Source of the DNA: Syntrophorhabdaceae bacterium
Lineage (GTDB): Bacteria; Desulfobacterota; Syntrophorhabdia; Syntrophorhabdales; Syntrophorhabdaceae
Assembly (NCBI GenBank): GCA_963665295.1
Contig: OY762209.1
Location: forward strand, 352,001 to 416,000
Reading direction: 5' to 3'
DNA length: 64,000 nucleotides
Shown: positions 1 through 64,000 of the stretch, one piece after another
Layout of the letters: every line of letters starts with the position of its first letter
Numbering within the stretch: position 1 is the first letter of the stretch
Translations under genes and position numbers: made by a program
Notes under the pieces: model-generated
Databases searched by the model: none
What the model was told of the DNA's origin: nothing
The model's input: the letters and a program-made list of their open reading frames with translations, nothing else

Positions 1-74
1 TGATAACCGAATGATTAGTTTTCCGTTAATTCTCCGGGAAAGGCGGGGTTTTGTCCCTCGTTGCGTGTTTGCCC

Positions 75-1052
75 TCAGGCGGCAAGGTCCTTGCTGCCGT
101 CATGATAGTCGAAAAACCTTTCCACCCCTGATTCCCCCATGATGCGCCGCAATGCATTGCGGTTGAATTTCGTCAGATCCAGCAGGATCAGTCCGCAGTG
201 GGCGGCCTCACGTGAAGGGTCCGGGCCAAAGCCTATGAGTGTGCCCCCAAGCTTTATGCAATGTCTCAAATCGGGCGGGACTCCTTTGCCGTCGGCCTCT
301 ATTTCGGATATCAGCCTCGAGAGAAGGCTTACGTCCTTGAATCGGGTTTTCGAGGTTCTCATTCCCATACCCGGTTCGGCGTGCCCCACCTCGGCGACGG
401 ACCCGTCAGGCCCTGCCGTCCTCAAGATGCAGTTGTTCCTCTTGAGAAAGGAAACCATGAGCTGCCGCGATATGGGACGGTATTCGAAACCCGTGGAAGT
501 CGGGCTTATGAGGGCCTTGTAACGGGGGTTATAGGAAATAAAACGGCCGACCCCTCTCCACAACAAAGATGCAGGCGAACGGCGTCCCCGCCATTCTCTT
601 CTCACAAAGACCTTACCGATCTCCAGGGCAGGTCCTATCTGGTGAAGGAAAAGGGGCGAATAACGAAACATGGCACCCGTAAAGAGACCGCTCAGGCCGA
701 ACCTCTTCAGGATAATATCGGCCTGACCTATACGGCAGCCGCCCACTATCTCTCTTCCCTTCTTGCTCCAGATCACGAAATGGATATAGTAGAGATCGAA
801 ATGGTCGATACCGGACGTCTTCCCCCTGTCTTCCCTTTTCCCGGTAAAGGTCTTCTCTCTCAGACGGCCGAGTTCGTGGAGCGTGTAAGGTATCTGGTCG
901 GCCCTCGCCTTCAGCACGATATATTCATCATTTTCAGCCATTACGTTTATGTGCTCCCCGGACAACCGCCCCATCTCACTTCCGATCAGGTTGCCGCGGA
1001 CAGGCCGAACCGCGCACCCGGGCATCCTTCCAATCCTATCTTTGTGAACCAT
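75..1052 (-). CDS. GNAT-family N-acyltransferase (OlsB / 'putative hemolysin'-like, Acetyltransf_5)
   Basis: Motifs ELGRLRExTF, D-x-FD-x-YY-x-H, ALEIGKVFV and LLWRG are typical of this family. ATG at 1052 has an AGGAGG RBS, so the ORF-track start at 1127 is probably too long. Confidence 0.7.
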   Translation of the reverse strand: MVHKDRIGRMPGCAVRPVRGNLIGSEMGRLSGEHINVMAENDEYIVLKARADQIPYTLHELGRLREKTFTGKREDRGKTSGIDHFDLYYIHFVIWSKKGREIVGGCRIGQADIILKRFGLSGLFTGAMFRYSPLFLHQIGPALEIGKVFVRREWRGRRSPASLLWRGVGRFISYNPRYKALISPTSTGFEYRPISRQLMVSFLKRNNCILRTAGPDGSVAEVGHAEPGMGMRTSKTRFKDVSLLSRLISEIEADGKGVPPDLRHCIKLGGTLIGFGPDPSREAAHCGLILLDLTKFNRNALRRIMGESGVERFFDYHDGSKDLAA

Positions 1053-1207
1053 GGCCGCCTCCTGTTCCTGTTTTGGGCGCCTCCCTTCCGGAGCGCACCC
1101 TCTCATATCCTGAAGGATACACAGCAAATGTTAATATCCGATAAAGGCCGTGCAAGTAATGGGTTAAATAGTGTCCCGGAAGGGGTTTTCCGACGGGTCC
1201 CCGAAAA

Positions 1208-1236
1208 TTAACGATTAATTAATCCGTCCTTAACGA
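1208..1236 (+). promoter_or_regulatory. Putative Pho box upstream of the MCP (three TTAAY repeats, 11-bp period)
   Basis: TTAACGA at 1208, TTAATCC at 1219, TTAACGA at 1230. Same pattern as upstream of pstS. Confidence 0.55.
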
Positions 1237-1331
1237 GATATTCCATATGGCGGTGGTAGATATAGCGAACAGGCCGGCGGACGCTGAAAAGATGTCTTTC
1301 GCCCTGAAACCCGACCTTCAGTGGAGAGATT

Positions 1332-3905
1332 ATGACAATCAAAAGAAGGCTGCTCCTTAATATGGGCGTCACTATTATCGGAATCGCCGCCATCGGCGCG
1401 GTAAGCGTTCTGGGGCTGAACACTTTGAAAGAAAAGATACGGACCCTTACGGGAAAATCGACCCCGTTTCAGATAAAGACCCTGGAGCTTACCAAACAGC
1501 TCCAGGAACATGCGGTCAACCTCTTCGCCGTGTCGTCCGCCGGCACGCACGAGCAACTGGAGGTTGCGGCACGCGACGCGGAACAGACATTGAAGAAGGT
1601 GGGCGCCGCATCGAAGGAACTCACGTCCCTCATGGGGGAGAAGGGGAATGGCGCGTCATCCGTCCTGCCGGAGGTCACCGGCCTCACCGGGGATATGATC
1701 AGGACCGCGAGAGAGCGGATACGGACGGAAAACGAGGCGTCCGGAGCCATTTCCGCGTCGAGGGCGAAGCTCACCGACGCCTTGCAGAGGCTCGCCAACC
1801 TCCAGCAATCCATGAAGGCCCTCCAGACCGCCGCCGTGGTGAATCTCACGCGGTCAAGCAGGAACTCGAAACAGATAACGGGCGAGCTTGGCGACGTTCA
1901 GAAGATCAAGGACGGGACCCAGGAGCTTCAGATGGCCCTCACCGAAATCTATTCCGCACCGACGGATTCGGTGGTCAATGCCGCCAAGGGCAGAATACGG
2001 TTTGCACTGCAGGGTATTTCCCAGGCGGCAAAGGACCACAAACCTATCGCGGACCTTGCGGGCGAATTCGGGAAGATGACCCTCGACCAAAAAGGTCTGG
2101 CGGACATGAAGGAAGCGCTCCTCGGGACGCCCCGGGGGCCGAAGCTTGAAGATAGTTTCAGGACTGCCTACCAACGGTGCAAGAACACCATGGACAATCT
2201 GGTCATGGCGGTCAACGAAGCCCTCGACGGCACATCCCTGTCGTATCAGGCTGAAAACATCGCCCTGGACGGGACCATAAAGGCGTCGGAGGGGGTCCAT
2301 CAGATCATGGTCCTCAACAATGAAATGGTGAATACGGGGTTTGCAATTCAGAACATGGTGAATGTCCTCTTTGCCTCGAAGAGCGTCGGTGAACTTGACG
2401 CGGCGAGAAACATGCTTGTCGATAAATTCAAGGTTGCCCGGCAACTTTCCGGCAGGATAGACCGTTCCCTTTCCGCCGCGGGCAAGAAGGAGGAATGCCT
2501 GCTCATACGGCAGGTCTCTTCCTCGTTCAAGGAGATCGAAGCCGCCCTTACCGCCCGCAGCGGGGTCACGGACACGCTGAAACGCACCATGGAAGCCCAA
2601 ATCCTTTCAACGATTATGAACACCAAGCTCGGCAAGACGATCCGGGACCAGAAAGAGAAGGGCGGAAAGACCATAACCGCGGCCTATGAGGAACAGGCCG
2701 TAGCGGTGAAAACCGTGAACTTTGTGGTAAATTCCGTAACAGTGCTCGTCCTCGCCATGGGCCTTGCCGTACTCATAATGGGCGTGGTCTTCAGCAAGAT
2801 CACGGAGCGTTCCATAATGAGGCCCGTGGAATCCCTCGTTGACCTTGCCGAAAGGTTCGGAAGGGGCGATTTCTCCGCGAAGATCGACGGTTCGAAAAAC
2901 GACGAATTCGGCAGGGTGGCTGTCGGCTTTAACAGTGCCTCTTCGAAGATACGAGAGATGGCGGCGAATATGTCCTCCCTGTCCGAGGGTCTTGCCATGA
3001 GCTCGAAGCATCTCATATCCTCCGCGGAGAACCTCAGCCATAGCGCCGGCAGACAAGAGGAGGGGACTGAGCGGTCTGTCTCCGCCATTGCGGAGATGTC
3101 GCACACCAATGCGGAGACGGCGAGGAACACGGGCGAGTCGGCAGTCCGTGCGGTAGAGATGAAAAACCTTGCCCTCGACGGCAAAAACCTGCTCGGCCTC
3201 ACCTCCGGAGAGCTTGTGGAGTTTGCGAATATTACGGCCCTTTTCGGCAAGAGGATGGATGATCTCTCCATCAAATCCCATAATGTGCGGGGGATCTCGG
3301 ATATGATCCAGGATATCGCGGAACAGACCAATCTGCTTGCCCTTAACGCGGCCATCGAGGCGGCGAGGGCGGGCGACGCGGGCAGGGGCTTTGCCGTGGT
3401 GGCCGATAACGTGCGCTCCCTCTCCGAAAAGGTGTCCTCATCTGCAAAGAAGATAGACGCCCTTACCGACGCCATGTTCTCTGAGCTCAAGGCATCAGTG
3501 AAGTCCATGGACGACCAGAAGGCGGCCATCGGGCGCGTTCTCGCCCGGATAAAGGATACGGGGACCGCCATGGACGGCATCGTTCAATCCGTGGAGCAGG
3601 TGTCGGGCATGGTCGAGGCCGCCGCAATCGCCACCGGGCAACACGCGCTTACATCCCGGGATATTTCCGAGACCATGGAAAGGATGTCCCTGACCACGAA
3701 AGACCTCATGGGGTCCATACAGGAAATAGAAGACCAGGCAAAAGGCCTTGCGGCAATGGCCATGGACCTGGACGGCAAAGTCAGGTGGTTCGGAACCGAT
3801 GATGAAGGGGATCACCCTATCCCGCGGTATCCCCGTGAACCCTTCGAAGCCTGCCTTCCCACGAGAACGCTACGCGAAGACCTGAGCCCGGCCGGACCAG
3901 GTTAA
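1332..3905 (+). CDS. Methyl-accepting chemotaxis protein with large periplasmic domain
   Basis: Two TM segments, HAMP, and signalling hairpin [30 protein letters not shown]. Confidence 0.95.
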
Positions 3906-3907
3906 CC

Positions 3908-5755
3908 TCATGCCGCGGGGCCGGAGATGTAGTCCGCGTCGCCGTCGGCAACGGGGGCGTGTGCCCGGGAGAGGGAGAGCACGGAGCTTTCGGTCCGGGG
4001 CATGAGGTTCTCGAAGGCGATCTTGTCGGGGGCGCTCTTGGCCCTGTGCTTGAGTGTCGCTATGGTCTGGGCTATGTCCTCCAGCGTGAGGTCGAATGTC
4101 CCTTCGCACAGGAAAAGGACGGCGGCGCTCACCGTGAGCAGGGGCACCCGGACCATTTCACCTTCCCTGTTCTTTGCAACTATATGACCGGCCCTCTTCG
4201 CTCCGTCGTCATAGAGGTTGACGGCGTCCTCCCGGAACTTTTCCACTATCTTCCCGACCACGCTCATGTATGAGTCGCCGTCTCTCCCGCAGGCCGCGGA
4301 GGCGAAGAAATCATCCCCGCCGATGTGGCCCACGAACATCTGGTGCATGTGGGAGACCTCTTTCAGAATGTCGGCGAAGAGCAGTATAGCCCTGTCCCCT
4401 CTCCTGAACCCGTATACGTCGTTAAAGGGCTTGAAGTTGTCGAAGTCGAAATAGACGAACATGTACCCCTTTTCCTTGCTTTCCAGGGCCTGGGCAATAT
4501 GGCTGTTGATGATCGTGTTGCCGGGGAGCTTCGTGAGGGGGTTCTGGTCCCGGGCGATGGTAAGGTTCTTTTCATTGAGTACGTTGAGAAGGGCGAGCAT
4601 GCTGAGATAACCTATGTATCTGCCGTTTTCCGTGACGATAATCGCTTCGCAGTTCTTGTTCATGGTACAGATCTCGAGGATCTTTTCCACTTCCGTGGTA
4701 ATTTCGGCCACCGGCATCTTGGTGAGGAAATTAAGGAGGGTCATTCCGAGCCGCTGGTTCTTGAGCAGGTCCTTTCCGTAAGGGGAGTACACGTATTCCT
4801 TGAGGTCCTTTTCACTCACGATCCCCAGGGGTTCGTGGTTGCTGTTCACCACGGGAAGGTACGTCACGGACTTGTGGGTCCGGAAGACTTCAAAGAGGTG
4901 CGGGATGGAATGCTCGGGGTAGCGGATAGGCTCCATGTATTCCATCCGGCTGTAGATGAGCCTCTCGTCGGAAGACGTCTTCCTGCGGTTCTTCCGGTTG
5001 AAGGCTGCGACGGCTTCGTATTTGTATTCCAGTTCCGACACCTGCCGGGTGGGCCTCTGAACGAGAAAACCCTGCACGAAGTCACAGCCCATGTCATGGC
5101 AGACATAGAACTCCTTTTCCGTCTCCACTCCTTCGGCAATAACCTGGATGCCCAGCACATGGGCAAGCTTTATTACGTTGGAGACGAAGAGCCTCTTTTT
5201 CGGGTCGTTTTCGATTTCGGCAATAAAGAACCTGTCTATTTTAATGAAATCGGGCTCCGAATGATAGAGCAGCCTGAGACCGGAGAAGCCCGTCCCGAAG
5301 TCGTCTATCGCTATCTTGTATGCCTGCTGCTTATAGGCGTTGAAGGTGTCGGTAGTCTCCCGGCAGAACACGAGTTCGTGTTTTTCCGATATCTCGAAAC
5401 AGACCGAGCTCCGGCTCAGGCCGTAGCCTTCCAGCAATTCCGAGGTGGCCCCGGGACTGTAGTCCGGTGTCAGAAGGACCCTGTTATCCACGTTGTAAAA
5501 GAGTTTCACTTTGTTTTGAAAGGCGATGGCGGCAAACTTCCTTATGGCCCGGTCCCTCAGGAGCAGGTCAACGCCGAAGAGACATTCCTCGTCGTAGGCG
5601 GCGTCGAAGAGGTCTTCTATGGTTTCAAACCCGGCCGATTCGTGCCCCCTCATGAGGGCCTCGACCCCGTAGCAGATACCAGTGTGAATGTTGATAATCG
5701 GTTGAAACGCATAGTCGATGCATTCCGCGTATTCGGTCCATTTCCGGTCGATCAT
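3908..5755 (-). CDS. EAL-CBS-GGDEF c-di-GMP phosphodiesterase/cyclase
   Basis: EAL motif, DDFGTGFS, a CBS-like pair and GGDDF. Start is uncertain (5755, 5797 or 5815); 5815 overlaps the upstream repeat boxes. Confidence 0.9.
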   Translation of the reverse strand: MIDRKWTEYAECIDYAFQPIINIHTGICYGVEALMRGHESAGFETIEDLFDAAYDEECLFGVDLLLRDRAIRKFAAIAFQNKVKLFYNVDNRVLLTPDYSPGATSELLEGYGLSRSSVCFEISEKHELVFCRETTDTFNAYKQQAYKIAIDDFGTGFSGLRLLYHSEPDFIKIDRFFIAEIENDPKKRLFVSNVIKLAHVLGIQVIAEGVETEKEFYVCHDMGCDFVQGFLVQRPTRQVSELEYKYEAVAAFNRKNRRKTSSDERLIYSRMEYMEPIRYPEHSIPHLFEVFRTHKSVTYLPVVNSNHEPLGIVSEKDLKEYVYSPYGKDLLKNQRLGMTLLNFLTKMPVAEITTEVEKILEICTMNKNCEAIIVTENGRYIGYLSMLALLNVLNEKNLTIARDQNPLTKLPGNTIINSHIAQALESKEKGYMFVYFDFDNFKPFNDVYGFRRGDRAILLFADILKEVSHMHQMFVGHIGGDDFFASAACGRDGDSYMSVVGKIVEKFREDAVNLYDDGAKRAGHIVAKNREGEMVRVPLLTVSAAVLFLCEGTFDLTLEDIAQTIATLKHRAKSAPDKIAFENLMPRTESSVLSLSRAHAPVADGDADYISGPAA

Positions 5756-5812
5756 TATCCTACCCCCAGGCCGGTCGAGTTCCGGCTTTCCGCTCATCTT
5801 AATCGGATGAAA

Positions 5813-5852
5813 CATTTAGGAATTGGTTAAGGCAATATTAAGTTTTGGTTAA
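5813..5852 (-). promoter_or_regulatory. Putative Pho box upstream of the EAL-GGDEF gene (four repeats, 11-bp period)
   Basis: Minus strand reads TTAACCA-N4-TTAATAT-N4-TTAACCA-N4-CTAAATG. Confidence 0.6.
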
Positions 5853-5992
5853 TTATTTCATCTCAAATAGTTACGCATCCTTTTTGTATTGACTTTTGAA
5901 CGGACTTGCCTGCAAATTACAGAAAAAGCGTGGTTATTTTCCACCATGACCATGGTTTGCGATCACGAAGCAACAGGAAGAGCGGAGGATGC

Positions 5993-6673
5993 ATGAGCAC
6001 ATTAATCGCCGTCGTTGATGACGAACCGGACATCGTAGAACTTGTGACGCTCAATCTCGAAAGGGCGGGGTTCAGGGTCCGGAGCTTTCCGGAGGCAGAC
6101 CCCTTCCTGCGTTTCCTCAACTCCGAGATACCGGCCCTCATCATACTCGACCTCATGCTTCCGGATACGAATGGTTTGGAGATATGCAAGCACCTCAAGG
6201 CCCATGACGCTTACGCCCCTATACCTATCATCATGCTCACCGCCCGGACCGAGGAGACCGAAAAGGTGCTCGGCCTCGAACTGGGGGCCGATGATTATGT
6301 GACCAAGCCTTTCTCTCCGAGAGAGCTGACGGCAAGGGTCAAAGCGGTCCTGCGCCGGCCGGAGCAGCGCCGGGAGACGAAGAAGATCTTCGTGGACGAC
6401 ACGCTGGTCATCGACCTCGAAAGGTACGAGGTGAGCGTGGAGAACAGGAAGGTTGACCTCACGCCCACCGAATTCAGGATCCTCCAGCTTCTCAGCTCAA
6501 AAAGGGGCCGGGTGCAATCACGGGACCAGATCCTCAATTTCCTCTGGGGTCAGGACAAGACCGTCATCGACAGGACTATAGATGTTCATATCCGCCATTT
6601 GAGGGATAAGCTGGGTGGAGCCTCCGCGCTCATCAAGAACGTGCGCGGCATGGGCTACAAGATCGAAGGATGA
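5993..6673 (+). CDS. phoB: OmpR/PhoB-family response regulator
   Basis: REC domain (DD, DLMLP, KPF) plus winged-helix output (RTIDVHIRHLR). GGAGG RBS before ATG 5993. Directly upstream of phoR-pst. Confidence 0.9.
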   Translation: MSTLIAVVDDEPDIVELVTLNLERAGFRVRSFPEADPFLRFLNSEIPALIILDLMLPDTNGLEICKHLKAHDAYAPIPIIMLTARTEETEKVLGLELGADDYVTKPFSPRELTARVKAVLRRPEQRRETKKIFVDDTLVIDLERYEVSVENRKVDLTPTEFRILQLLSSKRGRVQSRDQILNFLWGQDKTVIDRTIDVHIRHLRDKLGGASALIKNVRGMGYKIEG

Positions 6674-8415
6674 AAAGGTCCATTTTTGTCAAGATATTCA
6701 CCGGGTACATTACTGTGGCCCTTCTCCTGTCGGGACTTATCCTTGCCTCTTCTTTCCCCGCGGTCCGCGAGTTTTACGTTGACAGCACGGCAAGAGACCT
6801 CAAGAACCTCGGGATAGCCTTCGGGGCGAGCGCATCACCCCTCGTCGCCGGTGGAAACGTTTCCGAACTTGACGCGCTCGCGAAGAGGATCGGGAAAGAG
6901 ATAAATACACGGATTACCGTCATCGCCCCCGATGGCCGGGTCTTGGCCGACTCCGAGGCCGACCCCCGGACCATGGAGAACCACCGGACGCGGACCGAGG
7001 TCCTTCAGGCGCTGGAAGGCGGGGCAGGCAAGTTCGTGAGACTGAGCGACACCCTCAAGGAAGAAATGCTCTATGTCGCCTTGCCCCTGAGGCACGGGGA
7101 AAGGACGATCGGGGTAGTGAGGTTCAGCCTCTTCCTCAAGGAAATAAACCAGACCATGAACCAGTTCAGGATAAAGATCCTCGCCGTTACCTTCATAATC
7201 CTCTGCCTGTCCCTTTTCGTGGCAATGCTCTTTTCGAGAAGTCTGTCGAGGCCCATCAGGGAATTGAGCGCCGCGTCGAAGAAGGTTGCGGCCCAGGACT
7301 TCAACGTGAGGGTCTTCTTAAGAAATCAGGACGAACTCAAGGATCTTGCCGACAATTTCAATGCCATGATCGCGCAGATACGGAGCCTCTTTGCCGAGTT
7401 GACCCGTCAGAAGGGGGAACTTGCCGGCATTATCTCGTCTTTACAGGAGGGTCTCCTCGTGCTCGACCGGAATGACGTGGTACTGCTCTCGAACGAAAGC
7501 TTCAGGCGGATTGTCCCGGCGTCTGCCACGGAAGGAAGATTTTACTGGGAAATATTCAGGGAGCCCCGGTTCGACGAACTGGTCGGGAAGGTGCGCGGCG
7601 CGAGACAGAACCATATGGAGGAGATCGAGTTCAGCGGAAGGATATTCCTTTGCAGCGCGACCTTCCTCGAATCGGAGGGTGGAATCGCGACGGTCTTTCA
7701 CGACATCACCCAGATCAAGAACCTTGAGATGATCAAGACCGATTTCGTGCTCAACGTGTCCCATGAACTCCGGACGCCGCTCACCGCGATCAAGGGGTTT
7801 GCCGAAACCCTTCAGGAGGTCTCGAAAGATGAGGATATAAGGCACTACGTGAGCATAATCAGGAGGAACACGGACAGGCTCATTAACATCATCAACGACC
7901 TCCTCACCATTTCCCGCCTCGAGGCGAAAGAGGTCGAACCTCAGTTCGCCCCGGTCAGCCTGAAGGACCTCGTCGAAGACGTGGTGAAGATATTCGATTC
8001 AAGGCTGCGTGAAAAGAACCTTTACCTGAGGCAGGCCGTTGATGACGACCTCCCCGTGATCGAGGCCGACCCCTTCAGGCTCGAACAGATGTTCATCAAC
8101 CTTGTCGATAACGCTGTAAAATATTCGGAGAGCGGCGGTATCGATATCACTCTGAAAAGAAGCGGGCGCGCCGTGGCGATTACCGTCAAGGATACGGGCA
8201 TAGGCATATCGAAGGAACATCTGGCCCGCATATTCGAGCGTTTTTATGTGGTCGACAAGTCCCGTTCCAGGAAGATGGGCGGCACGGGTCTGGGCCTGTC
8301 CATCGTAAAGCACGTGGTGATGCTCCATAAGGGCACTATTGAAGTGAACAGCTCCGTAGGGACGGGCACCACCTTTACGATCATCCTGCCGGAGAAACCC
8401 GGAAGGCCCCTGTAG
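6670..8415 (+). CDS. phoR: Phosphate regulon sensor histidine kinase
   Basis: TM-HAMP-PAS-HisKA (NVSHELRTPLT)-HATPase (RFYVVDKSRSRKMGGTGLGL). ATGA overlap with phoB. Confidence 0.9.
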   Translation: MKRSIFVKIFTGYITVALLLSGLILASSFPAVREFYVDSTARDLKNLGIAFGASASPLVAGGNVSELDALAKRIGKEINTRITVIAPDGRVLADSEADPRTMENHRTRTEVLQALEGGAGKFVRLSDTLKEEMLYVALPLRHGERTIGVVRFSLFLKEINQTMNQFRIKILAVTFIILCLSLFVAMLFSRSLSRPIRELSAASKKVAAQDFNVRVFLRNQDELKDLADNFNAMIAQIRSLFAELTRQKGELAGIISSLQEGLLVLDRNDVVLLSNESFRRIVPASATEGRFYWEIFREPRFDELVGKVRGARQNHMEEIEFSGRIFLCSATFLESEGGIATVFHDITQIKNLEMIKTDFVLNVSHELRTPLTAIKGFAETLQEVSKDEDIRHYVSIIRRNTDRLINIINDLLTISRLEAKEVEPQFAPVSLKDLVEDVVKIFDSRLREKNLYLRQAVDDDLPVIEADPFRLEQMFINLVDNAVKYSESGGIDITLKRSGRAVAITVKDTGIGISKEHLARIFERFYVVDKSRSRKMGGTGLGLSIVKHVVMLHKGTIEVNSSVGTGTTFTIILPEKPGRPL

Positions 8416-8461
8416 ACCCTTTTGCGCCGGACCGCTTCAATGCTCCTGCGAACAAAGACCC

Positions 8462-8501
8462 TTAACACAAAATTAACACTTCGTTAATACTGCACTAACA
8501 C
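8462..8501 (+). promoter_or_regulatory. Pho box of the pstS promoter (four direct repeats, 11-bp period)
   Basis: TTAACAC at 8462, TTAACAC at 8473, TTAATAC at 8484, CTAACAC at 8495, followed by an AT-rich -10-like element. Confidence 0.75.
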
Positions 8502-8620
8502 ACCTTTTGTATAGTATAGCCGGTTAGGACAGGGAGGCGCACCGGTTAATTAAGGGTTTCTAATGCCGGCTTAACATGGCCTGCATACATTATGATCAAT
8601 TCAACGTGGAGGTATATCTC

Positions 8621-9670
8621 ATGAAAAACGTCGTTAAGCTGGTTCTACTGGTGGCAATCGTAAGCCTTGTATTCGCGAACGCGTCATGGTCCAGGGAACA
8701 GGAGCTTCTCGGGGCAGGCGCGACCTTCCCCCAGCCCCTCTATTCGAAACTCTTCGACTCTTACAACCAGCAGTACGGGGTGAAGGTCAATTACCAGGGG
8801 ATAGGCTCGGGCGGGGGCATCAACCAGCTCATAAAACGGACCGTGGACTTCGGCGGGACTGATGCGTTCATGACCCAAAAGGAGCTGAAGGAGGCCGGCT
8901 CCCCGGTGCTCCACATTCCCACATGCCTCGGGGCGGTGGTAGTCACCTATAACCTTCCGGGAAACCCGAAACTCAAGTTCACCCCCGACCTCATCGCCGA
9001 CATCTTCCTCGGCAAGATAAGCAAGTGGAACGATCCGAAGATCGCCGCCCTTAATCCTGACACGAAGCTGCCCGATCAGGCGATAAGCGTGGTCCACCGG
9101 GCCGATGGAAGCGGAACCACCTATATCTTCAGCGAGTATCTCACCAAAGTGAACAAGGACTGGAAAGAAAAGGTCGGCGCGGGAAAGTCTCTCAACTGGC
9201 CCGCGGGACAGATCGGTCAGAAAGGGAACCCCGGGGTTGCGGGATATGTAAAACAGACGCCAGGCGGGATCGGATATGTGGAGTTGATCTACGCCCTTCA
9301 GAACAAGATGGTTTATGGGGTCATAAAGAACAAATCGGGCAAATTCATCGAGCCTACCATCAAGGCGGTGAGCGCCTCCGCGAACGTGAGGCTGCCCGAC
9401 GACACGAACGCATCCCTCACGGACACCGACGCCCCCGATGGATACCCCATAAGCAGCTTCACGTGGCTCATATTCTATAAGGAACAGAACTATGGCGGCA
9501 AATCGAAAGAGAAGGCCGAGGCCCTCGCCAAAATGATGCGTTGGGTGGTCACCGACGGCCAGAAGCTTGTGGAGCCCCTTCAGTATTCACCTCTGCCCAA
9601 AGAGGCGGTGTCGAAGTCACTGAAGATTATTCAGTCCATTACCTTTAACGGCGCCCCGCTCGTCAAGTAG
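8621..9670 (+). CDS. pstS: Phosphate ABC transporter substrate-binding protein
   Basis: Signal peptide, GAGATFP, GSGGG, HRADGSGTT. GGAGG RBS before 8621. Confidence 0.95.
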   Translation: MKNVVKLVLLVAIVSLVFANASWSREQELLGAGATFPQPLYSKLFDSYNQQYGVKVNYQGIGSGGGINQLIKRTVDFGGTDAFMTQKELKEAGSPVLHIPTCLGAVVVTYNLPGNPKLKFTPDLIADIFLGKISKWNDPKIAALNPDTKLPDQAISVVHRADGSGTTYIFSEYLTKVNKDWKEKVGAGKSLNWPAGQIGQKGNPGVAGYVKQTPGGIGYVELIYALQNKMVYGVIKNKSGKFIEPTIKAVSASANVRLPDDTNASLTDTDAPDGYPISSFTWLIFYKEQNYGGKSKEKAEALAKMMRWVVTDGQKLVEPLQYSPLPKEAVSKSLKIIQSITFNGAPLVK

Positions 9671-9705
9671 CGCCGCAAGGGCGGGCATCTCACCCGCGAG
9701 CAGGT

Positions 9706-9736
9706 CCGGACGCCCGGGGAGGGTCCCCGGGTCCGG
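9706..9736 (+). terminator. GC-rich stem-loop between pstS and pstC (mRNA stabiliser or partial terminator)
   Basis: CCGGA-CG-CCCGGGGA-GGG-TCCCCGGG-TCCGG. No U-tract follows. Confidence 0.4.
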
Positions 9737-9842
9737 GCTGTGATAAAGGTGTTGATCCGGCGCGTATGCCGTAATGGGAAGAGGGCCGGCTTCCACGAGA
9801 CTCGAAAGGGATTGCCATGAATGGGAAAGGAGTTTTACACGG

Positions 9843-10763
9843 ATGAAGGATGGTTGCGAAGTCACAAGACCCGCCTATGTGGATAAATCGGAGAGAAGGT
9901 TCAATGCAGTGCTTGTGATCTCGGCCCTCTTCATGGTCGTGCTCCTTCTCGCCGTCTTCTTCACCCTCCTCGTATCATCCATACCCGCCATCAAGGCCTT
10001 CGGTGCAGCCTTCCTCTATGGTAAAGCATGGAACCCCGCAACCGACACCTTCGGCGCCCTCCCTTTCCTCGCAGGAACGCTGCTCACTTCGTTCCTCGCC
10101 CTCATCCTGTCCATACCCTTTTCCATAGGCATCTCCATATTTCTCGGCGAGTATCTCAAGACAGGGCCCGTCTCGACCTGCTTAAGGAGCGCCATCGAGG
10201 TCCTTGCGGGTATACCCTCCGTCATATATGGTCTCTGGGGACTATTCCTCCTCATGCCCCTGGTCCGCTCCCTTGAAAAGTTTGTTGGTGCGGATCCCCA
10301 TGGCGTGGGGATTTTCACGTCCGCCATTATTCTCGCCATCATGGTCATCCCCTTTTCCGCCTCCATCGGGAGAGAAGTGATCACCCTCGTCCCCGCCGAC
10401 CTGAAAGAGGCGGCCTATTCCCTGGGAGCCACGAGGTTCGAGGTCATAAAGAACGTGATCGTCCCCTATGCCCGCTCGGGCATTATCGCGGGCATCCTTC
10501 TTGCCCTCGGGAGGGCCATCGGGGAAACCATGGCGGTTACCATGCTCATCGGAAACAGCAACTTTCTTCCCACAAGCCTTTTCAGTCCCGCAAATACCAT
10601 GGCCAGCGTGATTGCCAACGAGTTTGCCGAAGCGACGGGCACCATGCTTTCCTCACTCGTATATGTGGGGCTCGTGCTTTTCCTGGTCACCACCCTGGTC
10701 AATATGGTGGGCAACTACGTGATCAAGAAGATCAGCGTGGAGTCGTCGAGGGAGGCGGGATGA
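9843..10763 (+). CDS. pstC: Phosphate ABC transporter permease
   Basis: LAGIPSVIYGLWG, EAAYSLGATR and GRAIGETMAV. Start uncertain; AAGGAG precedes 9843. Confidence 0.93.
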   Translation: MKDGCEVTRPAYVDKSERRFNAVLVISALFMVVLLLAVFFTLLVSSIPAIKAFGAAFLYGKAWNPATDTFGALPFLAGTLLTSFLALILSIPFSIGISIFLGEYLKTGPVSTCLRSAIEVLAGIPSVIYGLWGLFLLMPLVRSLEKFVGADPHGVGIFTSAIILAIMVIPFSASIGREVITLVPADLKEAAYSLGATRFEVIKNVIVPYARSGIIAGILLALGRAIGETMAVTMLIGNSNFLPTSLFSPANTMASVIANEFAEATGTMLSSLVYVGLVLFLVTTLVNMVGNYVIKKISVESSREAG

Positions 10764-11608
10764 TGGAAGACCACGCAAAGACACGGATACTGAAGGACAA
10801 GATGTTCCGGATCACCGTGATGTTTCTCGCGGTCGTCTCCATGCTGCCCCTTTTCCTCATCCTCTACTACATAACCAGGAACGGCATCGCGGTCATAAAC
10901 TGGGGGTTTCTCGCCACCCTGCCCCGTCCCATCGGCGAACCGGGCGGGGGCATATACAACGCCATTATCGGCACCATATACCTGATCGTCCTCTCGAGCA
11001 TCTTCTCCATCCCCATAGGCATTACGGCAGGCATCTACCTCTCGGAGCGAAAGGAAGGAAAGCTCGCGGAACTGGTGCGGCTTTGCGTGGTGGTGCTCCA
11101 GGGAACGCCCTCCATTGTGATCGGCATCGTCGCCTACTCATGGATAGTGGCCCCGATCCAGACCTTTTCGGCCCTTTCGGGGGGTATTGCCCTCAGCATC
11201 ATGATGCTGCCCGTTATTATAAAAACGACGGAAGAAACCTTGAAGCTGGTGCCCTACCACCTGAAAGAGGCGTCCCTCGCCCTGGGCGTGCCCTATCACA
11301 GGACGATACTCAAGGTCATACTTCCTTCGGGGCTCACCAGCATACTGACGGGCATATTGCTGAGCGTCGCCCGCATTACCGGTGAAACCGCCCCGCTTCT
11401 CTTCACGGCCTTCGGCAACCAGTTCATGAACTACAACATACTGAAACCGATAGACTCCCTGCCTTACCGCATATTCTATTACGCCATGAGCCCCTACCCG
11501 GAATGGCACGCCTTCGCCTGGGGAGCATCGTTCATTCTAGTCGTACTGGTCCTGGGGTTAAATATGCTTGCAAGGGGGTTGGCAGTTAAATGGAAAGTAC
11601 AATTCTGA
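10760..11608 (+). CDS. pstA: Phosphate ABC transporter permease
   Basis: PSIVIG, EASLALG and [13 protein letters not shown]. Operon position. Confidence 0.93.
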
Positions 11609-12348
11609 GAGTTGAGAATTTCTGCGCCTTTTTCGGCGATAACAAGATTCTCAAAGATGTAAGTCTCGCCACCACGAACAATGTGGTGACGGCTTTAATG
11701 GGACCTTCCGGCTGCGGCAAGACCACCTTGATAAGGTGCGTCAACCGGATGCACGAACTGATCCCCGGAGCGAAGGTAAGCGGCCGGATTCACCTTAAAG
11801 ACCGCGACGTTTACGCCATGGAGCCCATCGTACTGAGAAGGCAGATAGGGATGGTGTTCCAGAAGCCGAACCCCTTTCCCACCATGAGCATATACGATAA
11901 CGTCATCGCAGGTTACAAGCTCAACGGCATAAAGATGCCCCGGAGCGACTTCGACGGCATCGTGGAGCAGTCGCTGAAGGACGCGGCCCTGTGGGGAGAG
12001 GTGAAAGATGCTCTCCACAGGAAGGGAACCTTCCTCTCGGGAGGTCAGCAACAGCGACTCTGCATAGCGCGGGCCCTTGCCATGAAGCCCGAGATCCTGC
12101 TTCTCGACGAACCCACCTCCGCCCTGGACCCCAAGTCCACCACCCATATCGAGGAGCTTATCGTCGAGCTTAAGAAGAACGTCACCATGCTTCTGGTCAC
12201 TCATAATATTGCGCAGGCTGCGAGGGTATCCGACTATACGGCTTTCCTCTATCTGGGCGAGTTGATTGAGTTCGGTCCAACGGACAAAATGTTCACAGTG
12301 CCCAAGGACAAAAGGACCGAGGAATATTTAACGGGAAAATTCGGATAG
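11590..12348 (+). CDS. pstB: Phosphate ABC transporter ATP-binding protein
   Basis: [32 protein letters not shown], and C-terminal [10 protein letters not shown]. Confidence 0.95.
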
Positions 12349-12356
12349 GAGAAAGC

Positions 12357-13010
12357 ATGCTCGAAGACAGGATCAATGAGTTAAGAAGACAACTTATCGA
12401 ATACGGCGCCCTCGTCGAAAAGATGATCGAGAAGAGCGTTGCCGGCCTTTTGGGGAAGGATGCTGCCGTTCTCTCGGATGTGATCGAGAACGACGAGCCC
12501 AGGGCCAACGACTTTGAAATACGCCTGGACGAGCGGTGCATCGCCATGATCGCCCAGTATCAGCCCAAGGCCAGGGACTTGAGGACCATACTCATGGTGC
12601 TCAAGATGAATAACGACCTCGAAAGGATGGGGGACCACGCGGTCAATATATGCAAAAGCGGCCTGTTTCTCATTGCCCGCCCGCAGGTAAAGCCGCTCAT
12701 CGACATTCCGAGGATGGCCGAAAACGCCATGGCCATGGTCAGGGACAGCATCAGTTCCTTCGTCACCGGCGACGCCGCGCAGGCGAGATCGGTGTGTGAA
12801 AGGGACAACACAGTGGATGCCCTCATGGAGCAGGTTTTCAGAGAGCTGGTCACCCACATGATCGCCGAGCCGAAAACCATAGAGCGGGCCATGCGCCTGA
12901 TCACCATTGCGCGGAACCTGGAGAGAATCGCGGACCTGTCCACAAACATCTGCGAGGACGTGATTTTCATGGTGGAAGGCAAGGTAATCAAACATCGTCT
13001 CAACATATAG
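12357..13010 (+). CDS. phoU: Phosphate signalling protein PhoU
   Basis: Two PhoU repeats (DLERMGDHAVNI, NLERIADLSTNICE). Confidence 0.95.
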   Translation: MLEDRINELRRQLIEYGALVEKMIEKSVAGLLGKDAAVLSDVIENDEPRANDFEIRLDERCIAMIAQYQPKARDLRTILMVLKMNNDLERMGDHAVNICKSGLFLIARPQVKPLIDIPRMAENAMAMVRDSISSFVTGDAAQARSVCERDNTVDALMEQVFRELVTHMIAEPKTIERAMRLITIARNLERIADLSTNICEDVIFMVEGKVIKHRLNI

Positions 13011-13069
13011 ACCGGCACGCCTCAAAAGACCCCGGGCGTGTCCGGATTCTCTTATTGAGAGACAAGACA

Positions 13070-13109
13070 GTCTTGCACAACAAGACACATTTGTCTTGTT
13101 GTGCAAGAC
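13070..13109. repeat. Perfect 18-bp inverted repeat (candidate enhancer-binding-protein site or terminator hairpin)
   Basis: GTCTTGCACAACAAGACA-CATT-TGTCTTGTTGTGCAAGAC, about 110 bp upstream of a sigma54-type motif. Confidence 0.7.
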
Positions 13110-13164
13110 AAATGTGGGGTCATTCCCCTGTAACCGAATATCCTCATTTTGTGACCATGACGCG

Positions 13165-13177
13165 TAACATTTTGAAT
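13165..13177. promoter_or_regulatory. IHF-like site
   Basis: TAACATTTTGAAT has one mismatch to YAANNNNTTGATW and lies between the palindrome and the -24/-12 motif. Confidence 0.4.
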
Positions 13178-13217
13178 TAACAGCTACTTCCCACCTCCGT
13201 ACATATGTTCCCGGTCA

Positions 13218-13233
13218 TGGCACAAATCTTGTA
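13218..13233 (+). promoter_or_regulatory. Sigma54 (-24/-12) promoter upstream of the rpoH-like gene
   Basis: TGGCAC-AAATC-TTGTA versus consensus TGGCAC-N5-TTGCW. Confidence 0.6.
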
Positions 13234-13378
13234 ATACAAGTCACGGTGAGATCACAAACACATATATTCACATGGTCGGATTTGAACACAAGGATACGCA
13301 ATAGAGATATCTGCCCGCGCCTGTTCGAAAGACAAGCCGGAACCATACAATTTATAATGAGAGAGGAGGAAGACTGAA

Positions 13379-14275
13379 ATGACAGACATGAGAAATGTGA
13401 ACGAAGGCGAAGCCGTGATTGACCTGGACAAGAGTCTCCCTATGGCTTACGACCCCTTGAAGTCATACCTCAAAGAGGTATCAATGCACAAAGTGCTCAC
13501 CAGGGAAGAGGAGTTCGAGACTACACGTCTCGTTTACGAGCAGAACGACCGGGACGCGGCCCAGAAGCTCGTGGTCTCCAACCTGAAGCTCGTGGTCAAG
13601 ATATCCCTTGAATACTATAACGCCTACCTCAACATCCTGGACGTAATCCAGGAGGGCAACGTGGGCCTGCTCCACGCGGTAAAGAAATACAATCCCTATA
13701 AGGGCACCAAGTTCTCGACTTACGCCTCGTTCTGGATAAGGGCATATATCCTCAAACATATCATGGACTCGTGGAGTCTGGTAAAGGTGGGGACTACCCA
13801 GGGCCAGAGGAAACTCTTCTACGGCCTCAACAGGGAAAGGCGGAAACTCGAATCCCTCGGCATCTATCCTTCTCCCAAGCTTCTTTCGAGCAGCCTCGGA
13901 GTGAAAGAGACGGAGGTCGAGGAGATGACCCAGAGACTCAGCCGCACGGACCTGTCCCTGGATACGCCCCTTAACGACGAGAGCAGCGACACCGTGCTGG
14001 ATACCATTGCCAATGAAGACAACGTGGAAGAGATCGTGAGCAGGAGCCAGGAATCGGAGGTAATCTCCCGGAAGATCCTGGAGTTCCGAAAGGGACTCAA
14101 TGACAAGGAGGCTTTCATATTCGACCGGCGCGTCCTTGCAGAGGAGCCGGAAACACTCCAGGAGATCGGGGGCCGGTTCAATATCTCCAGGGAGCGGGTA
14201 AGACAACTCGAAGTCAGGGTTATGAAACGCCTCAAGAGAAGCTTCGAGGAAGACAGGGTCGCCCTGGGCATGTAG
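13379..14275 (+). CDS. rpoH: RNA polymerase sigma factor, RpoH/sigma32 type
   Basis: Region 2 DVIQEGNVGL/FSTYASFWIRA, RpoH-box-like QRKLFYGL, region 4 SRERVRQLE. Confidence 0.8.
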   Translation: MTDMRNVNEGEAVIDLDKSLPMAYDPLKSYLKEVSMHKVLTREEEFETTRLVYEQNDRDAAQKLVVSNLKLVVKISLEYYNAYLNILDVIQEGNVGLLHAVKKYNPYKGTKFSTYASFWIRAYILKHIMDSWSLVKVGTTQGQRKLFYGLNRERRKLESLGIYPSPKLLSSSLGVKETEVEEMTQRLSRTDLSLDTPLNDESSDTVLDTIANEDNVEEIVSRSQESEVISRKILEFRKGLNDKEAFIFDRRVLAEEPETLQEIGGRFNISRERVRQLEVRVMKRLKRSFEEDRVALGM

Positions 14276-14364
14276 CCCGGGACCACCCGCGGACGATCAG
14301 CCGGGCCCCTCTTTCCTGCCCGTTGGCGGGAAAGAAAGGCTGGTCCGTGGTGAATTCAGGGGCC

Positions 14365-15165
14365 ATGAACAGAACCTCGCAACCTGCATACAGCCGGATG
14401 GACAACGCCTTTTATGACCGCGCAGGCGCTGAATGGTGGCGCAAAGACTCCGCCCTTTCCTTGATGAAGGCCTGCGTCAACCCTGTCAGGGTAGCCTATA
14501 TCAGAAGGAAACTGGAGGAGCGGGGCATAGACCCCGCAGGATTGGCCGCCCTCGAGGTGGGTTGCGGCGGCGGGGTGTTGAGTGAAGAGATGGGGCGCAT
14601 GGGTTTCATCCTCACGGGCGTCGATGCCTCGGTGCCTTCCCTCAGGGTCGCATTGGACCATTCCAGGGCCGGCGGGCTCAGTATCGGCTACGCCGGGGGA
14701 AAAGCCGAGTCCCTTCCCTGCCGGGACAACGCCTTCGACGCGGTCTTTTGCTGCGATGTGCTGGAACACGTAGGTGACGTGCCGCGGGTGATTTCCGAGA
14801 TCGGACGTGTTCTCAGGCCCAAAGGGCTTTTCTTCTACGACACGGTCAACCGCACCCTCTTCTCCAGGCTCGTGACCATCAAGATATCCCAGGAATGGAA
14901 ACGATGGGCTTTCATGCCCGCTGACGTCCACGTATGGGAGATGTTTGTCCGGCCTGCGGAGTTGAGACTCCTCCTCGCAGCGCATAATTTCGAGTGGAAA
15001 GAACACCGGGGCATGGAACCCGGCCTTTCCGCGCCAAGGATTCTCCGCTGTCTCCGGCAAAGAGTGAAAGGTCGCCTGTCGTACGCGGAACTGGGCGCAC
15101 GACTGTCTCTCGTGGAGAGCGCCGACATGTCGATCATTTACATGGGCTACGCGATCAGGAAATAA
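14365..15165 (+). CDS. UbiG-like SAM-dependent O-methyltransferase
   Basis: WW...NPVR, LEVGCGGG, CDVLEHV and DTVNRT motifs. Start uncertain (14323 or 14365). Confidence 0.75.
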   Translation: MNRTSQPAYSRMDNAFYDRAGAEWWRKDSALSLMKACVNPVRVAYIRRKLEERGIDPAGLAALEVGCGGGVLSEEMGRMGFILTGVDASVPSLRVALDHSRAGGLSIGYAGGKAESLPCRDNAFDAVFCCDVLEHVGDVPRVISEIGRVLRPKGLFFYDTVNRTLFSRLVTIKISQEWKRWAFMPADVHVWEMFVRPAELRLLLAAHNFEWKEHRGMEPGLSAPRILRCLRQRVKGRLSYAELGARLSLVESADMSIIYMGYAIRK

Positions 15166-15169
15166 GGGA

Positions 15170-16078
15170 TTACCGGCCCCCTTGTTTCTTCGCCGTCTCC
15201 TCGAGATAGATCGTCTCGACGAGGCTTGGCCAACGCGCGCCGCCGGGACGGTCATCGACGTTGAAAGCGGACTTTACGTCGGCAAGGGTCCTGCCCTCCG
15301 CCACCATTGCCCTGATCTTCGCCTGTTTTTCCTCTATGGTCCGTATGTGGTCCCTGATTTGCGCCTTCGTAACCGGGTCGCTGTGGCCGCTCAGGAAGAG
15401 ATCCGCGTCGAGTTCGAGGATAGACTTCAGGACCTTGACGAGGCCGGAGGAGTTCCCGGACTTATGCCGGTGGATGAGCTGGTCCCTGTCTGTAAAGATG
15501 AGGTCACCGATGAACGCGACCTTTTCACGAGAGAAAAGAATGACCGCGTCCCCGTCCGTGTGAGCGGGTCCGAAATAGAAAAATTCGATACGGTGATGCC
15601 CTGTCCCGGCAGGATAGAGATGGAGTCCCTGGGAGAAGGTGATATTGGGGAGGTACGACCGTTCCCGGGCCGATTGAAAAGCCTTGTCCATGTGGACCCG
15701 CGTATTTTCATGAGATATGATGGGTATACCCCCGGGAAACCCCACAAGGCCGTTCACGTGGTCTTGGTCGCTGTGGGTGATCGCGATAAATGAAATGGGC
15801 AGGGTGGTCAGTTTCCTGATTTCCCCGGTCATCTGCCGGGCCGATGCCTCGGTCATCTTCGCATCGATCACCACCACTTCCTTCTCGCCGATGAAGAATC
15901 CCGTATTGGCTCCCGCGCCGCCCTTTACCTGGTATACGCTCCCCCTGATGTTCTCGACAACAACGCCGGAAGGGGCCTGGACAGCAGGCTTTTCCGGGAC
16001 CTGCGACCTGGCGGTAGGAGGACAAAGAAAGGACAGTGAAACAAAAAGGACCGTGACGATAACAAAAAGGCGCTTCAT
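15170..16078 (-). CDS. Exported MBL-fold metallo-hydrolase (cyclase-like)
   Basis: Signal peptide; THSDQDH, AHTDGD, GDL and SGH motifs. Confidence 0.85.
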   Translation of the reverse strand: MKRLFVIVTVLFVSLSFLCPPTARSQVPEKPAVQAPSGVVVENIRGSVYQVKGGAGANTGFFIGEKEVVVIDAKMTEASARQMTGEIRKLTTLPISFIAITHSDQDHVNGLVGFPGGIPIISHENTRVHMDKAFQSARERSYLPNITFSQGLHLYPAGTGHHRIEFFYFGPAHTDGDAVILFSREKVAFIGDLIFTDRDQLIHRHKSGNSSGLVKVLKSILELDADLFLSGHSDPVTKAQIRDHIRTIEEKQAKIRAMVAEGRTLADVKSAFNVDDRPGGARWPSLVETIYLEETAKKQGGR

Positions 16079-16180
16079 AGGGATACCTCCTTACCGCATT
16101 GCCGCTTGAGGACGGTTGCCCGCCTCGATGCGCATGTTTCCGCCCTTCTCATCGCGCGGCCCCATGACCCGGACCACGGG

Positions 16181-17401
16181 TCACACGTCGCTGTTTCTCA
16201 CGCCTGAGGGCCTCCATGCAGGAGAGATCACCCCGGGGCCATTGCCCTGGGTGATGGTCGATGCCCGTGTGATGGCGTGTTCTCCGAATTTATCGTTCAC
16301 CGTATCCACGGCCTTTGCGAGGGCGGCCTTCTTCTCCTCGTCCGATTCCTGGAAGAGGGACATCTGTCGATCGGACTTCCCGAGGGACGAGAGGGAAATA
16401 CCGAGGAGCCGCACGCTCCGGTGGAGGCGTATCCCGTTGAGAATAGCCGCCGCGGAGTGGTAGATCTCGCCCGTGTCATTCGTGGGAACGGACAGGGTGG
16501 TCTGCTTCGTAAAGGTCTTGAAGTCCGCATACCTGACGGTGAGGGTAACCTTCTTCCCTTTATGGCCGTAGCGCCGGGCCCGTCTTCCCACCTTTTCACT
16601 CAGCCTGAGAAGGCATTTCATGAGTTCTTCCCGCTCCCACAGGTCTTTGGGAAGAGTGACGCTGTGGCCTATCGATTTCGGCTCCCGGGATGCGACCTCC
16701 AGGGGCCTCTCCAGCCTCCCTGCGCCCATCTCCCTCAAGCGCTCACCAAGAACACCGAACTTCCTGGTAAGGAGGGCAAGAGGCGCCCTTCCCAAGGCGC
16801 CGCACGTGGTGATGCCCATGGCCCGCAACTTGTCCGCGGTGTGCGACCCTATGCCCCACAACTTTTTCACGGGAAGGTCCTCGAAAACGGATGCCAACCC
16901 GTGTTCATCGATCCACCGCAAGCCATCCGGTTTTGCGAGGTCGCTCGCGAGCTTGGCCACAAGGACATTCGGCCCGATGCCTGCGGTGCATGTAATGCCC
17001 AACTCCCGTTTCACTGTCTCCTTGATGGTCCGGGCCACACTCTCGGGACCGCCCGAAAGGTGATGGGAGCCCGTGACGTCGAGGAAGACCTCGTCGATGG
17101 AGTAAATCTCTATATCAGGGGTGAAGCGGAGGCAGATCTCTTCCAGTCTCTTACATATCTCCGCGTATTTCCGGTTGTTCCCCGTCACGAGGATGATGTG
17201 GGGGCAAAGCCTCTTTGCCTCGTACACGGTCATACCTGTCTTGACCCCGAATTTCCGGGCTTCGTAGGACGAGGTGGTGACCACTGTTCTCTCTCCGGCC
17301 CCGGTTACGGCTATGGGCTTGCCCCTGAGCTCCGGGTTGTCCCGCTGTTCCACGGAAGCGAAGAAGGCGTCCATATCGACGCATATGATTATTTTCGCCA
17401 T
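16181..17401 (-). CDS. dinB: DNA polymerase IV (Y family)
   Basis: VDMDAFFASVEQ, SYEARKFGV, SIDE and AKLASDLAKPDG. Confidence 0.95.
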   Translation of the reverse strand: MAKIIICVDMDAFFASVEQRDNPELRGKPIAVTGAGERTVVTTSSYEARKFGVKTGMTVYEAKRLCPHIILVTGNNRKYAEICKRLEEICLRFTPDIEIYSIDEVFLDVTGSHHLSGGPESVARTIKETVKRELGITCTAGIGPNVLVAKLASDLAKPDGLRWIDEHGLASVFEDLPVKKLWGIGSHTADKLRAMGITTCGALGRAPLALLTRKFGVLGERLREMGAGRLERPLEVASREPKSIGHSVTLPKDLWEREELMKCLLRLSEKVGRRARRYGHKGKKVTLTVRYADFKTFTKQTTLSVPTNDTGEIYHSAAAILNGIRLHRSVRLLGISLSSLGKSDRQMSLFQESDEEKKAALAKAVDTVNDKFGEHAITRASTITQGNGPGVISPAWRPSGVRNSDV

Positions 17402-17885
17402 GGGTGATTATACCCGGATTACGGACGAAGAACAATGGCTTTCAGAATCCCGGTCATGGTCTTCAGGCCGGAAGTTTCCCGCGCCCCGTCATTCCTTGAA
17501 GATGGTCAGCTTCCTCATCATTTTCGATGGTTTTCCACATTATTTGTTCATAACCTGTTCACAACAATGTAGATTTCTTCCCTAAGTCTTGGATTTTATT
17601 TGAAAGATAGCTTATTGCCGCACCACGAAGCAACGTTTAAAACTTAGTTATTACAGTTACTTAGAAGAGGGAGGCAGGCACCCTGTGCCCTACGGATCTC
17701 CTTAATGAGCTTCACGTAATGGCCTGCAATATCGGGCCGTTTAAGATCATGCCATTTTTCACAAGTGGAACTATTTTGTCTGTCGGGAAGTTACGAGGGG
17801 TTCATCGAGACCGCCGATCTTTGCGCAAATGGTGGTTTTCGACCGGGGGACACGAGACGCCCCGGCCTCATGGGGGATCTTCAAC

Positions 17886-18227
17886 TCACCGGGAAGAAAG
17901 TTTTTGGCGATCCCGGGGCTCTTCCCGGTCCCCGGCCTTCATTGCCGTGCTCCCGGCGACATGGTTCTCTCCGTCTCCGGATTTGCGGACTTTGCCCTTG
18001 GGATGTATCGCATCGCGCGTCGCGCGAATGAGCTTCGCCCCCGGAATAATATGCCACTTGAGGAGCAGGGCGACAGCCACCGCCACCAATACGGGGAAAA
18101 CGAATCCGGATATTGCCTCGTAAAAATCTCTGATCAGATCCAATACAACCTGTCCCGACTCCGGGCTTCCGTATATCAGGCACAACATTGCAGCCTGCTG
18201 CCCGGCCCCGGAGCTTGCGTACTCCAA
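17886..18227 (-). CDS. Hypothetical small membrane protein
   Basis: TTG start after AGAGAGG and one hydrophobic segment. No family recognised. Confidence 0.3.
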   Translation of the reverse strand: MEYASSGAGQQAAMLCLIYGSPESGQVVLDLIRDFYEAISGFVFPVLVAVAVALLLKWHIIPGAKLIRATRDAIHPKGKVRKSGDGENHVAGSTAMKAGDREEPRDRQKLSSR

Positions 18228-18498
18228 CTTCCTCTCTATTTCTTTTCCATGGGCAGAAATAGGGCAGAAAAGGGTAAATTCACCGAATGGCGTTAAGAGC
18301 CATCGCTGTGTTTAAGCATACGATATTAAAGCCGTTATGTAAAGTGTCCCGGCAAGGGGGTAACGGAATATCCCCTTTTTCCTGCTCTTTCCGGCGATCC
18401 TTACGCGGGCGGGCCACGGGTGCCCTGCTCAGTTGTCGCACCCTGACTTTGTAATGTACCGGAGAGCAAGGAAAAGGGCCTCGCCGGATAAGGACTCA

Positions 18499-18527
18499 TT
18501 GACATACAAATCGGTTATTCTTATACT
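18499..18527 (+). promoter_or_regulatory. Near-consensus sigma70 promoter
   Basis: TTGACA-N17-TATACT upstream of the small ORF at 18578. Confidence 0.75.
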
Positions 18528-18577
18528 TTCATCTCACCACGGGAGCGACGTATATACCACATGAGGAGGATTACGCC

Positions 18578-18757
18578 ATGGATTCAAAAGAGGCAACGAT
18601 TCTGGATGTGATGAAGAAGGAAGGCAAGTGCATGAGACCGGGTGACATCGCCAAGAAGGCCGAGATGGACAAGGATGAGGTCTCGAAGATCATCGACAAG
18701 CTGAAGAAGGACGGGAAAGTGACCTCTCCCAAGCGATGTTTCTATGAACCGGTGTAA
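18578..18757 (+). CDS. 59-aa winged-helix DNA-binding protein (absent from the ORF track)
   Basis: Translated by hand: MDSKEATILDVMKKEGKCMRPGDIAKKAEMDKDEVSKIIDKLKKDGKVTSPKRCFYEPV. GAGGAGG RBS and its own promoter. Confidence 0.85.
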   Translation: MDSKEATILDVMKKEGKCMRPGDIAKKAEMDKDEVSKIIDKLKKDGKVTSPKRCFYEPV

Positions 18758-18866
18758 ATGACAACGGCGGAAGATCGGTTGTTCCACCCTGAGTCCTGCC
18801 GGTATATAACCAGGGGAGAATCAGGCGCCGGGACAACACACAACAAAAACATACAAAGGACTGATT

Positions 18867-19283
18867 ATGGACGACACCGTCACGCAGGAACAGCGCATTA
18901 CGGAAGTATTAGGCGCGGATAATATCACGGTTACCCTGAAATCGTTAACCCTCTACCGGGATTATCTCAGGAAGAACCTCGATGCCTCATTCACAATGAC
19001 CGGGGTTGAAGGCTTCCCCTGGGAAGGAGAGTATGCGTTTAATCCCGACGATACGGCAGACCGGGAAGCCCTGAAAAGGAAGCAGCCTTCCCCTGCGGAC
19101 ATTTACGAACTGAAACGCTTTGAAGATCTCATTGACGAAGTCACGGGAATCCTTGTAAAAGTGAAACGGGTAAATGACAACCAGCGCTTCATCGTTAAGC
19201 TTGCGTCCCTGAAGGCGACAGACGAGACATCGAGGAACTTCACCCTTCTCGATGATTATTCGGCATGGTTCGTCAACCACTGA
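18867..19283 (+). CDS. Conserved hypothetical protein, possibly CcbP-like calcium-binding family
   Basis: AAAGGA RBS, acidic composition, FPWE and C-terminal LLDDYSAWFVN. Family call is from memory. Confidence 0.6.
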   Translation: MDDTVTQEQRITEVLGADNITVTLKSLTLYRDYLRKNLDASFTMTGVEGFPWEGEYAFNPDDTADREALKRKQPSPADIYELKRFEDLIDEVTGILVKVKRVNDNQRFIVKLASLKATDETSRNFTLLDDYSAWFVNH

Positions 19284-19363
19284 AATGAATCCTGAACAGA
19301 CGCCGGGGTCCGGGTTTTCGACGCGGCCCGCGGCGGAAGCCCCTTATCCGACGGAGGCTCCGT

Positions 19364-21106
19364 TCAGATTCTTTGCTTTTTGCGGTTCTTCTCCTGGTAC
19401 ATAAGATCATCCGCCCTGGCAATAAGCTCATCGAGGGAGTCGCCGGGTTCAAAAAGTGCCGTTCCCACGCTCAAGGAGAGCCGGTATCCTCCGGTTTCAT
19501 GTGTGTTGAACTCATGGAGTATACTGTCAAGGCGTTCCATGAGAGATTCTCTGCTTTCATGGTCCGTATCGATGGCGAGGGCCGCAAATTCGTCCCCTCC
19601 CATGCGTCCGATGATGTCCGATTTTCTGAATGTCTGCCGGAGAATCGCGGAGACGTCGACGAGGGCCCGGTCGCCCTCCCTGTGACCCAGTGTATCGTTG
19701 ATCTGTTTCATGCCGTCGAGGTCGATAAAGAATAACTCCATGCCCTTCCCGGTTCTCTCCGCCAGTTTCAATTGCTGCTGGGCAAGAGTGAGAAACCCGC
19801 GCCGATTGTATAATCCGGTAAGTTCGTCGGTGGTCGTCATGGCCTTGAGCCTTTCTTCCATCTCCCTCCTTTCCGTGACATCCCTCAAGTAGGCAAGAGA
19901 GGCCGGTTCTCCTTCGAAGAAGGTCATAGCCACGGAGGCTTCGATATAAATCACGGTCCCGTCCTTCCTTATCCCCTTATATTCGTACCGCGACGGGGCA
20001 GGCTCGCCCTGTTGCCGCCTCCGGGCATATTCCACCACCCTCTCCCGGTCATCGGGATGGGCCTCCCGGTGTTCCTCTCCCTGCATAAAGTCTTCAAGGC
20101 TTTCGTAACCGAATATATCCAGAAATTTCCGATTGATGAAAACGTTCCGGCCTCCCTTGTCCAGCGCCACCCCGTCGTTGGAATGTTCTATGGCCGTACG
20201 GTAACGCTCTTCCGATTCCTTCAGCCTCATCTCTATCTTTTTGCGCTCTGTGATGTCTGCGCCGATGCCGAAGAAATAGTCAAGGCTCCCATCGGGTTTT
20301 CTTATGGCACGGCCGTTCCATTCCACCAGCAACTCCCTCCCGTCCTTCGTCAATACCCTGTTTTCATGGAGCGTCGGCTCGACCCGGACCATCAAATCAG
20401 AGATAACCCCCAAAAGGCGCTCCCTGTCCCCATGGGGGATGAGGGTTGAAAGACAATCCTTGCCCGTTACCTCTTCCAGGGTGTAGCCAAGCATACGAAG
20501 GGTGGAATTATTCATCACCCTGATTGTGCCGTCGCTGTTGACGGCAACAAGAAAAGCAGGAGAGGTTTCAATCATGGTGGAACTGAAATCCCTTTCCTTG
20601 CGCAGCGTCTCCTCGATACGCCTGCGTTCCGTGATATCACGGACAACGGCCTGGAGAAACGGTTTGCCGTCCAGCACCACGGCAGTGAGCAGCACATCGG
20701 CAAGGAAGGTCTCACCGGTGTCGGCGCGCTTGTGGACCCACTCGAATTGGACCCTGCCCTTTTCGAGGGCTGCGGCCATGCGCCGGTTACTCAGAGTGAT
20801 GGACTCCGTGCCGCAAGGCTGGAAGGGCGGGGACAAGTCGCCGGGGTGCATCGAACAGAACCGCTCTCTGCTCTCGCAGCCGAAAACCGCCAGAGCCGCC
20901 TCGTTGCAGTCGAGAAAGCCCTTCTCGTCCGCCAACATCACTGCGTCGCCGGTCGCATCGTAAAGGGTGCGGAATTTCATCTCGGAGCGAAGCAGTGTTT
21001 CTTCGGTGTGCCGATATTCTCTTTCCCGCAGTTCCAGTTCCCGGACCCTCTTTCTCAAAGCCGATATTTCTTCGACGAGTTCCTTTTTTGTCCTGGATGG
21101 GCTCAC
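19364..21106 (-). CDS. PAS-PAS-PAS diguanylate cyclase
   Basis: Three PAS/PAC units, DELTGLYNRR, an RxxD I-site (RKSD) and an intact GGDEF. Confidence 0.93.
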   Translation of the reverse strand: MSPSRTKKELVEEISALRKRVRELELREREYRHTEETLLRSEMKFRTLYDATGDAVMLADEKGFLDCNEAALAVFGCESRERFCSMHPGDLSPPFQPCGTESITLSNRRMAAALEKGRVQFEWVHKRADTGETFLADVLLTAVVLDGKPFLQAVVRDITERRRIEETLRKERDFSSTMIETSPAFLVAVNSDGTIRVMNNSTLRMLGYTLEEVTGKDCLSTLIPHGDRERLLGVISDLMVRVEPTLHENRVLTKDGRELLVEWNGRAIRKPDGSLDYFFGIGADITERKKIEMRLKESEERYRTAIEHSNDGVALDKGGRNVFINRKFLDIFGYESLEDFMQGEEHREAHPDDRERVVEYARRRQQGEPAPSRYEYKGIRKDGTVIYIEASVAMTFFEGEPASLAYLRDVTERREMEERLKAMTTTDELTGLYNRRGFLTLAQQQLKLAERTGKGMELFFIDLDGMKQINDTLGHREGDRALVDVSAILRQTFRKSDIIGRMGGDEFAALAIDTDHESRESLMERLDSILHEFNTHETGGYRLSLSVGTALFEPGDSLDELIARADDLMYQEKNRKKQRI

Positions 21107-21262
21107 CCGGCCTCCTTGTGTAGTGAATAATGGTTATTATCGCATAATACTTCTGAAAATCTCAGCAAAATTAGCGGGTCACCCGGGGCGGGTATGACGT
21201 GGTAACCGTGACATTGATGCAAGGTAAATGGTACCTTAGCATAAATACCTGGGCATTATGAT

Positions 21263-21586
21263 ATGTCATGGAATAAGAATGCAGGAGGCAGACCCGTGGA
21301 ACCCAAACATATACTGACCCTCGATGAGACCGCCAAGAGACTTGGATTAAGCAGAAACAGGGTGCGATCTTATGTGGATGAGCGTCGCCTGACCCCGGAA
21401 TACGTGAACAACAACGGGACACCCTACTGGTCGCCGGAATTTGTTGAGAGACTGAAACAGGTTCTTGATATACAGCGCGCCCAAAAGGTGGTGGGACGCA
21501 AACCGAAAATGATAATCGATCCCGATTACGAACCACCCCGGCAGCGGGCCGGGACAGACCGGGAAGCAGGGGATAGCAGTAGCTGA
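21263..21586 (+). CDS. Small HTH DNA-binding protein (excisionase/MerR-like)
   Basis: LTLDETAKRLGLSRNRVRSYV fits an HTH_17-type helix-turn-helix. Confidence 0.6.
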   Translation: MSWNKNAGGRPVEPKHILTLDETAKRLGLSRNRVRSYVDERRLTPEYVNNNGTPYWSPEFVERLKQVLDIQRAQKVVGRKPKMIIDPDYEPPRQRAGTDREAGDSSS

Positions 21587-21645
21587 CCCTTCGGCATAGC
21601 CGCAAAGCACCGAACCTGCGTCACGTGAGAAGGAGAAGAAGATTC

Positions 21646-24279
21646 ATGGACCGCATCAGAGAAATGTTGAATCCCCGATCGGTAGCCCTCATCGGTGCTA
21701 CCGAAAAAGAGAATTCCGTGGGAAGAACCGTCCTCACGAACCTCCTTCACGGCTCCAACCGTTTCGTGTACCCCGTAAATCCCGGCAGGCAGACCGTGCT
21801 CGGTGCCCCATGTTTCCCGTCCATCACGGACCTTCCGGCCCATGTCGATCTGGCCGTCATCGCCGCACCCGCCGCCGCCGTTCCCGGACTCGTGAGGGAG
21901 TGTGGAGAAGCCGGGGTGTCGGGCGCCATCATCCTGTCCGCGGGCTTCGGAAAAGCGGATCCCCGGGAAAGAGAGTTGGAAAAGGAAATCATCCATGTCC
22001 GCAGGAAGTGCGGAATGAGGGTCATCGGCCCCAACTGCCTGGGAGTCATCCTTCCCCATATCGGCCTCAATACCACCTTCCTCGCGACGAACCCCAAGCC
22101 GGGTAAGATCGCCCTTATATCCCGGGCCCTGGGCGATGCGATACTCGATTGGGGCGGCACCATGGGCATAGGCTTCAGCATGTTCGCGTCCCTCGGCTCC
22201 ATGATAGACGTGGGATACGGCGATCTCATCGACTTTCTCACCGACGATTACAGAACCAGGAGCATGATGATCTACATGGAGAATGTGGGAGACGCGAGAA
22301 GGTTCATCAGCGCCGCCCGCGGCTTCGCCCTGAGCAAACCCATTGTCGTGCTGAAACCGGGTCGGTCACGGGCCGGCGCCCGGTTTATCTCCACCCGCGC
22401 AGGGGGACCGGCGGGAGACGACCGGGTGTATGATGCCGTCTTCAAACGGGTTGGCGCGGCAAGGGTGCGGGAGGTATCGGACCTGCTCAATATGGCGGGA
22501 GTCCTCGACTCGCCCCGCCTGCCCAGAGGTCCGAGACTTGCCATCATCACGAATGCGGGGGATGTGGGAATCCTGGCTGCTGATACCCTGACGGAACTCG
22601 GGGGCACCCTGGCGGGACTCTCCGGCAACGACACGGATAAGCTCGACCTCTATCTGCCCGAACAGTGGACCCGGGACGATCCGGTCGACATAGGGGGAAC
22701 TACGGATACAGGACGGTATATGAACACCATCGAGGCCTGTCTCGGCGATGCAGGGGTGGACGGCATCCTGGTGATCTACACACCACGGGCTGCCGCCCAG
22801 ACAACCGACCTTGCCCGGGCCCTTATCGACATTTCACGGAAGACTGCGAAGCCTGTTATCGTCACCTGGATAGGAGGAGAGCATGCCGCCGAAGGCAGGC
22901 GTATTCTCCTACAGAACAATGTGCCCGCCTACGCAACCCCGGAAGAAGCGGTGAAGACCTACCTCTACATGTACGGTTACCGGCGCAACATCGAGCTTCT
23001 CTACGAGACCCCCGCGGAAGTGGCGCAGAAGGACCCGCCTCTCAAGAATTACCTGAAAACGATCATCCGGAAGGCGGTAACAGAGGGAAGGCCTCTACTG
23101 GGCGCGGAAGCGTCTCTTGACCTGCTCAGGAATTACCGTATCGGGACGGCGAAAACGGCGGTGGTCGGCAACGTGGACCAGATTCCGGGACAAGCCCGGA
23201 AACTCGGTTTCCCTGTATCCCTCACCATACGTTACCTTCGTGAGGGCAGGGACGGCCGGGCTGTTTCCCTGTCAGGAGAGGAGGAAATAGACCGGGTGTG
23301 CGGCGAGGTCAGGCGAAACCTCCACGGGCAGGGCCTCATTGAAGGGCAGGATATGGAGATCATCCTTCAGAAAATGACCGACCCCCAGGCATTGAGGCTG
23401 AAGGTCGCCTCAAGGCGGGACACGGAGTTCCGGACCGTCCTGGTCCTCAGCCCGGACACAGGAAACGGCGATGATGCAGCCATAGGCCTGCCGCCCCTGA
23501 ACAAGACCCTCGCAAGACGTTTCCTCGAAGGGACCCCGGTCTATCACACACTCAGTTGCACCGGCCCGGGGCAGGAGACCATCGGAAAACTTGAAGATGT
23601 CCTGCTCAGCTTTTCGGACCTGGTTATCGATTTCGGAGAAATTGAGAGCTTTGAATTCGTCCTATCAATCGGCAAGTCGGATGTTCTCGCCCAGGAGGTA
23701 TCGGTCGTTCCCTCACGGCACTATGACGATTCCCGTTCCTATCCCCACCTCGTGATCACCCCTTATCCCTCGCGCTACATGACCGCGTGGAACCTTCCCG
23801 ATGGAACCGACGTCCTTTTGAGGCCCGTCCGGCCCGAAGACGAGTCCATGGTCAGGGAGATGCTTGACAGTCTGTCCGAAGAGACGTTACGAGTGAGGTA
23901 TTTCACTGTCCGGGAGATAGACCACGACCTTCTCATACGGTCCTGCAATATCGACTACGACCGGGAAGTAGCGATAATCGCAGAGATAAAGCATACCGGA
24001 GGGAAAAAGATGGTCGGGGGGGCCAGACTCATCAGGGAGCCGGGCTCGGCAAGAGGCCAGTTCGCCATCCTGGTACACGATGATTACCAGGGCATGGGAT
24101 TGGGGGCAAAGCTGATCGACACCCTCATAGGCATAGCCCACGATAAGCGGCTGGAGGAGATGTACGGTCTTGTGCTGACCGAGAACCAGAGGATGCTTGC
24201 CCTGGCCGCCAAATTCGGATTCGAATTGAAGCGCGAACCGGAAGGCATCTCCAGGGTCACTTTGTCCTTCACGACCTGA
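21646..24279 (+). CDS. Acyl-CoA synthetase (NDP-forming)-GNAT fusion, Pat/PatZ-type protein acetyltransferase
   Basis: CoA-binding N-terminus (PRSVALIGA, GPNCLG) and C-terminal GNAT (LRPVRPEDE, IDYDREVA, QGMGLG). Confidence 0.88.
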   Translation: MDRIREMLNPRSVALIGATEKENSVGRTVLTNLLHGSNRFVYPVNPGRQTVLGAPCFPSITDLPAHVDLAVIAAPAAAVPGLVRECGEAGVSGAIILSAGFGKADPRERELEKEIIHVRRKCGMRVIGPNCLGVILPHIGLNTTFLATNPKPGKIALISRALGDAILDWGGTMGIGFSMFASLGSMIDVGYGDLIDFLTDDYRTRSMMIYMENVGDARRFISAARGFALSKPIVVLKPGRSRAGARFISTRAGGPAGDDRVYDAVFKRVGAARVREVSDLLNMAGVLDSPRLPRGPRLAIITNAGDVGILAADTLTELGGTLAGLSGNDTDKLDLYLPEQWTRDDPVDIGGTTDTGRYMNTIEACLGDAGVDGILVIYTPRAAAQTTDLARALIDISRKTAKPVIVTWIGGEHAAEGRRILLQNNVPAYATPEEAVKTYLYMYGYRRNIELLYETPAEVAQKDPPLKNYLKTIIRKAVTEGRPLLGAEASLDLLRNYRIGTAKTAVVGNVDQIPGQARKLGFPVSLTIRYLREGRDGRAVSLSGEEEIDRVCGEVRRNLHGQGLIEGQDMEIILQKMTDPQALRLKVASRRDTEFRTVLVLSPDTGNGDDAAIGLPPLNKTLARRFLEGTPVYHTLSCTGPGQETIGKLEDVLLSFSDLVIDFGEIESFEFVLSIGKSDVLAQEVSVVPSRHYDDSRSYPHLVITPYPSRYMTAWNLPDGTDVLLRPVRPEDESMVREMLDSLSEETLRVRYFTVREIDHDLLIRSCNIDYDREVAIIAEIKHTGGKKMVGGARLIREPGSARGQFAILVHDDYQGMGLGAKLIDTLIGIAHDKRLEEMYGLVLTENQRMLALAAKFGFELKREPEGISRVTLSFTT

Positions 24280-24373
24280 CAAGAAAAAGGGGTATCTCTT
24301 CTCCCGCGCCATATTTTCCCTCCACCCTGCGACAAATGTCGTGGGCGGATTGCCGCGAATGGCTTTGAGCGAT

Positions 24374-24784
24374 CTACTCGCCTTTCGGGCCGGGCCAAAA
24401 ATGGGGATTCCATGCCACCTCCCACAAATGTCCGTCAGGATCGGCGAAATATCCCGAGTAACCACCCCAAAACACATCCTGCGCGGGCTTGATGAGCTTC
24501 CCGCCCGACTCAACGGCCCGATCGATCACATCCCTGACCTCTTCCTTGCTTGACACTACATGGGCCAGGGTAATTCCCCGAAAACCGGCCCCATCGGCCG
24601 TGACCGCGGCATCTTCCGCAAGGGCATTCCACGGATACAATGACAGCCATGAGCCGTCCAGCATGAAGAAGGCGGCGCCTCCCTCAAAGGGCATTCGGGG
24701 AAAACCGAGTCCCCTTTCGTAGAACCGGACCGCCCTTTCCATATCCGCAACACCGAGAGTAATCATGTTGATCCGCGGTTTCAT
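24374..24784 (-). CDS. VOC/glyoxalase family protein
   Basis: ITLGVAD...FY and FWGGYSGYFADPDGHLWEVAWNP. Confidence 0.9.
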   Translation of the reverse strand: MKPRINMITLGVADMERAVRFYERGLGFPRMPFEGGAAFFMLDGSWLSLYPWNALAEDAAVTADGAGFRGITLAHVVSSKEEVRDVIDRAVESGGKLIKPAQDVFWGGYSGYFADPDGHLWEVAWNPHFWPGPKGE

Positions 24785-25139
24785 TATTCATCTCCTTTGA
24801 GTATAGCGAAGTATTCAGCAGCAGGCCGGCGTTTCCCGCCAATTCCGTTTCCCCGACTCCCGCCCACAGATTCATTATCCTTGAAATCAGGGTCACTTTC
24901 AAGGGGAAAGCAGGGGAACAGCTACCGGGCCTCAACCGCTCTCATCGGCCGCGCAGAGATACTGCATCGGGGACCCGGATGGCGGCGGGAAACAGATGCC
25001 GGGCATCCAAACGGATCCTTTACACAAAGGAATTTACTTATACCGCGCCGTAGCGTATGATTGAAACAGATCCTTCCGGTCCCGGCTTGTCCGGGCCGGT
25101 GGTGATGCCCGACATTCAGACAAAGGAGAAAATCACCGG

Positions 25140-25892
25140 TTGGAAGCAACGTGTCTCGTCATATCGGCGCTGGTCATGGAGTTCATCGACAGCTTTCTGG
25201 GTATGATGTATGGGACGGTCCTGGCGCCTCTCCTCATCATCATGAATTACGGCACGAAGGACGTAGTGCCCTCCATCCTTATTTCCCAGGCCATAGGTGG
25301 TTTCATCGCCTCCTGGCGCCATCACTGTTTCAGGAACGCCGACTTCAACCGGGGCGCCACGGACCGGCACATTGCAGTAACGATCATCTGGTTCGGCGTC
25401 TTTGCCTGCCTCGCCGGCGTATTCCTCTCCGTGTCCATATCCCCCAAAGCCCTGAATACCTATATCGGTCTTCTCGTAACCGTCATCGGCGTCCTCATCC
25501 TCTGCAGACAATCCCTTGTCCTGACCGACGGGAAGGTGTATCTCCTCGGATTCGTGAGCGCCTTCAACAAGGCCTTGTCCGGGGGTGGATTCGGCCCCCT
25601 TGTTGCGGGAGGACAGCTTGTGTTTCGCGACCGGTCCGAAAAAGGGGCCATCGGTTCCACCGACTTCGCGGAAGCCCCGATCTGCCTCTTCAGCTTTCTT
25701 CTCTGGGTAGCCTTCAAAGGATTCCCCTCCCCGCGCCTGTGGGTACCCCTCTCGATAGGTTCCGCCATCGGCGGCTTCTTCGGGCCCAGGTGCCTGAGCG
25801 CGATACAGTCAAAGGAGAAGCTGAAACGGTTGTTGGGCGTCCTGGTTCTTCTGGAAGGCGTCTGGGTCCTTTACAAGGTTTGGATCAGGTAG
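25140..25892 (+). CDS. TauE/SafE family sulfite/sulfur-compound transporter
   Basis: Multi-TM protein with DSFLGMMYGT and GGGFGP. First gene of the cysD-cysNC operon; TTG start. Confidence 0.75.
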   Translation: MEATCLVISALVMEFIDSFLGMMYGTVLAPLLIIMNYGTKDVVPSILISQAIGGFIASWRHHCFRNADFNRGATDRHIAVTIIWFGVFACLAGVFLSVSISPKALNTYIGLLVTVIGVLILCRQSLVLTDGKVYLLGFVSAFNKALSGGGFGPLVAGGQLVFRDRSEKGAIGSTDFAEAPICLFSFLLWVAFKGFPSPRLWVPLSIGSAIGGFFGPRCLSAIQSKEKLKRLLGVLVLLEGVWVLYKVWIR

Positions 25893-25896
25893 GTCC

Positions 25897-26823
25897 GTGA
25901 ACTCGTACCGGCTCTCCTATCTTCAGCACCTCGAATCGGAATCGATCCACATCATGCGGGAAGTGGCTGCCGGGTTTAAGAACCCCGTCATGCTCTATTC
26001 CGCGGGCAAGGATTCGAGCGTGATGGTGCGGCTGGCCCAGAAGGCATTCTATCCGGGCACGTTTCCCTTTCCCCTCATGCACATCGATACGGGATTCAAG
26101 TTCCCCGAGATGTACGCCTTCCGGGAGGAATTCTGCCGGAGGATCGGAGCGGAGCTTATTGTGGAGAGGAATGAACCCTGGATTGCCCGGGGTTGTCACC
26201 CTCTCACCACCGGCGTCGACAAATGTTGCAGCTATCTGAAGACGGGCGCCTTGCTCGACGCGATTCGCACCCACGGGTTTGATGCGGCATTCGGCGGGGC
26301 AAGGCGTGAAGAGGAGAAATCCCGGGCCAAGGAGCGGGTCTTTTCCCTGAGGGACGCCTCCGGTCAATGGGACCCGAAGCATCAGCGGCCCGAGTTATGG
26401 GACCTCTACAATACCCGGATCAACGAGGGAGAAACGGTGCGGGTCTTTCCCTTGAGCAACTGGACGGAGCAGGACATCTGGGAATACATCAAGGCGGAGG
26501 AGATTCCCGTGGTACCCATCTATTTCGCCTCCGAACGGGAGGTGGTCATCCGTAACGGCATACTTATCCCCCTTGCCGCCTGTTCGGCAGGCAACCACCA
26601 GACCCAAAGGGACCGGGCCGGAGAAAAGGTCGAAAGAGTCATGTGCCGGTTCCGCTCGTTGGGCTGCATTCCGTGCACCGGTGCGGTCGCTTCGAAGGCG
26701 GCCACTATCGACGACATCATCGTCGAAGTCCGGGCCGCGAGAAAATCAGAAAGGGAAAACCGCGTCATTGATCTCACGAGTGACAGCTCCATGGAACAGA
26801 AGAAGCGGGAGGGGTATTTCTGA
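25897..26823 (+). CDS. cysD: Sulfate adenylyltransferase subunit 2
   Basis: LESESIHIMRE, YSAGKDS, GGARREEEKSRAKER and MEQKKREGYF. Confidence 0.95.
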   Translation: MNSYRLSYLQHLESESIHIMREVAAGFKNPVMLYSAGKDSSVMVRLAQKAFYPGTFPFPLMHIDTGFKFPEMYAFREEFCRRIGAELIVERNEPWIARGCHPLTTGVDKCCSYLKTGALLDAIRTHGFDAAFGGARREEEKSRAKERVFSLRDASGQWDPKHQRPELWDLYNTRINEGETVRVFPLSNWTEQDIWEYIKAEEIPVVPIYFASEREVVIRNGILIPLAACSAGNHQTQRDRAGEKVERVMCRFRSLGCIPCTGAVASKAATIDDIIVEVRAARKSERENRVIDLTSDSSMEQKKREGYF

Positions 26824-28751
26824 TGCCTTACGGCGAAAAGTCCCTTCTCCGGTTCACCGCCACGGGCAGCGTGGATGACGGGAAATCCACCCTTATCGGC
26901 AGGCTCCTCTACGAGACGAAATCCGTTTATGAAGACCAGTACGAGGCGATCGAGCGGACTTCCAGGAGAAAGGGATTCAAGGAGGTCGATCTCGCCTGGC
27001 TTCTCGACGGCCTTGCCGCGGAGCGGGAACAGGGCATCACCATCGACGTGGCCCATCGCTATTTCGAGACGGATAAGCGCAAGTTCATCATTACCGACAC
27101 GCCCGGCCATGTCCAGTATACGAGAAACATGGTCACGGGGGCATCGATTGCCGATTGCGCCGTTATCCTCATCGACGCCCGGAACGGGGTCCTTACCCAG
27201 TCCAAAAGGCACGGGTTCATCCTCTCTCTCCTGCAGATCCCCCACCTCGTGGTGGCAGTCAACAAGATGGACCTCGTGGGGTACGCGGAGGAGGTCTATG
27301 CCCGCATCGTAGAGGCGTACCAGGATTATTCCCAGAAACTGGACATCCACGACATCACCTTTATCCCCGTATCAGCCCTGAAGGGGGATAACGTAGTGAG
27401 AAAGAGCACCCGCATGGGCTGGTATGAGGGCGCACCCCTTCTCCACCACCTCGAAAACATCCACGTCGCTGCCGGCAGGAACCTTGTGGACTTCCGCTTT
27501 CCCGTCCAGTATGTAATCCGTCCCCACCAGAATTTCCGGGGTTTTGCGGGAAAGATCGCCTCGGGAACCATCACCCCGGGAGAAGAGATCGTGGTCCTGC
27601 CCTCCGGGACCGGGGCCGCGGTAAAGACCATCACCACCTACGACGGCGATCTGCAAGAGGCCTTCGCCCCTCAATCGGTGGTGCTTACCCTGGACAGGGA
27701 GATCGATGTAAGCCGGGGGGACATGATCGTCCGGAAGAGGAACCTGCCCCAGGGCGAAACCCGTCTCGACGCGATGGTCTGCTGGATGGACGAGACGGCG
27801 TCGTCCATGGCCGTTTCCTACATCATGAAGCAGACGACGCGCCACGTCCGGGCAGTTATCAAAAAGATAGTCTATAAGATAGACGTGGATACCCTGCACC
27901 GGACTCCGGCCGACGCCTTTTCGCTGAACGAGATCGGCAGGGTGGAAATCTCCACCGCTTCTCCCATCTTCTTCGATCCCTATAAGGCCAACCGCGCCAC
28001 AGGCAGCTTTATCCTCATTGATCCCCTGACCCACAACACGGTTGCCGCGGGAATGATCCGGGGTGTGCCCGGCCACGTTCATGGCATCCCCGGTGGGGGC
28101 GGCCGGATAGGGAAAGAGGGGCCCATATCGCCCCACGTCGTGTGGAAGGCCGGGAACATCCCCCTCAAGGCAAGGGAAGAGCGAAACGGCCACCGCTCCG
28201 CCGTGCTCTGGTTCACGGGCTTTTCCGGCTCAGGCAAATCGACCGTCGCCGGACTGCTGGAACAGAGACTCTTCGACGCGGGCTGCCGGACCATGCTCCT
28301 CGACGGAGACCACCTCAGGCACGGCCTCTGCGGAGACCTCGGGTTCTCCGAAAAGGACCGGCAGGAGAATATACGCCGCGCAGGGGAGACGGCGAAGCTC
28401 TTCTTTGAGGCGGGGCATATCGTCCTGTGCACCTTTATCTCCCCTTTCGCGAGAGACAGGCGGTTCGTCCGTTCCCTCTTCCCGGAAAAGAGCTTCTTCG
28501 AGGTCCATGTCAAGTGCGGCATTGAGACGTGCATCAGCCGCGATCCCCACGGTCTCTATAAGAAGGCCCTCGCAGGAGATATCCCCGGGTTTACCGGCAT
28601 CAGTTCTCCCTACGAAGAACCGACGGTCCCTGAAATCGTCGTGGATACGGATTTTCAAAGTGTGGAGGAAAGCAACACCCTTCTCTTCGGCAGGCTGATA
28701 GAAGAGGGGATCGTCCCTTCATGTCCGCTTCCTCCGCAAGGCTTTTCATGA
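26823..28751 (+). CDS. cysNC: Bifunctional sulfate adenylyltransferase subunit 1 / APS kinase
   Basis: GTPase motifs GSVDDGKST, EREQGITIDVA and NKMD; C-terminal APS kinase WFTGFSGSGKST, LDGD, FTGISSPYE. Confidence 0.95.
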   Translation: MPYGEKSLLRFTATGSVDDGKSTLIGRLLYETKSVYEDQYEAIERTSRRKGFKEVDLAWLLDGLAAEREQGITIDVAHRYFETDKRKFIITDTPGHVQYTRNMVTGASIADCAVILIDARNGVLTQSKRHGFILSLLQIPHLVVAVNKMDLVGYAEEVYARIVEAYQDYSQKLDIHDITFIPVSALKGDNVVRKSTRMGWYEGAPLLHHLENIHVAAGRNLVDFRFPVQYVIRPHQNFRGFAGKIASGTITPGEEIVVLPSGTGAAVKTITTYDGDLQEAFAPQSVVLTLDREIDVSRGDMIVRKRNLPQGETRLDAMVCWMDETASSMAVSYIMKQTTRHVRAVIKKIVYKIDVDTLHRTPADAFSLNEIGRVEISTASPIFFDPYKANRATGSFILIDPLTHNTVAAGMIRGVPGHVHGIPGGGGRIGKEGPISPHVVWKAGNIPLKAREERNGHRSAVLWFTGFSGSGKSTVAGLLEQRLFDAGCRTMLLDGDHLRHGLCGDLGFSEKDRQENIRRAGETAKLFFEAGHIVLCTFISPFARDRRFVRSLFPEKSFFEVHVKCGIETCISRDPHGLYKKALAGDIPGFTGISSPYEEPTVPEIVVDTDFQSVEESNTLLFGRLIEEGIVPSCPLPPQGFS

Positions 28752-28817
28752 TGCAGCGGCACTCCCCGTAGCAAGAGGGAGTGCCGCGCCATAACAAATT
28801 TTGTCAAACCGACCGGT

Positions 28818-29351
28818 TCAGGGCCTAGCCGGGTATGTCCCATCCCAGCAGATGCAGAAGTTTAGCGCCTGGAACGGTTGCCTGTTTTCGTGGCTCTGCC
28901 CGTCGCCCCCGCTTATCTGAACGGTAAGAGGACTCAGGGAAGCGAGGTTTGCAGCGGCCTCCTTATAGAACTTGGGATTGCCGGGGGTGCCGCCCTTAAC
29001 GGCCGCCACTATCATTCCAGCCGGATTGGAGGTCGTGGCGGCTTCCTGTTCCGCATAGGCGGTGTGGGTATGGCCGGGCATCGTGTCTATCGACAATGCC
29101 ACCCCTGCGGCTCCTCTTGTCTGGCCCAGGCTCCATGGGGACAGACCCGGGCCTGTTCCCATGCCCACGGGCACCGTCTGGGAAAGGTCCGGCACGTTGA
29201 AGACTTTATTGTTGCCGCCGTAAGTATTTCCGATAACCTGATAGAGAGCCTGGTACTGCTGGACATTCACCTGCTGCCCATTGCAAAATAACCAGCCCAT
29301 CGGCTCGTAGTCATATGTAAACACTCTGATTTCACCGACAAATCCATCCAT
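28818..29351 (-). CDS. Phage tail collar domain protein (MdpB-like), type C, copy 2
   Basis: GEIR...GWLFCNGQ...PDL, HTH, HENRQP, FCIC. Confidence 0.9.
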   Translation of the reverse strand: MDGFVGEIRVFTYDYEPMGWLFCNGQQVNVQQYQALYQVIGNTYGGNNKVFNVPDLSQTVPVGMGTGPGLSPWSLGQTRGAAGVALSIDTMPGHTHTAYAEQEAATTSNPAGMIVAAVKGGTPGNPKFYKEAAANLASLSPLTVQISGGDGQSHENRQPFQALNFCICWDGTYPARP

Positions 29352-29366
29352 AGCATCCTCCTCTCG

Positions 29367-29888
29367 TTATTGGCCTGAAGGGAACAGCCCGCTTGCTGCG
29401 ATAATGAAATTGACGCATGACGAAGGCATTATGTTCGCATGGGGCATGCCTCCTCCGGTGCTCATTATTGCCCTCGGATCGAGGGCCATGGGATTTGTCT
29501 TCGCGTCATACAAAGGAACATCCGCTGCCGTTACAGCCGGCATCACCCCCGTCCCCGGCATGGCGGTCGCAGCCGCAGCCGGGGAAGCCGCCAGTCCGTG
29601 AGCGTGCGGGGGCCATCCGTCTGCGGGGACAACCACCGCTTCCGTGCCGAAATACTGGCCTATTGGCCTTGGAGTCAGCCCCGTTCCGGCGCCCTGGCCT
29701 ACGGGGAGCCTTCCACGAAAGTCGGGTACGCAAAAAGTCTGTGCACCGTTGCCGCCAAAAGTCGTACTCAGCACGGCAAAGAGGTTGGGGTACTGCGATA
29801 TGGGCAGCTCACTCCCATCACATAACAGCCATCCCTGGGGGGCATAGTTTCCCGCAAACATCTTTATCTCTCCTATAAAAGGTTGCAT
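29367..29888 (-). CDS. Phage tail collar domain protein, type B, copy 2
   Basis: GEIKMFAGNYAP.GW..CDG, PDFRGR, HAH, HANIMP, NFII. Confidence 0.9.
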   Translation of the reverse strand: MQPFIGEIKMFAGNYAPQGWLLCDGSELPISQYPNLFAVLSTTFGGNGAQTFCVPDFRGRLPVGQGAGTGLTPRPIGQYFGTEAVVVPADGWPPHAHGLAASPAAAATAMPGTGVMPAVTAADVPLYDAKTNPMALDPRAIMSTGGGMPHANIMPSSCVNFIIAASGLFPSGQ

Positions 29889-29908
29889 TGTTCCCTCCTT
29901 ATGTTTTC

Positions 29909-30418
29909 CTATTGCCTCGACGGATAGAGCCCCGTTGTCGCTATGTAATACGCAGCCACAAGGGATGGTTGCATGTTGCTGTGGCTCTGTGCGCCGCCCG
30001 AAGAACTCGTGCTGTCGTCCATTGCCACTGTGTTGGCGGGCGCTCCGTACAAGTTCGTGGTAGATGCGGCAAGGAGCCGGTTGGAATTCGTTCCCACCCC
30101 GGGCTTGTCGGCATTTTCAGAGCTCCCTATGTACCCATGCATATGGGGCGGAACGGTAACCGTACTCAGAGCCACCGTTTCCGCGCCCCCCATGGTCCCT
30201 ACCACGCAAGCCCCGTAGAAAAACATCGGGGTCCTCCCCCTTAAGTCGGGGATACCGAAAGTCGCCTTTCCGTCTCCGCCGTACCGGATGCCGAGAAGAG
30301 CATAGAGTGCCTGGTTTTGCGCAATCTGCAACAACCTCCCGTCACACGGGAGCCACCCGTACATGTCCTTCACGAACCCCATCAATCTTATTTCACCTAA
30401 ATAAGGTTCCATCGCCAT
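29909..30418 (-). CDS. Phage tail collar domain protein, type A, copy 2
   Basis: GEIR...GWLPCDG, PDLRGRTP, HMH, HSNMQP. Confidence 0.9.
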   Translation of the reverse strand: MAMEPYLGEIRLMGFVKDMYGWLPCDGRLLQIAQNQALYALLGIRYGGDGKATFGIPDLRGRTPMFFYGACVVGTMGGAETVALSTVTVPPHMHGYIGSSENADKPGVGTNSNRLLAASTTNLYGAPANTVAMDDSTSSSGGAQSHSNMQPSLVAAYYIATTGLYPSRQ

Positions 30419-30528
30419 ACCTCCTCTGTTTGATTAGAAAACCTTTGTCCGAACTCTCTTCCTCGAAGGTCCACCTCCATTCCGTGGCAGGATACCGACC
30501 TCGTAACAGATCCGTCGATCAACCCGTT

Positions 30529-31071
30529 TCATCCAGGCCGGCGCGGAAATATCCCGTCATAACAGATGCAAAAATTCACCGCCTGGCACGGTTGCATGTT
30601 GTTATGGCCCTTCCGGTCACCCGACAACTCAACAGCAGCCTTGTCCAGGTAAACCAGGTATTGCGCCTGAGCGTTCGCTCTATAGAACTGCGGGTTGCCC
30701 GGGGTACCGGCCTTGACCGAAGCGACTATCATCCCTGCCGGGTCCGAAGTCGTGGCGTTTTCCTGCTCCGCATAAGCCTGGTGGGAGTGACTCGGTATCT
30801 GGTCGGCAGTCAGCGACACGAGCGTTTCCCCGCCCGCTGCGCCCAGACGCCATGGGGACAAGCCCTGGGCAGCCCCCATGCCTACGGGTACGCGGCCCTT
30901 CAGATCAGGCAGATTGAAGCCTTTGGCGTCGCCGCCGTAAGTGTTTCCGATCACCGCGTAGAGAGCTGCATACTGCCGAACGCTCACTTGCTGCCCGTTG
31001 CAGAAGAGCCATCCCTGAGGCTCGAAGTCAAACGAAAACGTCCTTATTTCACCGACATATGGGTCCGCCAT
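30529..31071 (-). CDS. Phage tail collar domain protein, type C, copy 1
   Basis: GEIR...GWLFCNGQ, PDLKGR, HSH, HNNMQP, FCIC. Confidence 0.9.
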   Translation of the reverse strand: MADPYVGEIRTFSFDFEPQGWLFCNGQQVSVRQYAALYAVIGNTYGGDAKGFNLPDLKGRVPVGMGAAQGLSPWRLGAAGGETLVSLTADQIPSHSHQAYAEQENATTSDPAGMIVASVKAGTPGNPQFYRANAQAQYLVYLDKAAVELSGDRKGHNNMQPCQAVNFCICYDGIFPRRPG

Positions 31072-31084
31072 AATATCCTCCTTG

Positions 31085-31606
31085 CTATGGGTTTGAAGGG
31101 AATTCTCCGCTCGTGGCGATAATGAAATTGATGCATGATGAAGGCATCACGTTCGCGTGGGGCTGGTTGCCTCCCGCAACCCCTATCGCCCTCTGATCAA
31201 GGGGCTTGCGGTTTGTCTTTGCGTCATACAAAGGGACCTGGGGCGACGTCTTCGCCAACACCACTTCCTTGCCCGGCGTTCCGGTCACGACCCCCTCCGA
31301 GGAGGCCAGCAACTTGTGATTGTGAGGGGGGCACCCCGTCAATGATATTGTCGCCGTTTCCGCACCGAAGTACTGACCCATCACCCTGCGGGTCAACCCC
31401 GTTCCGAGGCCCTGGCCGACCGGGACCCTCCCGCGCAAGTCGGGCACGCGAAATTTCATCACGCCGTCGCCGCCGTAAGTGATACCCAGCAGGGCAAAGA
31501 GGGCCGGGTTCTCCCCTATGGACAATTCGCTCCCATCACACAGGCACCATCCGTCGGGGGCAAAGTCCCCGGCAAACATTCTTATTTCCCCTATAAAGTT
31601 TTCCAT
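31085..31606 (-). CDS. Phage tail collar domain protein, type B, copy 1
   Basis: GEIRMFAGDFAP, PDLRGR, HNH, HANVMP. Confidence 0.9.
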   Translation of the reverse strand: MENFIGEIRMFAGDFAPDGWCLCDGSELSIGENPALFALLGITYGGDGVMKFRVPDLRGRVPVGQGLGTGLTRRVMGQYFGAETATISLTGCPPHNHKLLASSEGVVTGTPGKEVVLAKTSPQVPLYDAKTNRKPLDQRAIGVAGGNQPHANVMPSSCINFIIATSGEFPSNP

Positions 31607-31623
31607 GGTTCCCTCCTGTCTTC

Positions 31624-32130
31624 CTATTGCCGTTGCGGATACAGCCCCAAGGACGCGATGTAATACGCGGTCACCACCGACGGCTGCATGTTGTCGTGGC
31701 CTGTAATACCGTCCCCCACAGGGTCCAGATCGTCATCCATGGCCACCATATGGACGGGCCCTCCGTACAGGTTCACGGTGGATGAGGCAAGGAGCCGGTT
31801 CGAACCTGTCCCTACCCCGGGTTTGTCGGCACTCTCCGTGGTCGCCGTAAACCCGTGACTATGAGGAGGAGTGTTGGCCGTGGCGAGGGCCACCGTCTCT
31901 GTGCCGACTTTAGCTCCCACACTGTAAACTCCGTAGAAATGCATGGGGGTCCTTCCCCTCAGGTCCGGAAGGCAGAAGGTCGTTTTCCCGTCCCCGCCGT
32001 ACCGGGACCCGAGAAGGGAATAGAGCGCCGGGTAGTCCTTGGTCTGCAATGTTCTCCCGTCACAGGGGAGCCATCCATAGATTTCCTTCACGAACCCCAT
32101 CATTCTTATTTCACCTACAAAAGGTTCCAT
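31624..32130 (-). CDS. Phage tail collar domain protein, type A, copy 1
   Basis: Start MEPFVGEIR at 32130 with GGAGG RBS; PDLRGRTP, HSH, HDNMQP. Confidence 0.9.
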   Translation of the reverse strand: MEPFVGEIRMMGFVKEIYGWLPCDGRTLQTKDYPALYSLLGSRYGGDGKTTFCLPDLRGRTPMHFYGVYSVGAKVGTETVALATANTPPHSHGFTATTESADKPGVGTGSNRLLASSTVNLYGGPVHMVAMDDDLDPVGDGITGHDNMQPSVVTAYYIASLGLYPQRQ

Positions 32131-32164
32131 CGTTGCACCTCCATTCGATTTGAGACCTTTTCGC

Positions 32165-32683
32165 TCATAGCCGCAGTGCATCCCTCTCCATAGAGTAGTA
32201 GATCCCCCGGAATTCCTTCTCTCTGAAACCAAGGACCTTGTAAAAGTCCCTGATCGTGTTGTTCACCTCCACATGAAGGCTCATCGCAAGGCCCCGGGCA
32301 TCGGCTTCCCGGACAAGGTCCCTCATGATTCCGCCTCCTGCGCCCCTTCCCCTGAATTCCGGCAGCAGAGCGATGTCGATTACCCGTATTCCGTCTTTGG
32401 TCCGATGGACATAAAGCCTTCCCACAGGCTCGCCGTCAATAGATACGATGCTGAAAGATGCGCCGGGATAGTTCTGTGTGTATTGGATGTGCTGAAGCCT
32501 GAACTGCATCCGGAGGAACGCTTCGACCTGACCTTCGCTCCATCCTGTGAGGGCCATTTCGTCACGCCGCGTAGAGGCATACACGCGGTAGAGAAATTCC
32601 GCATCGTCCTCTGCTATGGGACGTAACGTAATGTTTTCAGATATGATTCCGCTTATTTGAGAACCTTTCGGTCCCTCCCCCAA
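32165..32683 (-). CDS. GNAT N-acetyltransferase of the type linked to tail-collar triplets
   Basis: YASTR..E, QF..Q...Y...YP, DIALLPEFRGRGAG, LHVE.NN...FY..LGF. TTG start. Confidence 0.88.
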   Translation of the reverse strand: MGEGPKGSQISGIISENITLRPIAEDDAEFLYRVYASTRRDEMALTGWSEGQVEAFLRMQFRLQHIQYTQNYPGASFSIVSIDGEPVGRLYVHRTKDGIRVIDIALLPEFRGRGAGGGIMRDLVREADARGLAMSLHVEVNNTIRDFYKVLGFREKEFRGIYYSMERDALRL

Positions 32684-33011
32684 TTCGGCCCCCTTCCTTG
32701 AGAGTCGGCGCTTTCAATCCTGTGTGAGGATACAAGATGCTACAGCCCCGACAAAGACCTCTTTTTCCGAACTTACAGGATCTTTATTAGTTATGCATAC
32801 ACAACGCCGTATATAAAGTCAACCGTTTTATCTCAAGAAGTATATTTATTTACCTTATTGCTCCATTTATGCTTACTCTTGTTTCTTTATTCCCTCTTTG
32901 CGCCGGATATGATAGAATGCGCAAAAGATGACATGAGAACCCATGTGCAGGGAAAAGATCATCGTGATAACGATTGACGATTGTTGAACGCCGGGTTACA
33001 AAGGAGCATGT

Positions 33012-33317
33012 ATGATAAAGAAAAGCGTTTCAACGGAAAGCATCGTCCACCAGGTTGAAGAAATTGTCGCGAGTGACATCGACGATGAGAAGGTCATGAT
33101 GAGTGTTGAAAAGGGCCGGTACTATAGCCTCGACCGCGTCGGCAGCCGTGTGTGGGACCTCATCCAGGAGCCCGTCATGGTGTCGGACCTGATTGACACG
33201 CTTCTCGGAAGATACGATGTGGACCGGGAGACCTGTGAAGAAGATGTGCTGGAGTTTCTTGAAGAGCTCCATGATGAAGGTATATTGCAGGTGAGGGATA
33301 CGGAGACTCATCTCTAG
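33012..33317 (+). CDS. PqqD-family RiPP recognition element (lasso B1/E protein)
   Basis: DIDDEKVMM....GRYYSLD.VGSRVW...L...YDV....C..DV..FL..L. AAGGAG RBS. Confidence 0.9.
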   Translation: MIKKSVSTESIVHQVEEIVASDIDDEKVMMSVEKGRYYSLDRVGSRVWDLIQEPVMVSDLIDTLLGRYDVDRETCEEDVLEFLEELHDEGILQVRDTETHL

Positions 33318-33320
33318 GGG

Positions 33321-35288
33321 ATGTCCTGTAATTGGCGTTCCCGGCCGCGGGCCGGGAGGGCGGCACGCGTAAAGATCCGGAGGGTCAGGGAGATCGTGTT
33401 CTTCTTCTATTTCAGCCGTGTAGGTCCATTGTCGGCGCATCGGGTCGATCCTCACGCCGTTATCCGGCGACTTATGCCCTTCACCCCGCCTGACAAGAGC
33501 GGGTTTCTCGCCAATGACGGAAAAGGCCTGCTGATCCAATGCCTCCACTGGAATACCGCCCGGTCGCGGCTGGAGCCGGCCCCGCTGTATCACGCCCCGA
33601 GTCAGGCAGCCGCAGCGTCGTGGGCTCGTCTCGACAACCGCGCCGAGTTGGGGGAGAAGCTGGCCATCGCTCCGGCGGATATGCACAAATTTTGTGATAC
33701 GGAGTTGATCCTCCTCGGTTATCTGAAATGGCAGGAGGCCTGCGTTGACCACCTGATCGGAGACTTCGTATTTGTCATTCACGACCAAAGACACCAACGG
33801 ATCTTTTGCGCCCGGGACCATATGGGGGTCCGTCCACTCTATTACTATGCGTCCGACGACGTGTTCGTCTGCGCCACCGGCCTTACCGCTTTTTTGGGTC
33901 TTGAAGGCGTGTCCATAGAGGTTCAGCAACAATGGGTCGCGGAATACCTGATCCACGCCTCCATGGACTTCGAGCGCACTCCCTATAAAGGGATTAAAAA
34001 GGTCCCTCCTGCTCACTGCCTGTCGGTCACCCCGGACAGGATACTGTTGCGCCGGTATTTTGAACTGTCCCCGGAACCGCCGCTCGTGCTTAAGGATTCC
34101 CGGGAATATGTAGATGCATACAGGACGGTCCTCGAAAGGGCCATCGAGTGCCGGCTGGACTCCGAGTATGCCGTCGGAACCGAACTCAGCGGCGGCATCG
34201 ATTCTTCCACCATAACCGCCTACGCGGCAAAATTTCTCGAGCGTTCCCTGTCGGGCCTGCATACCTTCGCCTTTGCGTTTACCGAACTGGAACCGCAATA
34301 TGTCCTGGCCGTGAGCCGGGCCTGCCGCCTGCCCAACAACCACATCTTTGCGGGCAGCGAGACTGACCCCCGGGCAGTGTTGCAGCGCTCGCTGAATATT
34401 CTCGGCTACCCCGTCGAACATGGCAACGCAACGACCCATGAGCCGTTTTACCGGCTGGCGGAAAAACTGGAAGTCAGGACGTTGCTCTCCGGTTTTGGCG
34501 GGGACGAGTTCGCGACAACCATTTACGGCCATCTTGTTCCCCTGGAAATGATTACGAAGCGCCGGTTCCGTGACCTTTTCAATATCCTTCCGGGCAACGC
34601 CCTTTTCCGTTTTCTCCGCCTGGCCAAGATGGAGTTGCGGCGCCGCAGGACGCATAATTTCGAAAACCTCGTCTACAACACCCAGTTCCACAAAGCATTC
34701 AGGATGCGCTGGCCCCACAGGATCGTCCGCGAAGAAGTCGTCAAAAAGTACGGCCTTGAAGAGCGCTTTTTTGATGGAGCCCGTTTCGATGCGGGCTACA
34801 CGGATCTCAAACGTTTCGCCCTGGAAAGACGGTGGCGGCCCTTTGTGCCGACAAGGATGGAAAACTGTACGCTAATGGCGGCAGGCAGAAGGATCGAATA
34901 TCGCTGGCCTCTGCTCGATATCCGGCTGGTGCGGCTGTTTCTGTCGGTTCCGTCGGAAGAACAGTACTACCGCGGGACGAACCGCTACCTGCACCGCCGC
35001 GCCATCGACGGCATTGTGCCGAAAATGGTAACCTGGAAGCAGGGCAAGAATATGGGGACCGCAATGCCGCCGGATCACCACAAGCCAAATAGTTTGCTCC
35101 AATTCTCGGTCTCCGATCTGCATCCTGCCCTTGCCGAATATATTGATGCCGGGAAGTTGGGACAACAGATGGACCAACTGTCGTCTCTCCGGGATAACGG
35201 TGAAGATTTGATCAGAAGGATGCAGTCGGTCAGAAATATCCGGGCAGTCACCTATCTTTCGTCATGGATGAAATATCTTGAAATATAA
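33321..35288 (+). CDS. Lasso peptide cyclase (asparagine synthetase-like, C protein)
   Basis: ARLDNR, GDF.F, ARDHMGVRPLYY, LSGGIDSS, SGFGGDE, P.LD.RL. No N-terminal Cys of a glutaminase domain evident. Start may be GTG 33396. Confidence 0.88.
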   Translation: MSCNWRSRPRAGRAARVKIRRVREIVFFFYFSRVGPLSAHRVDPHAVIRRLMPFTPPDKSGFLANDGKGLLIQCLHWNTARSRLEPAPLYHAPSQAAAASWARLDNRAELGEKLAIAPADMHKFCDTELILLGYLKWQEACVDHLIGDFVFVIHDQRHQRIFCARDHMGVRPLYYYASDDVFVCATGLTAFLGLEGVSIEVQQQWVAEYLIHASMDFERTPYKGIKKVPPAHCLSVTPDRILLRRYFELSPEPPLVLKDSREYVDAYRTVLERAIECRLDSEYAVGTELSGGIDSSTITAYAAKFLERSLSGLHTFAFAFTELEPQYVLAVSRACRLPNNHIFAGSETDPRAVLQRSLNILGYPVEHGNATTHEPFYRLAEKLEVRTLLSGFGGDEFATTIYGHLVPLEMITKRRFRDLFNILPGNALFRFLRLAKMELRRRRTHNFENLVYNTQFHKAFRMRWPHRIVREEVVKKYGLEERFFDGARFDAGYTDLKRFALERRWRPFVPTRMENCTLMAAGRRIEYRWPLLDIRLVRLFLSVPSEEQYYRGTNRYLHRRAIDGIVPKMVTWKQGKNMGTAMPPDHHKPNSLLQFSVSDLHPALAEYIDAGKLGQQMDQLSSLRDNGEDLIRRMQSVRNIRAVTYLSSWMKYLEI

Positions 35289-35335
35289 ACCGAAACATGT
35301 AATAGAATAAGAATCATACCAGGGGGTGGTGAATC

Positions 35336-35566
35336 ATGCCGACTACACGGGCAAAAAAGGGAATTGGCGATGCGGGAACCACATGCAACGATTCGCTCCG
35401 GAACGAATCACCTGCTGTCCACCCAGTCGGTGGGACGGACGATCTGGAACCTTGGAGCAGACCTCGCATCCTTCATAGGACTTGCGCCGGTCAAACCGGA
35501 ACAAAGTATCATTATACCAGCGAAAGTTCTCCTACAGAGGCAATATCCATATACGGCCCGTCATAG
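35336..35566 (+). CDS. Lasso peptide precursor (76 aa)
   Basis: Short ORF between cyclase and kinase. Leader motif W-x-x-P-x-I (WSRPRI) and Thr at -2 give predicted core TKYHYTSESSPTEAISIYGPS with Glu8 and C-terminal Ser. Confidence 0.8.
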   Translation: MPTTRAKKGIGDAGTTCNDSLRNESPAVHPVGGTDDLEPWSRPRILHRTCAGQTGTKYHYTSESSPTEAISIYGPS

Positions 35567-35593
35567 AATCATCCGGGTCATAAACCATATTAT

Positions 35594-35625
35594 CGGCAGG
35601 GACGTGGCGCGCCCCATCCCTGCCG
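35594..35625 (+). terminator. Stem-loop after the precursor gene
   Basis: CGGCAGGGA...TCCCTGCCG, a 9-bp perfect stem. Typical position for boosting precursor mRNA relative to downstream genes. Confidence 0.45.
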
Positions 35626-35704
35626 GGACATCTTTTGACGCGAACCGCGAAGGTCGCAACCTTCGACGGGCAAAGTATTTTCCCGGCGGCTAACCGGATA
35701 TCAC

Positions 35705-36607
35705 ATGGAAAACATGTATCGCATTTTCGGATTGGACATCTTCTCCGTCATCCCCCTCCCGTCCCGTTCCGTTGTACCGGCCCGGCAGGACGGCACCCCG
35801 GATGTAATCATCTCGTATGGCGAAACACCGGCTGCCCTGACAAATCCCCGCAAGAAAGGGGTGCGCTATCAGGCTGCGCCGGGAGAGTTTTTGCTTCGGG
35901 TGGACAATGTCGCCCACTATTATGTGCAGCACGGCAGCCGCATCACCGTCATGCCTGAAGCCGGGGCGGATGATGACGATATCCTTCTCTTCCTCATGGG
36001 TTCTGTCATGGGGGCGCTTCTCCATCAGCGCAATGTTCTGGTGCTCCATGCCGGCGCGATAGCGGTGAACGGGGAGAGCGCGGTTTTTTGCGGCCCTTCC
36101 GCTGTCGGAAAATCCACTCTCGTAGCCGGTTTTCTTCGGCGGGGCTATCCCTTCCTTGCCGATGACGTGTGCGCCATAACATCAGGCGACGGGCGTCCGG
36201 CGGTGATTCCCGGGTTTCCCCGCGTGAAGGTGTGGGCCGATGTCCTGACGAAACTGAACACCCGGAACGATACACTCAAGAGTATCCGGCGGGGGATGGG
36301 AAAGTATTTTCTGCCTATTGATTGTATCCAGGAATCCCCGGTGCCCATCAGGTCCGTGTTCGTCCTTGAGACCACCAGTACCGGCAGGATGGAAATCACG
36401 GCTTTAAGGGGCGCCGACAAGGTCGGCCCTCTCATCGACAACACCTATCGCTTGCCCTTTTTACGGGGTCTGGGCAAAGGAAAGGACCACTTCACCCAGT
36501 GTGCGGCGGTTGCGGCCGGAACCGACGTGTTCCTGACGGTCCGTTCCAGAACGACGTTTTTGCTTGATGAACTGCTGGATATGGTGGAGGCGAAACTTCT
36601 GTCATGA
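35705..36607 (+). CDS. HPr-kinase-like lasso peptide kinase (PadeK/ThcoK-like)
   Basis: LHAGAI, Walker A GPSAVGKST and LADD. Directly downstream of the precursor. Confidence 0.85.
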   Translation: MENMYRIFGLDIFSVIPLPSRSVVPARQDGTPDVIISYGETPAALTNPRKKGVRYQAAPGEFLLRVDNVAHYYVQHGSRITVMPEAGADDDDILLFLMGSVMGALLHQRNVLVLHAGAIAVNGESAVFCGPSAVGKSTLVAGFLRRGYPFLADDVCAITSGDGRPAVIPGFPRVKVWADVLTKLNTRNDTLKSIRRGMGKYFLPIDCIQESPVPIRSVFVLETTSTGRMEITALRGADKVGPLIDNTYRLPFLRGLGKGKDHFTQCAAVAAGTDVFLTVRSRTTFLLDELLDMVEAKLLS

Positions 36608-37464
36608 AGGGCATCATATGGCTCGCTTCGTATCCTAAATCGGGAAACACCTGGTTTCGCGTCTTTCTTACCAACCTGCTCCGTGATGCGGATGCCCCCG
36701 CAAACATAAATGAACTGATACCTACGCCCATCGCCAGCGACAGGGACGTCTTCGACCGCGATATGGGATTTGAGGCGTCGGACCTGAGTGCGGATGAGAT
36801 CGACCGCTTGCGTCCCGAACTCTATATCCACCTTGCCGAAAACGCCCTGAAGCCGCTCTTCATGAAAATCCATGACGCCTACACTGAGGTCTCGAAGGAT
36901 ATGCCTTCTATTCCCCGGGAGGCCACGGGGGGCTGCCTTTATTTCATCCGGAACCCCCTGGACGTGGCGGTCTCCTTTGCCCATCACAACGGCTTGACCC
37001 TCGACACCGCCATATCCTTTATGGCTGATGAGAATCGCGCTCTTTGTGGCAAATCGGACCGGTTGTACCCCCAGTTGCGCCAGAAGCTCTTCTCCTGGAG
37101 CCGTCATGTTCTGAGTTGGGTCGATTTCGCCCCATTCCCCTTATGTGTCCTCCGCTATGAAGATATGAAAACGGATGCCCTGAAAACCTTTGAAAAGGCG
37201 GTGCGTTTTGCAGGCCTTCCCCACACCTGGGACCAGGTCCTGAGAGCCGTCAATTTCAGCTCCTTCAAGATCATGCAGCAGCAGGAGCAGAAAGATGGCT
37301 TCCGCGAAACCAGTCCCCTGGCCGACCGATTCTTCCGTAAAGGCAAGATAGGGTCATGGCGCGACGAGCTTAGCGTTGAACAGGCCCAACGGATTGTCCA
37401 CGACCACCGGGAGGTCATGCGCCGTTTCGGCTATCTCGACGAAAACGACGGGTTAGCCTTTTGA
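36604..37464 (+). CDS. PAPS-dependent sulfotransferase (Sulfotransfer_1 type)
   Basis: 5'-PSB loop SYPKSGNTW, 3'-PB RNPLDVAVS, RYEDM and RKGKIGSW. ATGA overlap with the kinase. Confidence 0.9.
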   Translation: MKGIIWLASYPKSGNTWFRVFLTNLLRDADAPANINELIPTPIASDRDVFDRDMGFEASDLSADEIDRLRPELYIHLAENALKPLFMKIHDAYTEVSKDMPSIPREATGGCLYFIRNPLDVAVSFAHHNGLTLDTAISFMADENRALCGKSDRLYPQLRQKLFSWSRHVLSWVDFAPFPLCVLRYEDMKTDALKTFEKAVRFAGLPHTWDQVLRAVNFSSFKIMQQQEQKDGFRETSPLADRFFRKGKIGSWRDELSVEQAQRIVHDHREVMRRFGYLDENDGLAF

Positions 37465-37492
37465 CCCACGTGAAATCACGGAGATTCAGCGC

Positions 37493-38833
37493 ATGAGTTA
37501 CGGGTCCGTTATCGCAAAGTACAGGAATATGCATCGCCAATCGAATCCGGAAGAAATTTCTGCTCTTTGGAAAAGAAGCACGCCCGGTTTGAATATCTAT
37601 GTACACAGCCCCTTCTGCCCTTCGGTCTGCGGCTTCTGCCACTACAGGGGGAAAGAGTTTCATTTCGAAAAAGACTATTCCCTATATAGAAAATATTATT
37701 ACGATTATTTACCCCGAGCTATCGCGCCCTTTCTCCCGATCATAGAGTCCCGTCAAATCGGAAACTACTTCTTTGGCGGTGGCACCCCCAGCTTGATGAG
37801 GCCCGAAACCATGTCTTTCATTTTTGATATATTTCCCGGGTTCAAAGATGTGAAGTCGAAGACCTTTGAAATTCATCCTGCCGTCTGGACAGAGGAACAA
37901 CTCGATGTTCTCGCCATGTATGGCTTTAACTGCTGTATTATAGGCGTTCAATCCTTCGATGAATCGGTGCTTGACAGGCAGGGTCGACTCTATGCAACAA
38001 GGGAGCAGATCAGGGGCTTGGCGCGGAAGGTCAAGGACCGGGGAATGTATCTGGCCATAGACATGATCTATCGCATGGACCCGGTCGACGCCGATGAGAT
38101 CTTCAGGCAGGACCTCGCATTTCTACCCGAGCTCGATGCCGACATTATCAGTTTGCAGGACAACTTTAATGAATTGTACGAAGATGAAAAGATTAAGAGG
38201 TTCTTTGAAATCGTCTGCGATTCACCCCTGGCAGCCGACTACTATTGGGAAGAAGCTACAGGGGAAAATCCGGTAATGTCCCTCGATGAGAAAAGAACCA
38301 GGAAGGCGGTGCGTTATCTGCGAAACGACTTGCCACATGAAACATATTCCAATGAGATATTTACATTTTTGAAAACAATAGATGAATGTTCGAAACACTT
38401 CTCGAAAGGTGCGGGATATCCGTCATTGATAGGGTTCGGTTCATATCAGAATAGCCGCAAGAACACATTTTCCTCCATTCGTGCACGTCAACACATCCTG
38501 GAATATATCGAAGTAAATAATAATTGGAGCCCGGAGTACTACATTACTTTCGATGAAGACCGGCGGAAACTTTTTGATGAAACAGTGGAGCTGATGAAAC
38601 GGTTCAAGACATTAGGCGATCCTCCTCCCGGGATCGTCGTCAGCATCATCAACAGACCGGCGATAAGGGACGACCAATGCGTCTTGCGCAAACCCCATGT
38701 TCTGGTAGGGTTGGAAATATCGTGGAAAGAACGGACAGTTGCCGTTGATGAGTTTATCGCAGGAATTAAGGCCGTTTTTCAGCACACACTCGATGGTCCG
38801 TCTTCAATGCTGATTGTGGGAAGACGATCATGA
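37493..38833 (+). CDS. HemN-like radical SAM enzyme
   Basis: IYVHSPFCPSVCGFC (CxxxCxxC), GGGTPS, GVQSFD. C-terminal half divergent from HemN. Confidence 0.85.
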   Translation: MSYGSVIAKYRNMHRQSNPEEISALWKRSTPGLNIYVHSPFCPSVCGFCHYRGKEFHFEKDYSLYRKYYYDYLPRAIAPFLPIIESRQIGNYFFGGGTPSLMRPETMSFIFDIFPGFKDVKSKTFEIHPAVWTEEQLDVLAMYGFNCCIIGVQSFDESVLDRQGRLYATREQIRGLARKVKDRGMYLAIDMIYRMDPVDADEIFRQDLAFLPELDADIISLQDNFNELYEDEKIKRFFEIVCDSPLAADYYWEEATGENPVMSLDEKRTRKAVRYLRNDLPHETYSNEIFTFLKTIDECSKHFSKGAGYPSLIGFGSYQNSRKNTFSSIRARQHILEYIEVNNNWSPEYYITFDEDRRKLFDETVELMKRFKTLGDPPPGIVVSIINRPAIRDDQCVLRKPHVLVGLEISWKERTVAVDEFIAGIKAVFQHTLDGPSSMLIVGRRS

Positions 38834-38893
38834 CCATGGGAAGGTCCTGCCTCTCTCCGGGAGTCCCGATGAAGACGGGAAGATTGGCCTGCA

Positions 38894-39376
38894 ATGAGGT
38901 ATAATACGTACATGACGGCATGTTTCAGATTCTTTAGGGGACTCCCCGCCAAGTGGCGCCGCCGCACCGGGGCGGAGCGGGCGTCCCTCGTGGAAGCGTT
39001 CCTGCTCCTGGGTGTCGCCCGTTTTACAGTCCTGGTCCTGCCCTTCAGGTGGCTTGCCGTATCATTGGGCAGACATATGTCGGAGACCGGCGCGCAGGCG
39101 GATTTCTCCGATCTTCGTCGCGCCCGGATAGTGGGTCAGGCCGTTTGTTCAGCCGCACGTTACACCCCCTGGGAGAGTGTCTGTCTGTCCCAGGCTGTAG
39201 CCGCCAAATGGATGCTGAAACGTCGCCATGTCGCCGGCACGCTCTATCTCGGCGTGGCGAAAGACGAGACAAACCCGGAGAGACTCGCCGCCCATGCGTG
39301 GCTTCGTTGCGGCGGCACGATCATCACGGGCAGGGAGGGCTACCGGCGTTTTACTGTGGTAGCCGTTTTTTCCTGA
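38894..39376 (+). CDS. Lasso peptide leader peptidase (B2, transglutaminase-like)
   Basis: PWESVCLSQA (catalytic Cys), LYLGV, AHAWL (catalytic His). Confidence 0.9.
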   Translation: MRYNTYMTACFRFFRGLPAKWRRRTGAERASLVEAFLLLGVARFTVLVLPFRWLAVSLGRHMSETGAQADFSDLRRARIVGQAVCSAARYTPWESVCLSQAVAAKWMLKRRHVAGTLYLGVAKDETNPERLAAHAWLRCGGTIITGREGYRRFTVVAVFS

Positions 39377-39434
39377 TGAGACGTCTCTCCTCCACCGACA
39401 GGGATAAGACCCGGGACAATTCTCCGTGCTGCCC

Positions 39435-41255
39435 ATGATCAAACAGCTTCTCGACGCTGTCCGGAGGCTGAGGCAGCAACTCCCCTATCTGCCCAAGGCC
39501 TTGCGACTGGTTCACCGTGCGGCGGGCGGGCTCACACTTACATGGCTGGCCCTGTTGATCCTTCAGGGCTTGTTGCCTGTTGCAGCGGTCTACCTGACCC
39601 GGACACTCGTGGACGGCGTGGCGGGAATGATCGGCTCAGGGAACGGGTGGGCGGCTTTAACACCCCTTCTCCCCGCGGGCCTTGCCATGGCAATGGTCCT
39701 GATCGCAACTGAGGTACTCCAGGGCATCGGCAAATGGGTGCGCACCGCCCAATCCGAGCAGGTGCAGGATTACGTCCATGAGCTTATCCATGAACAGGCG
39801 ATAAGGCTCGATCTCTCCTTTTACGACGACCCCGGTTACTACGACCAACTGCACCGCGCCCGGGTAGATGCCATAACCCGCCCTGCCGCCCTGATCGAAA
39901 ACGCGGGCACTTTGCTGCAAAGCCTCGTCACCCTGGCAGCCATGGGGGCCGTCCTCTCCACCTTCGGCATATGGATTCCCTTGCTCCTGGCCGCGAGCAC
40001 CCTGCCCGCTTTCCTCGTCGTGCTCCGCCACACAATCCACTTTCACGGATGGCGGCTCCGCAACACCACCGCCATCCGCAAGACCACTTACTATGATATG
40101 ATGCTCACCCAGCGCGAGGCGGCGGCGGAGGTGCGCCTCTTTGGTCTCGGCCCTCATTTTCGCGCACTTTTCAGGGACCTGCGGGCGCGGCTCAGGCGGG
40201 AACAGGTTGAGCTTGCCCGCAGCGAGGCCACGGCCCACGCAGGGGCGGCCCTTATCGGTCTCGCGAGCATGGCGGGGGCCCTGGTCTGGATGGGTCTTCA
40301 GGTATTGAAAGGGGCAGTGAGTCTGGGCAGCCTTGCCCTTTTTTATCAGGCCTTTTACCAGGGTCAGCGCATGATGCGGTCGGTCCTGGGCAGCACCGGG
40401 GAGATTTACCGCAACATCGTGTTCCTGGAGAACCTTTTTGAATTTCTTGCGCTCAAGCCCCGCGTCGATTCACCGGAGAAACCCCTCCCTCATCCCGGTC
40501 TGAAAGGAGCCCTCGAACTTCAGGACGTCACCTTCCGTTATCCCGGCACGGCGCGGGCCGCCATGGAGCGTTTCACCCTCCGTATTCCCGCAGGGCGAAT
40601 CACCGCCCTGGTGGGAGAAAACGGCGCAGGCAAAACCACCCTTATCAAGCTCATCTGCCGCTTCTATGACCCCGAAGAGGGGCGGCTGACCATGGACGGG
40701 ACGGACATCCGCGCCCTTTCCCTTCCCGCGCTCCGGCAGCGCATCACCGTGCTTTTTCAAGACCCCGTGCGATACCACGACACGGTCTTCAGCAACATCG
40801 CCTTCGGGGATATCGGCAGCAATCCGTCATTGGACCGCATCGCCGACGCGGCCCGGTGCGCGGGGGCCGATGGGCCCATAAGCCGCTTGCCTAAAGCCTA
40901 TGAAGCCGTCCTCGGAAAATGGTTCGGCGGTGCCGAACTGAGTGGGGGAGAGTGGCAGCGCCTCGCTTTGGCGCGGGCATTCCTGAGGGACGCGGAGTTC
41001 ATCATTCTCGATGAACCCACGAGCGCCATGGATTCGTGGGCCGAGGCCGACTGGTTGCTCCGTTTTCGCGAACTTGCCGAGGGACGGACCGCCCTGATTA
41101 TCACCCATCGCTTCACCACCGCTTTGCATGCGGACATAATTCATGTCATGGACAAAGGCCGCATTGTGGAGTCCGGCAGCCACGAGGACCTGCTGGCCGC
41201 GAAAGGCAGGTACGAGTCGTCATGGACCCGCCAGATGCGGCAGAGGGGCAACTGA
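39435..41255 (+). CDS. ABC exporter, fused permease/ATPase (lasso D protein)
   Basis: TM domain plus GENGAGKTT, LSGGEWQRLALARAF, LDEPTSAMD and ITHRF. Confidence 0.92.
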   Translation: MIKQLLDAVRRLRQQLPYLPKALRLVHRAAGGLTLTWLALLILQGLLPVAAVYLTRTLVDGVAGMIGSGNGWAALTPLLPAGLAMAMVLIATEVLQGIGKWVRTAQSEQVQDYVHELIHEQAIRLDLSFYDDPGYYDQLHRARVDAITRPAALIENAGTLLQSLVTLAAMGAVLSTFGIWIPLLLAASTLPAFLVVLRHTIHFHGWRLRNTTAIRKTTYYDMMLTQREAAAEVRLFGLGPHFRALFRDLRARLRREQVELARSEATAHAGAALIGLASMAGALVWMGLQVLKGAVSLGSLALFYQAFYQGQRMMRSVLGSTGEIYRNIVFLENLFEFLALKPRVDSPEKPLPHPGLKGALELQDVTFRYPGTARAAMERFTLRIPAGRITALVGENGAGKTTLIKLICRFYDPEEGRLTMDGTDIRALSLPALRQRITVLFQDPVRYHDTVFSNIAFGDIGSNPSLDRIADAARCAGADGPISRLPKAYEAVLGKWFGGAELSGGEWQRLALARAFLRDAEFIILDEPTSAMDSWAEADWLLRFRELAEGRTALIITHRFTTALHADIIHVMDKGRIVESGSHEDLLAAKGRYESSWTRQMRQRGN

Positions 41256-41403
41256 AAGACACGGCTGGGCGTGGCCCCGGAACAAGCCCTGTTTCTCCCC
41301 TTCTCTGAGCAACCTGTACCGCCGCCGGACTCATAATCTCTTGCTTTGTCCGTCAGATTCTCCGATAATGTGGGCTAACGATCGAAATGGGGAGGTTCAA
41401 GGG

Positions 41404-42294
41404 ATGAAAAGAAGGACTACTCTTCTGAGAGAGCTTATCATGGACGAGGAGATCCTGGTTCTGCCGGGGTCCTACGATGCACTCTCTGCAAGAATCATCG
41501 AGCAGGCAGGATTCAAGGCGACCGTGGTCGGCGGCTATGCCGCCTCTGCGTCGATTCTCGGGAAACCGGATGTTTCCCTGCTCACCTTGACGGAGATGGT
41601 CGACCGGGCGCGGTATATTGCGGACGCGGTGGAAATACCCGTCTTTCTGGATGGCGACACGGGCCACGGAAACGTGACGAATGTGGCAAGAACCATAAGG
41701 GACTTCGAGAAAGCAGGAGTGGCAGGCCTGTTTCTGGAGGATCAGGTATTCCCCAAACGATGCGGACATATGGAAGGAAAGCGGGTGATTTCCACGGATG
41801 AAATGATAGCAAAGCTCGGCGCTGCAAAGGACGCCAGGGAAGATCCCGACTTCGTGATCATGGCCCGCACCGATGCCCTTGCAGTGGAAGGGATCGATAA
41901 AGCCATAGAAAGAGGCAACAGGTACCTTGCGGCGGGGGCCGACCTTGTCTTTGTGGAAGCCCCTACTTCCGGGGAGGACATGCTGAGAATCACCCGGGAG
42001 GTGAAAGGACCGACCTTCGCAAGTATGATCGAAGGGGGAAAGACCCCACGGTTCACGGCAAAACAGCTTCAGGATATGGGGTTCAGCGTGGTGGCGTACG
42101 GCCTTTCTATGGTCTATGCGGCATCGTGGGCCATGAGAATGCTCGCCGGGGAGCTTCACGCCTCCGGGACCACCGACGGGTTCCGGGACCGCATGATTAC
42201 CTTCGACGATTTCAACCGGCTGGTAGGCCTCGACGAAATAAGGGCAAAGGAGGCAAAGTACAACGTCGATAGTGCGGGGCCTGAAGGTTCATGA
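41404..42294 (+). CDS. Isocitrate lyase/PEP mutase superfamily enzyme (methylisocitrate lyase-like)
   Basis: DGDTGHG, EDQVFPKRCGH, ARTDA. GGAGG RBS before 41404. Confidence 0.88.
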   Translation: MKRRTTLLRELIMDEEILVLPGSYDALSARIIEQAGFKATVVGGYAASASILGKPDVSLLTLTEMVDRARYIADAVEIPVFLDGDTGHGNVTNVARTIRDFEKAGVAGLFLEDQVFPKRCGHMEGKRVISTDEMIAKLGAAKDAREDPDFVIMARTDALAVEGIDKAIERGNRYLAAGADLVFVEAPTSGEDMLRITREVKGPTFASMIEGGKTPRFTAKQLQDMGFSVVAYGLSMVYAASWAMRMLAGELHASGTTDGFRDRMITFDDFNRLVGLDEIRAKEAKYNVDSAGPEGS

Positions 42295-42553
42295 CATCCG
42301 TTGTTGAGTATGCCGCCGATTCTGTCCACCGAAAGGAGCCCTTGCTGAAACTCGTTCCACACGTTGACGAGGCGGAGGAAGGGCCTGTGAACTGCCCGGC
42401 GGACATTAGTGCTTGCGGGGAGTTCCCGGACGGCCCGATAATGGCTTTCGGGAGGAGGCGTTGCAGCGCCTTCTCCCTCCGGACCCTGTTGCCGGCTTTT
42501 CACACGTGGGCCTGCCGTTGCTGCACTATCACGTCAGGAACGCCCAAGCGCAG

Positions 42554-43657
42554 CTACAAAATCGATCTGCGGCCGTTGTACCTTTCCTTATCATAATATT
42601 TTTCTATATCGACAAGTTTCAATTTGTTGATTACCCCTTTCAGGGGAACCGTGGCAATTTCACCGTGCACAAGACTCACCATGCGTCCAAAATCCCCGTT
42701 GATGATCATATCCACCGCGGCGATGCCGAACCATCTGGCCATAAGGCGATCCCGTGCCGAAGGGGTTCCTCCCCGCTGCAAATGGCTCAGGATGAGGTGA
42801 CGCGATTCAAGCCCTGTCTGTTTTTCTATTTCGCCGGCCACATAACTTGCTATTCCCCCGAGGGAGGGGTGTCCGAACTCATCTACCTTATTGTCTTTCA
42901 GGAATTCGGGCCTTCCCGCAGCCTTCGCTCCTTCGGAAACGACAATGATGGAATATTTTATTTCCCGTCCCCGCCGTTCGCGAAGAAGTTCGCAGACCTG
43001 ATTCATATCGAACAAATACTCCGGTATCAAGATGATATAGGCGCCACTGCACTCTCCGCCGTGGAGGGCGAGCCACCCTGCGTGACGCCCCATTGTCTCG
43101 ACGACGAAGATCCGGCTGTGGGAACCGGCGGTAGTCCTCAATCGGTCAATTTCCTCCATGATCACATTCACGGCAGTGTCAAAGCCGAGAGAATAATCGG
43201 TTCCCATGAGGTCATTATCAATAGTCTTGGGAATCCCTACCGTTTTGATGCCCAGTTGATGCAACTTATAGGCAACGCCAAGGGTATCCTCGCCTCCAAT
43301 CGCGACAACCACATCTATTCCCAGCTTCTTGATATTCTCGATCACCTTTTCAGACCGGTCATGTTTGGGATTAAAGGGGTTTGTCCGCGAGGTGCCCAGG
43401 TTTGTCCCGCCATAGCGGTCCCACGTGCGGACGACCTCCTCATCAAGGGGTTTGATGTATCGTTCGCAGCTTTTCGGATCATCCGGCTCAACCTCTGCCA
43501 ACCCCTTCCACCCTTCGGTGATACCCACCACTTCAAACGAAACGGATCGTTTTCCCGTGAGCTTTGCATCAAGGGCGCTCTTTGTTACCCACTTGATTGC
43601 TCCGTTAAGGCCCGGGCAATCTCCTCCGCCGGTCAGCACTCCTATTTTCATATTCAT
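42554..43657 (-). CDS. pfkA: 6-phosphofructokinase (PfkA family), probably PPi-dependent
   Basis: GGDCPGLN, GGEDT, PKTIDND, ETMGRHAGW. Confidence 0.9.
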   Translation of the reverse strand: MNMKIGVLTGGGDCPGLNGAIKWVTKSALDAKLTGKRSVSFEVVGITEGWKGLAEVEPDDPKSCERYIKPLDEEVVRTWDRYGGTNLGTSRTNPFNPKHDRSEKVIENIKKLGIDVVVAIGGEDTLGVAYKLHQLGIKTVGIPKTIDNDLMGTDYSLGFDTAVNVIMEEIDRLRTTAGSHSRIFVVETMGRHAGWLALHGGECSGAYIILIPEYLFDMNQVCELLRERRGREIKYSIIVVSEGAKAAGRPEFLKDNKVDEFGHPSLGGIASYVAGEIEKQTGLESRHLILSHLQRGGTPSARDRLMARWFGIAAVDMIINGDFGRMVSLVHGEIATVPLKGVINKLKLVDIEKYYDKERYNGRRSIL

Positions 43658-44076
43658 AGGTTTCTCCTTTTACAAAAATCTAAAGCTCCCATTCGGATTG
43701 TCGGCATCGGGCATAAGCCGGAGGGTTGGAGCGCCTTCAGCAAAAACTCCACGTTCCATGGTCCTGTTGCCGATAGTCCCTATTTCATATATAGCACAAT
43801 AGTAAAGGATATTCTATCAATGACTCGAGGATTCCGCCGGCTCCCGCACAAATGACCGTATACAAATGTCGCGTTGGGGAACAGGAATGGATATGCCTTG
43901 TTCGCACCGCGCTTTTTCGATATTTATATAAAGTTCCTGAACCACCGTGAGACGATGGGCAACTCCTTTACATAAGCAAAGACCAACGGCGTACCTCATT
44001 CAGGGCCCTTACACAATGAACAAACGGGTGTATTATACTTAGAACAGGTTATAATATTTATCACGGAGCAAAAACC

Positions 44077-45744
44077 ATGACCACGCACAGGAAGATACTC
44101 TTTATGGGGGCAGGCGGCGTTGCCGTCGTCGCAACAATCGCTGCAATCGTCCTTATTGTCCTCTTCGATATCAATTCCTACAAACCGAGAATCCAAACCG
44201 TGGCTTCCGGAATGACCGGACTGGATGTCAAAATCAACGGGAAGATGGGGCTCTCCTTCTTTCCTTTCGGGGTGTCGGCAAGGGATATCCATGTTGCCGA
44301 CAAGAGAGGTGAAATCCTCTCCCTTGAACGCCTCACGCTACGGGCGGACCTGATACCGCTGCTGAAAAAACAGCTGAAAGTCAGCGCTTGCGAGCTTGTC
44401 AAACCCGTTATCACCATCACAAAGAACGCTGCGGGAAAGTATGATTTCGCGGACGCGGCAAGGAAACGGTTTATAGAAAGGCCTGGGACGGTGCTCACCT
44501 TGAATGAGTTCAAATTGTCAAAGGGGATGCTTGTCCATATTGACAACAAGACAGGTGAAAAGACCGAATTGAATGAAATCAATCTGGCCATTAGAGATAT
44601 GACCGTGGCGGACACATCGAAAGGCATCCTTAAAACCGTCTCATTCACAGGGACCATCGACTGCAAGGAGGTACTGCAAAAGGATGTGAAGATGGAAAAT
44701 ATCAGGGCTTCCATGAAGGCAACCAGGGGAACTTACGACCTCCAGCCTCTGACTATAGGCGTTTTCGTCTATTCCGGCAAAAAAGCGGTTGAAAAAACAG
44801 AGATAAAGGAAATCCATATGGCCGTCAAGAATATGGTGGTGGCCGATACCCCGGGGGGCCTCATTAAGAACGTCTCCTTCACGGGGACCATGGACTGCAA
44901 GGAATTGCGGAAGAAGGATGTCCTTGTCACCAATATCAAGAGTTCTTTGATGGCGGAGAAAGGCGTATTTCACCTCAAGCCCCTTGCCATGGATGTTTTC
45001 GGGGGCAAAGGCGAAGGGGATGTGACGGTGCGCACCACCGAAGGCGACGCCGAATATGAGATCAATTTGAGTGTGTCAAAACTGGATTTCGAAAAGGTTG
45101 AGGAATCCTTCGGCAAGAAAAAGGTCGTCGGCGGGAAGGGCGACCTCGATGCGGCCCTGACCGTGAGAGAACGGGGGAAAGGCACTCTCCTGAAAGACGC
45201 GGACGGTTCCCTGTCTCTCCGGGGCAATAATCTCATCACCTATACGGTGGACCTCGACCGGGTCCTCTCATCATATGAGACGAGCCAGAAGTTCACTCTT
45301 GTAGACATGGGCGCTTTTTTGCTGGCAGGCCCTCTCGGTCCCGTTGCAGTCAAAGGGTACCGTTATGGGGACGTTTATTACCAGACCATGGGCGGACAAG
45401 GCGTGATCACCCGGTTCGTTTCCCACTGGAAGCTCAAAAACGGCATCGCCGAGGCCACGGACTGCGCCTTTGCCACGCGCCATAACCGGGTGGCCGTCAA
45501 GGGAAAGCTCAACCTGCTCACCGAGAGATATGACAATGTAACAGTGGCCCTCCTCGATGACAAAGGGTGCCCCACGTTCAAACAAACCATCAATGGCCCT
45601 TTCGAGAAGCCCCAGGTCGGCACCGTGAGCATGGTCGAGTCTCTCGGCAGCCCCATATCCAACCTCTACAGGCAGACAAAACGTCTCGTCCAAGGGGGCA
45701 AATGCGAAGTCTTCTACCACGGCGCCGTGCAGCAACCGCGTTGA
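44077..45744 (+). CDS. AsmA family protein
   Basis: N-terminal TM followed by FDINSYKPRI...TG..V.I.G...LSFFP; beta-rich body. Confidence 0.8.
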   Translation: MTTHRKILFMGAGGVAVVATIAAIVLIVLFDINSYKPRIQTVASGMTGLDVKINGKMGLSFFPFGVSARDIHVADKRGEILSLERLTLRADLIPLLKKQLKVSACELVKPVITITKNAAGKYDFADAARKRFIERPGTVLTLNEFKLSKGMLVHIDNKTGEKTELNEINLAIRDMTVADTSKGILKTVSFTGTIDCKEVLQKDVKMENIRASMKATRGTYDLQPLTIGVFVYSGKKAVEKTEIKEIHMAVKNMVVADTPGGLIKNVSFTGTMDCKELRKKDVLVTNIKSSLMAEKGVFHLKPLAMDVFGGKGEGDVTVRTTEGDAEYEINLSVSKLDFEKVEESFGKKKVVGGKGDLDAALTVRERGKGTLLKDADGSLSLRGNNLITYTVDLDRVLSSYETSQKFTLVDMGAFLLAGPLGPVAVKGYRYGDVYYQTMGGQGVITRFVSHWKLKNGIAEATDCAFATRHNRVAVKGKLNLLTERYDNVTVALLDDKGCPTFKQTINGPFEKPQVGTVSMVESLGSPISNLYRQTKRLVQGGKCEVFYHGAVQQPR

Positions 45745-45821
45745 CACCTGTGCAGCTGAGAAAGACAATGGCCCGTGGTTATCAGGAGAATTCTCTCAAA
45801 ATCGGTTGTCTTTCATAATCC

Positions 45822-46310
45822 GGTATTCCCCAGTTCATCCGCTATCTTGATCCGGTCATTAAGGCCCTATAGGAGTTGGGAGGGTCCGGTACTCCGTCCG
45901 AGGTCGTCGAAATAGTGGCCAAGCTGAAGAACGTCTCTGAGGACGAGCAGAAGGAGACGCCCAAGACAAGAGCCTCCCGATTCGTAAACCAGGTCCGGTT
46001 CGCCCGCCAATACCTTGTGTGGGAGGGGCTGCTTTCATCCTCAAAGCGGGGAATCCGGAGCCTCACAGAGAAGGGAACGCAGACGGAGGATATATCACAA
46101 CATGCCGTTGCCCTCGAAATGTTCGAGCGGCTGCACATGCTCCACTCTTCAGCGAAGAAGGAGAAGCCGGAAGCGTCCGTCCACGGGGAAACGATCACAA
46201 CAGCCGGAGACAGCGGACCAGCGGCGAAGCGCTACCCGTGCAACAACGTTGAGTCCTCCTTCCGGTCAGACCCCGCGAGGCGTCACGGTTTCGCCTGTTT
46301 CACCGTGTAG
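45822..46310 (+). pseudogene. mrr: Remnant of an Mrr-type restriction endonuclease (N-terminal wHTH only)
   Basis: Frame reads GIPQFIRYLDPVIKAL*ELGGSGTPSEV...SRFVNQVRFARQYLV..GLL.SSKRG..SLTEKG. In-frame TAG at 45870, no start codon, no catalytic domain. Confidence 0.7.
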
Positions 46311-47311
46311 GTCTTTTTTGCCTTGTTCGCAGTTGCAATTGCCGTAATGCTCCCGCTCCTTGCAGCCTTGGTCGTATTGGGCCCTACCGCGTAGTCCACC
46401 TTTCCCGTACCCGTGCCGGAAGCTCCGGGGGTGATGGTGATCCAGTTCTTATTCGCGCCGGCAGTCCAAGCGCAGTCGCCGGGACTTGCAGTTATGTCGA
46501 AGGAGCCTGCGCCTCCGCCTGCGTTGATCAGACCGGAAGAAGAAGCGCTGAGGGCAAGACTGCACGGCACACCGGTCTGGTTTATGGCAATGGAGCTATT
46601 CCCGATACTCAGTTTGCCGGAACGGTTGACCGAGCTTGCATATGCGGGTATGGTGATCATTATTGTCCCTTTGGTATTGCTGAAGGTACTCGTATATTCA
46701 ATCCAGTCCCCTTCTTTGAATATGTCGGGAGAGGGGCAATAACTTGAACCCTTTGCCGTAATCGTTGCAGTAAACTTCCCTCCTTTATAGGTAACCGTCT
46801 TTTTAACAGGAGAGAGGGTATAGACGCACGCGCCTGTATTGAATTGAGCGCCCACGGCCTTATTCGCGTTCATGGAAATCGTGCAGGTGGTAGTGCCGCT
46901 GCACACACCTGACCATCCTATGAAGAGAGACCCCGTCCCGGCGGCAGGCCTTAGGGCCACCTTCGTGCCTTTCGTAAAACTTGCGGCGCACGTGTCACCA
47001 CAGTCGATTCCCGGGGAGTTCGAGGTGACCGTGCCTGCGCCGGTGCCGGACTTGGTGACCGTGAGGGTGTAGCCCGGTACCGAGGGCACAACCGCCTTGG
47101 TGATTATGTTGCCTGCTCCATCGTAGGTGTAAGTGAGGGACCGTCCATTGCCATAATCGGCCTTAGTGAGCCGTCCGTTGGCATCGTAGGTGTAGGTGAT
47201 TGAGGCGATTGCGACAGCAGGGGGGACACACAAGGCGAGAGCAATCCCGATGACGGCGATTACCGTGACATAGAGAGAGACTTTGCGGAGTGTACGGGTG
47301 AGAGGCCGCAT
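46283..47311 (-). CDS. Secreted protein: short YD/RHS repeat, InlB-B-like repeat and two BACON-like Ig domains
   Basis: Signal peptide from ATG 47311; YTYDANGRLT...YTYDGAGN; LTVTKSGTGAGTVTS...F.GWSG.C; C.WTA.....WI.......G.G.V.Y.V..N.....R.G.I. Confidence 0.8.
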   Translation of the reverse strand: MRPLTRTLRKVSLYVTVIAVIGIALALCVPPAVAIASITYTYDANGRLTKADYGNGRSLTYTYDGAGNIITKAVVPSVPGYTLTVTKSGTGAGTVTSNSPGIDCGDTCAASFTKGTKVALRPAAGTGSLFIGWSGVCSGTTTCTISMNANKAVGAQFNTGACVYTLSPVKKTVTYKGGKFTATITAKGSSYCPSPDIFKEGDWIEYTSTFSNTKGTIMITIPAYASSVNRSGKLSIGNSSIAINQTGVPCSLALSASSSGLINAGGGAGSFDITASPGDCAWTAGANKNWITITPGASGTGTGKVDYAVGPNTTKAARSGSITAIATANKAKKTYTVKQAKP

Positions 47312-47351
47312 GGGATCTTCATATAAAGCAGTCTCGTCGTAAACGCCGCCG

Positions 47352-50300
47352 CTATTCATTTTGGGTGCAAACGTTCTCTGTGCCTGACGCACTATCGCTC
47401 CTGTATTCTGAATTATCCTCTGTCTCGCCTTCCGGGAGAGCCTTTTCAATCCCTGATTTGACAGCCATATCCGGAATTTTGGAAATATGAACACCTTCCG
47501 TCATGGCATCTACCATAATCGTCTTGTCAACTTCTTCTATAACTTTACCGCCGCTTTGGGCAAGTCTGTACATCTTGTCGGCTTCATTCTGGGGATTGTA
47601 AGCCTCAATACCTTTCTTCTTGTTGCCCTCCAGCATATCGCCGATGGTTTGGGGTTTCCCCTCCTCCTCTACATAATTTTTCGTCTCTTCCGCAAATCCC
47701 AAAAATTTCTTGATTATGCCGAATAACCCCAATCCATAAGGGTCCACGTCCTTCACCGGGTCGTTGTTCACGTAAACATAAAGATTCGTCTGTCCCCCTC
47801 TGAAACCTAGAGGGTCCTTCTGTATGAAGCGCCCCGTGACGGCATCGTAATAACGGTTCTTCATGAAATAGAGTCCGTTACCCTCATCCATCACTCCATG
47901 GGCGCCCACGTAGGCAAAAGGATTCGCTATGGAACCGGTCTTGTTCAGGATCTCACCGAAGGGCGCATAGATGTAGGCCGCCTCAACGGCGCCCGTACCG
48001 CCCGTCAGGGCCACCGTATTGCCTGTTTTGTCGAAGTGGAAGAAATAATACCCGCCTGCCGGCGTTCCCATAGCCACAAGACGTTTGCCTGCGTAAATAT
48101 AGTATGCGGAAATCTGTCCGGAGGTGTCTGCCTGGAATAACAGGGTCTCTGCCTTATCATAATAGTAATTCGCCGTCTGCGCACCGGTTGTCGCCTTTGT
48201 TCTGTGTCCAATGCCGTTATAGGTGTAGGATGTTGTGGCCGTCCCGTCCCGGGTTATGGAGGTCAACCTGTTTTCGGTGTTGTAGGAAGCGCTCAATACC
48301 TTACCCCCGGTTACTGCGGTGAGATTGCCGTCAGCGTCATGGGTATACGTACTCTTTCCAAAAGAAACCATCTGATTCGCGTCGTTAAATGTGCCTGACT
48401 CTGTCGCCTGTGTCAGCACAGGGGAAAGCAAAGATACGGTGCCGGTCTCCTGCGTCACACTGCCGAGAGAATTCCTGCTGTAGTTCGTATCGATAAACGG
48501 GGAGGAGCCCTTCGAATGGGTAATCCGGGTCACCAGGTTTCTCTTGTCGTACGCATACGAGGAGACTGTCCCGTTCGAGCGGGTTTCACTGAGCAGATTA
48601 CCTGCCGGATCGTATGAAAAGGTTATCCAGCCACCTCCCCATGCCACTGAAGAGACCCTGTTCCTCTTATCGTATGTATACGTTGCGGTCACTCCGCCGG
48701 GATAGCCGATGGAGCTATACCTGCCCACTGCGTTGTACGAGAAGGCCGTTGGGTTTGCATCCGGATAGGTGACCCCTGTCACCCTGCCGACCGCGTCGTA
48801 CGTATACGATGTGGTGCCTGTGGCGTCTTGTATTTGAATGAGATTGCCTGCCTTGTCGTAGCTGTACTGCGCGGAAAGAGTCAGGTCGCCGTCGGATTCC
48901 GACTTCCAGGCAAGCCGGCTATCAGCGGTATAGCCGTAGTGCATGCGTTTCCCCCTGCCATTTTCCCAGAAAAGGAGCCGCTTCGCTCCGTCCCATACGG
49001 TCTTCGTGGTGTTTCCCAAGGGATCGGTTGTCTGCCAGGGCATGCCGTTCATGGACGAAAAAGTGGTGGTTTTTCCCCGCTCGTCCTTGAGGGAGGCCGG
49101 ACTCCAGTTACCGTCGTAAGTCATTGTCTTTGTCCCGCCCAGGGGGCCTGTTACCGACGAAGGCCTGTAAAGTTGGTCGGGCGAGACCGAGACGACCGAT
49201 TTGTCGGGCTTTACGACCCCAACAAGGGTGTTTGTCGCATCGTAGCTATATGTCGTTTTATTGCCCATAGGATCGGTTACGCTTACGGGCTTAAGCACGC
49301 CATTTCGTTCAATAACGGTATGATTGTCGTTTTCGTCGATTATCCCGGTCACACTGCAACAATCATATTCGAAGGTCTTCTGAGAACCGTCGGCGTAGGT
49401 GATGCCGGTCAGGCGGTGATTGTCGTCATAGGCGTAGGAAGTCGTATTCCCCAGCGGGTCTGTATCGGAGAGCTTCAGGATGTGTGAATTGTCATAGGTC
49501 TTGGACCACGTGTCTCCCAGGGCATTCATCGAAGAGACGAGCTTGCCGAAGGAGTCATAACCGAAGGATGTCACGTTGTCCAAAGGATCGGTGACGGACG
49601 ACAGGAGGCCCAGCGTCGTGTAGCTCATGCTATGGGTGTTGCCCAAAGGAGATTGCACGGCGGTAAGGTTATGATTGTCATCATGCTGAAAGTTAAAGGT
49701 ACCACCTACCGGTGTGGTCATGCTTATGGGGTTGTTATTCGCATCGTAGGTCAGAGTCGTTGCCTGATAGCCGGGCCGGGTCTGATAGGAGGTCATGTTT
49801 CCCGCTGCATCATAGGTGAGGGATCTCGCGAGTCCGAGGGAGTCCGTGTATGAGGTAAGCAGTCCGTCCGTGTAAACCTTTTGCGTGGTGAACCCGAGAG
49901 GGTCTTGCGTTCCGGTGCCGGCGGGAGAGCACAAGGACGAGGCCCCTGCGTTGGCATAGTATGACTTATTTCCCAGGGGGTCTACCGCAACGTTTCCGGG
50001 CGAATACGCTTTCTGATAGGATTGGGTATTCCCCAGTGCATCTGTGACCGTGGCGAGGCGTTTCGGGACCACCGTGGCATCATAGGTGAATGTGGCAGTC
50101 TTGCCCCCAACGGTCATGCCGGTCATATAGCCGTCCGCGTCGTAGGTGTAAAGAGTATGATTTCCTGCCACATCGACGGTCTCAGTTAAATAGCCCGACG
50201 AATCATACGAGTAGGACGCGGTCTTGCCGTTCGGAGCCGTCATCGAGGTGCAGCGTCCGTTCGCGTCATACGCGAAAGAGGTGACACGTCCTGCGGCGTC

Positions 50301-50831
50301 GGTGACGGTCGATATATTCCCTCCGGAATCACGGGAGATCAGGACGGCATTGCCGTTTCTATCGGTGATGGAGGAGAGAAGCCAGGCAGGGGTTGAACCC
50401 AACAGGAGAAAGTCAAACTTCGATTGCGTGAAATCGCTCTTCGCCTCATGGACCCAGTAATCGGTTTTGTCTGAGGCGCGGTAAAAGTAGGTCATCGTAT
50501 CGCGGTTGTCCGGAGGGTATGTTGGGGAAAGAGCCGTTTGCAGGTTCGAGGAACCCCCGGAACAAACAGCGGCGGTCTTGCTGAAGGATATGAAACTGCC
50601 GTCACCCCGGTGGAGAACGGCAGGCGTTGTGCTGCATAGAGGAGCCGAAACGTCCAGGTCGTATGAGAAAGCCCATCCACGACCGAACATGCCCGAAGCC
50701 GTGTTGTTGGAATTATACGCATGGGTCATTGAAATTTGCGGCCCTAGTCCTGAGTAAGCAAAATCAGTGTCGGATACAACAAGGCTTAACGCCCCCGTGT
50801 TTACCCAGTACCTGGGTAAGCCCATCCGCAT
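47352..50831 (-). CDS. RHS/YD-repeat protein body (plug region, YD shell, core, 125-aa tip); probably the C-terminal part of one gene starting at 51473
   Basis: Many YD repeats and core GLYFMKNRYYD...GRFIQKDP.G...N.Y.YV.N.P....DPYGL. No RBS or signal peptide at 50831. Confidence 0.9.
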   Translation of the reverse strand: MRMGLPRYWVNTGALSLVVSDTDFAYSGLGPQISMTHAYNSNNTASGMFGRGWAFSYDLDVSAPLCSTTPAVLHRGDGSFISFSKTAAVCSGGSSNLQTALSPTYPPDNRDTMTYFYRASDKTDYWVHEAKSDFTQSKFDFLLLGSTPAWLLSSITDRNGNAVLISRDSGGNISTVTDAAGRVTSFAYDANGRCTSMTAPNGKTASYSYDSSGYLTETVDVAGNHTLYTYDADGYMTGMTVGGKTATFTYDATVVPKRLATVTDALGNTQSYQKAYSPGNVAVDPLGNKSYYANAGASSLCSPAGTGTQDPLGFTTQKVYTDGLLTSYTDSLGLARSLTYDAAGNMTSYQTRPGYQATTLTYDANNNPISMTTPVGGTFNFQHDDNHNLTAVQSPLGNTHSMSYTTLGLLSSVTDPLDNVTSFGYDSFGKLVSSMNALGDTWSKTYDNSHILKLSDTDPLGNTTSYAYDDNHRLTGITYADGSQKTFEYDCCSVTGIIDENDNHTVIERNGVLKPVSVTDPMGNKTTYSYDATNTLVGVVKPDKSVVSVSPDQLYRPSSVTGPLGGTKTMTYDGNWSPASLKDERGKTTTFSSMNGMPWQTTDPLGNTTKTVWDGAKRLLFWENGRGKRMHYGYTADSRLAWKSESDGDLTLSAQYSYDKAGNLIQIQDATGTTSYTYDAVGRVTGVTYPDANPTAFSYNAVGRYSSIGYPGGVTATYTYDKRNRVSSVAWGGGWITFSYDPAGNLLSETRSNGTVSSYAYDKRNLVTRITHSKGSSPFIDTNYSRNSLGSVTQETGTVSLLSPVLTQATESGTFNDANQMVSFGKSTYTHDADGNLTAVTGGKVLSASYNTENRLTSITRDGTATTSYTYNGIGHRTKATTGAQTANYYYDKAETLLFQADTSGQISAYYIYAGKRLVAMGTPAGGYYFFHFDKTGNTVALTGGTGAVEAAYIYAPFGEILNKTGSIANPFAYVGAHGVMDEGNGLYFMKNRYYDAVTGRFIQKDPLGFRGGQTNLYVYVNNDPVKDVDPYGLGLFGIIKKFLGFAEETKNYVEEEGKPQTIGDMLEGNKKKGIEAYNPQNEADKMYRLAQSGGKVIEEVDKTIMVDAMTEGVHISKIPDMAVKSGIEKALPEGETEDNSEYRSDSASGTENVCTQNE
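50801..50819 (-). promoter_or_regulatory. Candidate bacterial SECIS hairpin
   Basis: UUACCCAG-GUA-CUGGGUAA begins 12 nt after the in-frame UGA at 50834-50832; the apical loop starts with G. Confidence 0.55.
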
Positions 50832-51473
50832 TCATGAGCCCGGGCCCGTGCCCTTTTTGTTCTGGTATTTTCTGATCCGGGGCTTGCCCGGTCCAGTCCG
50901 CTCTTCGCAGTAATTTCCGTCGGGATTGATGTCATCACCCCCGAACAGACTCGCGCGGCAAGGATCATAGTTGGCAATCTGAAAGCGCATCTCGATGTTC
51001 GTGACCCCGGAGCCCTGTCCGTCACTGCTGTAAAAAAGGGTAAATTCTCCTGCCCTTGTGGGGATATAAAATGACGTCGACAGGGTCATAGGCGACTTGC
51101 AGGGGAAGACGCAGGTCTTCGAATATATCCATTGGAAATAAAACTGATTTACCAGGTCGCTTATGTCGTAATAGCCAAACCAGAACGCGGGATATGTGCC
51201 CTGGGTCGGCGTGACCGAGGCATTGAAAGTGATCTCACTGCCATAAGGGGGATCGGTCATCGCGTAGTTGCAGATCCAATAATTGGTATCTGCCTTGTAA
51301 ACGCACGAAGTGCCTAAACCGAAAATGCTGCTTGCCGGTATGCCCTGAAAATCCCAGGTGATTGTCTCTCCCCCTGCAACAGAAGTAAAGCCATGGCTGC
51401 GTGACGGATAAGAAAAAAACCACGTCAGAAGAACTAAACATAAAACAACGAAAATTGTCCCACTGCGACTCAT
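50832..51473 (-). CDS. Signal-peptide-bearing N-terminal segment of the RHS protein, ending at an in-frame TGA
   Basis: AAGGA RBS before ATG 51473 and signal peptide MSRSGTIFVVLCLVLLTWFFS. Same frame as, and abutting, the RHS ORF. Confidence 0.75.
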   Translation of the reverse strand: MSRSGTIFVVLCLVLLTWFFSYPSRSHGFTSVAGGETITWDFQGIPASSIFGLGTSCVYKADTNYWICNYAMTDPPYGSEITFNASVTPTQGTYPAFWFGYYDISDLVNQFYFQWIYSKTCVFPCKSPMTLSTSFYIPTRAGEFTLFYSSDGQGSGVTNIEMRFQIANYDPCRASLFGGDDINPDGNYCEERTGPGKPRIRKYQNKKGTGPGS

Positions 51474-51673
51474 TGCGTTATCCTTCATTGGCAACCATTG
51501 TCTACCTAAGAAATCTTGAACCAATACACCTAGAATTGCAAGCAATAAATTATATATTATTAATCTGAACGGGAGGTATATCCTCTCCACCAGGACCTTG
51601 AGCCTTAAGTTATCTTTCAGATAGATTGCCGCAAAGTATGTGACCGGCAGCGCATTACCCGATTATACAAACA

Positions 51674-54600
51674 TCACTCTCCCGCATGAAGGGTTATTCT
51701 GAATTCTGTCCCTCCATTCCTCTCAAGCTCTATGATCCCTTCAAGCTGTTCCACGAGGGTAACCACAAGCTGCATGCCCAATGACTGGGTATTCATGAAA
51801 TCAAGGTCCCGCGGGAACCCTACGCCATTGTCAGAGACAACCATGGTCCTATGCATTTCGTCAGCATAAAAGCCTATTCTCAGAACTCCTCCCACCTTCT
51901 CCGGGAAGGCATGTTTCAAGACATTGGAAATAAGTTCATTGAGAATAAGTCCAAGAGGTATGGCCGTTTCGATATCGAGGGATATCGGTGCAACGTCGAG
52001 CTTCAAGCTTATGCCTTTGCCTGGTGCATACGTAGTGATGAGATTGTACGTGAGGTCTTCTACATACGCCGGAAAGTAGATGCGTGACAGGTTTTCCGAC
52101 CGGTAGAGTTTATCGTGAATAAGCGCCATTGCTTTCACGCGGCCCACACTCTCCACGAATATATCGCGGGCTTTCGGGTCATCAAGATATCTGGACTGGA
52201 GGTTAAGCAGACTGGACATGATCTGGAGATTGTTTTTCACCCTATGGTGTATCTCTTTGAGGAGGACCTCTTTTTCCTTCAGGGAAGCTTTGATGGCGTC
52301 CTCGGCTTCTTTGCCGGAGGTGACGTTCATGGCCGCACCGCGATACCCTGTGAGCGTGCCATTGCCATCCAAGATAGGGACAAGGGTGGCGCTGAGCCAT
52401 ATCGCTCGCCCCGACTTGACGATGGCCTGGTGCTCAAGATCCCTGAAGCCCGTGCGGGTCCGTACGTGTTCCTTGAAAATGTGCAATGTGCGCGATCTTT
52501 CGGACGGAGGCAGAAGATCAAAGGGTGTCTTCCCCAGTAGCTCCTCTGGTGTAAATTCCAGAACATCTTGAGCCCGATCACTGATAAAGGTGATGCGGCC
52601 GTCGACATCGAGCTCAAATATATACTCTCCCGCCGCCTCGCTGATATCCCTGAACCTCTCTTCACTTTTCTTAAGGGCAGCCTGGGCTTGTCTTTGGGCG
52701 AGAGCGATGGCCATCTGCTCACAGGCGCCCTCCAGGAAGGAGATAAGTTCCGGGGTAAACCGGCCTTTCTTGTGATCATTGAGCTGCAGTAAACCTATTA
52801 TGGCGCCCCCGTATTTCAAGGGGATCAACGCCACGGACTCGTAGCCTTCGCCGTTGCACCGGTTGCGGGTTCTCGCCTGGCGGTCCTCTTCAGTGGTACT
52901 TACAAGGAGGTCCGTGGTGCAATTGCTCCAGAAGCTTCCGCCGGAAGTGAAGAAGGGGAACTTAGGATCGAACCTGCCGGAGAGGATGTTACCACACATG
53001 CACTCCAGGACGGGGTTGCCCATGTCGTCCTTGAGCAGTTGACCATCCAAGTCTCTTGCGCAGAGGGAACGCTCTGCTTCCACAAATTCCCGGGGGAATC
53101 CTTTGGTTTCGAAGTAGGGAAAGTCATCGCCCTCCTTGAGACGGACACCTACCGCCTCGCAACCGGTCCATTCCTGGAGATACGCAGTAATGGCACGAAT
53201 TAGCTCGTAAGTGTGGTTCTCGTCGTTGAGGAACCTTAGGAGGATAAGGGTGGTCTCCCTTTCACGCTCGATGCGCCGTTCGTCTGTCACGTCCCGGAAG
53301 AAGCCCTGCATGAGCTTGACGTCATCGACCGTGACAGTGTCGGTTTTGATCTCCACTTCCCTAATCCTTCCATCCTTGGTCAGAAGATAATCAGGGAGCG
53401 TCTCGCCCAACCCCTGGGAACGATGGAGCATGAAGGAACGGGACATCCCGGGGCTACCCTCTTCGGCGGGATGAAGCATGGTCTGGGGCTTTCCGATAAT
53501 TTCCGACCGGTCGTACCCGGTCATCCGGAGAAAGGCCTCGTTACAACTCTGGAATGTTCCGGTTTCGTAATCCGCGAGGGCAATTCCCACTGTCGCCTCG
53601 TTAAAGAGCAGGCGGTAACGGCGTTCGCTCTCCCTGAGGGCTTCCTCGGCGCGCTTACGGTCGGTGATGTCGATGACAATCCCGACGAGGCTCACTACCC
53701 GGCCATCGGCATCCTCCAAGGGACCGCCTCTTGACATGAGCCATCGGATTGTGCCGTCCGGATAAACAACCCGCCACTCGGTGGTCAATTCCGTTCCTTC
53801 CCGGGCTGCTTTCCGGACTGCATCCTCGCTATGCTTGCGGTCGTCGGGGTGGATCGTCTTTATCCAGCGCTCATAGGAGGGTTCACAGGAATAAGGCTCA
53901 AGGCCATACAACCTCCAGAGTTCATCAGACCAATAATTTTCATTCGTCCGAAGATCCCATTCCCATGTGCCGGCACTCGCCGCCATCTGAGACAGGCGGA
54001 ACCTCTTTTCGTTCAGCCGAAGGTTATCCTGTGCTCGTTTCTGTTCGGTAACGTCACGCACATGCTCAACAACCATCGTAACATGGCCCTCATCGTCAAA
54101 CAGAGGGTAAGCGTTTGCTTCCTTGTAGAGTTTGGTAGTCGGGTTGTAAAACTCTACAAGAGCGGGCTTTCCGGTCTTGAAGACCTCCAGAGCCCGACAT
54201 CCTTCGCAGGGTGCGTGGCGATTGATAAAAGTCTCATAACAAGGGACATTTACAGGGAACTCATCAAGGCCGGCACAGAGGGGGGACTTCCAGTTGGACA
54301 CAAGAACTTTCAGATCTCTATCAAGCACCACAATGAGGTCATCGGTGGAGTTGAGGACGCTTTCGAGGAGCATCTTGGATTTCTTCAGTTCGTTCTCGGC
54401 GCGTTTTCTCTTGGTGATGTTTGTGTGGGAGACCAGAACTTTCCCTGGCTCATCTAGGAGCGGTGTTGAGCGCATGACGAACCAGCGCTGCTTTTCAGGA
54501 GAATGACAGGGATACTCTACCTCGAAATGAGGAAGGGCGCCTCGTTGAACCTGGCGGATTCCTTCAAAGGCTTCCTCGGCAGAATCTGTGTTCCCCGCCT

Positions 54601-56323
54601 CCGATGCCCATGATTTGAAATACTGTGCCCCCACTCCCCACGTCTGTTCGTCGCCCGCGTTGTTCGATTCGGCAAAGCGACGCCACGCATCGTTTATCTC
54701 CAGAACCCGTCCGTCCGGGCCTATGACGGCCTGGTGGGCGTCGGTGGAATTGAAGACCCGGTGCCAGAAATTGGATAGGAAGGCAAGGGCTTTCTCGGCG
54801 CTCTTTCTCTCGGTAATGTCTCGACAGATGCCTAACAGCGCCGGTTTACCATCCCACGTGATCAGTTGCGCACTCACCTCCGTGGGCACAAGTGATCCAT
54901 CCTTGCACCTGTGCACTGTTTCAAACCTTAGTCGGCCTTGCTCCATCAGCTTCGCGATGCGCTCCCGGGCGTGAAGGGCTTCCTCCGGTGTATCCAGATG
55001 GTGGAGCATCGCTGAAGTAAGTTCTGTGGGGGTGTAGCCAAGCTGTTCTGCAGCCCTGTCGTTGGCAGCGAGTATCCTTCCCTCTCCATCGGATATAATG
55101 ATCGTGTCATTGGCGCCGTCAAAGAGGAGCCGGTACTTGGCCTCGCTCTCCTTAATGGCCTCCTCTGCCTTTTTTCGCTCATTGATAATCTCCGAGAAGA
55201 GGATGATCCCCCCGACGTTCCCGTTTTGGTCATACCACGGAAGCAGCTCCCAACTCACCCAGTCCAGAGCGCCGTCCTTCCGTGGGAGCGAATCCTCCTT
55301 GCATTGCGCAGGCTCACCGGCCAGACCTCGCCGGTGAGCCTCTTTCCAGCGCTCCGGGGTCTCAGGGAATATGTCGTAGTGACTGCGACCCATGATATCC
55401 TGATCCGACAGGCCATAATCGGAGATCCATCGGCGGCTTACCGCCATGTATCTCATGTCGCGGTCAAGCATGGCTATGGCTGCGGGGGCGTGGTTAATAA
55501 ACAAGCGTAGTTTCTGCTCCGCCTCGCGCAGGTCTTTTTCCACCTTCTTGTGTTTGGTGATGTCCGAAAAGATGCACGCAAATTGCAGTGGTGCATGCCG
55601 GTATGCGGTAACCTCATAATGCCGCCTTAAGTTTCTACTGTATTGTTCGAAATGCAGTTGGGTACCCTTTATAGCCACTTCCCCATACTTTTCAATCCAC
55701 ACGGGCTCTATCCCAGGGAGTACCTCTTTTACCGTCTTTCCAATCAGTTCCTTTCCTTTTAACCCGGTGAGCCGCTCGAAGGCCGGGTTGACCGCAAGGA
55801 AACGATAGTCCATGGCGTTGCCTTCCTCGTCCAGTATAATCTCGTGAACCGCAAACCCATGCACCATGTTGGTAAATATGTTGCGATACTGTTCCTCGCT
55901 TTTCTTCAGCAGATTCTCCTTGATTTCAAGCCCTTTGTGAGCTGCGTAGAGCCTTAACGCCACCTTGATGCAAGCATCAAGGACCGTGATGCCGGAATCC
56001 TTCTCCACGTACCCGTAAGAGGTTATGTTCCCGGTCTTTTCCACTACATCTTGTTCTGTGTGGCTGGAGAGGAATACTATCGGTATATCATGTTCTCTGA
56101 GAATCACCCGAGCGGTCTCGGTTCCGTCCATCCCCTTGCAAAGATTGATGTCCATGAGGATCAGGTCTATGTCGGGTGTATTGCGTGTCAAGTCTATGGC
56201 TTCTTCACCACTGAAAGCGGTGATGACATAATAGTCATACTTCTGGAGAGTCTTCTTCCGGGCGAGAGCTATGAGTGTTTCGTCCTCGACCAGCAGGATG
56301 GTCCGTTTCTGAGACATGAACAT
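51674..56323 (-). CDS. Cytoplasmic sensor kinase: REC, multiple PAS, GAF, PAS, HisKA_2, HATPase
   Basis: N-terminal REC, repeated PAS/PAC units, EIHHRVKNNLQ, NELISN..KHAF, DNGVG. Start 56323 or 56317. Confidence 0.92.
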   Translation of the reverse strand: MFMSQKRTILLVEDETLIALARKKTLQKYDYYVITAFSGEEAIDLTRNTPDIDLILMDINLCKGMDGTETARVILREHDIPIVFLSSHTEQDVVEKTGNITSYGYVEKDSGITVLDACIKVALRLYAAHKGLEIKENLLKKSEEQYRNIFTNMVHGFAVHEIILDEEGNAMDYRFLAVNPAFERLTGLKGKELIGKTVKEVLPGIEPVWIEKYGEVAIKGTQLHFEQYSRNLRRHYEVTAYRHAPLQFACIFSDITKHKKVEKDLREAEQKLRLFINHAPAAIAMLDRDMRYMAVSRRWISDYGLSDQDIMGRSHYDIFPETPERWKEAHRRGLAGEPAQCKEDSLPRKDGALDWVSWELLPWYDQNGNVGGIILFSEIINERKKAEEAIKESEAKYRLLFDGANDTIIISDGEGRILAANDRAAEQLGYTPTELTSAMLHHLDTPEEALHARERIAKLMEQGRLRFETVHRCKDGSLVPTEVSAQLITWDGKPALLGICRDITERKSAEKALAFLSNFWHRVFNSTDAHQAVIGPDGRVLEINDAWRRFAESNNAGDEQTWGVGAQYFKSWASEAGNTDSAEEAFEGIRQVQRGALPHFEVEYPCHSPEKQRWFVMRSTPLLDEPGKVLVSHTNITKRKRAENELKKSKMLLESVLNSTDDLIVVLDRDLKVLVSNWKSPLCAGLDEFPVNVPCYETFINRHAPCEGCRALEVFKTGKPALVEFYNPTTKLYKEANAYPLFDDEGHVTMVVEHVRDVTEQKRAQDNLRLNEKRFRLSQMAASAGTWEWDLRTNENYWSDELWRLYGLEPYSCEPSYERWIKTIHPDDRKHSEDAVRKAAREGTELTTEWRVVYPDGTIRWLMSRGGPLEDADGRVVSLVGIVIDITDRKRAEEALRESERRYRLLFNEATVGIALADYETGTFQSCNEAFLRMTGYDRSEIIGKPQTMLHPAEEGSPGMSRSFMLHRSQGLGETLPDYLLTKDGRIREVEIKTDTVTVDDVKLMQGFFRDVTDERRIERERETTLILLRFLNDENHTYELIRAITAYLQEWTGCEAVGVRLKEGDDFPYFETKGFPREFVEAERSLCARDLDGQLLKDDMGNPVLECMCGNILSGRFDPKFPFFTSGGSFWSNCTTDLLVSTTEEDRQARTRNRCNGEGYESVALIPLKYGGAIIGLLQLNDHKKGRFTPELISFLEGACEQMAIALAQRQAQAALKKSEERFRDISEAAGEYIFELDVDGRITFISDRAQDVLEFTPEELLGKTPFDLLPPSERSRTLHIFKEHVRTRTGFRDLEHQAIVKSGRAIWLSATLVPILDGNGTLTGYRGAAMNVTSGKEAEDAIKASLKEKEVLLKEIHHRVKNNLQIMSSLLNLQSRYLDDPKARDIFVESVGRVKAMALIHDKLYRSENLSRIYFPAYVEDLTYNLITTYAPGKGISLKLDVAPISLDIETAIPLGLILNELISNVLKHAFPEKVGGVLRIGFYADEMHRTMVVSDNGVGFPRDLDFMNTQSLGMQLVVTLVEQLEGIIELERNGGTEFRITLHAGE

Positions 56324-56721
56324 TCCTCCGCGATCGTTAATTACAGTTCTTCCTCGTACAATGGCCTATACAAGAAGTCTATCGTAACACATCATTCGTG
56401 GCAAGCCCTCGTCTCCCGCATCGTTGCCATATGTAATGGAGAATCAAGGGCGAAAACTTAGAAACCCGGCTGAGCTCGACTTCATTTCAAAACCCCATTG
56501 CCGGGCATGGTTCTCAACAAGGTCAGAGAAGCGCCGGACAGGCAGGTACGCATTTTCTGTGCAGGCCGTAAAAATAGAATGCCTTCAAGGCTTTATTTGG
56601 GGGCTGCGCAGTCCAGCGCCTTTCCATATAGTCTTTCCTACGGCCAGGGGCAAATGAGAACAATTTGGTGATAAAGGCCATATACTCGAATGCTGATCTG
56701 ACATTCACCATCCTTGACTAT

Positions 56722-59700
56722 TCAACCTTTCGGCCCGTTTGGCAAGACTTCCTGCCGGGCATCCAGCACATCTCTCACCTTTTGCAGGAGGACATTGGGC
56801 AAGATGGGCTTTTGGAGGAAGTTAAACTTCTCGTCCTCGATGCCTTTATCCAGGAACACGTCTCTCGTGTAGCCGCTCGTGAAGATAACCCGGATATCCC
56901 ATTTGATTTTGCATATCTCATTATAGGCTTCTCTCCCGTTCTTGTTCGGCATCACGGAGTCGAGGATGAGAAGATCTATCTTATCAGTTGTCTTAAACTG
57001 TTGTATTGCGTCCAGCCCGTCAACTGCCTCAATGGTCGTATACCCGTATTCATTGAGTATCTTGCAGATGAGACGCCGAACCGCCTCATTATCTTCCACA
57101 ACCAGAATCGTTTCATCGCCCCCGGTCGAAGGGACCGCCGCCGGATGTTCTTCCTGACTTGTTTCGCTCGCAGAAGGAAGGTAGATGTGAAAAGTCGTCC
57201 CAATGTTCGGTTCGCTGTATACGGTGATATAGCCATTATGCTGTAGTACGATTCCATAGACCGTCGAAAGCCCGAGGCCCGTTCCTTTTCCCGTCGCCTT
57301 TGTGCTAAAGAAGGGGTCAAAGATCTTTTCCCGCGTTGCCTCATCCATGCCCATACCTGTGTCGGATACGGAGAGGAAAGCATATCGCCCCGCCTTTCCG
57401 TATCCGTGGAAACGCTCGAAATCATCGCTCAGCTCTACCATTCTCGTCTCTACAGTAAAACTCCCCCCTTGCGGCATGGCGTCCCGGGCATTAGTAGCGA
57501 GATTGAAGAGTATCTGGTCAATCTGGCTTACATCAGCCATAATCGTGATGTCGTTGGGAGCCAGGACTGTCCTGATGGATATGTCCTCGGTGAGGAGGCG
57601 ATTCAGGAGTTTTTCTGTCCCTTTGATAATGTCGTGTAAACTAACCGGTCTCAGACTGATGGCTTGCTGCTTGCTGAAGGCTAAAAGACTCTGGACAAGG
57701 TCCGTCGCTTTCTTTGAAGCAGAGAGAATCTGATCCACATAAGTTTGCAAAGTCGCATCATTTATCCGCATCTTGAGAAGAGCTGCATATCCTACAAGGG
57801 CCGTAAGGATATTGTTGAAGTCGTGGGCGATACCTCCGGTCAGGGTGCCTATGGCCTCCATCTTCTGTGACTGGAGGAGTCTGGTTTCGAGGCACCTGAA
57901 CTCGGTGACGTCGGTCACGCACTCTATTGCCCCCACCACTTTTCCGTTCCTGTCAAAGAGCGCCGCAGCATGGCCGGACAGGAAAGCGCCCCTTCCCTTG
58001 TAAGTTTCGGGCACAAATGTTTCGGCGTGCAGTCGGCACCCTACTCTCCTTATTGATTGATATTTCTGTTCCAGTTCACAAGAATCTGTTGTAACATAGT
58101 CGATCAGAATGGGCCGTGCTTCCCCATAAAAGGGGATGGCGTACGCGTAATTGCCCTTGCCGATGACATCTCTTTTCGGCACGCCTGTCATCTCTTCGCA
58201 GGCACGGTTCCACGCTACCACCTTCTTTTCATTGTCGATAACTAAAGTTGCCTCGGGCAGGAATTCTATGATGTCGAGAAGCTGCTGATGAGTGGCAAGG
58301 AGCTCTTCTTCCGCCCTTTTGCGAGCCCTGATGTCCTTCCACATGGTGTACAAGATCCGTTTTCCACGAAAAGGTATTACCGTGTGAGAGACCTCGACCC
58401 AGAATTCCTCTCCATCAAAAGTGCGGCGCATCCATTCGAATCGATTGACCCCTGTCTTGAGTGTGGTCTCAATCAGCTCCCGGGCCTTCTCTGAGGATAA
58501 ACGGCCATCAGGCTGGAATTCAGGAGAAACATCGGATGGGCTCAATCCAAGGAGTTGGTCCCTGCTGCACCGCATGAGCTTCAGTGCGGCTTCGTTGCAG
58601 TCTATGAACGTATCTCCATTCATGAGGAGTGTGGGGTCACCGGATTTCTCGAACAGGAGCCTGAACTTCTCTTCGCTTTCCTGGATGGTCTCTTCCGCCT
58701 CCCGGATCTCCCTTTCGTGCCGATCCCTCTGGAGCCTCGCGCTAAGTATGGGCGCCACATAGTCCGATATACCTACCAGAAAACCCCTGTCATTGTCGTC
58801 GTAACCGCCCACCTTATTTGCGAGCGAGATCAGTCCTATGGTCTCATTGCTGAAAACAATCGGCACAGTAAGGAAGCAGTCTATGGGGAGGTGTCCTTCC
58901 GGCGTCAGAAAAGGCCCCTCGGAGTAGAAAGCCCTCTTCTCTCTGATCGCTTTTCCCCACACACTCCCTCCCCATGTGGAGGACGGAAAAACAACTGATT
59001 TGTCAATAACCTGACATTCGCTCCATATTTCCCTGGTTAGACTCGGTATGACGAGATTGCCCTTTTCGTCTATGAATCCAAAAATACCGAACCTGCTCCC
59101 CGTGGCCTCAAGAACAACAGTGAGCACGTCGGCGTACATCGATTCATCGGGAATGGTGAGAAAGATATTCGCTATCCGGTTCATTATCGTCTTTCTCTGC
59201 TCCGACTTCTGCAACTCTTCCTCTGCCCGTTTCTTTTCTGTTATATCCTCGACAGTACCCTCGTAATACGCAATCTTTCCGTGGGAATCCGTGACAGCGC
59301 GGGAATTCGTCGATATCCACACCCTGCTTTTGTCCCGTCGGTAGAGCTGGATCTCAAATTTTGACGCAAAGCCCTGTCTCTCGTAAAGTTCCTTTAATCG
59401 CGCCCTGTCTTCGGCGTTGACATATAACTGATCCTGTATGTTCGTGACCGCCTGCATCATCTCCGCAGGGGAGTCAAAACCATAGACCCTCGCATGGGAC
59501 TGGTTCATGCCGATGAATCTTCCATCCGGGGTGGACTGGAAAATACCCATAACTGCATCTTCAAAGATACCACGGTATTTTGCCTCCGCTTCCCTAAGAT
59601 CATTTTCTGCTTTCTTGAGGTCCGTGATGTCGCGCACAATTGCGGACGCACCCACAACCCTGGCTGAAGCATCCTTGACAGGAGATACCGTAAGGGAAAC

Positions 59701-61176
59701 TGACATCCGGCTGCCGTCTTTCTTAATCCGTACGGTTTCATGGTGAATGATGCTCTCTCCGCGCCTTATTTGATCAAGGAATGCCGGTACTTCATCAGCA
59801 TAATCGGGAGGGGCGAGGATAGATATGGATTTGTTGATAACTTCCTGTGCCGTATATCCGTAGATCCTCTCCGCACCCCTGTTCCAGGTAGCAATAATAC
59901 CGCTCAAATCATTTCCGATAATGGCGTCATCGGAGAATTCGACAATTGCCGCCAATCGGGCATTTGTCTCTTCGGCCCGTTTGTGCACGGTCATGTCGCG
60001 TATAACCTCAATGGCCCCCGTAAGACATCCGTCGGCATCCCTGAGGGGCGCTGCCTTTGCCCATACGTGCGCGCCTTTGCCGCCTGCGAGCGCCGGACAG
60101 AATACCTCTATCACATAATTGTCGCCTTCTTTCGTGATAAAGGGATAATTACTTGCGACCTCATGTTCAGGGAACCAGAAGAGGTCCATGAGCTGTGGCC
60201 TTGCCTCCCCGTAAAAGGGTACGGTGTATGCGTAATCTCCTTTGCCCATCATCTCTGCTGCGGGAACCCCTGAGAGGACTTCCATCGCCCGGTTCCAGAC
60301 AATGACACGCTTCTCGCCGTCTATGGCCAGGGTCGGGTCCGGAGAAAAGTCTATGAGTTGGGATAACCTCCTTTCCAGCGCCTTGCGAGCCTTTTCTGCC
60401 TGCATTTGGTCAGTGATGTCGAGGAGCGCCCCGATCAGCCCGCTGACGGCTCCCTGTTTGTCGGTAAAGACCGCTTTCGTGAAGACGACATCACGTCGTT
60501 CGCCAAGCGCGTCCACCTGAGTCTCATATTGCTGCGTCTCCCTGCTCTCAAAGAGCTCTGTATCTTTGGCGTGATAGGTTTCCGCAAGCTCCGGCGGATT
60601 GATGTCAAATACAGTCTTACCGATCAGATGTTGCCTTGCTGCGCCGAAGAATGTTTCGAATGCCCTGTTGAATCCCAGATATCGCCCATCCCTGTCCTTA
60701 TAAAAGACCGGAATAGGGGTAGCATCGAGCAACGTGCCCAGAAAGGCCTCTCTCTCCTGAAGCGCCTCCTCCCGCTGTTTCAGCTTCTTATGTGCTTCAT
60801 GGAGCTTGAATGCCATTTTTATGGATGCCAGAAGGACTGTCTCTCCCGAATCCTTTACCACATAGCCGTAGGAAGTGATTCGCTCCGTTTTCTCCACCAC
60901 ATCCTTCTCTGTATGAGACGAGAGAAACACGACCGGTATGTCGTGGTCCCTGAGAATGATCTCCGCCGTCTCGGTGCCATCCATACCCTTGCCCAGGTTG
61001 ATATCCATGAGGATAAGGTCGATTGCGGAGGTGTTCTGCACTATATCGATAGCCTTACTGCCACTGGAAGCGGTAATGACCTGGAAACCGTGCCTCTTTA
61101 GCGTTTCCATCGCCATCATAGCAATCAACCCTTCGTCTTCTACCAACAGGATGGTTTCGTGGTTCCGGACACCCAT
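56722..61176 (-). CDS. Hybrid sensor kinase: REC, PAS x4, GAF, PAS x2, HisKA, HATPase, REC
   Basis: [34 protein letters not shown]-terminal REC. Confidence 0.92.
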   Translation of the reverse strand: MGVRNHETILLVEDEGLIAMMAMETLKRHGFQVITASSGSKAIDIVQNTSAIDLILMDINLGKGMDGTETAEIILRDHDIPVVFLSSHTEKDVVEKTERITSYGYVVKDSGETVLLASIKMAFKLHEAHKKLKQREEALQEREAFLGTLLDATPIPVFYKDRDGRYLGFNRAFETFFGAARQHLIGKTVFDINPPELAETYHAKDTELFESRETQQYETQVDALGERRDVVFTKAVFTDKQGAVSGLIGALLDITDQMQAEKARKALERRLSQLIDFSPDPTLAIDGEKRVIVWNRAMEVLSGVPAAEMMGKGDYAYTVPFYGEARPQLMDLFWFPEHEVASNYPFITKEGDNYVIEVFCPALAGGKGAHVWAKAAPLRDADGCLTGAIEVIRDMTVHKRAEETNARLAAIVEFSDDAIIGNDLSGIIATWNRGAERIYGYTAQEVINKSISILAPPDYADEVPAFLDQIRRGESIIHHETVRIKKDGSRMSVSLTVSPVKDASARVVGASAIVRDITDLKKAENDLREAEAKYRGIFEDAVMGIFQSTPDGRFIGMNQSHARVYGFDSPAEMMQAVTNIQDQLYVNAEDRARLKELYERQGFASKFEIQLYRRDKSRVWISTNSRAVTDSHGKIAYYEGTVEDITEKKRAEEELQKSEQRKTIMNRIANIFLTIPDESMYADVLTVVLEATGSRFGIFGFIDEKGNLVIPSLTREIWSECQVIDKSVVFPSSTWGGSVWGKAIREKRAFYSEGPFLTPEGHLPIDCFLTVPIVFSNETIGLISLANKVGGYDDNDRGFLVGISDYVAPILSARLQRDRHEREIREAEETIQESEEKFRLLFEKSGDPTLLMNGDTFIDCNEAALKLMRCSRDQLLGLSPSDVSPEFQPDGRLSSEKARELIETTLKTGVNRFEWMRRTFDGEEFWVEVSHTVIPFRGKRILYTMWKDIRARKRAEEELLATHQQLLDIIEFLPEATLVIDNEKKVVAWNRACEEMTGVPKRDVIGKGNYAYAIPFYGEARPILIDYVTTDSCELEQKYQSIRRVGCRLHAETFVPETYKGRGAFLSGHAAALFDRNGKVVGAIECVTDVTEFRCLETRLLQSQKMEAIGTLTGGIAHDFNNILTALVGYAALLKMRINDATLQTYVDQILSASKKATDLVQSLLAFSKQQAISLRPVSLHDIIKGTEKLLNRLLTEDISIRTVLAPNDITIMADVSQIDQILFNLATNARDAMPQGGSFTVETRMVELSDDFERFHGYGKAGRYAFLSVSDTGMGMDEATREKIFDPFFSTKATGKGTGLGLSTVYGIVLQHNGYITVYSEPNIGTTFHIYLPSASETSQEEHPAAVPSTGGDETILVVEDNEAVRRLICKILNEYGYTTIEAVDGLDAIQQFKTTDKIDLLILDSVMPNKNGREAYNEICKIKWDIRVIFTSGYTRDVFLDKGIEDEKFNFLQKPILPNVLLQKVRDVLDARQEVLPNGPKG

Positions 61177-61289
61177 GATTCACTCCTTATATACCGGATA
61201 TCTTTTTGCCTGCAAAAACGGGCTATCTATGGCTCCCTTACCCTCCACATGTCATGCATTGACACCATGTGGGCAGAACAACCAACACT

Positions 61290-61343
61290 TGCGATCTCAG
61301 TTGCGTGCGATCTCAGTTGCGTGCGATCTCAGTTGCGTGCGAT
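61290..61343. repeat. Tandem repeat, 16-bp unit x 3.4
   Basis: TGCGATCTCAGTTGCG at 61290, 61306 and 61322 plus a partial TGCGAT. Spans the stop codon of the kinase gene. Confidence 0.9.
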
Positions 61344-63244
61344 GCTGCATCCCCTTCCCGGTCGAGCGTTTCTCTCACCTTCTTAAGGAGCATGTCCGGC
61401 ATGATCGGCTTCTGGATAAAATTCACATTCTGCTCGAATACACCCTTTTGCTTAATGATGTCCGATGAATATCCGCTCATAAACAGGACTTTAATACCTG
61501 GTTTCATCTTGAGAATCTCTTCATGAACTGCCTTTCCGCCTTTCTTGGGCATGATGACGTCTAAAATGGCCAGCCCAATTTCTTTGTCCTTCGCCTTGAA
61601 TGTATTCACCGCATCCTCTCCATCAGCGACTGCAAAGACCTTGTACCCATAAGCTTCAAGAATTGTCTTCATAAGATTTCTGGCCTGCTCGTCGTCCTCT
61701 GCAAGCAAGACCACCTCGTTGCCGTCCTGTGGTCTAATGCGGCCCTCGGTCTCTTCTTCTTTTTCCATTGATTCTATGAGAGGAAGATATATGGTGAAGA
61801 GGGTTCCGATGCCGGGTTCGCTATATACATTCACATATCCATTGTGCTGCTTTATTATGCCATATACGGTTGAAAGCCCGAGGCCCGTCCCCTTTCCCTC
61901 ATCCTTGGTTGTAAAGAATGGTTCGAAAATCCTCGCCGCCGTGTCCTTGTCTATCCCGACCCCTGTGTCCGAGACAGAGATGACCGCATATGCTCCAGGT
62001 GCGCCGTAGCCATGGGACCGCACAAATTCGCTGTCAATTTCTATGAGCTCCGTGTGTATACTAAGGGTGCCGCCTCCGGGCATAGCGTCTTTTGCATTGG
62101 TGACGAGATTCATCAGCACCTGTTCCAATTGGCCCTTATCCGCCTTCACCATAAGATCACTGCCCCAAAGAGATGTCTGGAAATGAACTTCCTCTCCGAT
62201 GAGCCTTGTCAGAAGTTTGTCGGCTTTCTTTACAACCTTGTTTAATTCCATGGGCTCCGCATGACTCTCCGATTTCCTGCTGAACGAAAGAAGGCCTTGC
62301 GTCAGGTTTGCCGCCTTCTCTCCCGAGGAAAGGATCTGGTCTACATAGCAACTGAGAGGATTGTCGCTCATTTCCCTTTGAAGAAGGTTCCCATAGCCTA
62401 TTATCGCGGTGAGTACATTGTTGAAATCATGGGCTATGGCGCCGGCCATGGTTCCTACTGCCTCCATTTTTTGGGCATGGAGAAATTGAGTTTCAAGACG
62501 TTTGCGTTCCGTAATGTCTCTCGCTACCGACTGAATAGCCGGCTTTCCGTTGTAGGTTATCAGCACTGCCTTAACTTCTACATCGAGCCCCTGACCGTCA
62601 AACCTGACATACTTCGCTTCCAGGAGAGGGAACTCCCCGTCGCTTCGCGTGATCCGATCAATACCCCGAAGGATGTCGGCGTGAAAGCGCCCGTCCACGA
62701 TGTCGAAAAATCGTCTTCCTATAAGGGCCTCGGAATCATCCGCTCCTAAGAGTCGCGCTCCCGCCGTGTTAATAAATTCAATCCTACCCTCTCTGTGAAC
62801 GACGATGATATCCGGCAGAACTTCGACAAGGTGTCTGTATCGCTCCTCGCTCGCCTTCAACTCCTGATCCATTCTGTTCTTGTAAAGGGCCATCTCGATG
62901 GTTGAGGAAAGCTCTCTCTCATTAAAGGGCTTTAGGATGTACCCAAAAGGACTTGTTATCTTCGCTCTTTCCAGCGTCCCCTCGTCAGCATAGGCGGTCA
63001 GATATATAACCGGTATGCCGAATTCTCTCCTCAACACTTCTGCAGCCTCGATTCCATCCATCTCGCCTTTAAGTCCGATGTCCATGAGCGCAAGGTCGGG
63101 ACAGCTTAGTTTTGCCTTCTCTATTGCTTCTTCACCCGAAGAGGCGATTCCGTCAACGTGGTAGCCCCGCGCTTTAAGGCAGTATTGGATATCCTGCGCA
63201 ACAATTCGCTCGTCTTCTATGATCAGAATATGCGCTTTATCCAT
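61313..63244 (-). CDS. Hybrid sensor kinase: REC, PAS, HisKA, HATPase, REC
   Basis: [12 protein letters not shown] start after [24 protein letters not shown]. Confidence 0.92.
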
Positions 63245-63297
63245 GAGTTCAACTCCGTCAGACCGGCCCTGGGACGTGAGGTTCGAGCCCGGACCAA

Positions 63298-64000
<703 letters not shown>

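What the first reader, a model, noticed from the sequence alone, without database searches (positions are those of the whole stretch)
33012..41255. Lasso peptide cluster with three tailoring enzymes: kinase, sulfotransferase and radical SAM
Seen: co-oriented RRE, Asn-synthetase-like cyclase, short precursor, HPr-kinase-like gene, PAPS sulfotransferase, HemN-like radical SAM, B2 peptidase and ABC exporter. Known: B1+B2+C+D define lasso biosynthesis, and paeninodin-type kinases phosphorylate the C-terminal Ser; this precursor ends in GPS. Inference: a multiply modified (phospho, sulfo and radical-SAM-derived) lasso peptide from a probable anaerobe. I am not aware of this combination having been characterised.
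Basis: partly seen in the sequence, partly recalled or inferred. Interest (0 to 1): 0.85.

Follow-up and report, generated by a model that had tools for sequence, protein, structure and literature searches.

The report
Sulfate-linked lasso cluster, passenger radical enzyme
This is a real gene cluster for a small knotted (lasso) peptide that is probably phosphorylated and perhaps sulfated; clusters of this type were already predicted in anaerobes, and the extra radical-SAM gene looks like a swappable add-on whose target is unproven.

Summary
All eight genes are present and intact, and catalytic motifs are kept. The cluster is larger than reported: tail-collar genes, a GNAT, TauE and cysD/cysNC (PAPS supply) lie at 25140-32683 and recur beside orthologous clusters (collar 5 of 8, cysD/cysNC 4 of 8). 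Kinase (8/8) and sulfotransferase (7/8) are conserved; that pairing is in print as a prediction (Letzel 2014), and I found no characterised sulfated lasso peptide. The HemN-like radical SAM gene is not conserved: 0 of 8 orthologous loci, and 1 of 401 phylum genomes (its own). It fills a slot where relatives carry other enzymes, and 42 loci of its distant relatives show no lasso genes. In its favour, its nearest relative probably shares a contig with a close cyclase homologue. The precursor departs from its family at the cut site (Thr1-Glu8, or Gly1-Glu9 with Gln at -2), and this copy lacks the family's ATP-grasp and nucleotidyltransferase genes. The scan already noted kinase/sulfotransferase lasso clusters with tail-collar genes in other genomes, but not this radical SAM insert. 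Verdict: new variant of a known kind; triple modification about 17% likely.

The parts
33012..33317 (+). Stand-alone RRE (B1, PqqD-like)
   Evidence: PF05402; NF033536 109 bits over cut-off 80; in 8 of 8 orthologous loci
33396..35288 (+). Asn-synthetase-like lasso cyclase (C), 630 aa from GTG; no N-terminal Cys, SGGIDS ATP loop kept
   Evidence: distinct subfamily, 119 homologues listed at 45-73% identity
35336..35566 (+). Precursor (A), 76 aa: WxxPxI leader motif, Thr54, ring acid Glu63, C-terminal Ser76; core starts at Thr56 (21 aa) or Gly55 (22 aa)
35705..36607 (+). HprK-like peptide kinase (K)
   Evidence: 7 of 8 residues of the H-G-G-G-K-S-D-D motif of PMC10368454; 8 of 8 orthologous loci
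36604..37464 (+). PAPS-dependent sulfotransferase, start overlapping the kinase stop
   Evidence: PF00685; top solved relatives Teg12/Teg14; PAPS motifs kept; 7 of 8 loci
37493..38833 (+). Uncharacterised HemN-like radical SAM enzyme in the variable slot between sulfotransferase and B2
   Evidence: CxxxCxxC, Tyr36, GGGTP, Asp190 invariant in 38 aligned members; HemN/NocN match over the N-half only; 0 of 8 orthologous loci
38894..39376 (+). B2 leader peptidase; only PF13471 gene in the genome
   Evidence: NF033537 above cut-off; Cys and His kept
39426..41255 (+). MsbA-type ABC exporter (D)
   Evidence: 71-75% identical in 5 orthologous loci
32165..32683 (-). GNAT acetyltransferase heading the tail-collar cassette
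   Evidence: PF00583; 71% identical to the GNAT beside the G489 cluster
28818..32232 (-). Six small phage-tail-collar proteins, a duplicated triad
   Evidence: PF07484 on the 3 scanned; paralogues 61-65%; 1717-1718 nt duplication; collar gene in 5 of 8 orthologous loci
25140..25892 (+). TauE/SafE-family transporter
   Evidence: PF01925; 72-78% identical to TauE genes between B2 and ABC in G489 and G541
25897..28751 (+). cysD and cysNC (ATP sulfurylase plus APS kinase): PAPS supply
   Evidence: cysNC NF004035 above cut-off; cysD read from its translation; both beside 4 of 8 orthologous clusters; cysNC also on the G022 cluster contig

Best explanation
The locus is one member of a conserved family of kinase-plus-sulfotransferase lasso-type operons, mostly in Desulfobacterota-type anaerobes. 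Shown: genes, motifs and conserved linkage. Inferred by analogy to paeninodin: the RRE binds the WxxPxI leader; K phosphorylates Ser76 of the linear precursor; B2 cuts the leader; C activates Glu63 with ATP and closes an 8- or 9-residue ring; the ABC exporter secretes the product. Inferred from gene linkage only: CysD/CysNC make PAPS and the sulfotransferase puts sulfate on the peptide, on a Ser/Thr hydroxyl or here possibly a Tyr. The radical SAM gene is an accessory passenger in an exchangeable slot. It probably does two-SAM, HemN/class C-type one-carbon chemistry, but more likely than not it is not a dedicated lasso-tailoring enzyme.
For: In 8 orthologous loci: RRE 8, C 8, K 8, sulfotransferase 7, B2 7 (G569 ends inside K), a matching precursor 8. 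This sulfotransferase type occurs in only 2 of 96 class genomes (3 copies), each time directly behind the kinase. cysD/cysNC flank 4 of 8 loci in different arrangements. The slot between sulfotransferase and B2 is empty in G489, holds TPR + formyltransferase in G639 and G689, a second sulfotransferase and the precursor in G649, and an unassigned 260-aa ORF in G541, G649 and G689. The radical SAM family was found in 1 of 96 class and 1 of 401 phylum genomes, both times G000 itself; five orthologue-bearing genomes have only generic N-half matches. 0 of 17 cellular/metagenome loci and 0 of 25 viral loci of the family carry a lasso gene. No RRE-type Pfam domain in the enzyme.
Against: The nearest radical SAM relative (P0002, 70%) and a top cyclase homologue (P0159, 73%) both list an ENA contig of 112,140 nt, so the pairing probably exists in a second lineage. 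The 42 lasso-free loci are all distant members (49% or less), 7 of the 17 cellular/metagenome ones are under 5 kb, and none belongs to the window's own subclade P0001-P0006, whose neighbourhoods I could not read. The gene's low GC3 (0.544) is only at the 8th percentile of 475 ORFs. The cyclase and kinase score below curated cut-offs. The precursor junction is off-pattern. This copy lacks the ATP-grasp (7 of 8 loci) and nucleotidyltransferase (6 of 8) genes. Six of the 8 loci come from one family and are not independent.
Confidence: 0.45

Rival explanations
1. One reading: kinase, sulfotransferase and radical SAM all modify the peptide. The radical SAM would add a SAM-derived carbon to an sp2 position (Tyr or His of the ring, or the tail Tyr), giving a phospho-, sulfo-, C-methylated lasso peptide.
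For: Co-oriented with 28 and 60 nt gaps. The SAM-II-stacking Tyr (HemN Tyr56, NocN Tyr34) and the NocN Asp196 equivalent are invariant. Probable second lineage with both genes. The core has 3 Tyr and 1 His, against 0-1 Tyr in nine relatives. Unrelated radical SAMs recur in such clusters (G489, G022, second cluster of G000).
Against: 0 of 8 orthologous loci; 0 of 42 family loci with lasso genes; no RRE domain. G689 has ring His and Tyr without this enzyme. Only 1 of 119 listed cyclase homologues shares a long-contig length with a family member.
Confidence: 0.17
2. Only the kinase acts on the peptide. The sulfotransferase, PAPS genes, GNAT and radical SAM serve a co-located surface-modification module (tail-collar proteins, secreted proteins or glycans) interleaved with the lasso genes.
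For: Collar genes sit in or beside 5 of 8 loci, with GT41, glycosyltransferases or formyltransferases. The radical SAM family neighbours 2OG-Fe oxygenases, a sulfotransferase, HlyD exporters, an RTX protein and phage head genes. Four close precursors lack Tyr although the nearest solved sulfotransferases are Teg12/Teg14 and phenol sulfotransferases. A kinase-sulfotransferase pair without precursor or cyclase lies between transposases elsewhere in G000.
Against: The sulfotransferase stays directly behind the kinase in G459 and G546, which have no collar gene in 40 kb. Every precursor offers Ser/Thr hydroxyls.
Confidence: 0.2
3. This copy is reduced or makes no lasso: having lost the ATP-grasp and nucleotidyltransferase genes and the family's Thr-x-Gly-Lys junction, it yields only a linear phosphopeptide or nothing.
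For: Both gene absences (the single PF14397 and PF14907 genes of G000 lie elsewhere). Either register breaks one norm. Two family precursors place the acid at position 10 or 11 (G639, G649). The cyclase is below the NF033535 cut-off.
Against: All frames are intact with catalytic residues kept; leader motif and Glu are in register. Unusual first residues (Asn, PMC12670498) and -2 residues (Ile, PMC10368454) are tolerated in other systems. G459 also lacks both genes.
Confidence: 0.15

Closest known systems
Paeninodin-type kinase lasso clusters (PadeK, ThcoK, SyanK), from PMC8498205 section 8
   Same: Split B1/B2, cyclase, ABC exporter, HprK-like kinase, precursor ending in Ser; some Firmicute clusters carry a putative sulfotransferase.
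   Different: Distinct cyclase subfamily below the NF033535 cut-off; Gly-Lys...Glu8 cores; kinase-sulfotransferase overlap; own cysD/cysNC and TauE; tail-collar genes; HemN-like radical SAM.
Predicted anaerobe lasso clusters of Letzel et al. 2014 (PMC4289311), including Pelobacter propionicus Ppro_0050
   Same: HPr kinase and sulfotransferase noted, roles unknown. A P. propionicus DSM 2379 asparagine synthase (P0259) lies in a 90% cluster whose representative is 64% identical to the window's cyclase; that it is Ppro_0050 is my inference.
   Different: The passages I read mention no radical SAM, PAPS genes or tail-collar genes, and say the precursors were mostly not assigned.
Pseudomycoidin (psm) and Bradymonas bsf clusters
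   Same: Kinase plus split B and exporter; orthologues of this cluster carry an NTP_transf_5 gene as these do; kinase motif shared with BsfK.
   Different: The window's copy lacks the nucleotidyltransferase; BsfK acts on Ser3, while this family conserves a C-terminal Ser; neither is reported with a sulfotransferase in what I read.
HemN-like / class C radical SAM enzymes (HemN, NosN/NocN, TbtI, C10P)
   Same: CxxxCxxC, SAM-II Tyr, GGGTP and the Asp196 equivalent; N-half matches 1olt and 9p2u.
   Different: Residues 223-446 do not align with HemN/HemW profiles (only a language-model lead to HemN_C); NocN Tyr96 and Arg153 are replaced by Phe and Cys; separate long-branch family.

Membership tests
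Lasso peptide cluster | RRE + B2 peptidase with Cys/His + Asn-synthetase-like cyclase + exporter, linked | tested here: met
   cyclase best hit NF033535 but 337 < 525 bits
Lasso peptide cluster | Leader motif [Y/W]xxPx[L/I/V] | tested here: met
   WSRPRI at 40-45, same six residues in G489; motif as in PMC13381572
Lasso peptide cluster | Asp/Glu at core position 7-9 | tested here: met
   Glu63 is position 8 or 9 in the two registers
Lasso peptide cluster | Thr at -2 together with a usual first residue (Gly, Ser, Cys, Ala) | tested here: inconclusive
   Thr(-2) gives Thr1; Gly1 gives Gln(-2); both cannot hold
Lasso peptide cluster | Isopeptide ring with threaded tail in the product | not testable with these tools
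   Needs expression, MS and NMR
Paeninodin-type phosphorylated lassos | HprK-like kinase with H-G-G-G-K-S-D-D motif | tested here: met
   7 of 8 residues, Ala133 at the second Gly; family scores below cut-off
Paeninodin-type phosphorylated lassos | C-terminal Ser in the core | tested here: met
   10 of 10 family precursors, 15 of 15 aligned
PAPS-dependent sulfotransferase | 5'-PSB loop, catalytic His, 3'-PB motif | tested here: met
   PF00685 86 bits; motifs conserved in 10 aligned sequences; motif names recalled
Lasso-dedicated radical SAM tailoring enzyme | Conserved co-occurrence with the lasso core | tested here: not met
Class C radical SAM methylase | CxxxCxxC and second-SAM-binding residues | tested here: met
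   Cys42/46/49, Tyr36, Asp190 invariant; Tyr96 and Arg153 equivalents differ
Class C radical SAM methylase | HemN-like C-terminal domain | tested here: inconclusive
   No PF06969 hit, no profile alignment past residue 222; Atlas lead 0.93; no model obtained
Class C radical SAM methylase | One-carbon transfer to an sp2 carbon | not testable with these tools
   Needs anaerobic assay
HemN / HemW / HutW housekeeping enzymes | Full-length match above curated cut-off | tested here: not met
   63-78 bits against cut-offs of 205-597, N-half only

The most novel reading that the evidence does not exclude
The operon makes a lasso peptide closed between an N-terminal Thr and Glu8, phosphorylated on its last Ser, sulfated from its own PAPS supply and C-methylated on a ring Tyr or His by an uncharacterised HemN-like radical SAM family, and the exported peptide works with the tail-collar proteins at the cell surface. 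That would be a first sulfated and first radical-SAM-tailored lasso peptide as far as my searches reach, and a first substrate for an enzyme family also carried by T4-like phages.
Probability: 0.12. Interest if true: 0.8.

Novelty: new variant of a known kind. Interest (0 to 1): 0.45.

Why it matters
Sulfotransferases in lasso clusters have been noted since 2014 and I found no report of their activity. This family couples the enzyme to the kinase and to a PAPS supply and has small, well-defined precursors, so the question is directly testable. The radical SAM gene belongs to an uncharacterised HemN-like family of at least 66 relatives, spread over bacteria, archaea and phages; this locus offers a concrete candidate substrate, even though the genomic evidence leans against it. 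A ring closed from Thr1 would widen the known range of lasso first residues.

Tried and rejected
Precursor homology search found nothing and NCBIfam has no model for the 15 aligned precursors; the family was built from neighbourhoods instead. Cyclase searches of 61 relatives and 401 phylum genomes gave only distant cyclases of 36% or less; close orthologues came from the class of G159. No structure of the radical SAM enzyme was obtained (job interrupted, unfinished), so no fold search was run. No RNA holder listed. Promoter and terminator counts were at chance level (7 vs 4.9; 6 vs 9.9). No repeats mark the ends of the radical SAM gene among those shown. Low GC as proof of recent insertion: weak. 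Assembly error at the precursor junction: rejected. Housekeeping HemN/HemW: rejected. Tyr as the family-wide sulfate acceptor: rejected. Contig-length matching gave one further hit, 4701 nt from different sources, taken as chance; 10 more cyclase clusters gave no match to P0003 or P0006. PMC4919450 was not held. The search returned only unrelated sulfation chemistry. The tree is the quick version.
Full report
Observation. Family scans give PqqD/NF033536 above cut-off for the RRE, Asn_synthase for the cyclase with NF033535 as best model but below cut-off (337 vs 525), weak HprK hits, PF00685, PF04055 with weak HemN-type hits, NF033537 above cut-off for B2, and an MsbA-type exporter. Homologues fix the cyclase start at 33396. 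B2 keeps Cys and His, the kinase keeps 7 of 8 residues of the lasso-kinase motif given in PMC10368454, and the sulfotransferase keeps its PAPS motifs. The listed long contig pieces from two studies match with no differing letter.

Wider locus. Upstream lie a GNAT and six tail-collar genes on the minus strand (a duplicated triad), then TauE, cysD and cysNC. The cyclase defines a subfamily with 119 listed homologues at 45-73% identity; names given by sources include Geobacteraceae, Syntrophorhabdus, Desulfobacteraceae and Pelobacter, from which I infer an anaerobic Desulfobacterota-type host. Eight of 401 genomes in the class of G159 carry the subfamily, six at 62-67% and two at 38-39%. In 20-40 kb around them, tblastn found RRE 8, kinase 8, sulfotransferase 7, B2 7, ABC 6, collar 5, cysD+cysNC 4, TauE 2, GNAT 1, radical SAM 0; G569 ends inside the kinase. 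An ATPgrasp_ST gene lies beside the cyclase in 7 and an NTP_transf_5 gene in 6; the window's cluster has neither. Six of the eight are one family, so these counts are not independent. Ten more distant cyclase loci showed no collar gene, some on short contigs.

Precursor. Each of the eight loci has a small ORF of the pattern WxxPxL...T-x-G-K...E...S. The four closest have Trp at -15, Thr at -2, Gly1-Lys2 and Glu8. The window's peptide fits as TKYHYTSESSPTEAISIYGPS (Thr at -2, Thr1, Glu8) or one residue longer (Trp at -15, Gln at -2, Gly1, Glu9). PMC12670498 lists Gly, Cys, Ser and Ala as examples of observed first residues and adds Asn; PMC10368454 reports Thr at -2 in all earlier precursors and adds Ile (passages). 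Either reading is unusual, neither excluded. All ten family precursors end in Ser; four lack Tyr, although the nearest solved sulfotransferases are Teg12/Teg14 and phenol sulfotransferases.

Radical SAM. It has 66 relatives at E 3e-24 or better; beyond them the hits mostly cover the N-half. The cluster cysteines, the SAM-II-stacking Tyr and the NocN Asp196 equivalent are invariant (PMC12871812 passages); the C-terminal half does not align with HemN/HemW. The family was found only in G000 among 96 class and 401 phylum genomes (four candidates scored per genome) and not in five orthologue-bearing genomes. In the five orthologues with the same gene order, its slot is empty or holds other genes. 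Seventeen cellular/metagenome and 25 viral loci of the family show no lasso gene; neighbours are 2OG-Fe oxygenases, HlyD exporters, an RTX protein, a sulfotransferase, carbamoyltransferases, other radical SAMs and T4-like phage genes. Against this reading: those loci are 49% identical or less; the window's enzyme lies in a well-supported subclade P0001-P0006 (quick tree) whose contexts I could not read; and its sister P0002 shares an ENA contig length of 112,140 nt with cyclase P0159. Among 66 x 119 lengths the only other match was a short one from different sources. The linkage therefore probably exists in two lineages about 30% apart, but is patchy.

Mechanism. Shown: genes, motifs, linkage. 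Inferred by analogy (PMC8498205 section 8): leader binding, C-terminal Ser phosphorylation before cyclisation, cleavage, ring closure on Glu63, export. Inferred from linkage only: sulfation with locally made PAPS. Speculative: radical SAM action on the peptide, and any role of the collar proteins.

Literature. PMC4289311 (passages) reports HPr kinase and sulfotransferase genes in predicted anaerobe lasso clusters, roles unknown, and lists P. propionicus Ppro_0050. PMC8498205 (passages and section 8) notes putative sulfotransferases in Firmicute clusters. PMC10040529 (passages) lists B2, PqqD, asparagine synthase and sulfotransferases co-occurring. A 2026 review, PMC13352647, has no word starting with 'sulfo' or 'radical' in its main text. 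PMC13381572 passages give the WxxPxL motif. Searches (listings only, apart from the papers named) showed no characterised sulfated or radical-SAM-tailored lasso peptide; one search found no paper with both 'lasso peptide' and 'tail collar'. Zhu 2016 (PMC4919450) was not held, subscription papers are missing, and I read no supplements; large genome-mining tables may list this family.

Earlier scan notes. Two notes describe collar genes inside lasso clusters in other genomes and several describe kinase/sulfotransferase sets with other radical SAM types; none matched this enzyme by sequence or this place.

Verdict. Observation confirmed, interpretation partly supported. New variant of a known kind; interest 0.45.

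Noticed in passing
L001:7605-13070 (G000:C1:5483604-5489069, minus strand): Second lasso-like cluster in the same genome: RRE, cyclase, precursor (Thr at -2, Gly1, Asp7/Asp8, C-terminal Ser), GT2, kinase and a SPASM-type radical SAM; no B2 or exporter of its own. The window's B2 is the only one in the genome, so it may act in trans.
   Followed up: partly
L002:9844-11297 (G000:C1:2283843-2285296): Kinase plus shortened sulfotransferase pair between two transposase genes, without precursor or cyclase.
   Followed up: partly
window 28818-32232: Tail-collar triad duplicated at 1717-1718 nt spacing with 72-75% DNA identity; collar genes lie inside the operon in four orthologues, with DUF6916 and an unassigned 270-290 aa protein.
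   Followed up: partly
L210 and L212 (G022:C52): Same-family genome with cysNC, B2 (70%), ABC (83%), nucleotidyltransferase, RRE, a different radical SAM, kinase, sulfotransferase, methyltransferase and two cyclase-precursor pairs on the opposite strand.
   Followed up: partly
L224:17046-18284 and equivalents: ATPgrasp_ST gene beside the cyclase in 7 of 8 loci; with Lys near the core N-terminus in 9 of 10 precursors, it may acylate or cross-link that Lys (untested idea).
   Followed up: no
L231:6283-6462; L230:2815-2982: Two family precursors place the first acidic residue at core position 10 or 11, outside the usual 7-9.
   Followed up: no
L238-L262: The radical SAM family is common in phage contigs, often right after T4-like head genes or among oxygenases, halogenase-like and carbamoyltransferase genes; PHROGs has no model for it.
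   Followed up: partly
L039, L040: Family members sit in runs of four or more radical SAM genes next to Cys-rich ORFs of 260-310 aa.
   Followed up: no
window 46283-50831: RHS/YD-repeat protein followed by an RHS-InlB-BACON surface protein; the surface module has more than ten paralogues in the genome, one just upstream of the second cluster.
   Followed up: no

Follow-up and report, generated by a model that had tools for sequence, protein, structure and literature searches.

A Candidate Selenocysteine Codon at the Entrance of a Predicted Secreted RHS Toxin Cage in a Syntrophorhabdaceae Bacterium

Two Open Reading Frames Adjoin at an In-Frame UGA

The window analyzed here is a 64,000-nt stretch of a Syntrophorhabdaceae bacterium genome (assembly GCA_963665295.1, contig OY762209.1, positions 352,001 to 416,000). 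All parts of the locus under study lie on the minus strand of this window, where a 213-codon ORF carrying a signal peptide, a TGA and a 1159-codon RHS ORF make up one frame. The upstream ORF runs from an ATG at 51473 to codon 213 at 50835-50837 and ends in ..KKGTGPGS, the TGA occupies 50832-50834, and the downstream ORF extends from an ATG at 50831 to a TAG stop at 47354-47352, its 1159-aa product beginning MRMGLPRYWVNT. An earlier note on this DNA had described two same-frame ORFs abutting at the TGA and had proposed that they encode a single protein of 1373 aa broken at residue 214. The coordinates bear this out; when the TGA is read through, the joined frame encodes 1373 residues, the TGA standing at residue 214, and it contains this one TGA and otherwise no stop. 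The TGA is our proposed selenocysteine codon on the basis of the frame, the cysteine column of homologs and the TGA in relatives. Contigs from four public runs (two studies, some of them possibly the source of the assembly) showed zero differing letters at the junction, and the assembly error that the note had asked about was not seen.

Only the upstream ORF has the features expected at the start of an exported protein. By eye, AAGGA precedes its ATG, and no similar ribosome-binding site was found ahead of the RHS ORF; a hydrophobic N-terminus is present in the upstream ORF and in all homologs, in agreement with the note, which had placed both signals upstream only. The start codon (51471-51473) and a predicted Sec-type signal peptide (residues 1-27, MSRSGTIFVVLCLVLLTWFFSYPSRSHG) cover 51393..51473, with a cleavage site inferred after residue 27, and in the model of a Cys-form homolog the hydrophobic stretch forms a helix over residues 2-20.

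Domain Architecture and Genomic Neighborhood

The signal peptide is followed by a beta-sandwich domain (about residues 28-175, 50949..51392), whose strands have pLDDT >90 in an AF2 model of a homolog (P0122). It matched no Pfam and no NCBIfam family, and its Foldseek matches were all of a generic Ig-like kind (E about 1e-3). A basic, Gly/Pro-rich linker (residues 176-213, 50835..50948), with pLDDT <50 in both AF2 models, ends in an invariant G-P-G-x immediately before the TGA. DUF6531, the RHS N-terminal plug region, spans joined residues 226-297 (residues 12-83 of the RHS ORF; 50583..50798; Pfam PF20148, E 5e-10) and starts 12 residues after the TGA, which fits the note's placement of the break just ahead of the plug. 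The RHS/YD-repeat shell occupies 47970..50582 (PF05593 in 11 stretches, E 1e-81; PF25023; TIGR01643); a shell model of a homolog has a mean pLDDT of 88.9, and the best PDB sequence match, 8h8b, covers the shell repeats only. The RHS repeat-associated core domain (residues 1169-1248, 47730..47969; TIGR03696, E 7e-20) ends in DPYGL. Beyond it lies a C-terminal tip (residues 1249-1373 plus the TAG stop, 47352..47729) that differs between loci, being wholly different among the window gene and its relatives in genomes G408 and G194, and that matched no Pfam family. Plug, YD/RHS shell, RHS core domain and variable tip thus follow one another in the layout of RHS polymorphic toxins, and judging from the sequence the tip is presumed to be the toxin cargo.

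Next, at about 46283-47311 on the minus strand, comes a gene for a protein that has a signal or anchor sequence, two RHS repeats and a BACON domain, unlike a typical small immunity protein, and the small ORFs beyond it matched no family. The other neighbors encode PAS sensor kinases, an AsmA-like protein and an ABC exporter. We found no PAAR, VgrG or prePAAR N-terminus in the protein and no T6SS genes in the neighborhood. As described in their reports, RhsA, a T6SS protein of Pseudomonas protegens (PMC8765631), and BiTLP, a teneurin-like protein from Bacillus inaquosorum (PMC13018210), have the same layout as the window protein: a YD shell is combined with an N-terminal plug, the RHS core carries a C-terminal autoprotease motif of the DPxGL type, and the tip is variable. 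Unlike these proteins, the window protein lacks PAAR, VgrG and a T6SS context and is predicted to be exported by a signal peptide; its N-terminal domain is an unannotated beta-sandwich, and its conserved junction residue is Cys or Sec rather than Ser or Pro.

Cysteine and TGA Alternate at the Junction Column

Homologs that exist as a single fused protein (P0004-P0008 and P0010; 1310-1397 aa, 41-47% identical) have Cys exactly at the TGA column in six of six cases, within the context '..KGAGPGKC[AS][RK]..GLP' ('GPGKC..MGLP'). The note had named Trp or Arg at this column as an adverse outcome, and neither was found there in the fused homologs. In the wider subfamily, whose members carry many unrelated N-terminal domains, 27 of 45 sequences have Cys at column 214. 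The one Cys form whose DNA was read (L019) uses the codon TGC and lacks the hairpin described below; a Cys relative that kept the hairpin had been put forward in the note as the sign of a simple nonsense mutation.

Other relatives end at this same column. A search for short N-terminal ORFs yielded 37 candidates and six matches including the window's own; the five others (59-83% identity) all terminate at GPG[SR]-stop. When 1.84 billion representatives were searched with a profile, 16 matches came back, namely 13 short proteins (22-57% identical) that all end in GPGx, one fused Cys cluster and two weak matches. These 18 further short ORFs (5 + 13) are known by their protein ends, while the TGA itself was read in four DNA loci: the window, L020 (labelled Thermodesulfovibrionales), L021/G194, and L030/G408 (same phylum as the window). 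The codon is TGA in all four of these Sec-type loci with readable DNA, which represent two phyla, and alignments A3, A5 and A6 show no variation at G210, P211 or G212. Past the TGA, the RHS frame stays open for 1150 codons in G408 and 1210 codons in G194. In L021/G194 the N-terminal ORF is broken by a deletion with a frameshift, and the L020 locus is cut by the end of its contig. With the same TGA and the same hairpin at four of four Sec-type loci and 18 more ORFs ending there, the concern that the TGA might be private to this strain is refuted. The gene is rare: a sample of 401 genomes of the phylum contained three in which it was found, and it was found in none of the 60 closest relatives.

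A Candidate Bacterial SECIS Element Follows the UGA

The putative SECIS element (50801..50831) consists of a 12-nt spacer (50820-50831), the 5′ arm of the stem UUACCCAG (50812-50819), the loop GUA (50809-50811) and the 3′ arm CUGGGUAA (50801-50808). The note's perfect 8-bp stem 12 nt past the UGA was recovered at 50801-50819, with CAGGU at nt 21-25 when the U of UGA is counted as 1; the E. coli fdhF SECIS has its apical CAGGU at 20-24 by the same counting. Folded alone, the hairpin has an energy of -9.4 kcal/mol. The bSECIS consensus quoted in PMC13188914 comprises an apical loop of 3-9 nt, an upper stem of 4-16 bp, a G within the first two loop positions, a UGA-to-loop distance of 16-37 nt and an MFE <= -7.5 kcal/mol. 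With a 3-nt loop starting G-U, an 8-bp stem, 20 nt between UGA and loop, and the energy given above, the hairpin falls within every one of these bounds. No curated SECIS covariance model matched in 50500-51100 (Rfam cmscan, E up to 10), and the sole Rfam match in this interval was a spurious one to an unrelated lncRNA model (E 1.3); bacterial SECIS elements are described as diverse in the same review (PMC13188914).

To put the hairpin in context, we considered the in-frame TGAs of this genome that have >=60 open codons on each side, in any frame. A hairpin at least as good, in the same position window, accompanies 39 of these 5306 TGAs (0.7%), so that the hairpin alone is unusual yet not decisive, and it is conservation that carries the weight. 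After the TGA and a 12-nt spacer, all four Sec-type DNAs carry [U/A]U[A/G]CCCAG-GUA-CUGGGUAA. At positions where all four loci share a residue, the codons are identical at five of five positions inside the stem vs three of 26 outside it (Fisher p = 3e-4). Likewise, PRYWVN, the peptide encoded by the hairpin, is exact in 13 of 14 RHS matches that begin at the motif, taken here as putative TGA-cut forms, vs 3 of 30 Cys forms (p = 1e-7). The stem includes TTA. The genome has a G+C content of 54.7%, and a rough tally of its long open frames puts the share of TTA among Leu codons at about 2.5% and that of GTA among Val codons at about 16.5%. No compensatory base changes were found in the stem among the four loci, the 3′ arm being invariant and the sole stem change, in L020, being U-A to A/A plus A-U to G-U; structural support therefore depends on the frozen codons.

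Selenium Machinery of the Host Genomes

The genome encodes selB (372 bits), selA (582 bits) and tRNA-Sec (68.7 bits), together with two copies of selD, one of them Sec-type with a TGA at 'VRGAG*ASKIGPGD'. It also has a pair of FDH-like genes, each containing a single TGA. The machinery whose absence would have spoken against the note is thus in place. The comparison with the genome's fdh elements that it had suggested also came out in its favor: the SelD and FDH SECIS elements show comparable spacing and an apical GGG/GGU. In the other host genomes, selB scored above cut-off in three of three and selA in two of three; with the window's own genome, selB is found in all four.

One Selenoprotein or Two Genes

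Each refutation test that was run came out favorably, which supports the selenocysteine reading. Judged from these sequence comparisons, the two adjoining ORFs very probably constitute one gene encoding a 1373-residue secreted RHS toxin cage, in which UGA codon 214 is read as selenocysteine. SelB-GTP-Sec-tRNA(Sec) would bind the hairpin while the ribosome stands on the UGA, Sec would be inserted, and the full-length chain would be exported via the Sec translocon using its N-terminal signal peptide. When selenium or SelB is limiting, translation would stop at the UGA and yield only the 213-residue beta-sandwich protein, making production of cage and toxin selenium-dependent.

The principal alternative is that the UGA is a true stop between two coupled genes, such that a 213-aa protein is secreted, re-initiation at the adjoining AUG gives a cytoplasmic RHS protein, and the fused Cys forms arose secondarily by gene fusion. 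Gene callers separate the two ORFs everywhere, and an ATG adjoins the TGA in the window, P0003, L020 and P0011 and occurs within 6 nt downstream in L021; an ATG right after the TGA makes termination followed by re-initiation mechanically possible. However, in L030 the 12 nt that follow the TGA (AGC GAG ACC GGA) contain neither an ATG nor another common start codon, so re-initiation there would need another site, and a Met also follows the junction in four of six Cys forms, so that on the sequence evidence this Met is ancestral. Two genes would also have to account for a stop that replaces, without an indel, a column occupied by Cys in much of the subfamily and that is TGA at every locus where it could be read. 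In addition, an RHS cage lacking a signal peptide or delivery domain would have no way out, and the frozen hairpin at SECIS distance would be left unexplained. We consider two coupled genes very unlikely.

A single chain could also arise from selenium-free read-through of the UGA by a near-cognate tRNA (Trp or Cys), programmed or leaky, with the hairpin as stimulator. Downstream RNA structure can stimulate read-through, and stimulation of this kind is possible in general. Yet the spacing, loop and energy of the hairpin all agree with the SelB-type consensus, the hairpin resembles the genome's own SelD and FDH elements, all four host genomes encode selB, and alternation of Cys and UGA is the classic signature of Sec; we regard near-cognate read-through as highly improbable. 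That the TGA is a Cys codon altered by a nonsense mutation, with the gene now a pseudogene, or by a mistake in sequencing or assembly, is extremely unlikely and nearly refuted. TGA is one substitution from TGC or TGT, and the G194 relative does have a damaged upstream ORF, but the contigs of the four runs agree, 18 more ORFs end at this column, and the TGA is shared with relatives 22-59% identical in the N-terminal domain that have long open frames on both sides.

The gene with UGA 214 read as selenocysteine would resemble SelB-read selenoprotein genes (prototype fdhF/FdhA; also SelD), as covered in PMC13188914, in having a UGA at the Cys column of homologs, selA, selB, selC and selD in the genome, and a stem-loop just downstream with G-U opening a small apical loop, 20 nt from the UGA. 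It would differ from them in its product, a secreted RHS toxin cage of 150 kDa rather than an oxidoreductase or metal enzyme, and in the position of the Sec, which would be part of a G-P-G-x-U motif within a flexible linker, without a UxxC or CxxU partner. Among exported selenoproteins, Table 1 of PMC13188914 includes an FCYXU-type TonB-dependent receptor, a selenobacteriocin and DsbA/DsbG-like proteins. These share with the window protein Sec in an exported protein of anaerobes and Sec/Cys alternation among homologs, but they are receptors, small peptides and thiol-disulfide oxidoreductases, and none of them is a toxin-delivery cage. The note's statement that no RHS/YD selenoprotein had been described holds for NCBIfam, for the accessible part of the 2026 list of 119 prokaryotic families (PMC13188914 Table 1) and for literature text searches, none of which returned an entry. 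Selenium would replace a conserved cysteine at the cage entrance, and the selenoprotein family would be an uncatalogued one.

Possible Roles of Sec214

Sec214 is inferred to lie in the flexible linker, 4-12 residues ahead of the plug (DUF6531). The junction motif G-P-G-x-[C/U]-x(2-8)-G-L-P-x-Y-x-V-N-T is common to a broad RHS subfamily whose members have N-terminal domains of many kinds, and its junction residue appears to co-vary with Cys705, one of two vicinal shell cysteines (Cys705-Cys706, 'YDCC'; 49356..49361) that are Cys in 35 and 42 of the 45 members. Forty sequences have C, X or a cut at column 214, and 35 of them have Cys705. All five sequences without Cys at column 214 (about four lineages) have Ala705, but, as a point against the latch considered below, three of the five still carry a Cys 1-2 residues later. 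Similarly, '[YF]DCC' occurs in 32 of 46 motif-bearing RHS proteins vs 4 of 75 other RHS proteins; because the sequences share kinship, Fisher tests overstate the significance.

This co-variation hints at a Se-S latch. Given Sec, our leading guess, which we hold at a little under even confidence, is that a selenenylsulfide (a disulfide in Cys forms) could latch the N-terminal linker to the shell. By analogy with chain breaks near the plug of other RHS proteins, Sec214 might instead be the nucleophile for N-terminal self-cleavage, a second guess that we think rather unlikely. According to the respective reports, the plug Cys C719 of BiTLP lies four residues before the chain break G723/S724 and its disulfide holds the fragments together (PMC13018210), and RhsA is cut N-terminally at P305 by a mechanism stated as unknown (PMC8765631). 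Weighing against a latch, AF2 gives no placement for the junction Cys (pLDDT <50, residues 1-23 of a shell construct from which the last ~190 residues were left out). The overall proposal that a covalent latch at the cage mouth works through Sec214, be it as a selenenylsulfide with Cys705 or as the nucleophile that cuts off the N-terminal domain, and that selenium gates the toxin, is a doubtful one. If the latch were real, selenium chemistry would tune cage opening, and selenium supply would decide whether the complete toxin is made or just the 213-residue secreted beta-sandwich. Bacterial toxin delivery would then have its first selenoprotein, and the G-P-G-x-C motif of a large RHS subfamily its first assigned function. 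A further conserved shell cysteine, Cys408 (50250..50252), is Cys in 42 of the 45 subfamily members, and in two of the three members without it Cys706 is absent as well.

Gene organization at the in-frame TGA

The RHS (YD-repeat) gene on the minus strand (47352..51473) is composed of two open reading frames that lie in the same frame and abut at an in-frame TGA (50834-50832). The upstream ORF starts with the ATG at 51473, which is preceded by AAGGA, and its 213 codons encode a hydrophobic, signal-like N-terminus and end in ..KKGTGPGS directly before the TGA; it has no family in Pfam or NCBIfam. The downstream ORF runs from the ATG at 50831 to the TAG at 47354-47352 (1159 codons, beginning MRMGLPRYWVNT..) and contains DUF6531 from residue 12, eleven RHS-repeat stretches, a YD-shell and an RHS-associated core domain (Pfam, NCBIfam). 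Joined, the two give a product of 1373 residues with the break (X) at residue 214. An earlier note had described two same-frame ORFs abutting at the TGA, the upstream one with a signal peptide, as the ORF coordinates confirm, and its description of the junction was borne out in all details checked, the fdhF positions aside.

The candidate SECIS element and the selenocysteine machinery

The hairpin that the same note had placed 12 nt 3′ of the UGA was found at 50819-50801 on the minus strand (UUACCCAG-GUA-CUGGGUAA), where it forms a perfect 8-bp stem and folds by itself with -9.4 kcal/mol. It agrees in all four criteria with the bacterial SECIS consensus, as far as this is quoted in a 2026 review (PMC13188914). 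The stem contains the Leu codon TTA, which the note had pointed out as AT-rich; by a rough count, the genome uses it for 2.5% of Leu. In the SECIS elements of the genome's own selD and formate dehydrogenase (FDH) genes, the spacers are 11-13 nt long and the apical sequence is GGG or GGUCU; the comparison with the FDH elements that had been proposed places GGU at nt 23-25 in the RHS element vs 22-24 in the FDH genes. A scan of the junction with Rfam returned no SECIS family. The genome has 5306 in-frame TGAs flanked on both sides by 60 or more open codons, and for 39 of them (0.7%) a hairpin as good as this one or better lies in a comparable window. On its own, the RHS hairpin is thus only moderately beyond chance, and the decisive evidence is that from relatives. 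A crude genome-wide scan for TGA plus hairpin does not describe the selenoproteome; one of its candidates, at window position 10274, was an ABC permease behind an unrelated open frame.

The genes for Sec insertion, whose presence the note had left to be checked (selA, selB, selC and selD), are all represented: the genome encodes selB (372 bits, cut-off 242), selA (582 bits), tRNA-Sec (68.7 bits, cut-off 47) and two copies of selD, one with a TGA at 'VRGAG*ASKIGPGD' and the second without. Two FDH-like genes likewise contain a TGA, at 'HCAR[TL]*H', and in both it is followed by a SECIS with a GGUCU loop. These selD and FDH-like genes are located at C1:5230927-5231841 (-), C1:5310425-5311156 (+), C1:3036039-3036761 (-) and C1:639779-640693 (+). 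Of the three other host genomes, all have selB above the cut-off and two have selA; the exception is G408, a genome that is 90% complete, where selA was not found.

Homologs at the TGA column

A word-indexed search with query residues 1-420 gave 937 matches with E up to 1e-3 from 8000 scored candidates, and 120 of these were listed. Among the matches listed, all six fused full-length proteins (P0004-P0008 and P0010; 1310-1397 aa) carry Cys at precisely the TGA column, within 'KGAGPGKC-[AS][RK]-..-GLP'; Cys at this column in proteins spanning the junction is what the earlier note had named as support for Sec. Four closer relatives (P0003, which is 87% identical, P0009, P0011 and P0012) are annotated with a length of ~1160-1180 aa and start just past the TGA column. 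When the 213-residue ORF was the query, five short proteins (193-218 aa, 59-83% identical) were obtained, all terminating at GPG[SR] directly before the TGA column, and two of these are from contigs equal in size to those of P0003 and P0011. When 1.84 billion cluster representatives were searched with a profile, 16 matched, 13 of which were short proteins with identity down to 22%, all ending in G-P-G-x; the remainder were one fused Cys cluster (P0008) and two weak matches. All Sec-type (TGA-split) homologs in the databases searched appear as a small 'hypothetical protein' and an N-terminally truncated RHS protein, and Sec-type RHS genes would therefore be systematically mis-annotated as two.

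DNA of related loci

DNA was read at four Sec-type loci (the window, L020, L021 and L030) and at one Cys-type locus (L019). The TGA is followed after 12 nt by UUACCCAG-GUA-CUGGGUAA in the window, in L021 (genome G194, labelled Thermodesulfobacteriota) and in L030 (genome G408, of the same phylum as the window), and by AUGCCCAG-GUA-CUGGGUAA in L020, on a contig labelled Thermodesulfovibrionales; L019 has TGC and no hairpin. The alternatives of a TGA private to this strain and a conserved one, set out in the earlier note, are thus decided for conservation, with TGA and hairpin in 4 of 4 Sec-type loci, including L030, whose N-terminal domain is barely alignable with that of the window (E 5e-10). 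After the TGA, the RHS frame is open for 1150 codons in G408 and 1210 codons in G194, with different C-terminal tips, while L020 is cut by the contig end. No compensatory base change was found in the stem across the four Sec-type loci. Residues common to the four loci have identical codons in 5 of 5 cases inside the stem vs 3 of 26 outside (p = 3e-4), and the exact stem-encoded peptide P-R-Y-W-V-N is present in 13 of 14 RHS matches beginning at the motif G-[LMIV]-P-x-[YFWH]-x-[VIL]-[NDS] vs 3 of 30 Cys forms, so that the constraint on the RNA is visible in the proteins, the significance of both tests being overstated by the relatedness of the sequences.

At L021 (G194:C7 ~21900-22100), the N-terminal ORF is broken by a deletion, with residues 45-64 of the intact N-terminal homolog P0128 missing, and by a frameshift, despite which the TGA, the hairpin and the RHS frame of 1210 codons are intact. 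The copy is thus either in decay or wrongly assembled. A metagenome scan by two peptide patterns, which did not fit the Sec-type JGI homologs, recovered one locus, the Cys-form L019. When 401 genomes were scanned for the hairpin pattern with at most one mismatch, candidates in G306, G290, G079 and G094 were rejected because they are not RHS genes. At L032 (G306:C64:450-470), 21 nt identical to the hairpin sequence (TTACCCAGGTACTGGGTAAAC) lie antisense within an unrelated PHP-like gene; we judged this a coincidence, although, as a rough estimate, an exact 18-mer would occur by chance only ~0.04 times in the bases searched.

One gene or two

Judged from these sequence comparisons, the two ORFs very probably constitute a single gene, whose product is a secreted RHS protein that has selenocysteine as residue 214, inserted by ordinary SelB/SECIS decoding. 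The small probability that remains is shared by termination and re-initiation, read-through without Sec, and an artefact or pseudogene. Re-initiation would give two proteins, and most Sec forms do have an ATG that abuts or nearly abuts the TGA, but in L030 there is no ATG in the 12 nt after it, and the Met is ancestral, being also present in Cys forms. With regard to an artefact, the TGA is invariant in contigs of four public runs (two studies, possibly including the source), with no TGC or TGT, which the earlier note had named as the sign of an assembly error. A stop retained at one column over divergence as great as that among the short proteins is no nonsense mutation.

Known bacterial selenoproteins are nearly all redox or metal enzymes, and Sec in a secreted RHS toxin cage would widen selenium's range of uses. 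Since the UGA is codon 214, selenium shortage would leave only the 213-residue secreted domain to be made, whatever the role of Sec, and toxin production would potentially be selenium-dependent. The earlier note knew of no described RHS/YD selenoprotein, and we likewise found none among the papers listed by full-text literature searches. Table 1 of the 2026 review, with 119 prokaryotic selenoprotein families/subfamilies, has no RHS, YD or DUF6531 entry, and the words Rhs, toxin and repeat are absent from its text (PMC13188914). No model in NCBIfam release 20 represents the N-terminal domain or a Sec-type RHS protein. We therefore file the putative selenoprotein as a new SelB/SECIS family, in an unprecedented protein class.

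Conserved cysteines in the RHS subfamily

We surveyed 122 sequences of at least 700 aa, namely the 120 listed matches of 937, the read-through product of the window gene (P0001) and P0141. The motif is present in 47 of them. A Cys is located at most eight residues upstream of it in 30 of the 47, usually as G-P-G-x-C and behind many different N-terminal domains; 14 sequences start within eight residues of the motif; and the three with neither include P0001 and one spurious match. In an alignment of 45 sequences, shell cysteines are conserved as well (Cys408 in 42, Cys705 in 35 and Cys706 in 42), and '[YF]DCC' is nearly confined to the motif subfamily (32/46 vs 4/75 others). Column 705 is Cys in 35 of the 40 sequences that have C, X or a cut at column 214, and Ala in all five without Cys at 214 (about four lineages); of the three sequences without Cys408, two have lost Cys706 as well. 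The co-variation of columns 214/705 and 408/706 suggests two bonds, 214-705 and 408-706. In the Sec forms, the first would be a selenenylsulfide latch from the N-terminal linker to the shell.

Alternatively, Sec or Cys could act as the nucleophile for N-terminal self-cleavage. There are precedents in other RHS proteins: a plug Cys four residues before an N-terminal chain break forms a fragment-linking disulfide in BiTLP, a teneurin-like protein of Bacillus inaquosorum (PMC13018210), and RhsA, a T6SS effector of Pseudomonas protegens, undergoes N-terminal cleavage by a mechanism left unexplained there (PMC8765631). The present finding flags a Cys in this very region of RHS proteins that is conserved but unstudied: in a broad subfamily it stands at the N-terminal seal, as G-P-G-x-C ahead of G-L-P-x-Y-x-V-N-T. 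Sec/Cys pairs offer natural probes of chemistry of this kind.

The AF2 model of a Cys-form homolog shows, at residues 27-170, a beta-sandwich of high confidence, for which Foldseek gave only generic Ig-like neighbours and the ESM Atlas nothing above 0.80. The junction Cys lies in a low-confidence linker, with pLDDT <50 both alone and when modelled with 1000 shell residues (shell mean pLDDT 88.9), so that the models speak neither for nor against the latch. In a PDB sequence search, the alignments were restricted to the shell repeats and did not inform on the conserved Cys residues. Among the matches listed, the members of this subfamily, with G-P-G-x-C shortly before G-L-P-x-Y-x-V-N-T, the shell Cys408 and the 'YDCC' pair, lie within P0013-P0099. 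Ten RHS ORFs of ~1105-1175 aa (P0009, P0012, P0013, P0016, P0017, P0021, P0022 and P0025-P0027) start with 'MG[LI]PRYWVN' and are probably Sec forms as well, cut at the TGA and preceded by domains of other kinds.

Distribution and genomic surroundings

A survey of 401 genomes from the phylum found three with the gene, a search of the 60 closest relatives found none, and the genome itself has no paralog of the N-terminal domain. In the family of G194, 2 of 21 genomes were positive, both already known, and the exact hairpin 18-mer was found among 300 genomes of L020's phylum in L020's own genome only. A mobile polymorphic toxin would be expected to have such a rare, patchy distribution.

The RHS gene is immediately preceded on its strand by genes for two very large hybrid sensor kinases, next to each other (51674-56323 and 56722-61176, both minus; 1549 and 1484 aa), in which 5-7 PAS domains are combined with GAF, receiver and kinase domains. 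The downstream gene (46283-47311, minus), which most likely starts at Met62 of a 403-codon ORF, at ~47311, encodes a protein with a signal or anchor that combines two RHS repeats with an InlB-type B-repeat (Flg_new_2) and, at the C-terminus, a BACON domain, and that is not a typical immunity protein. No T6SS genes were found within the window. At 37493-43855 (plus), a radical-SAM protein, an ABC exporter, a PEP-mutase-family enzyme and a family-less 480-aa ORF may represent a phosphonate-type biosynthetic cluster.
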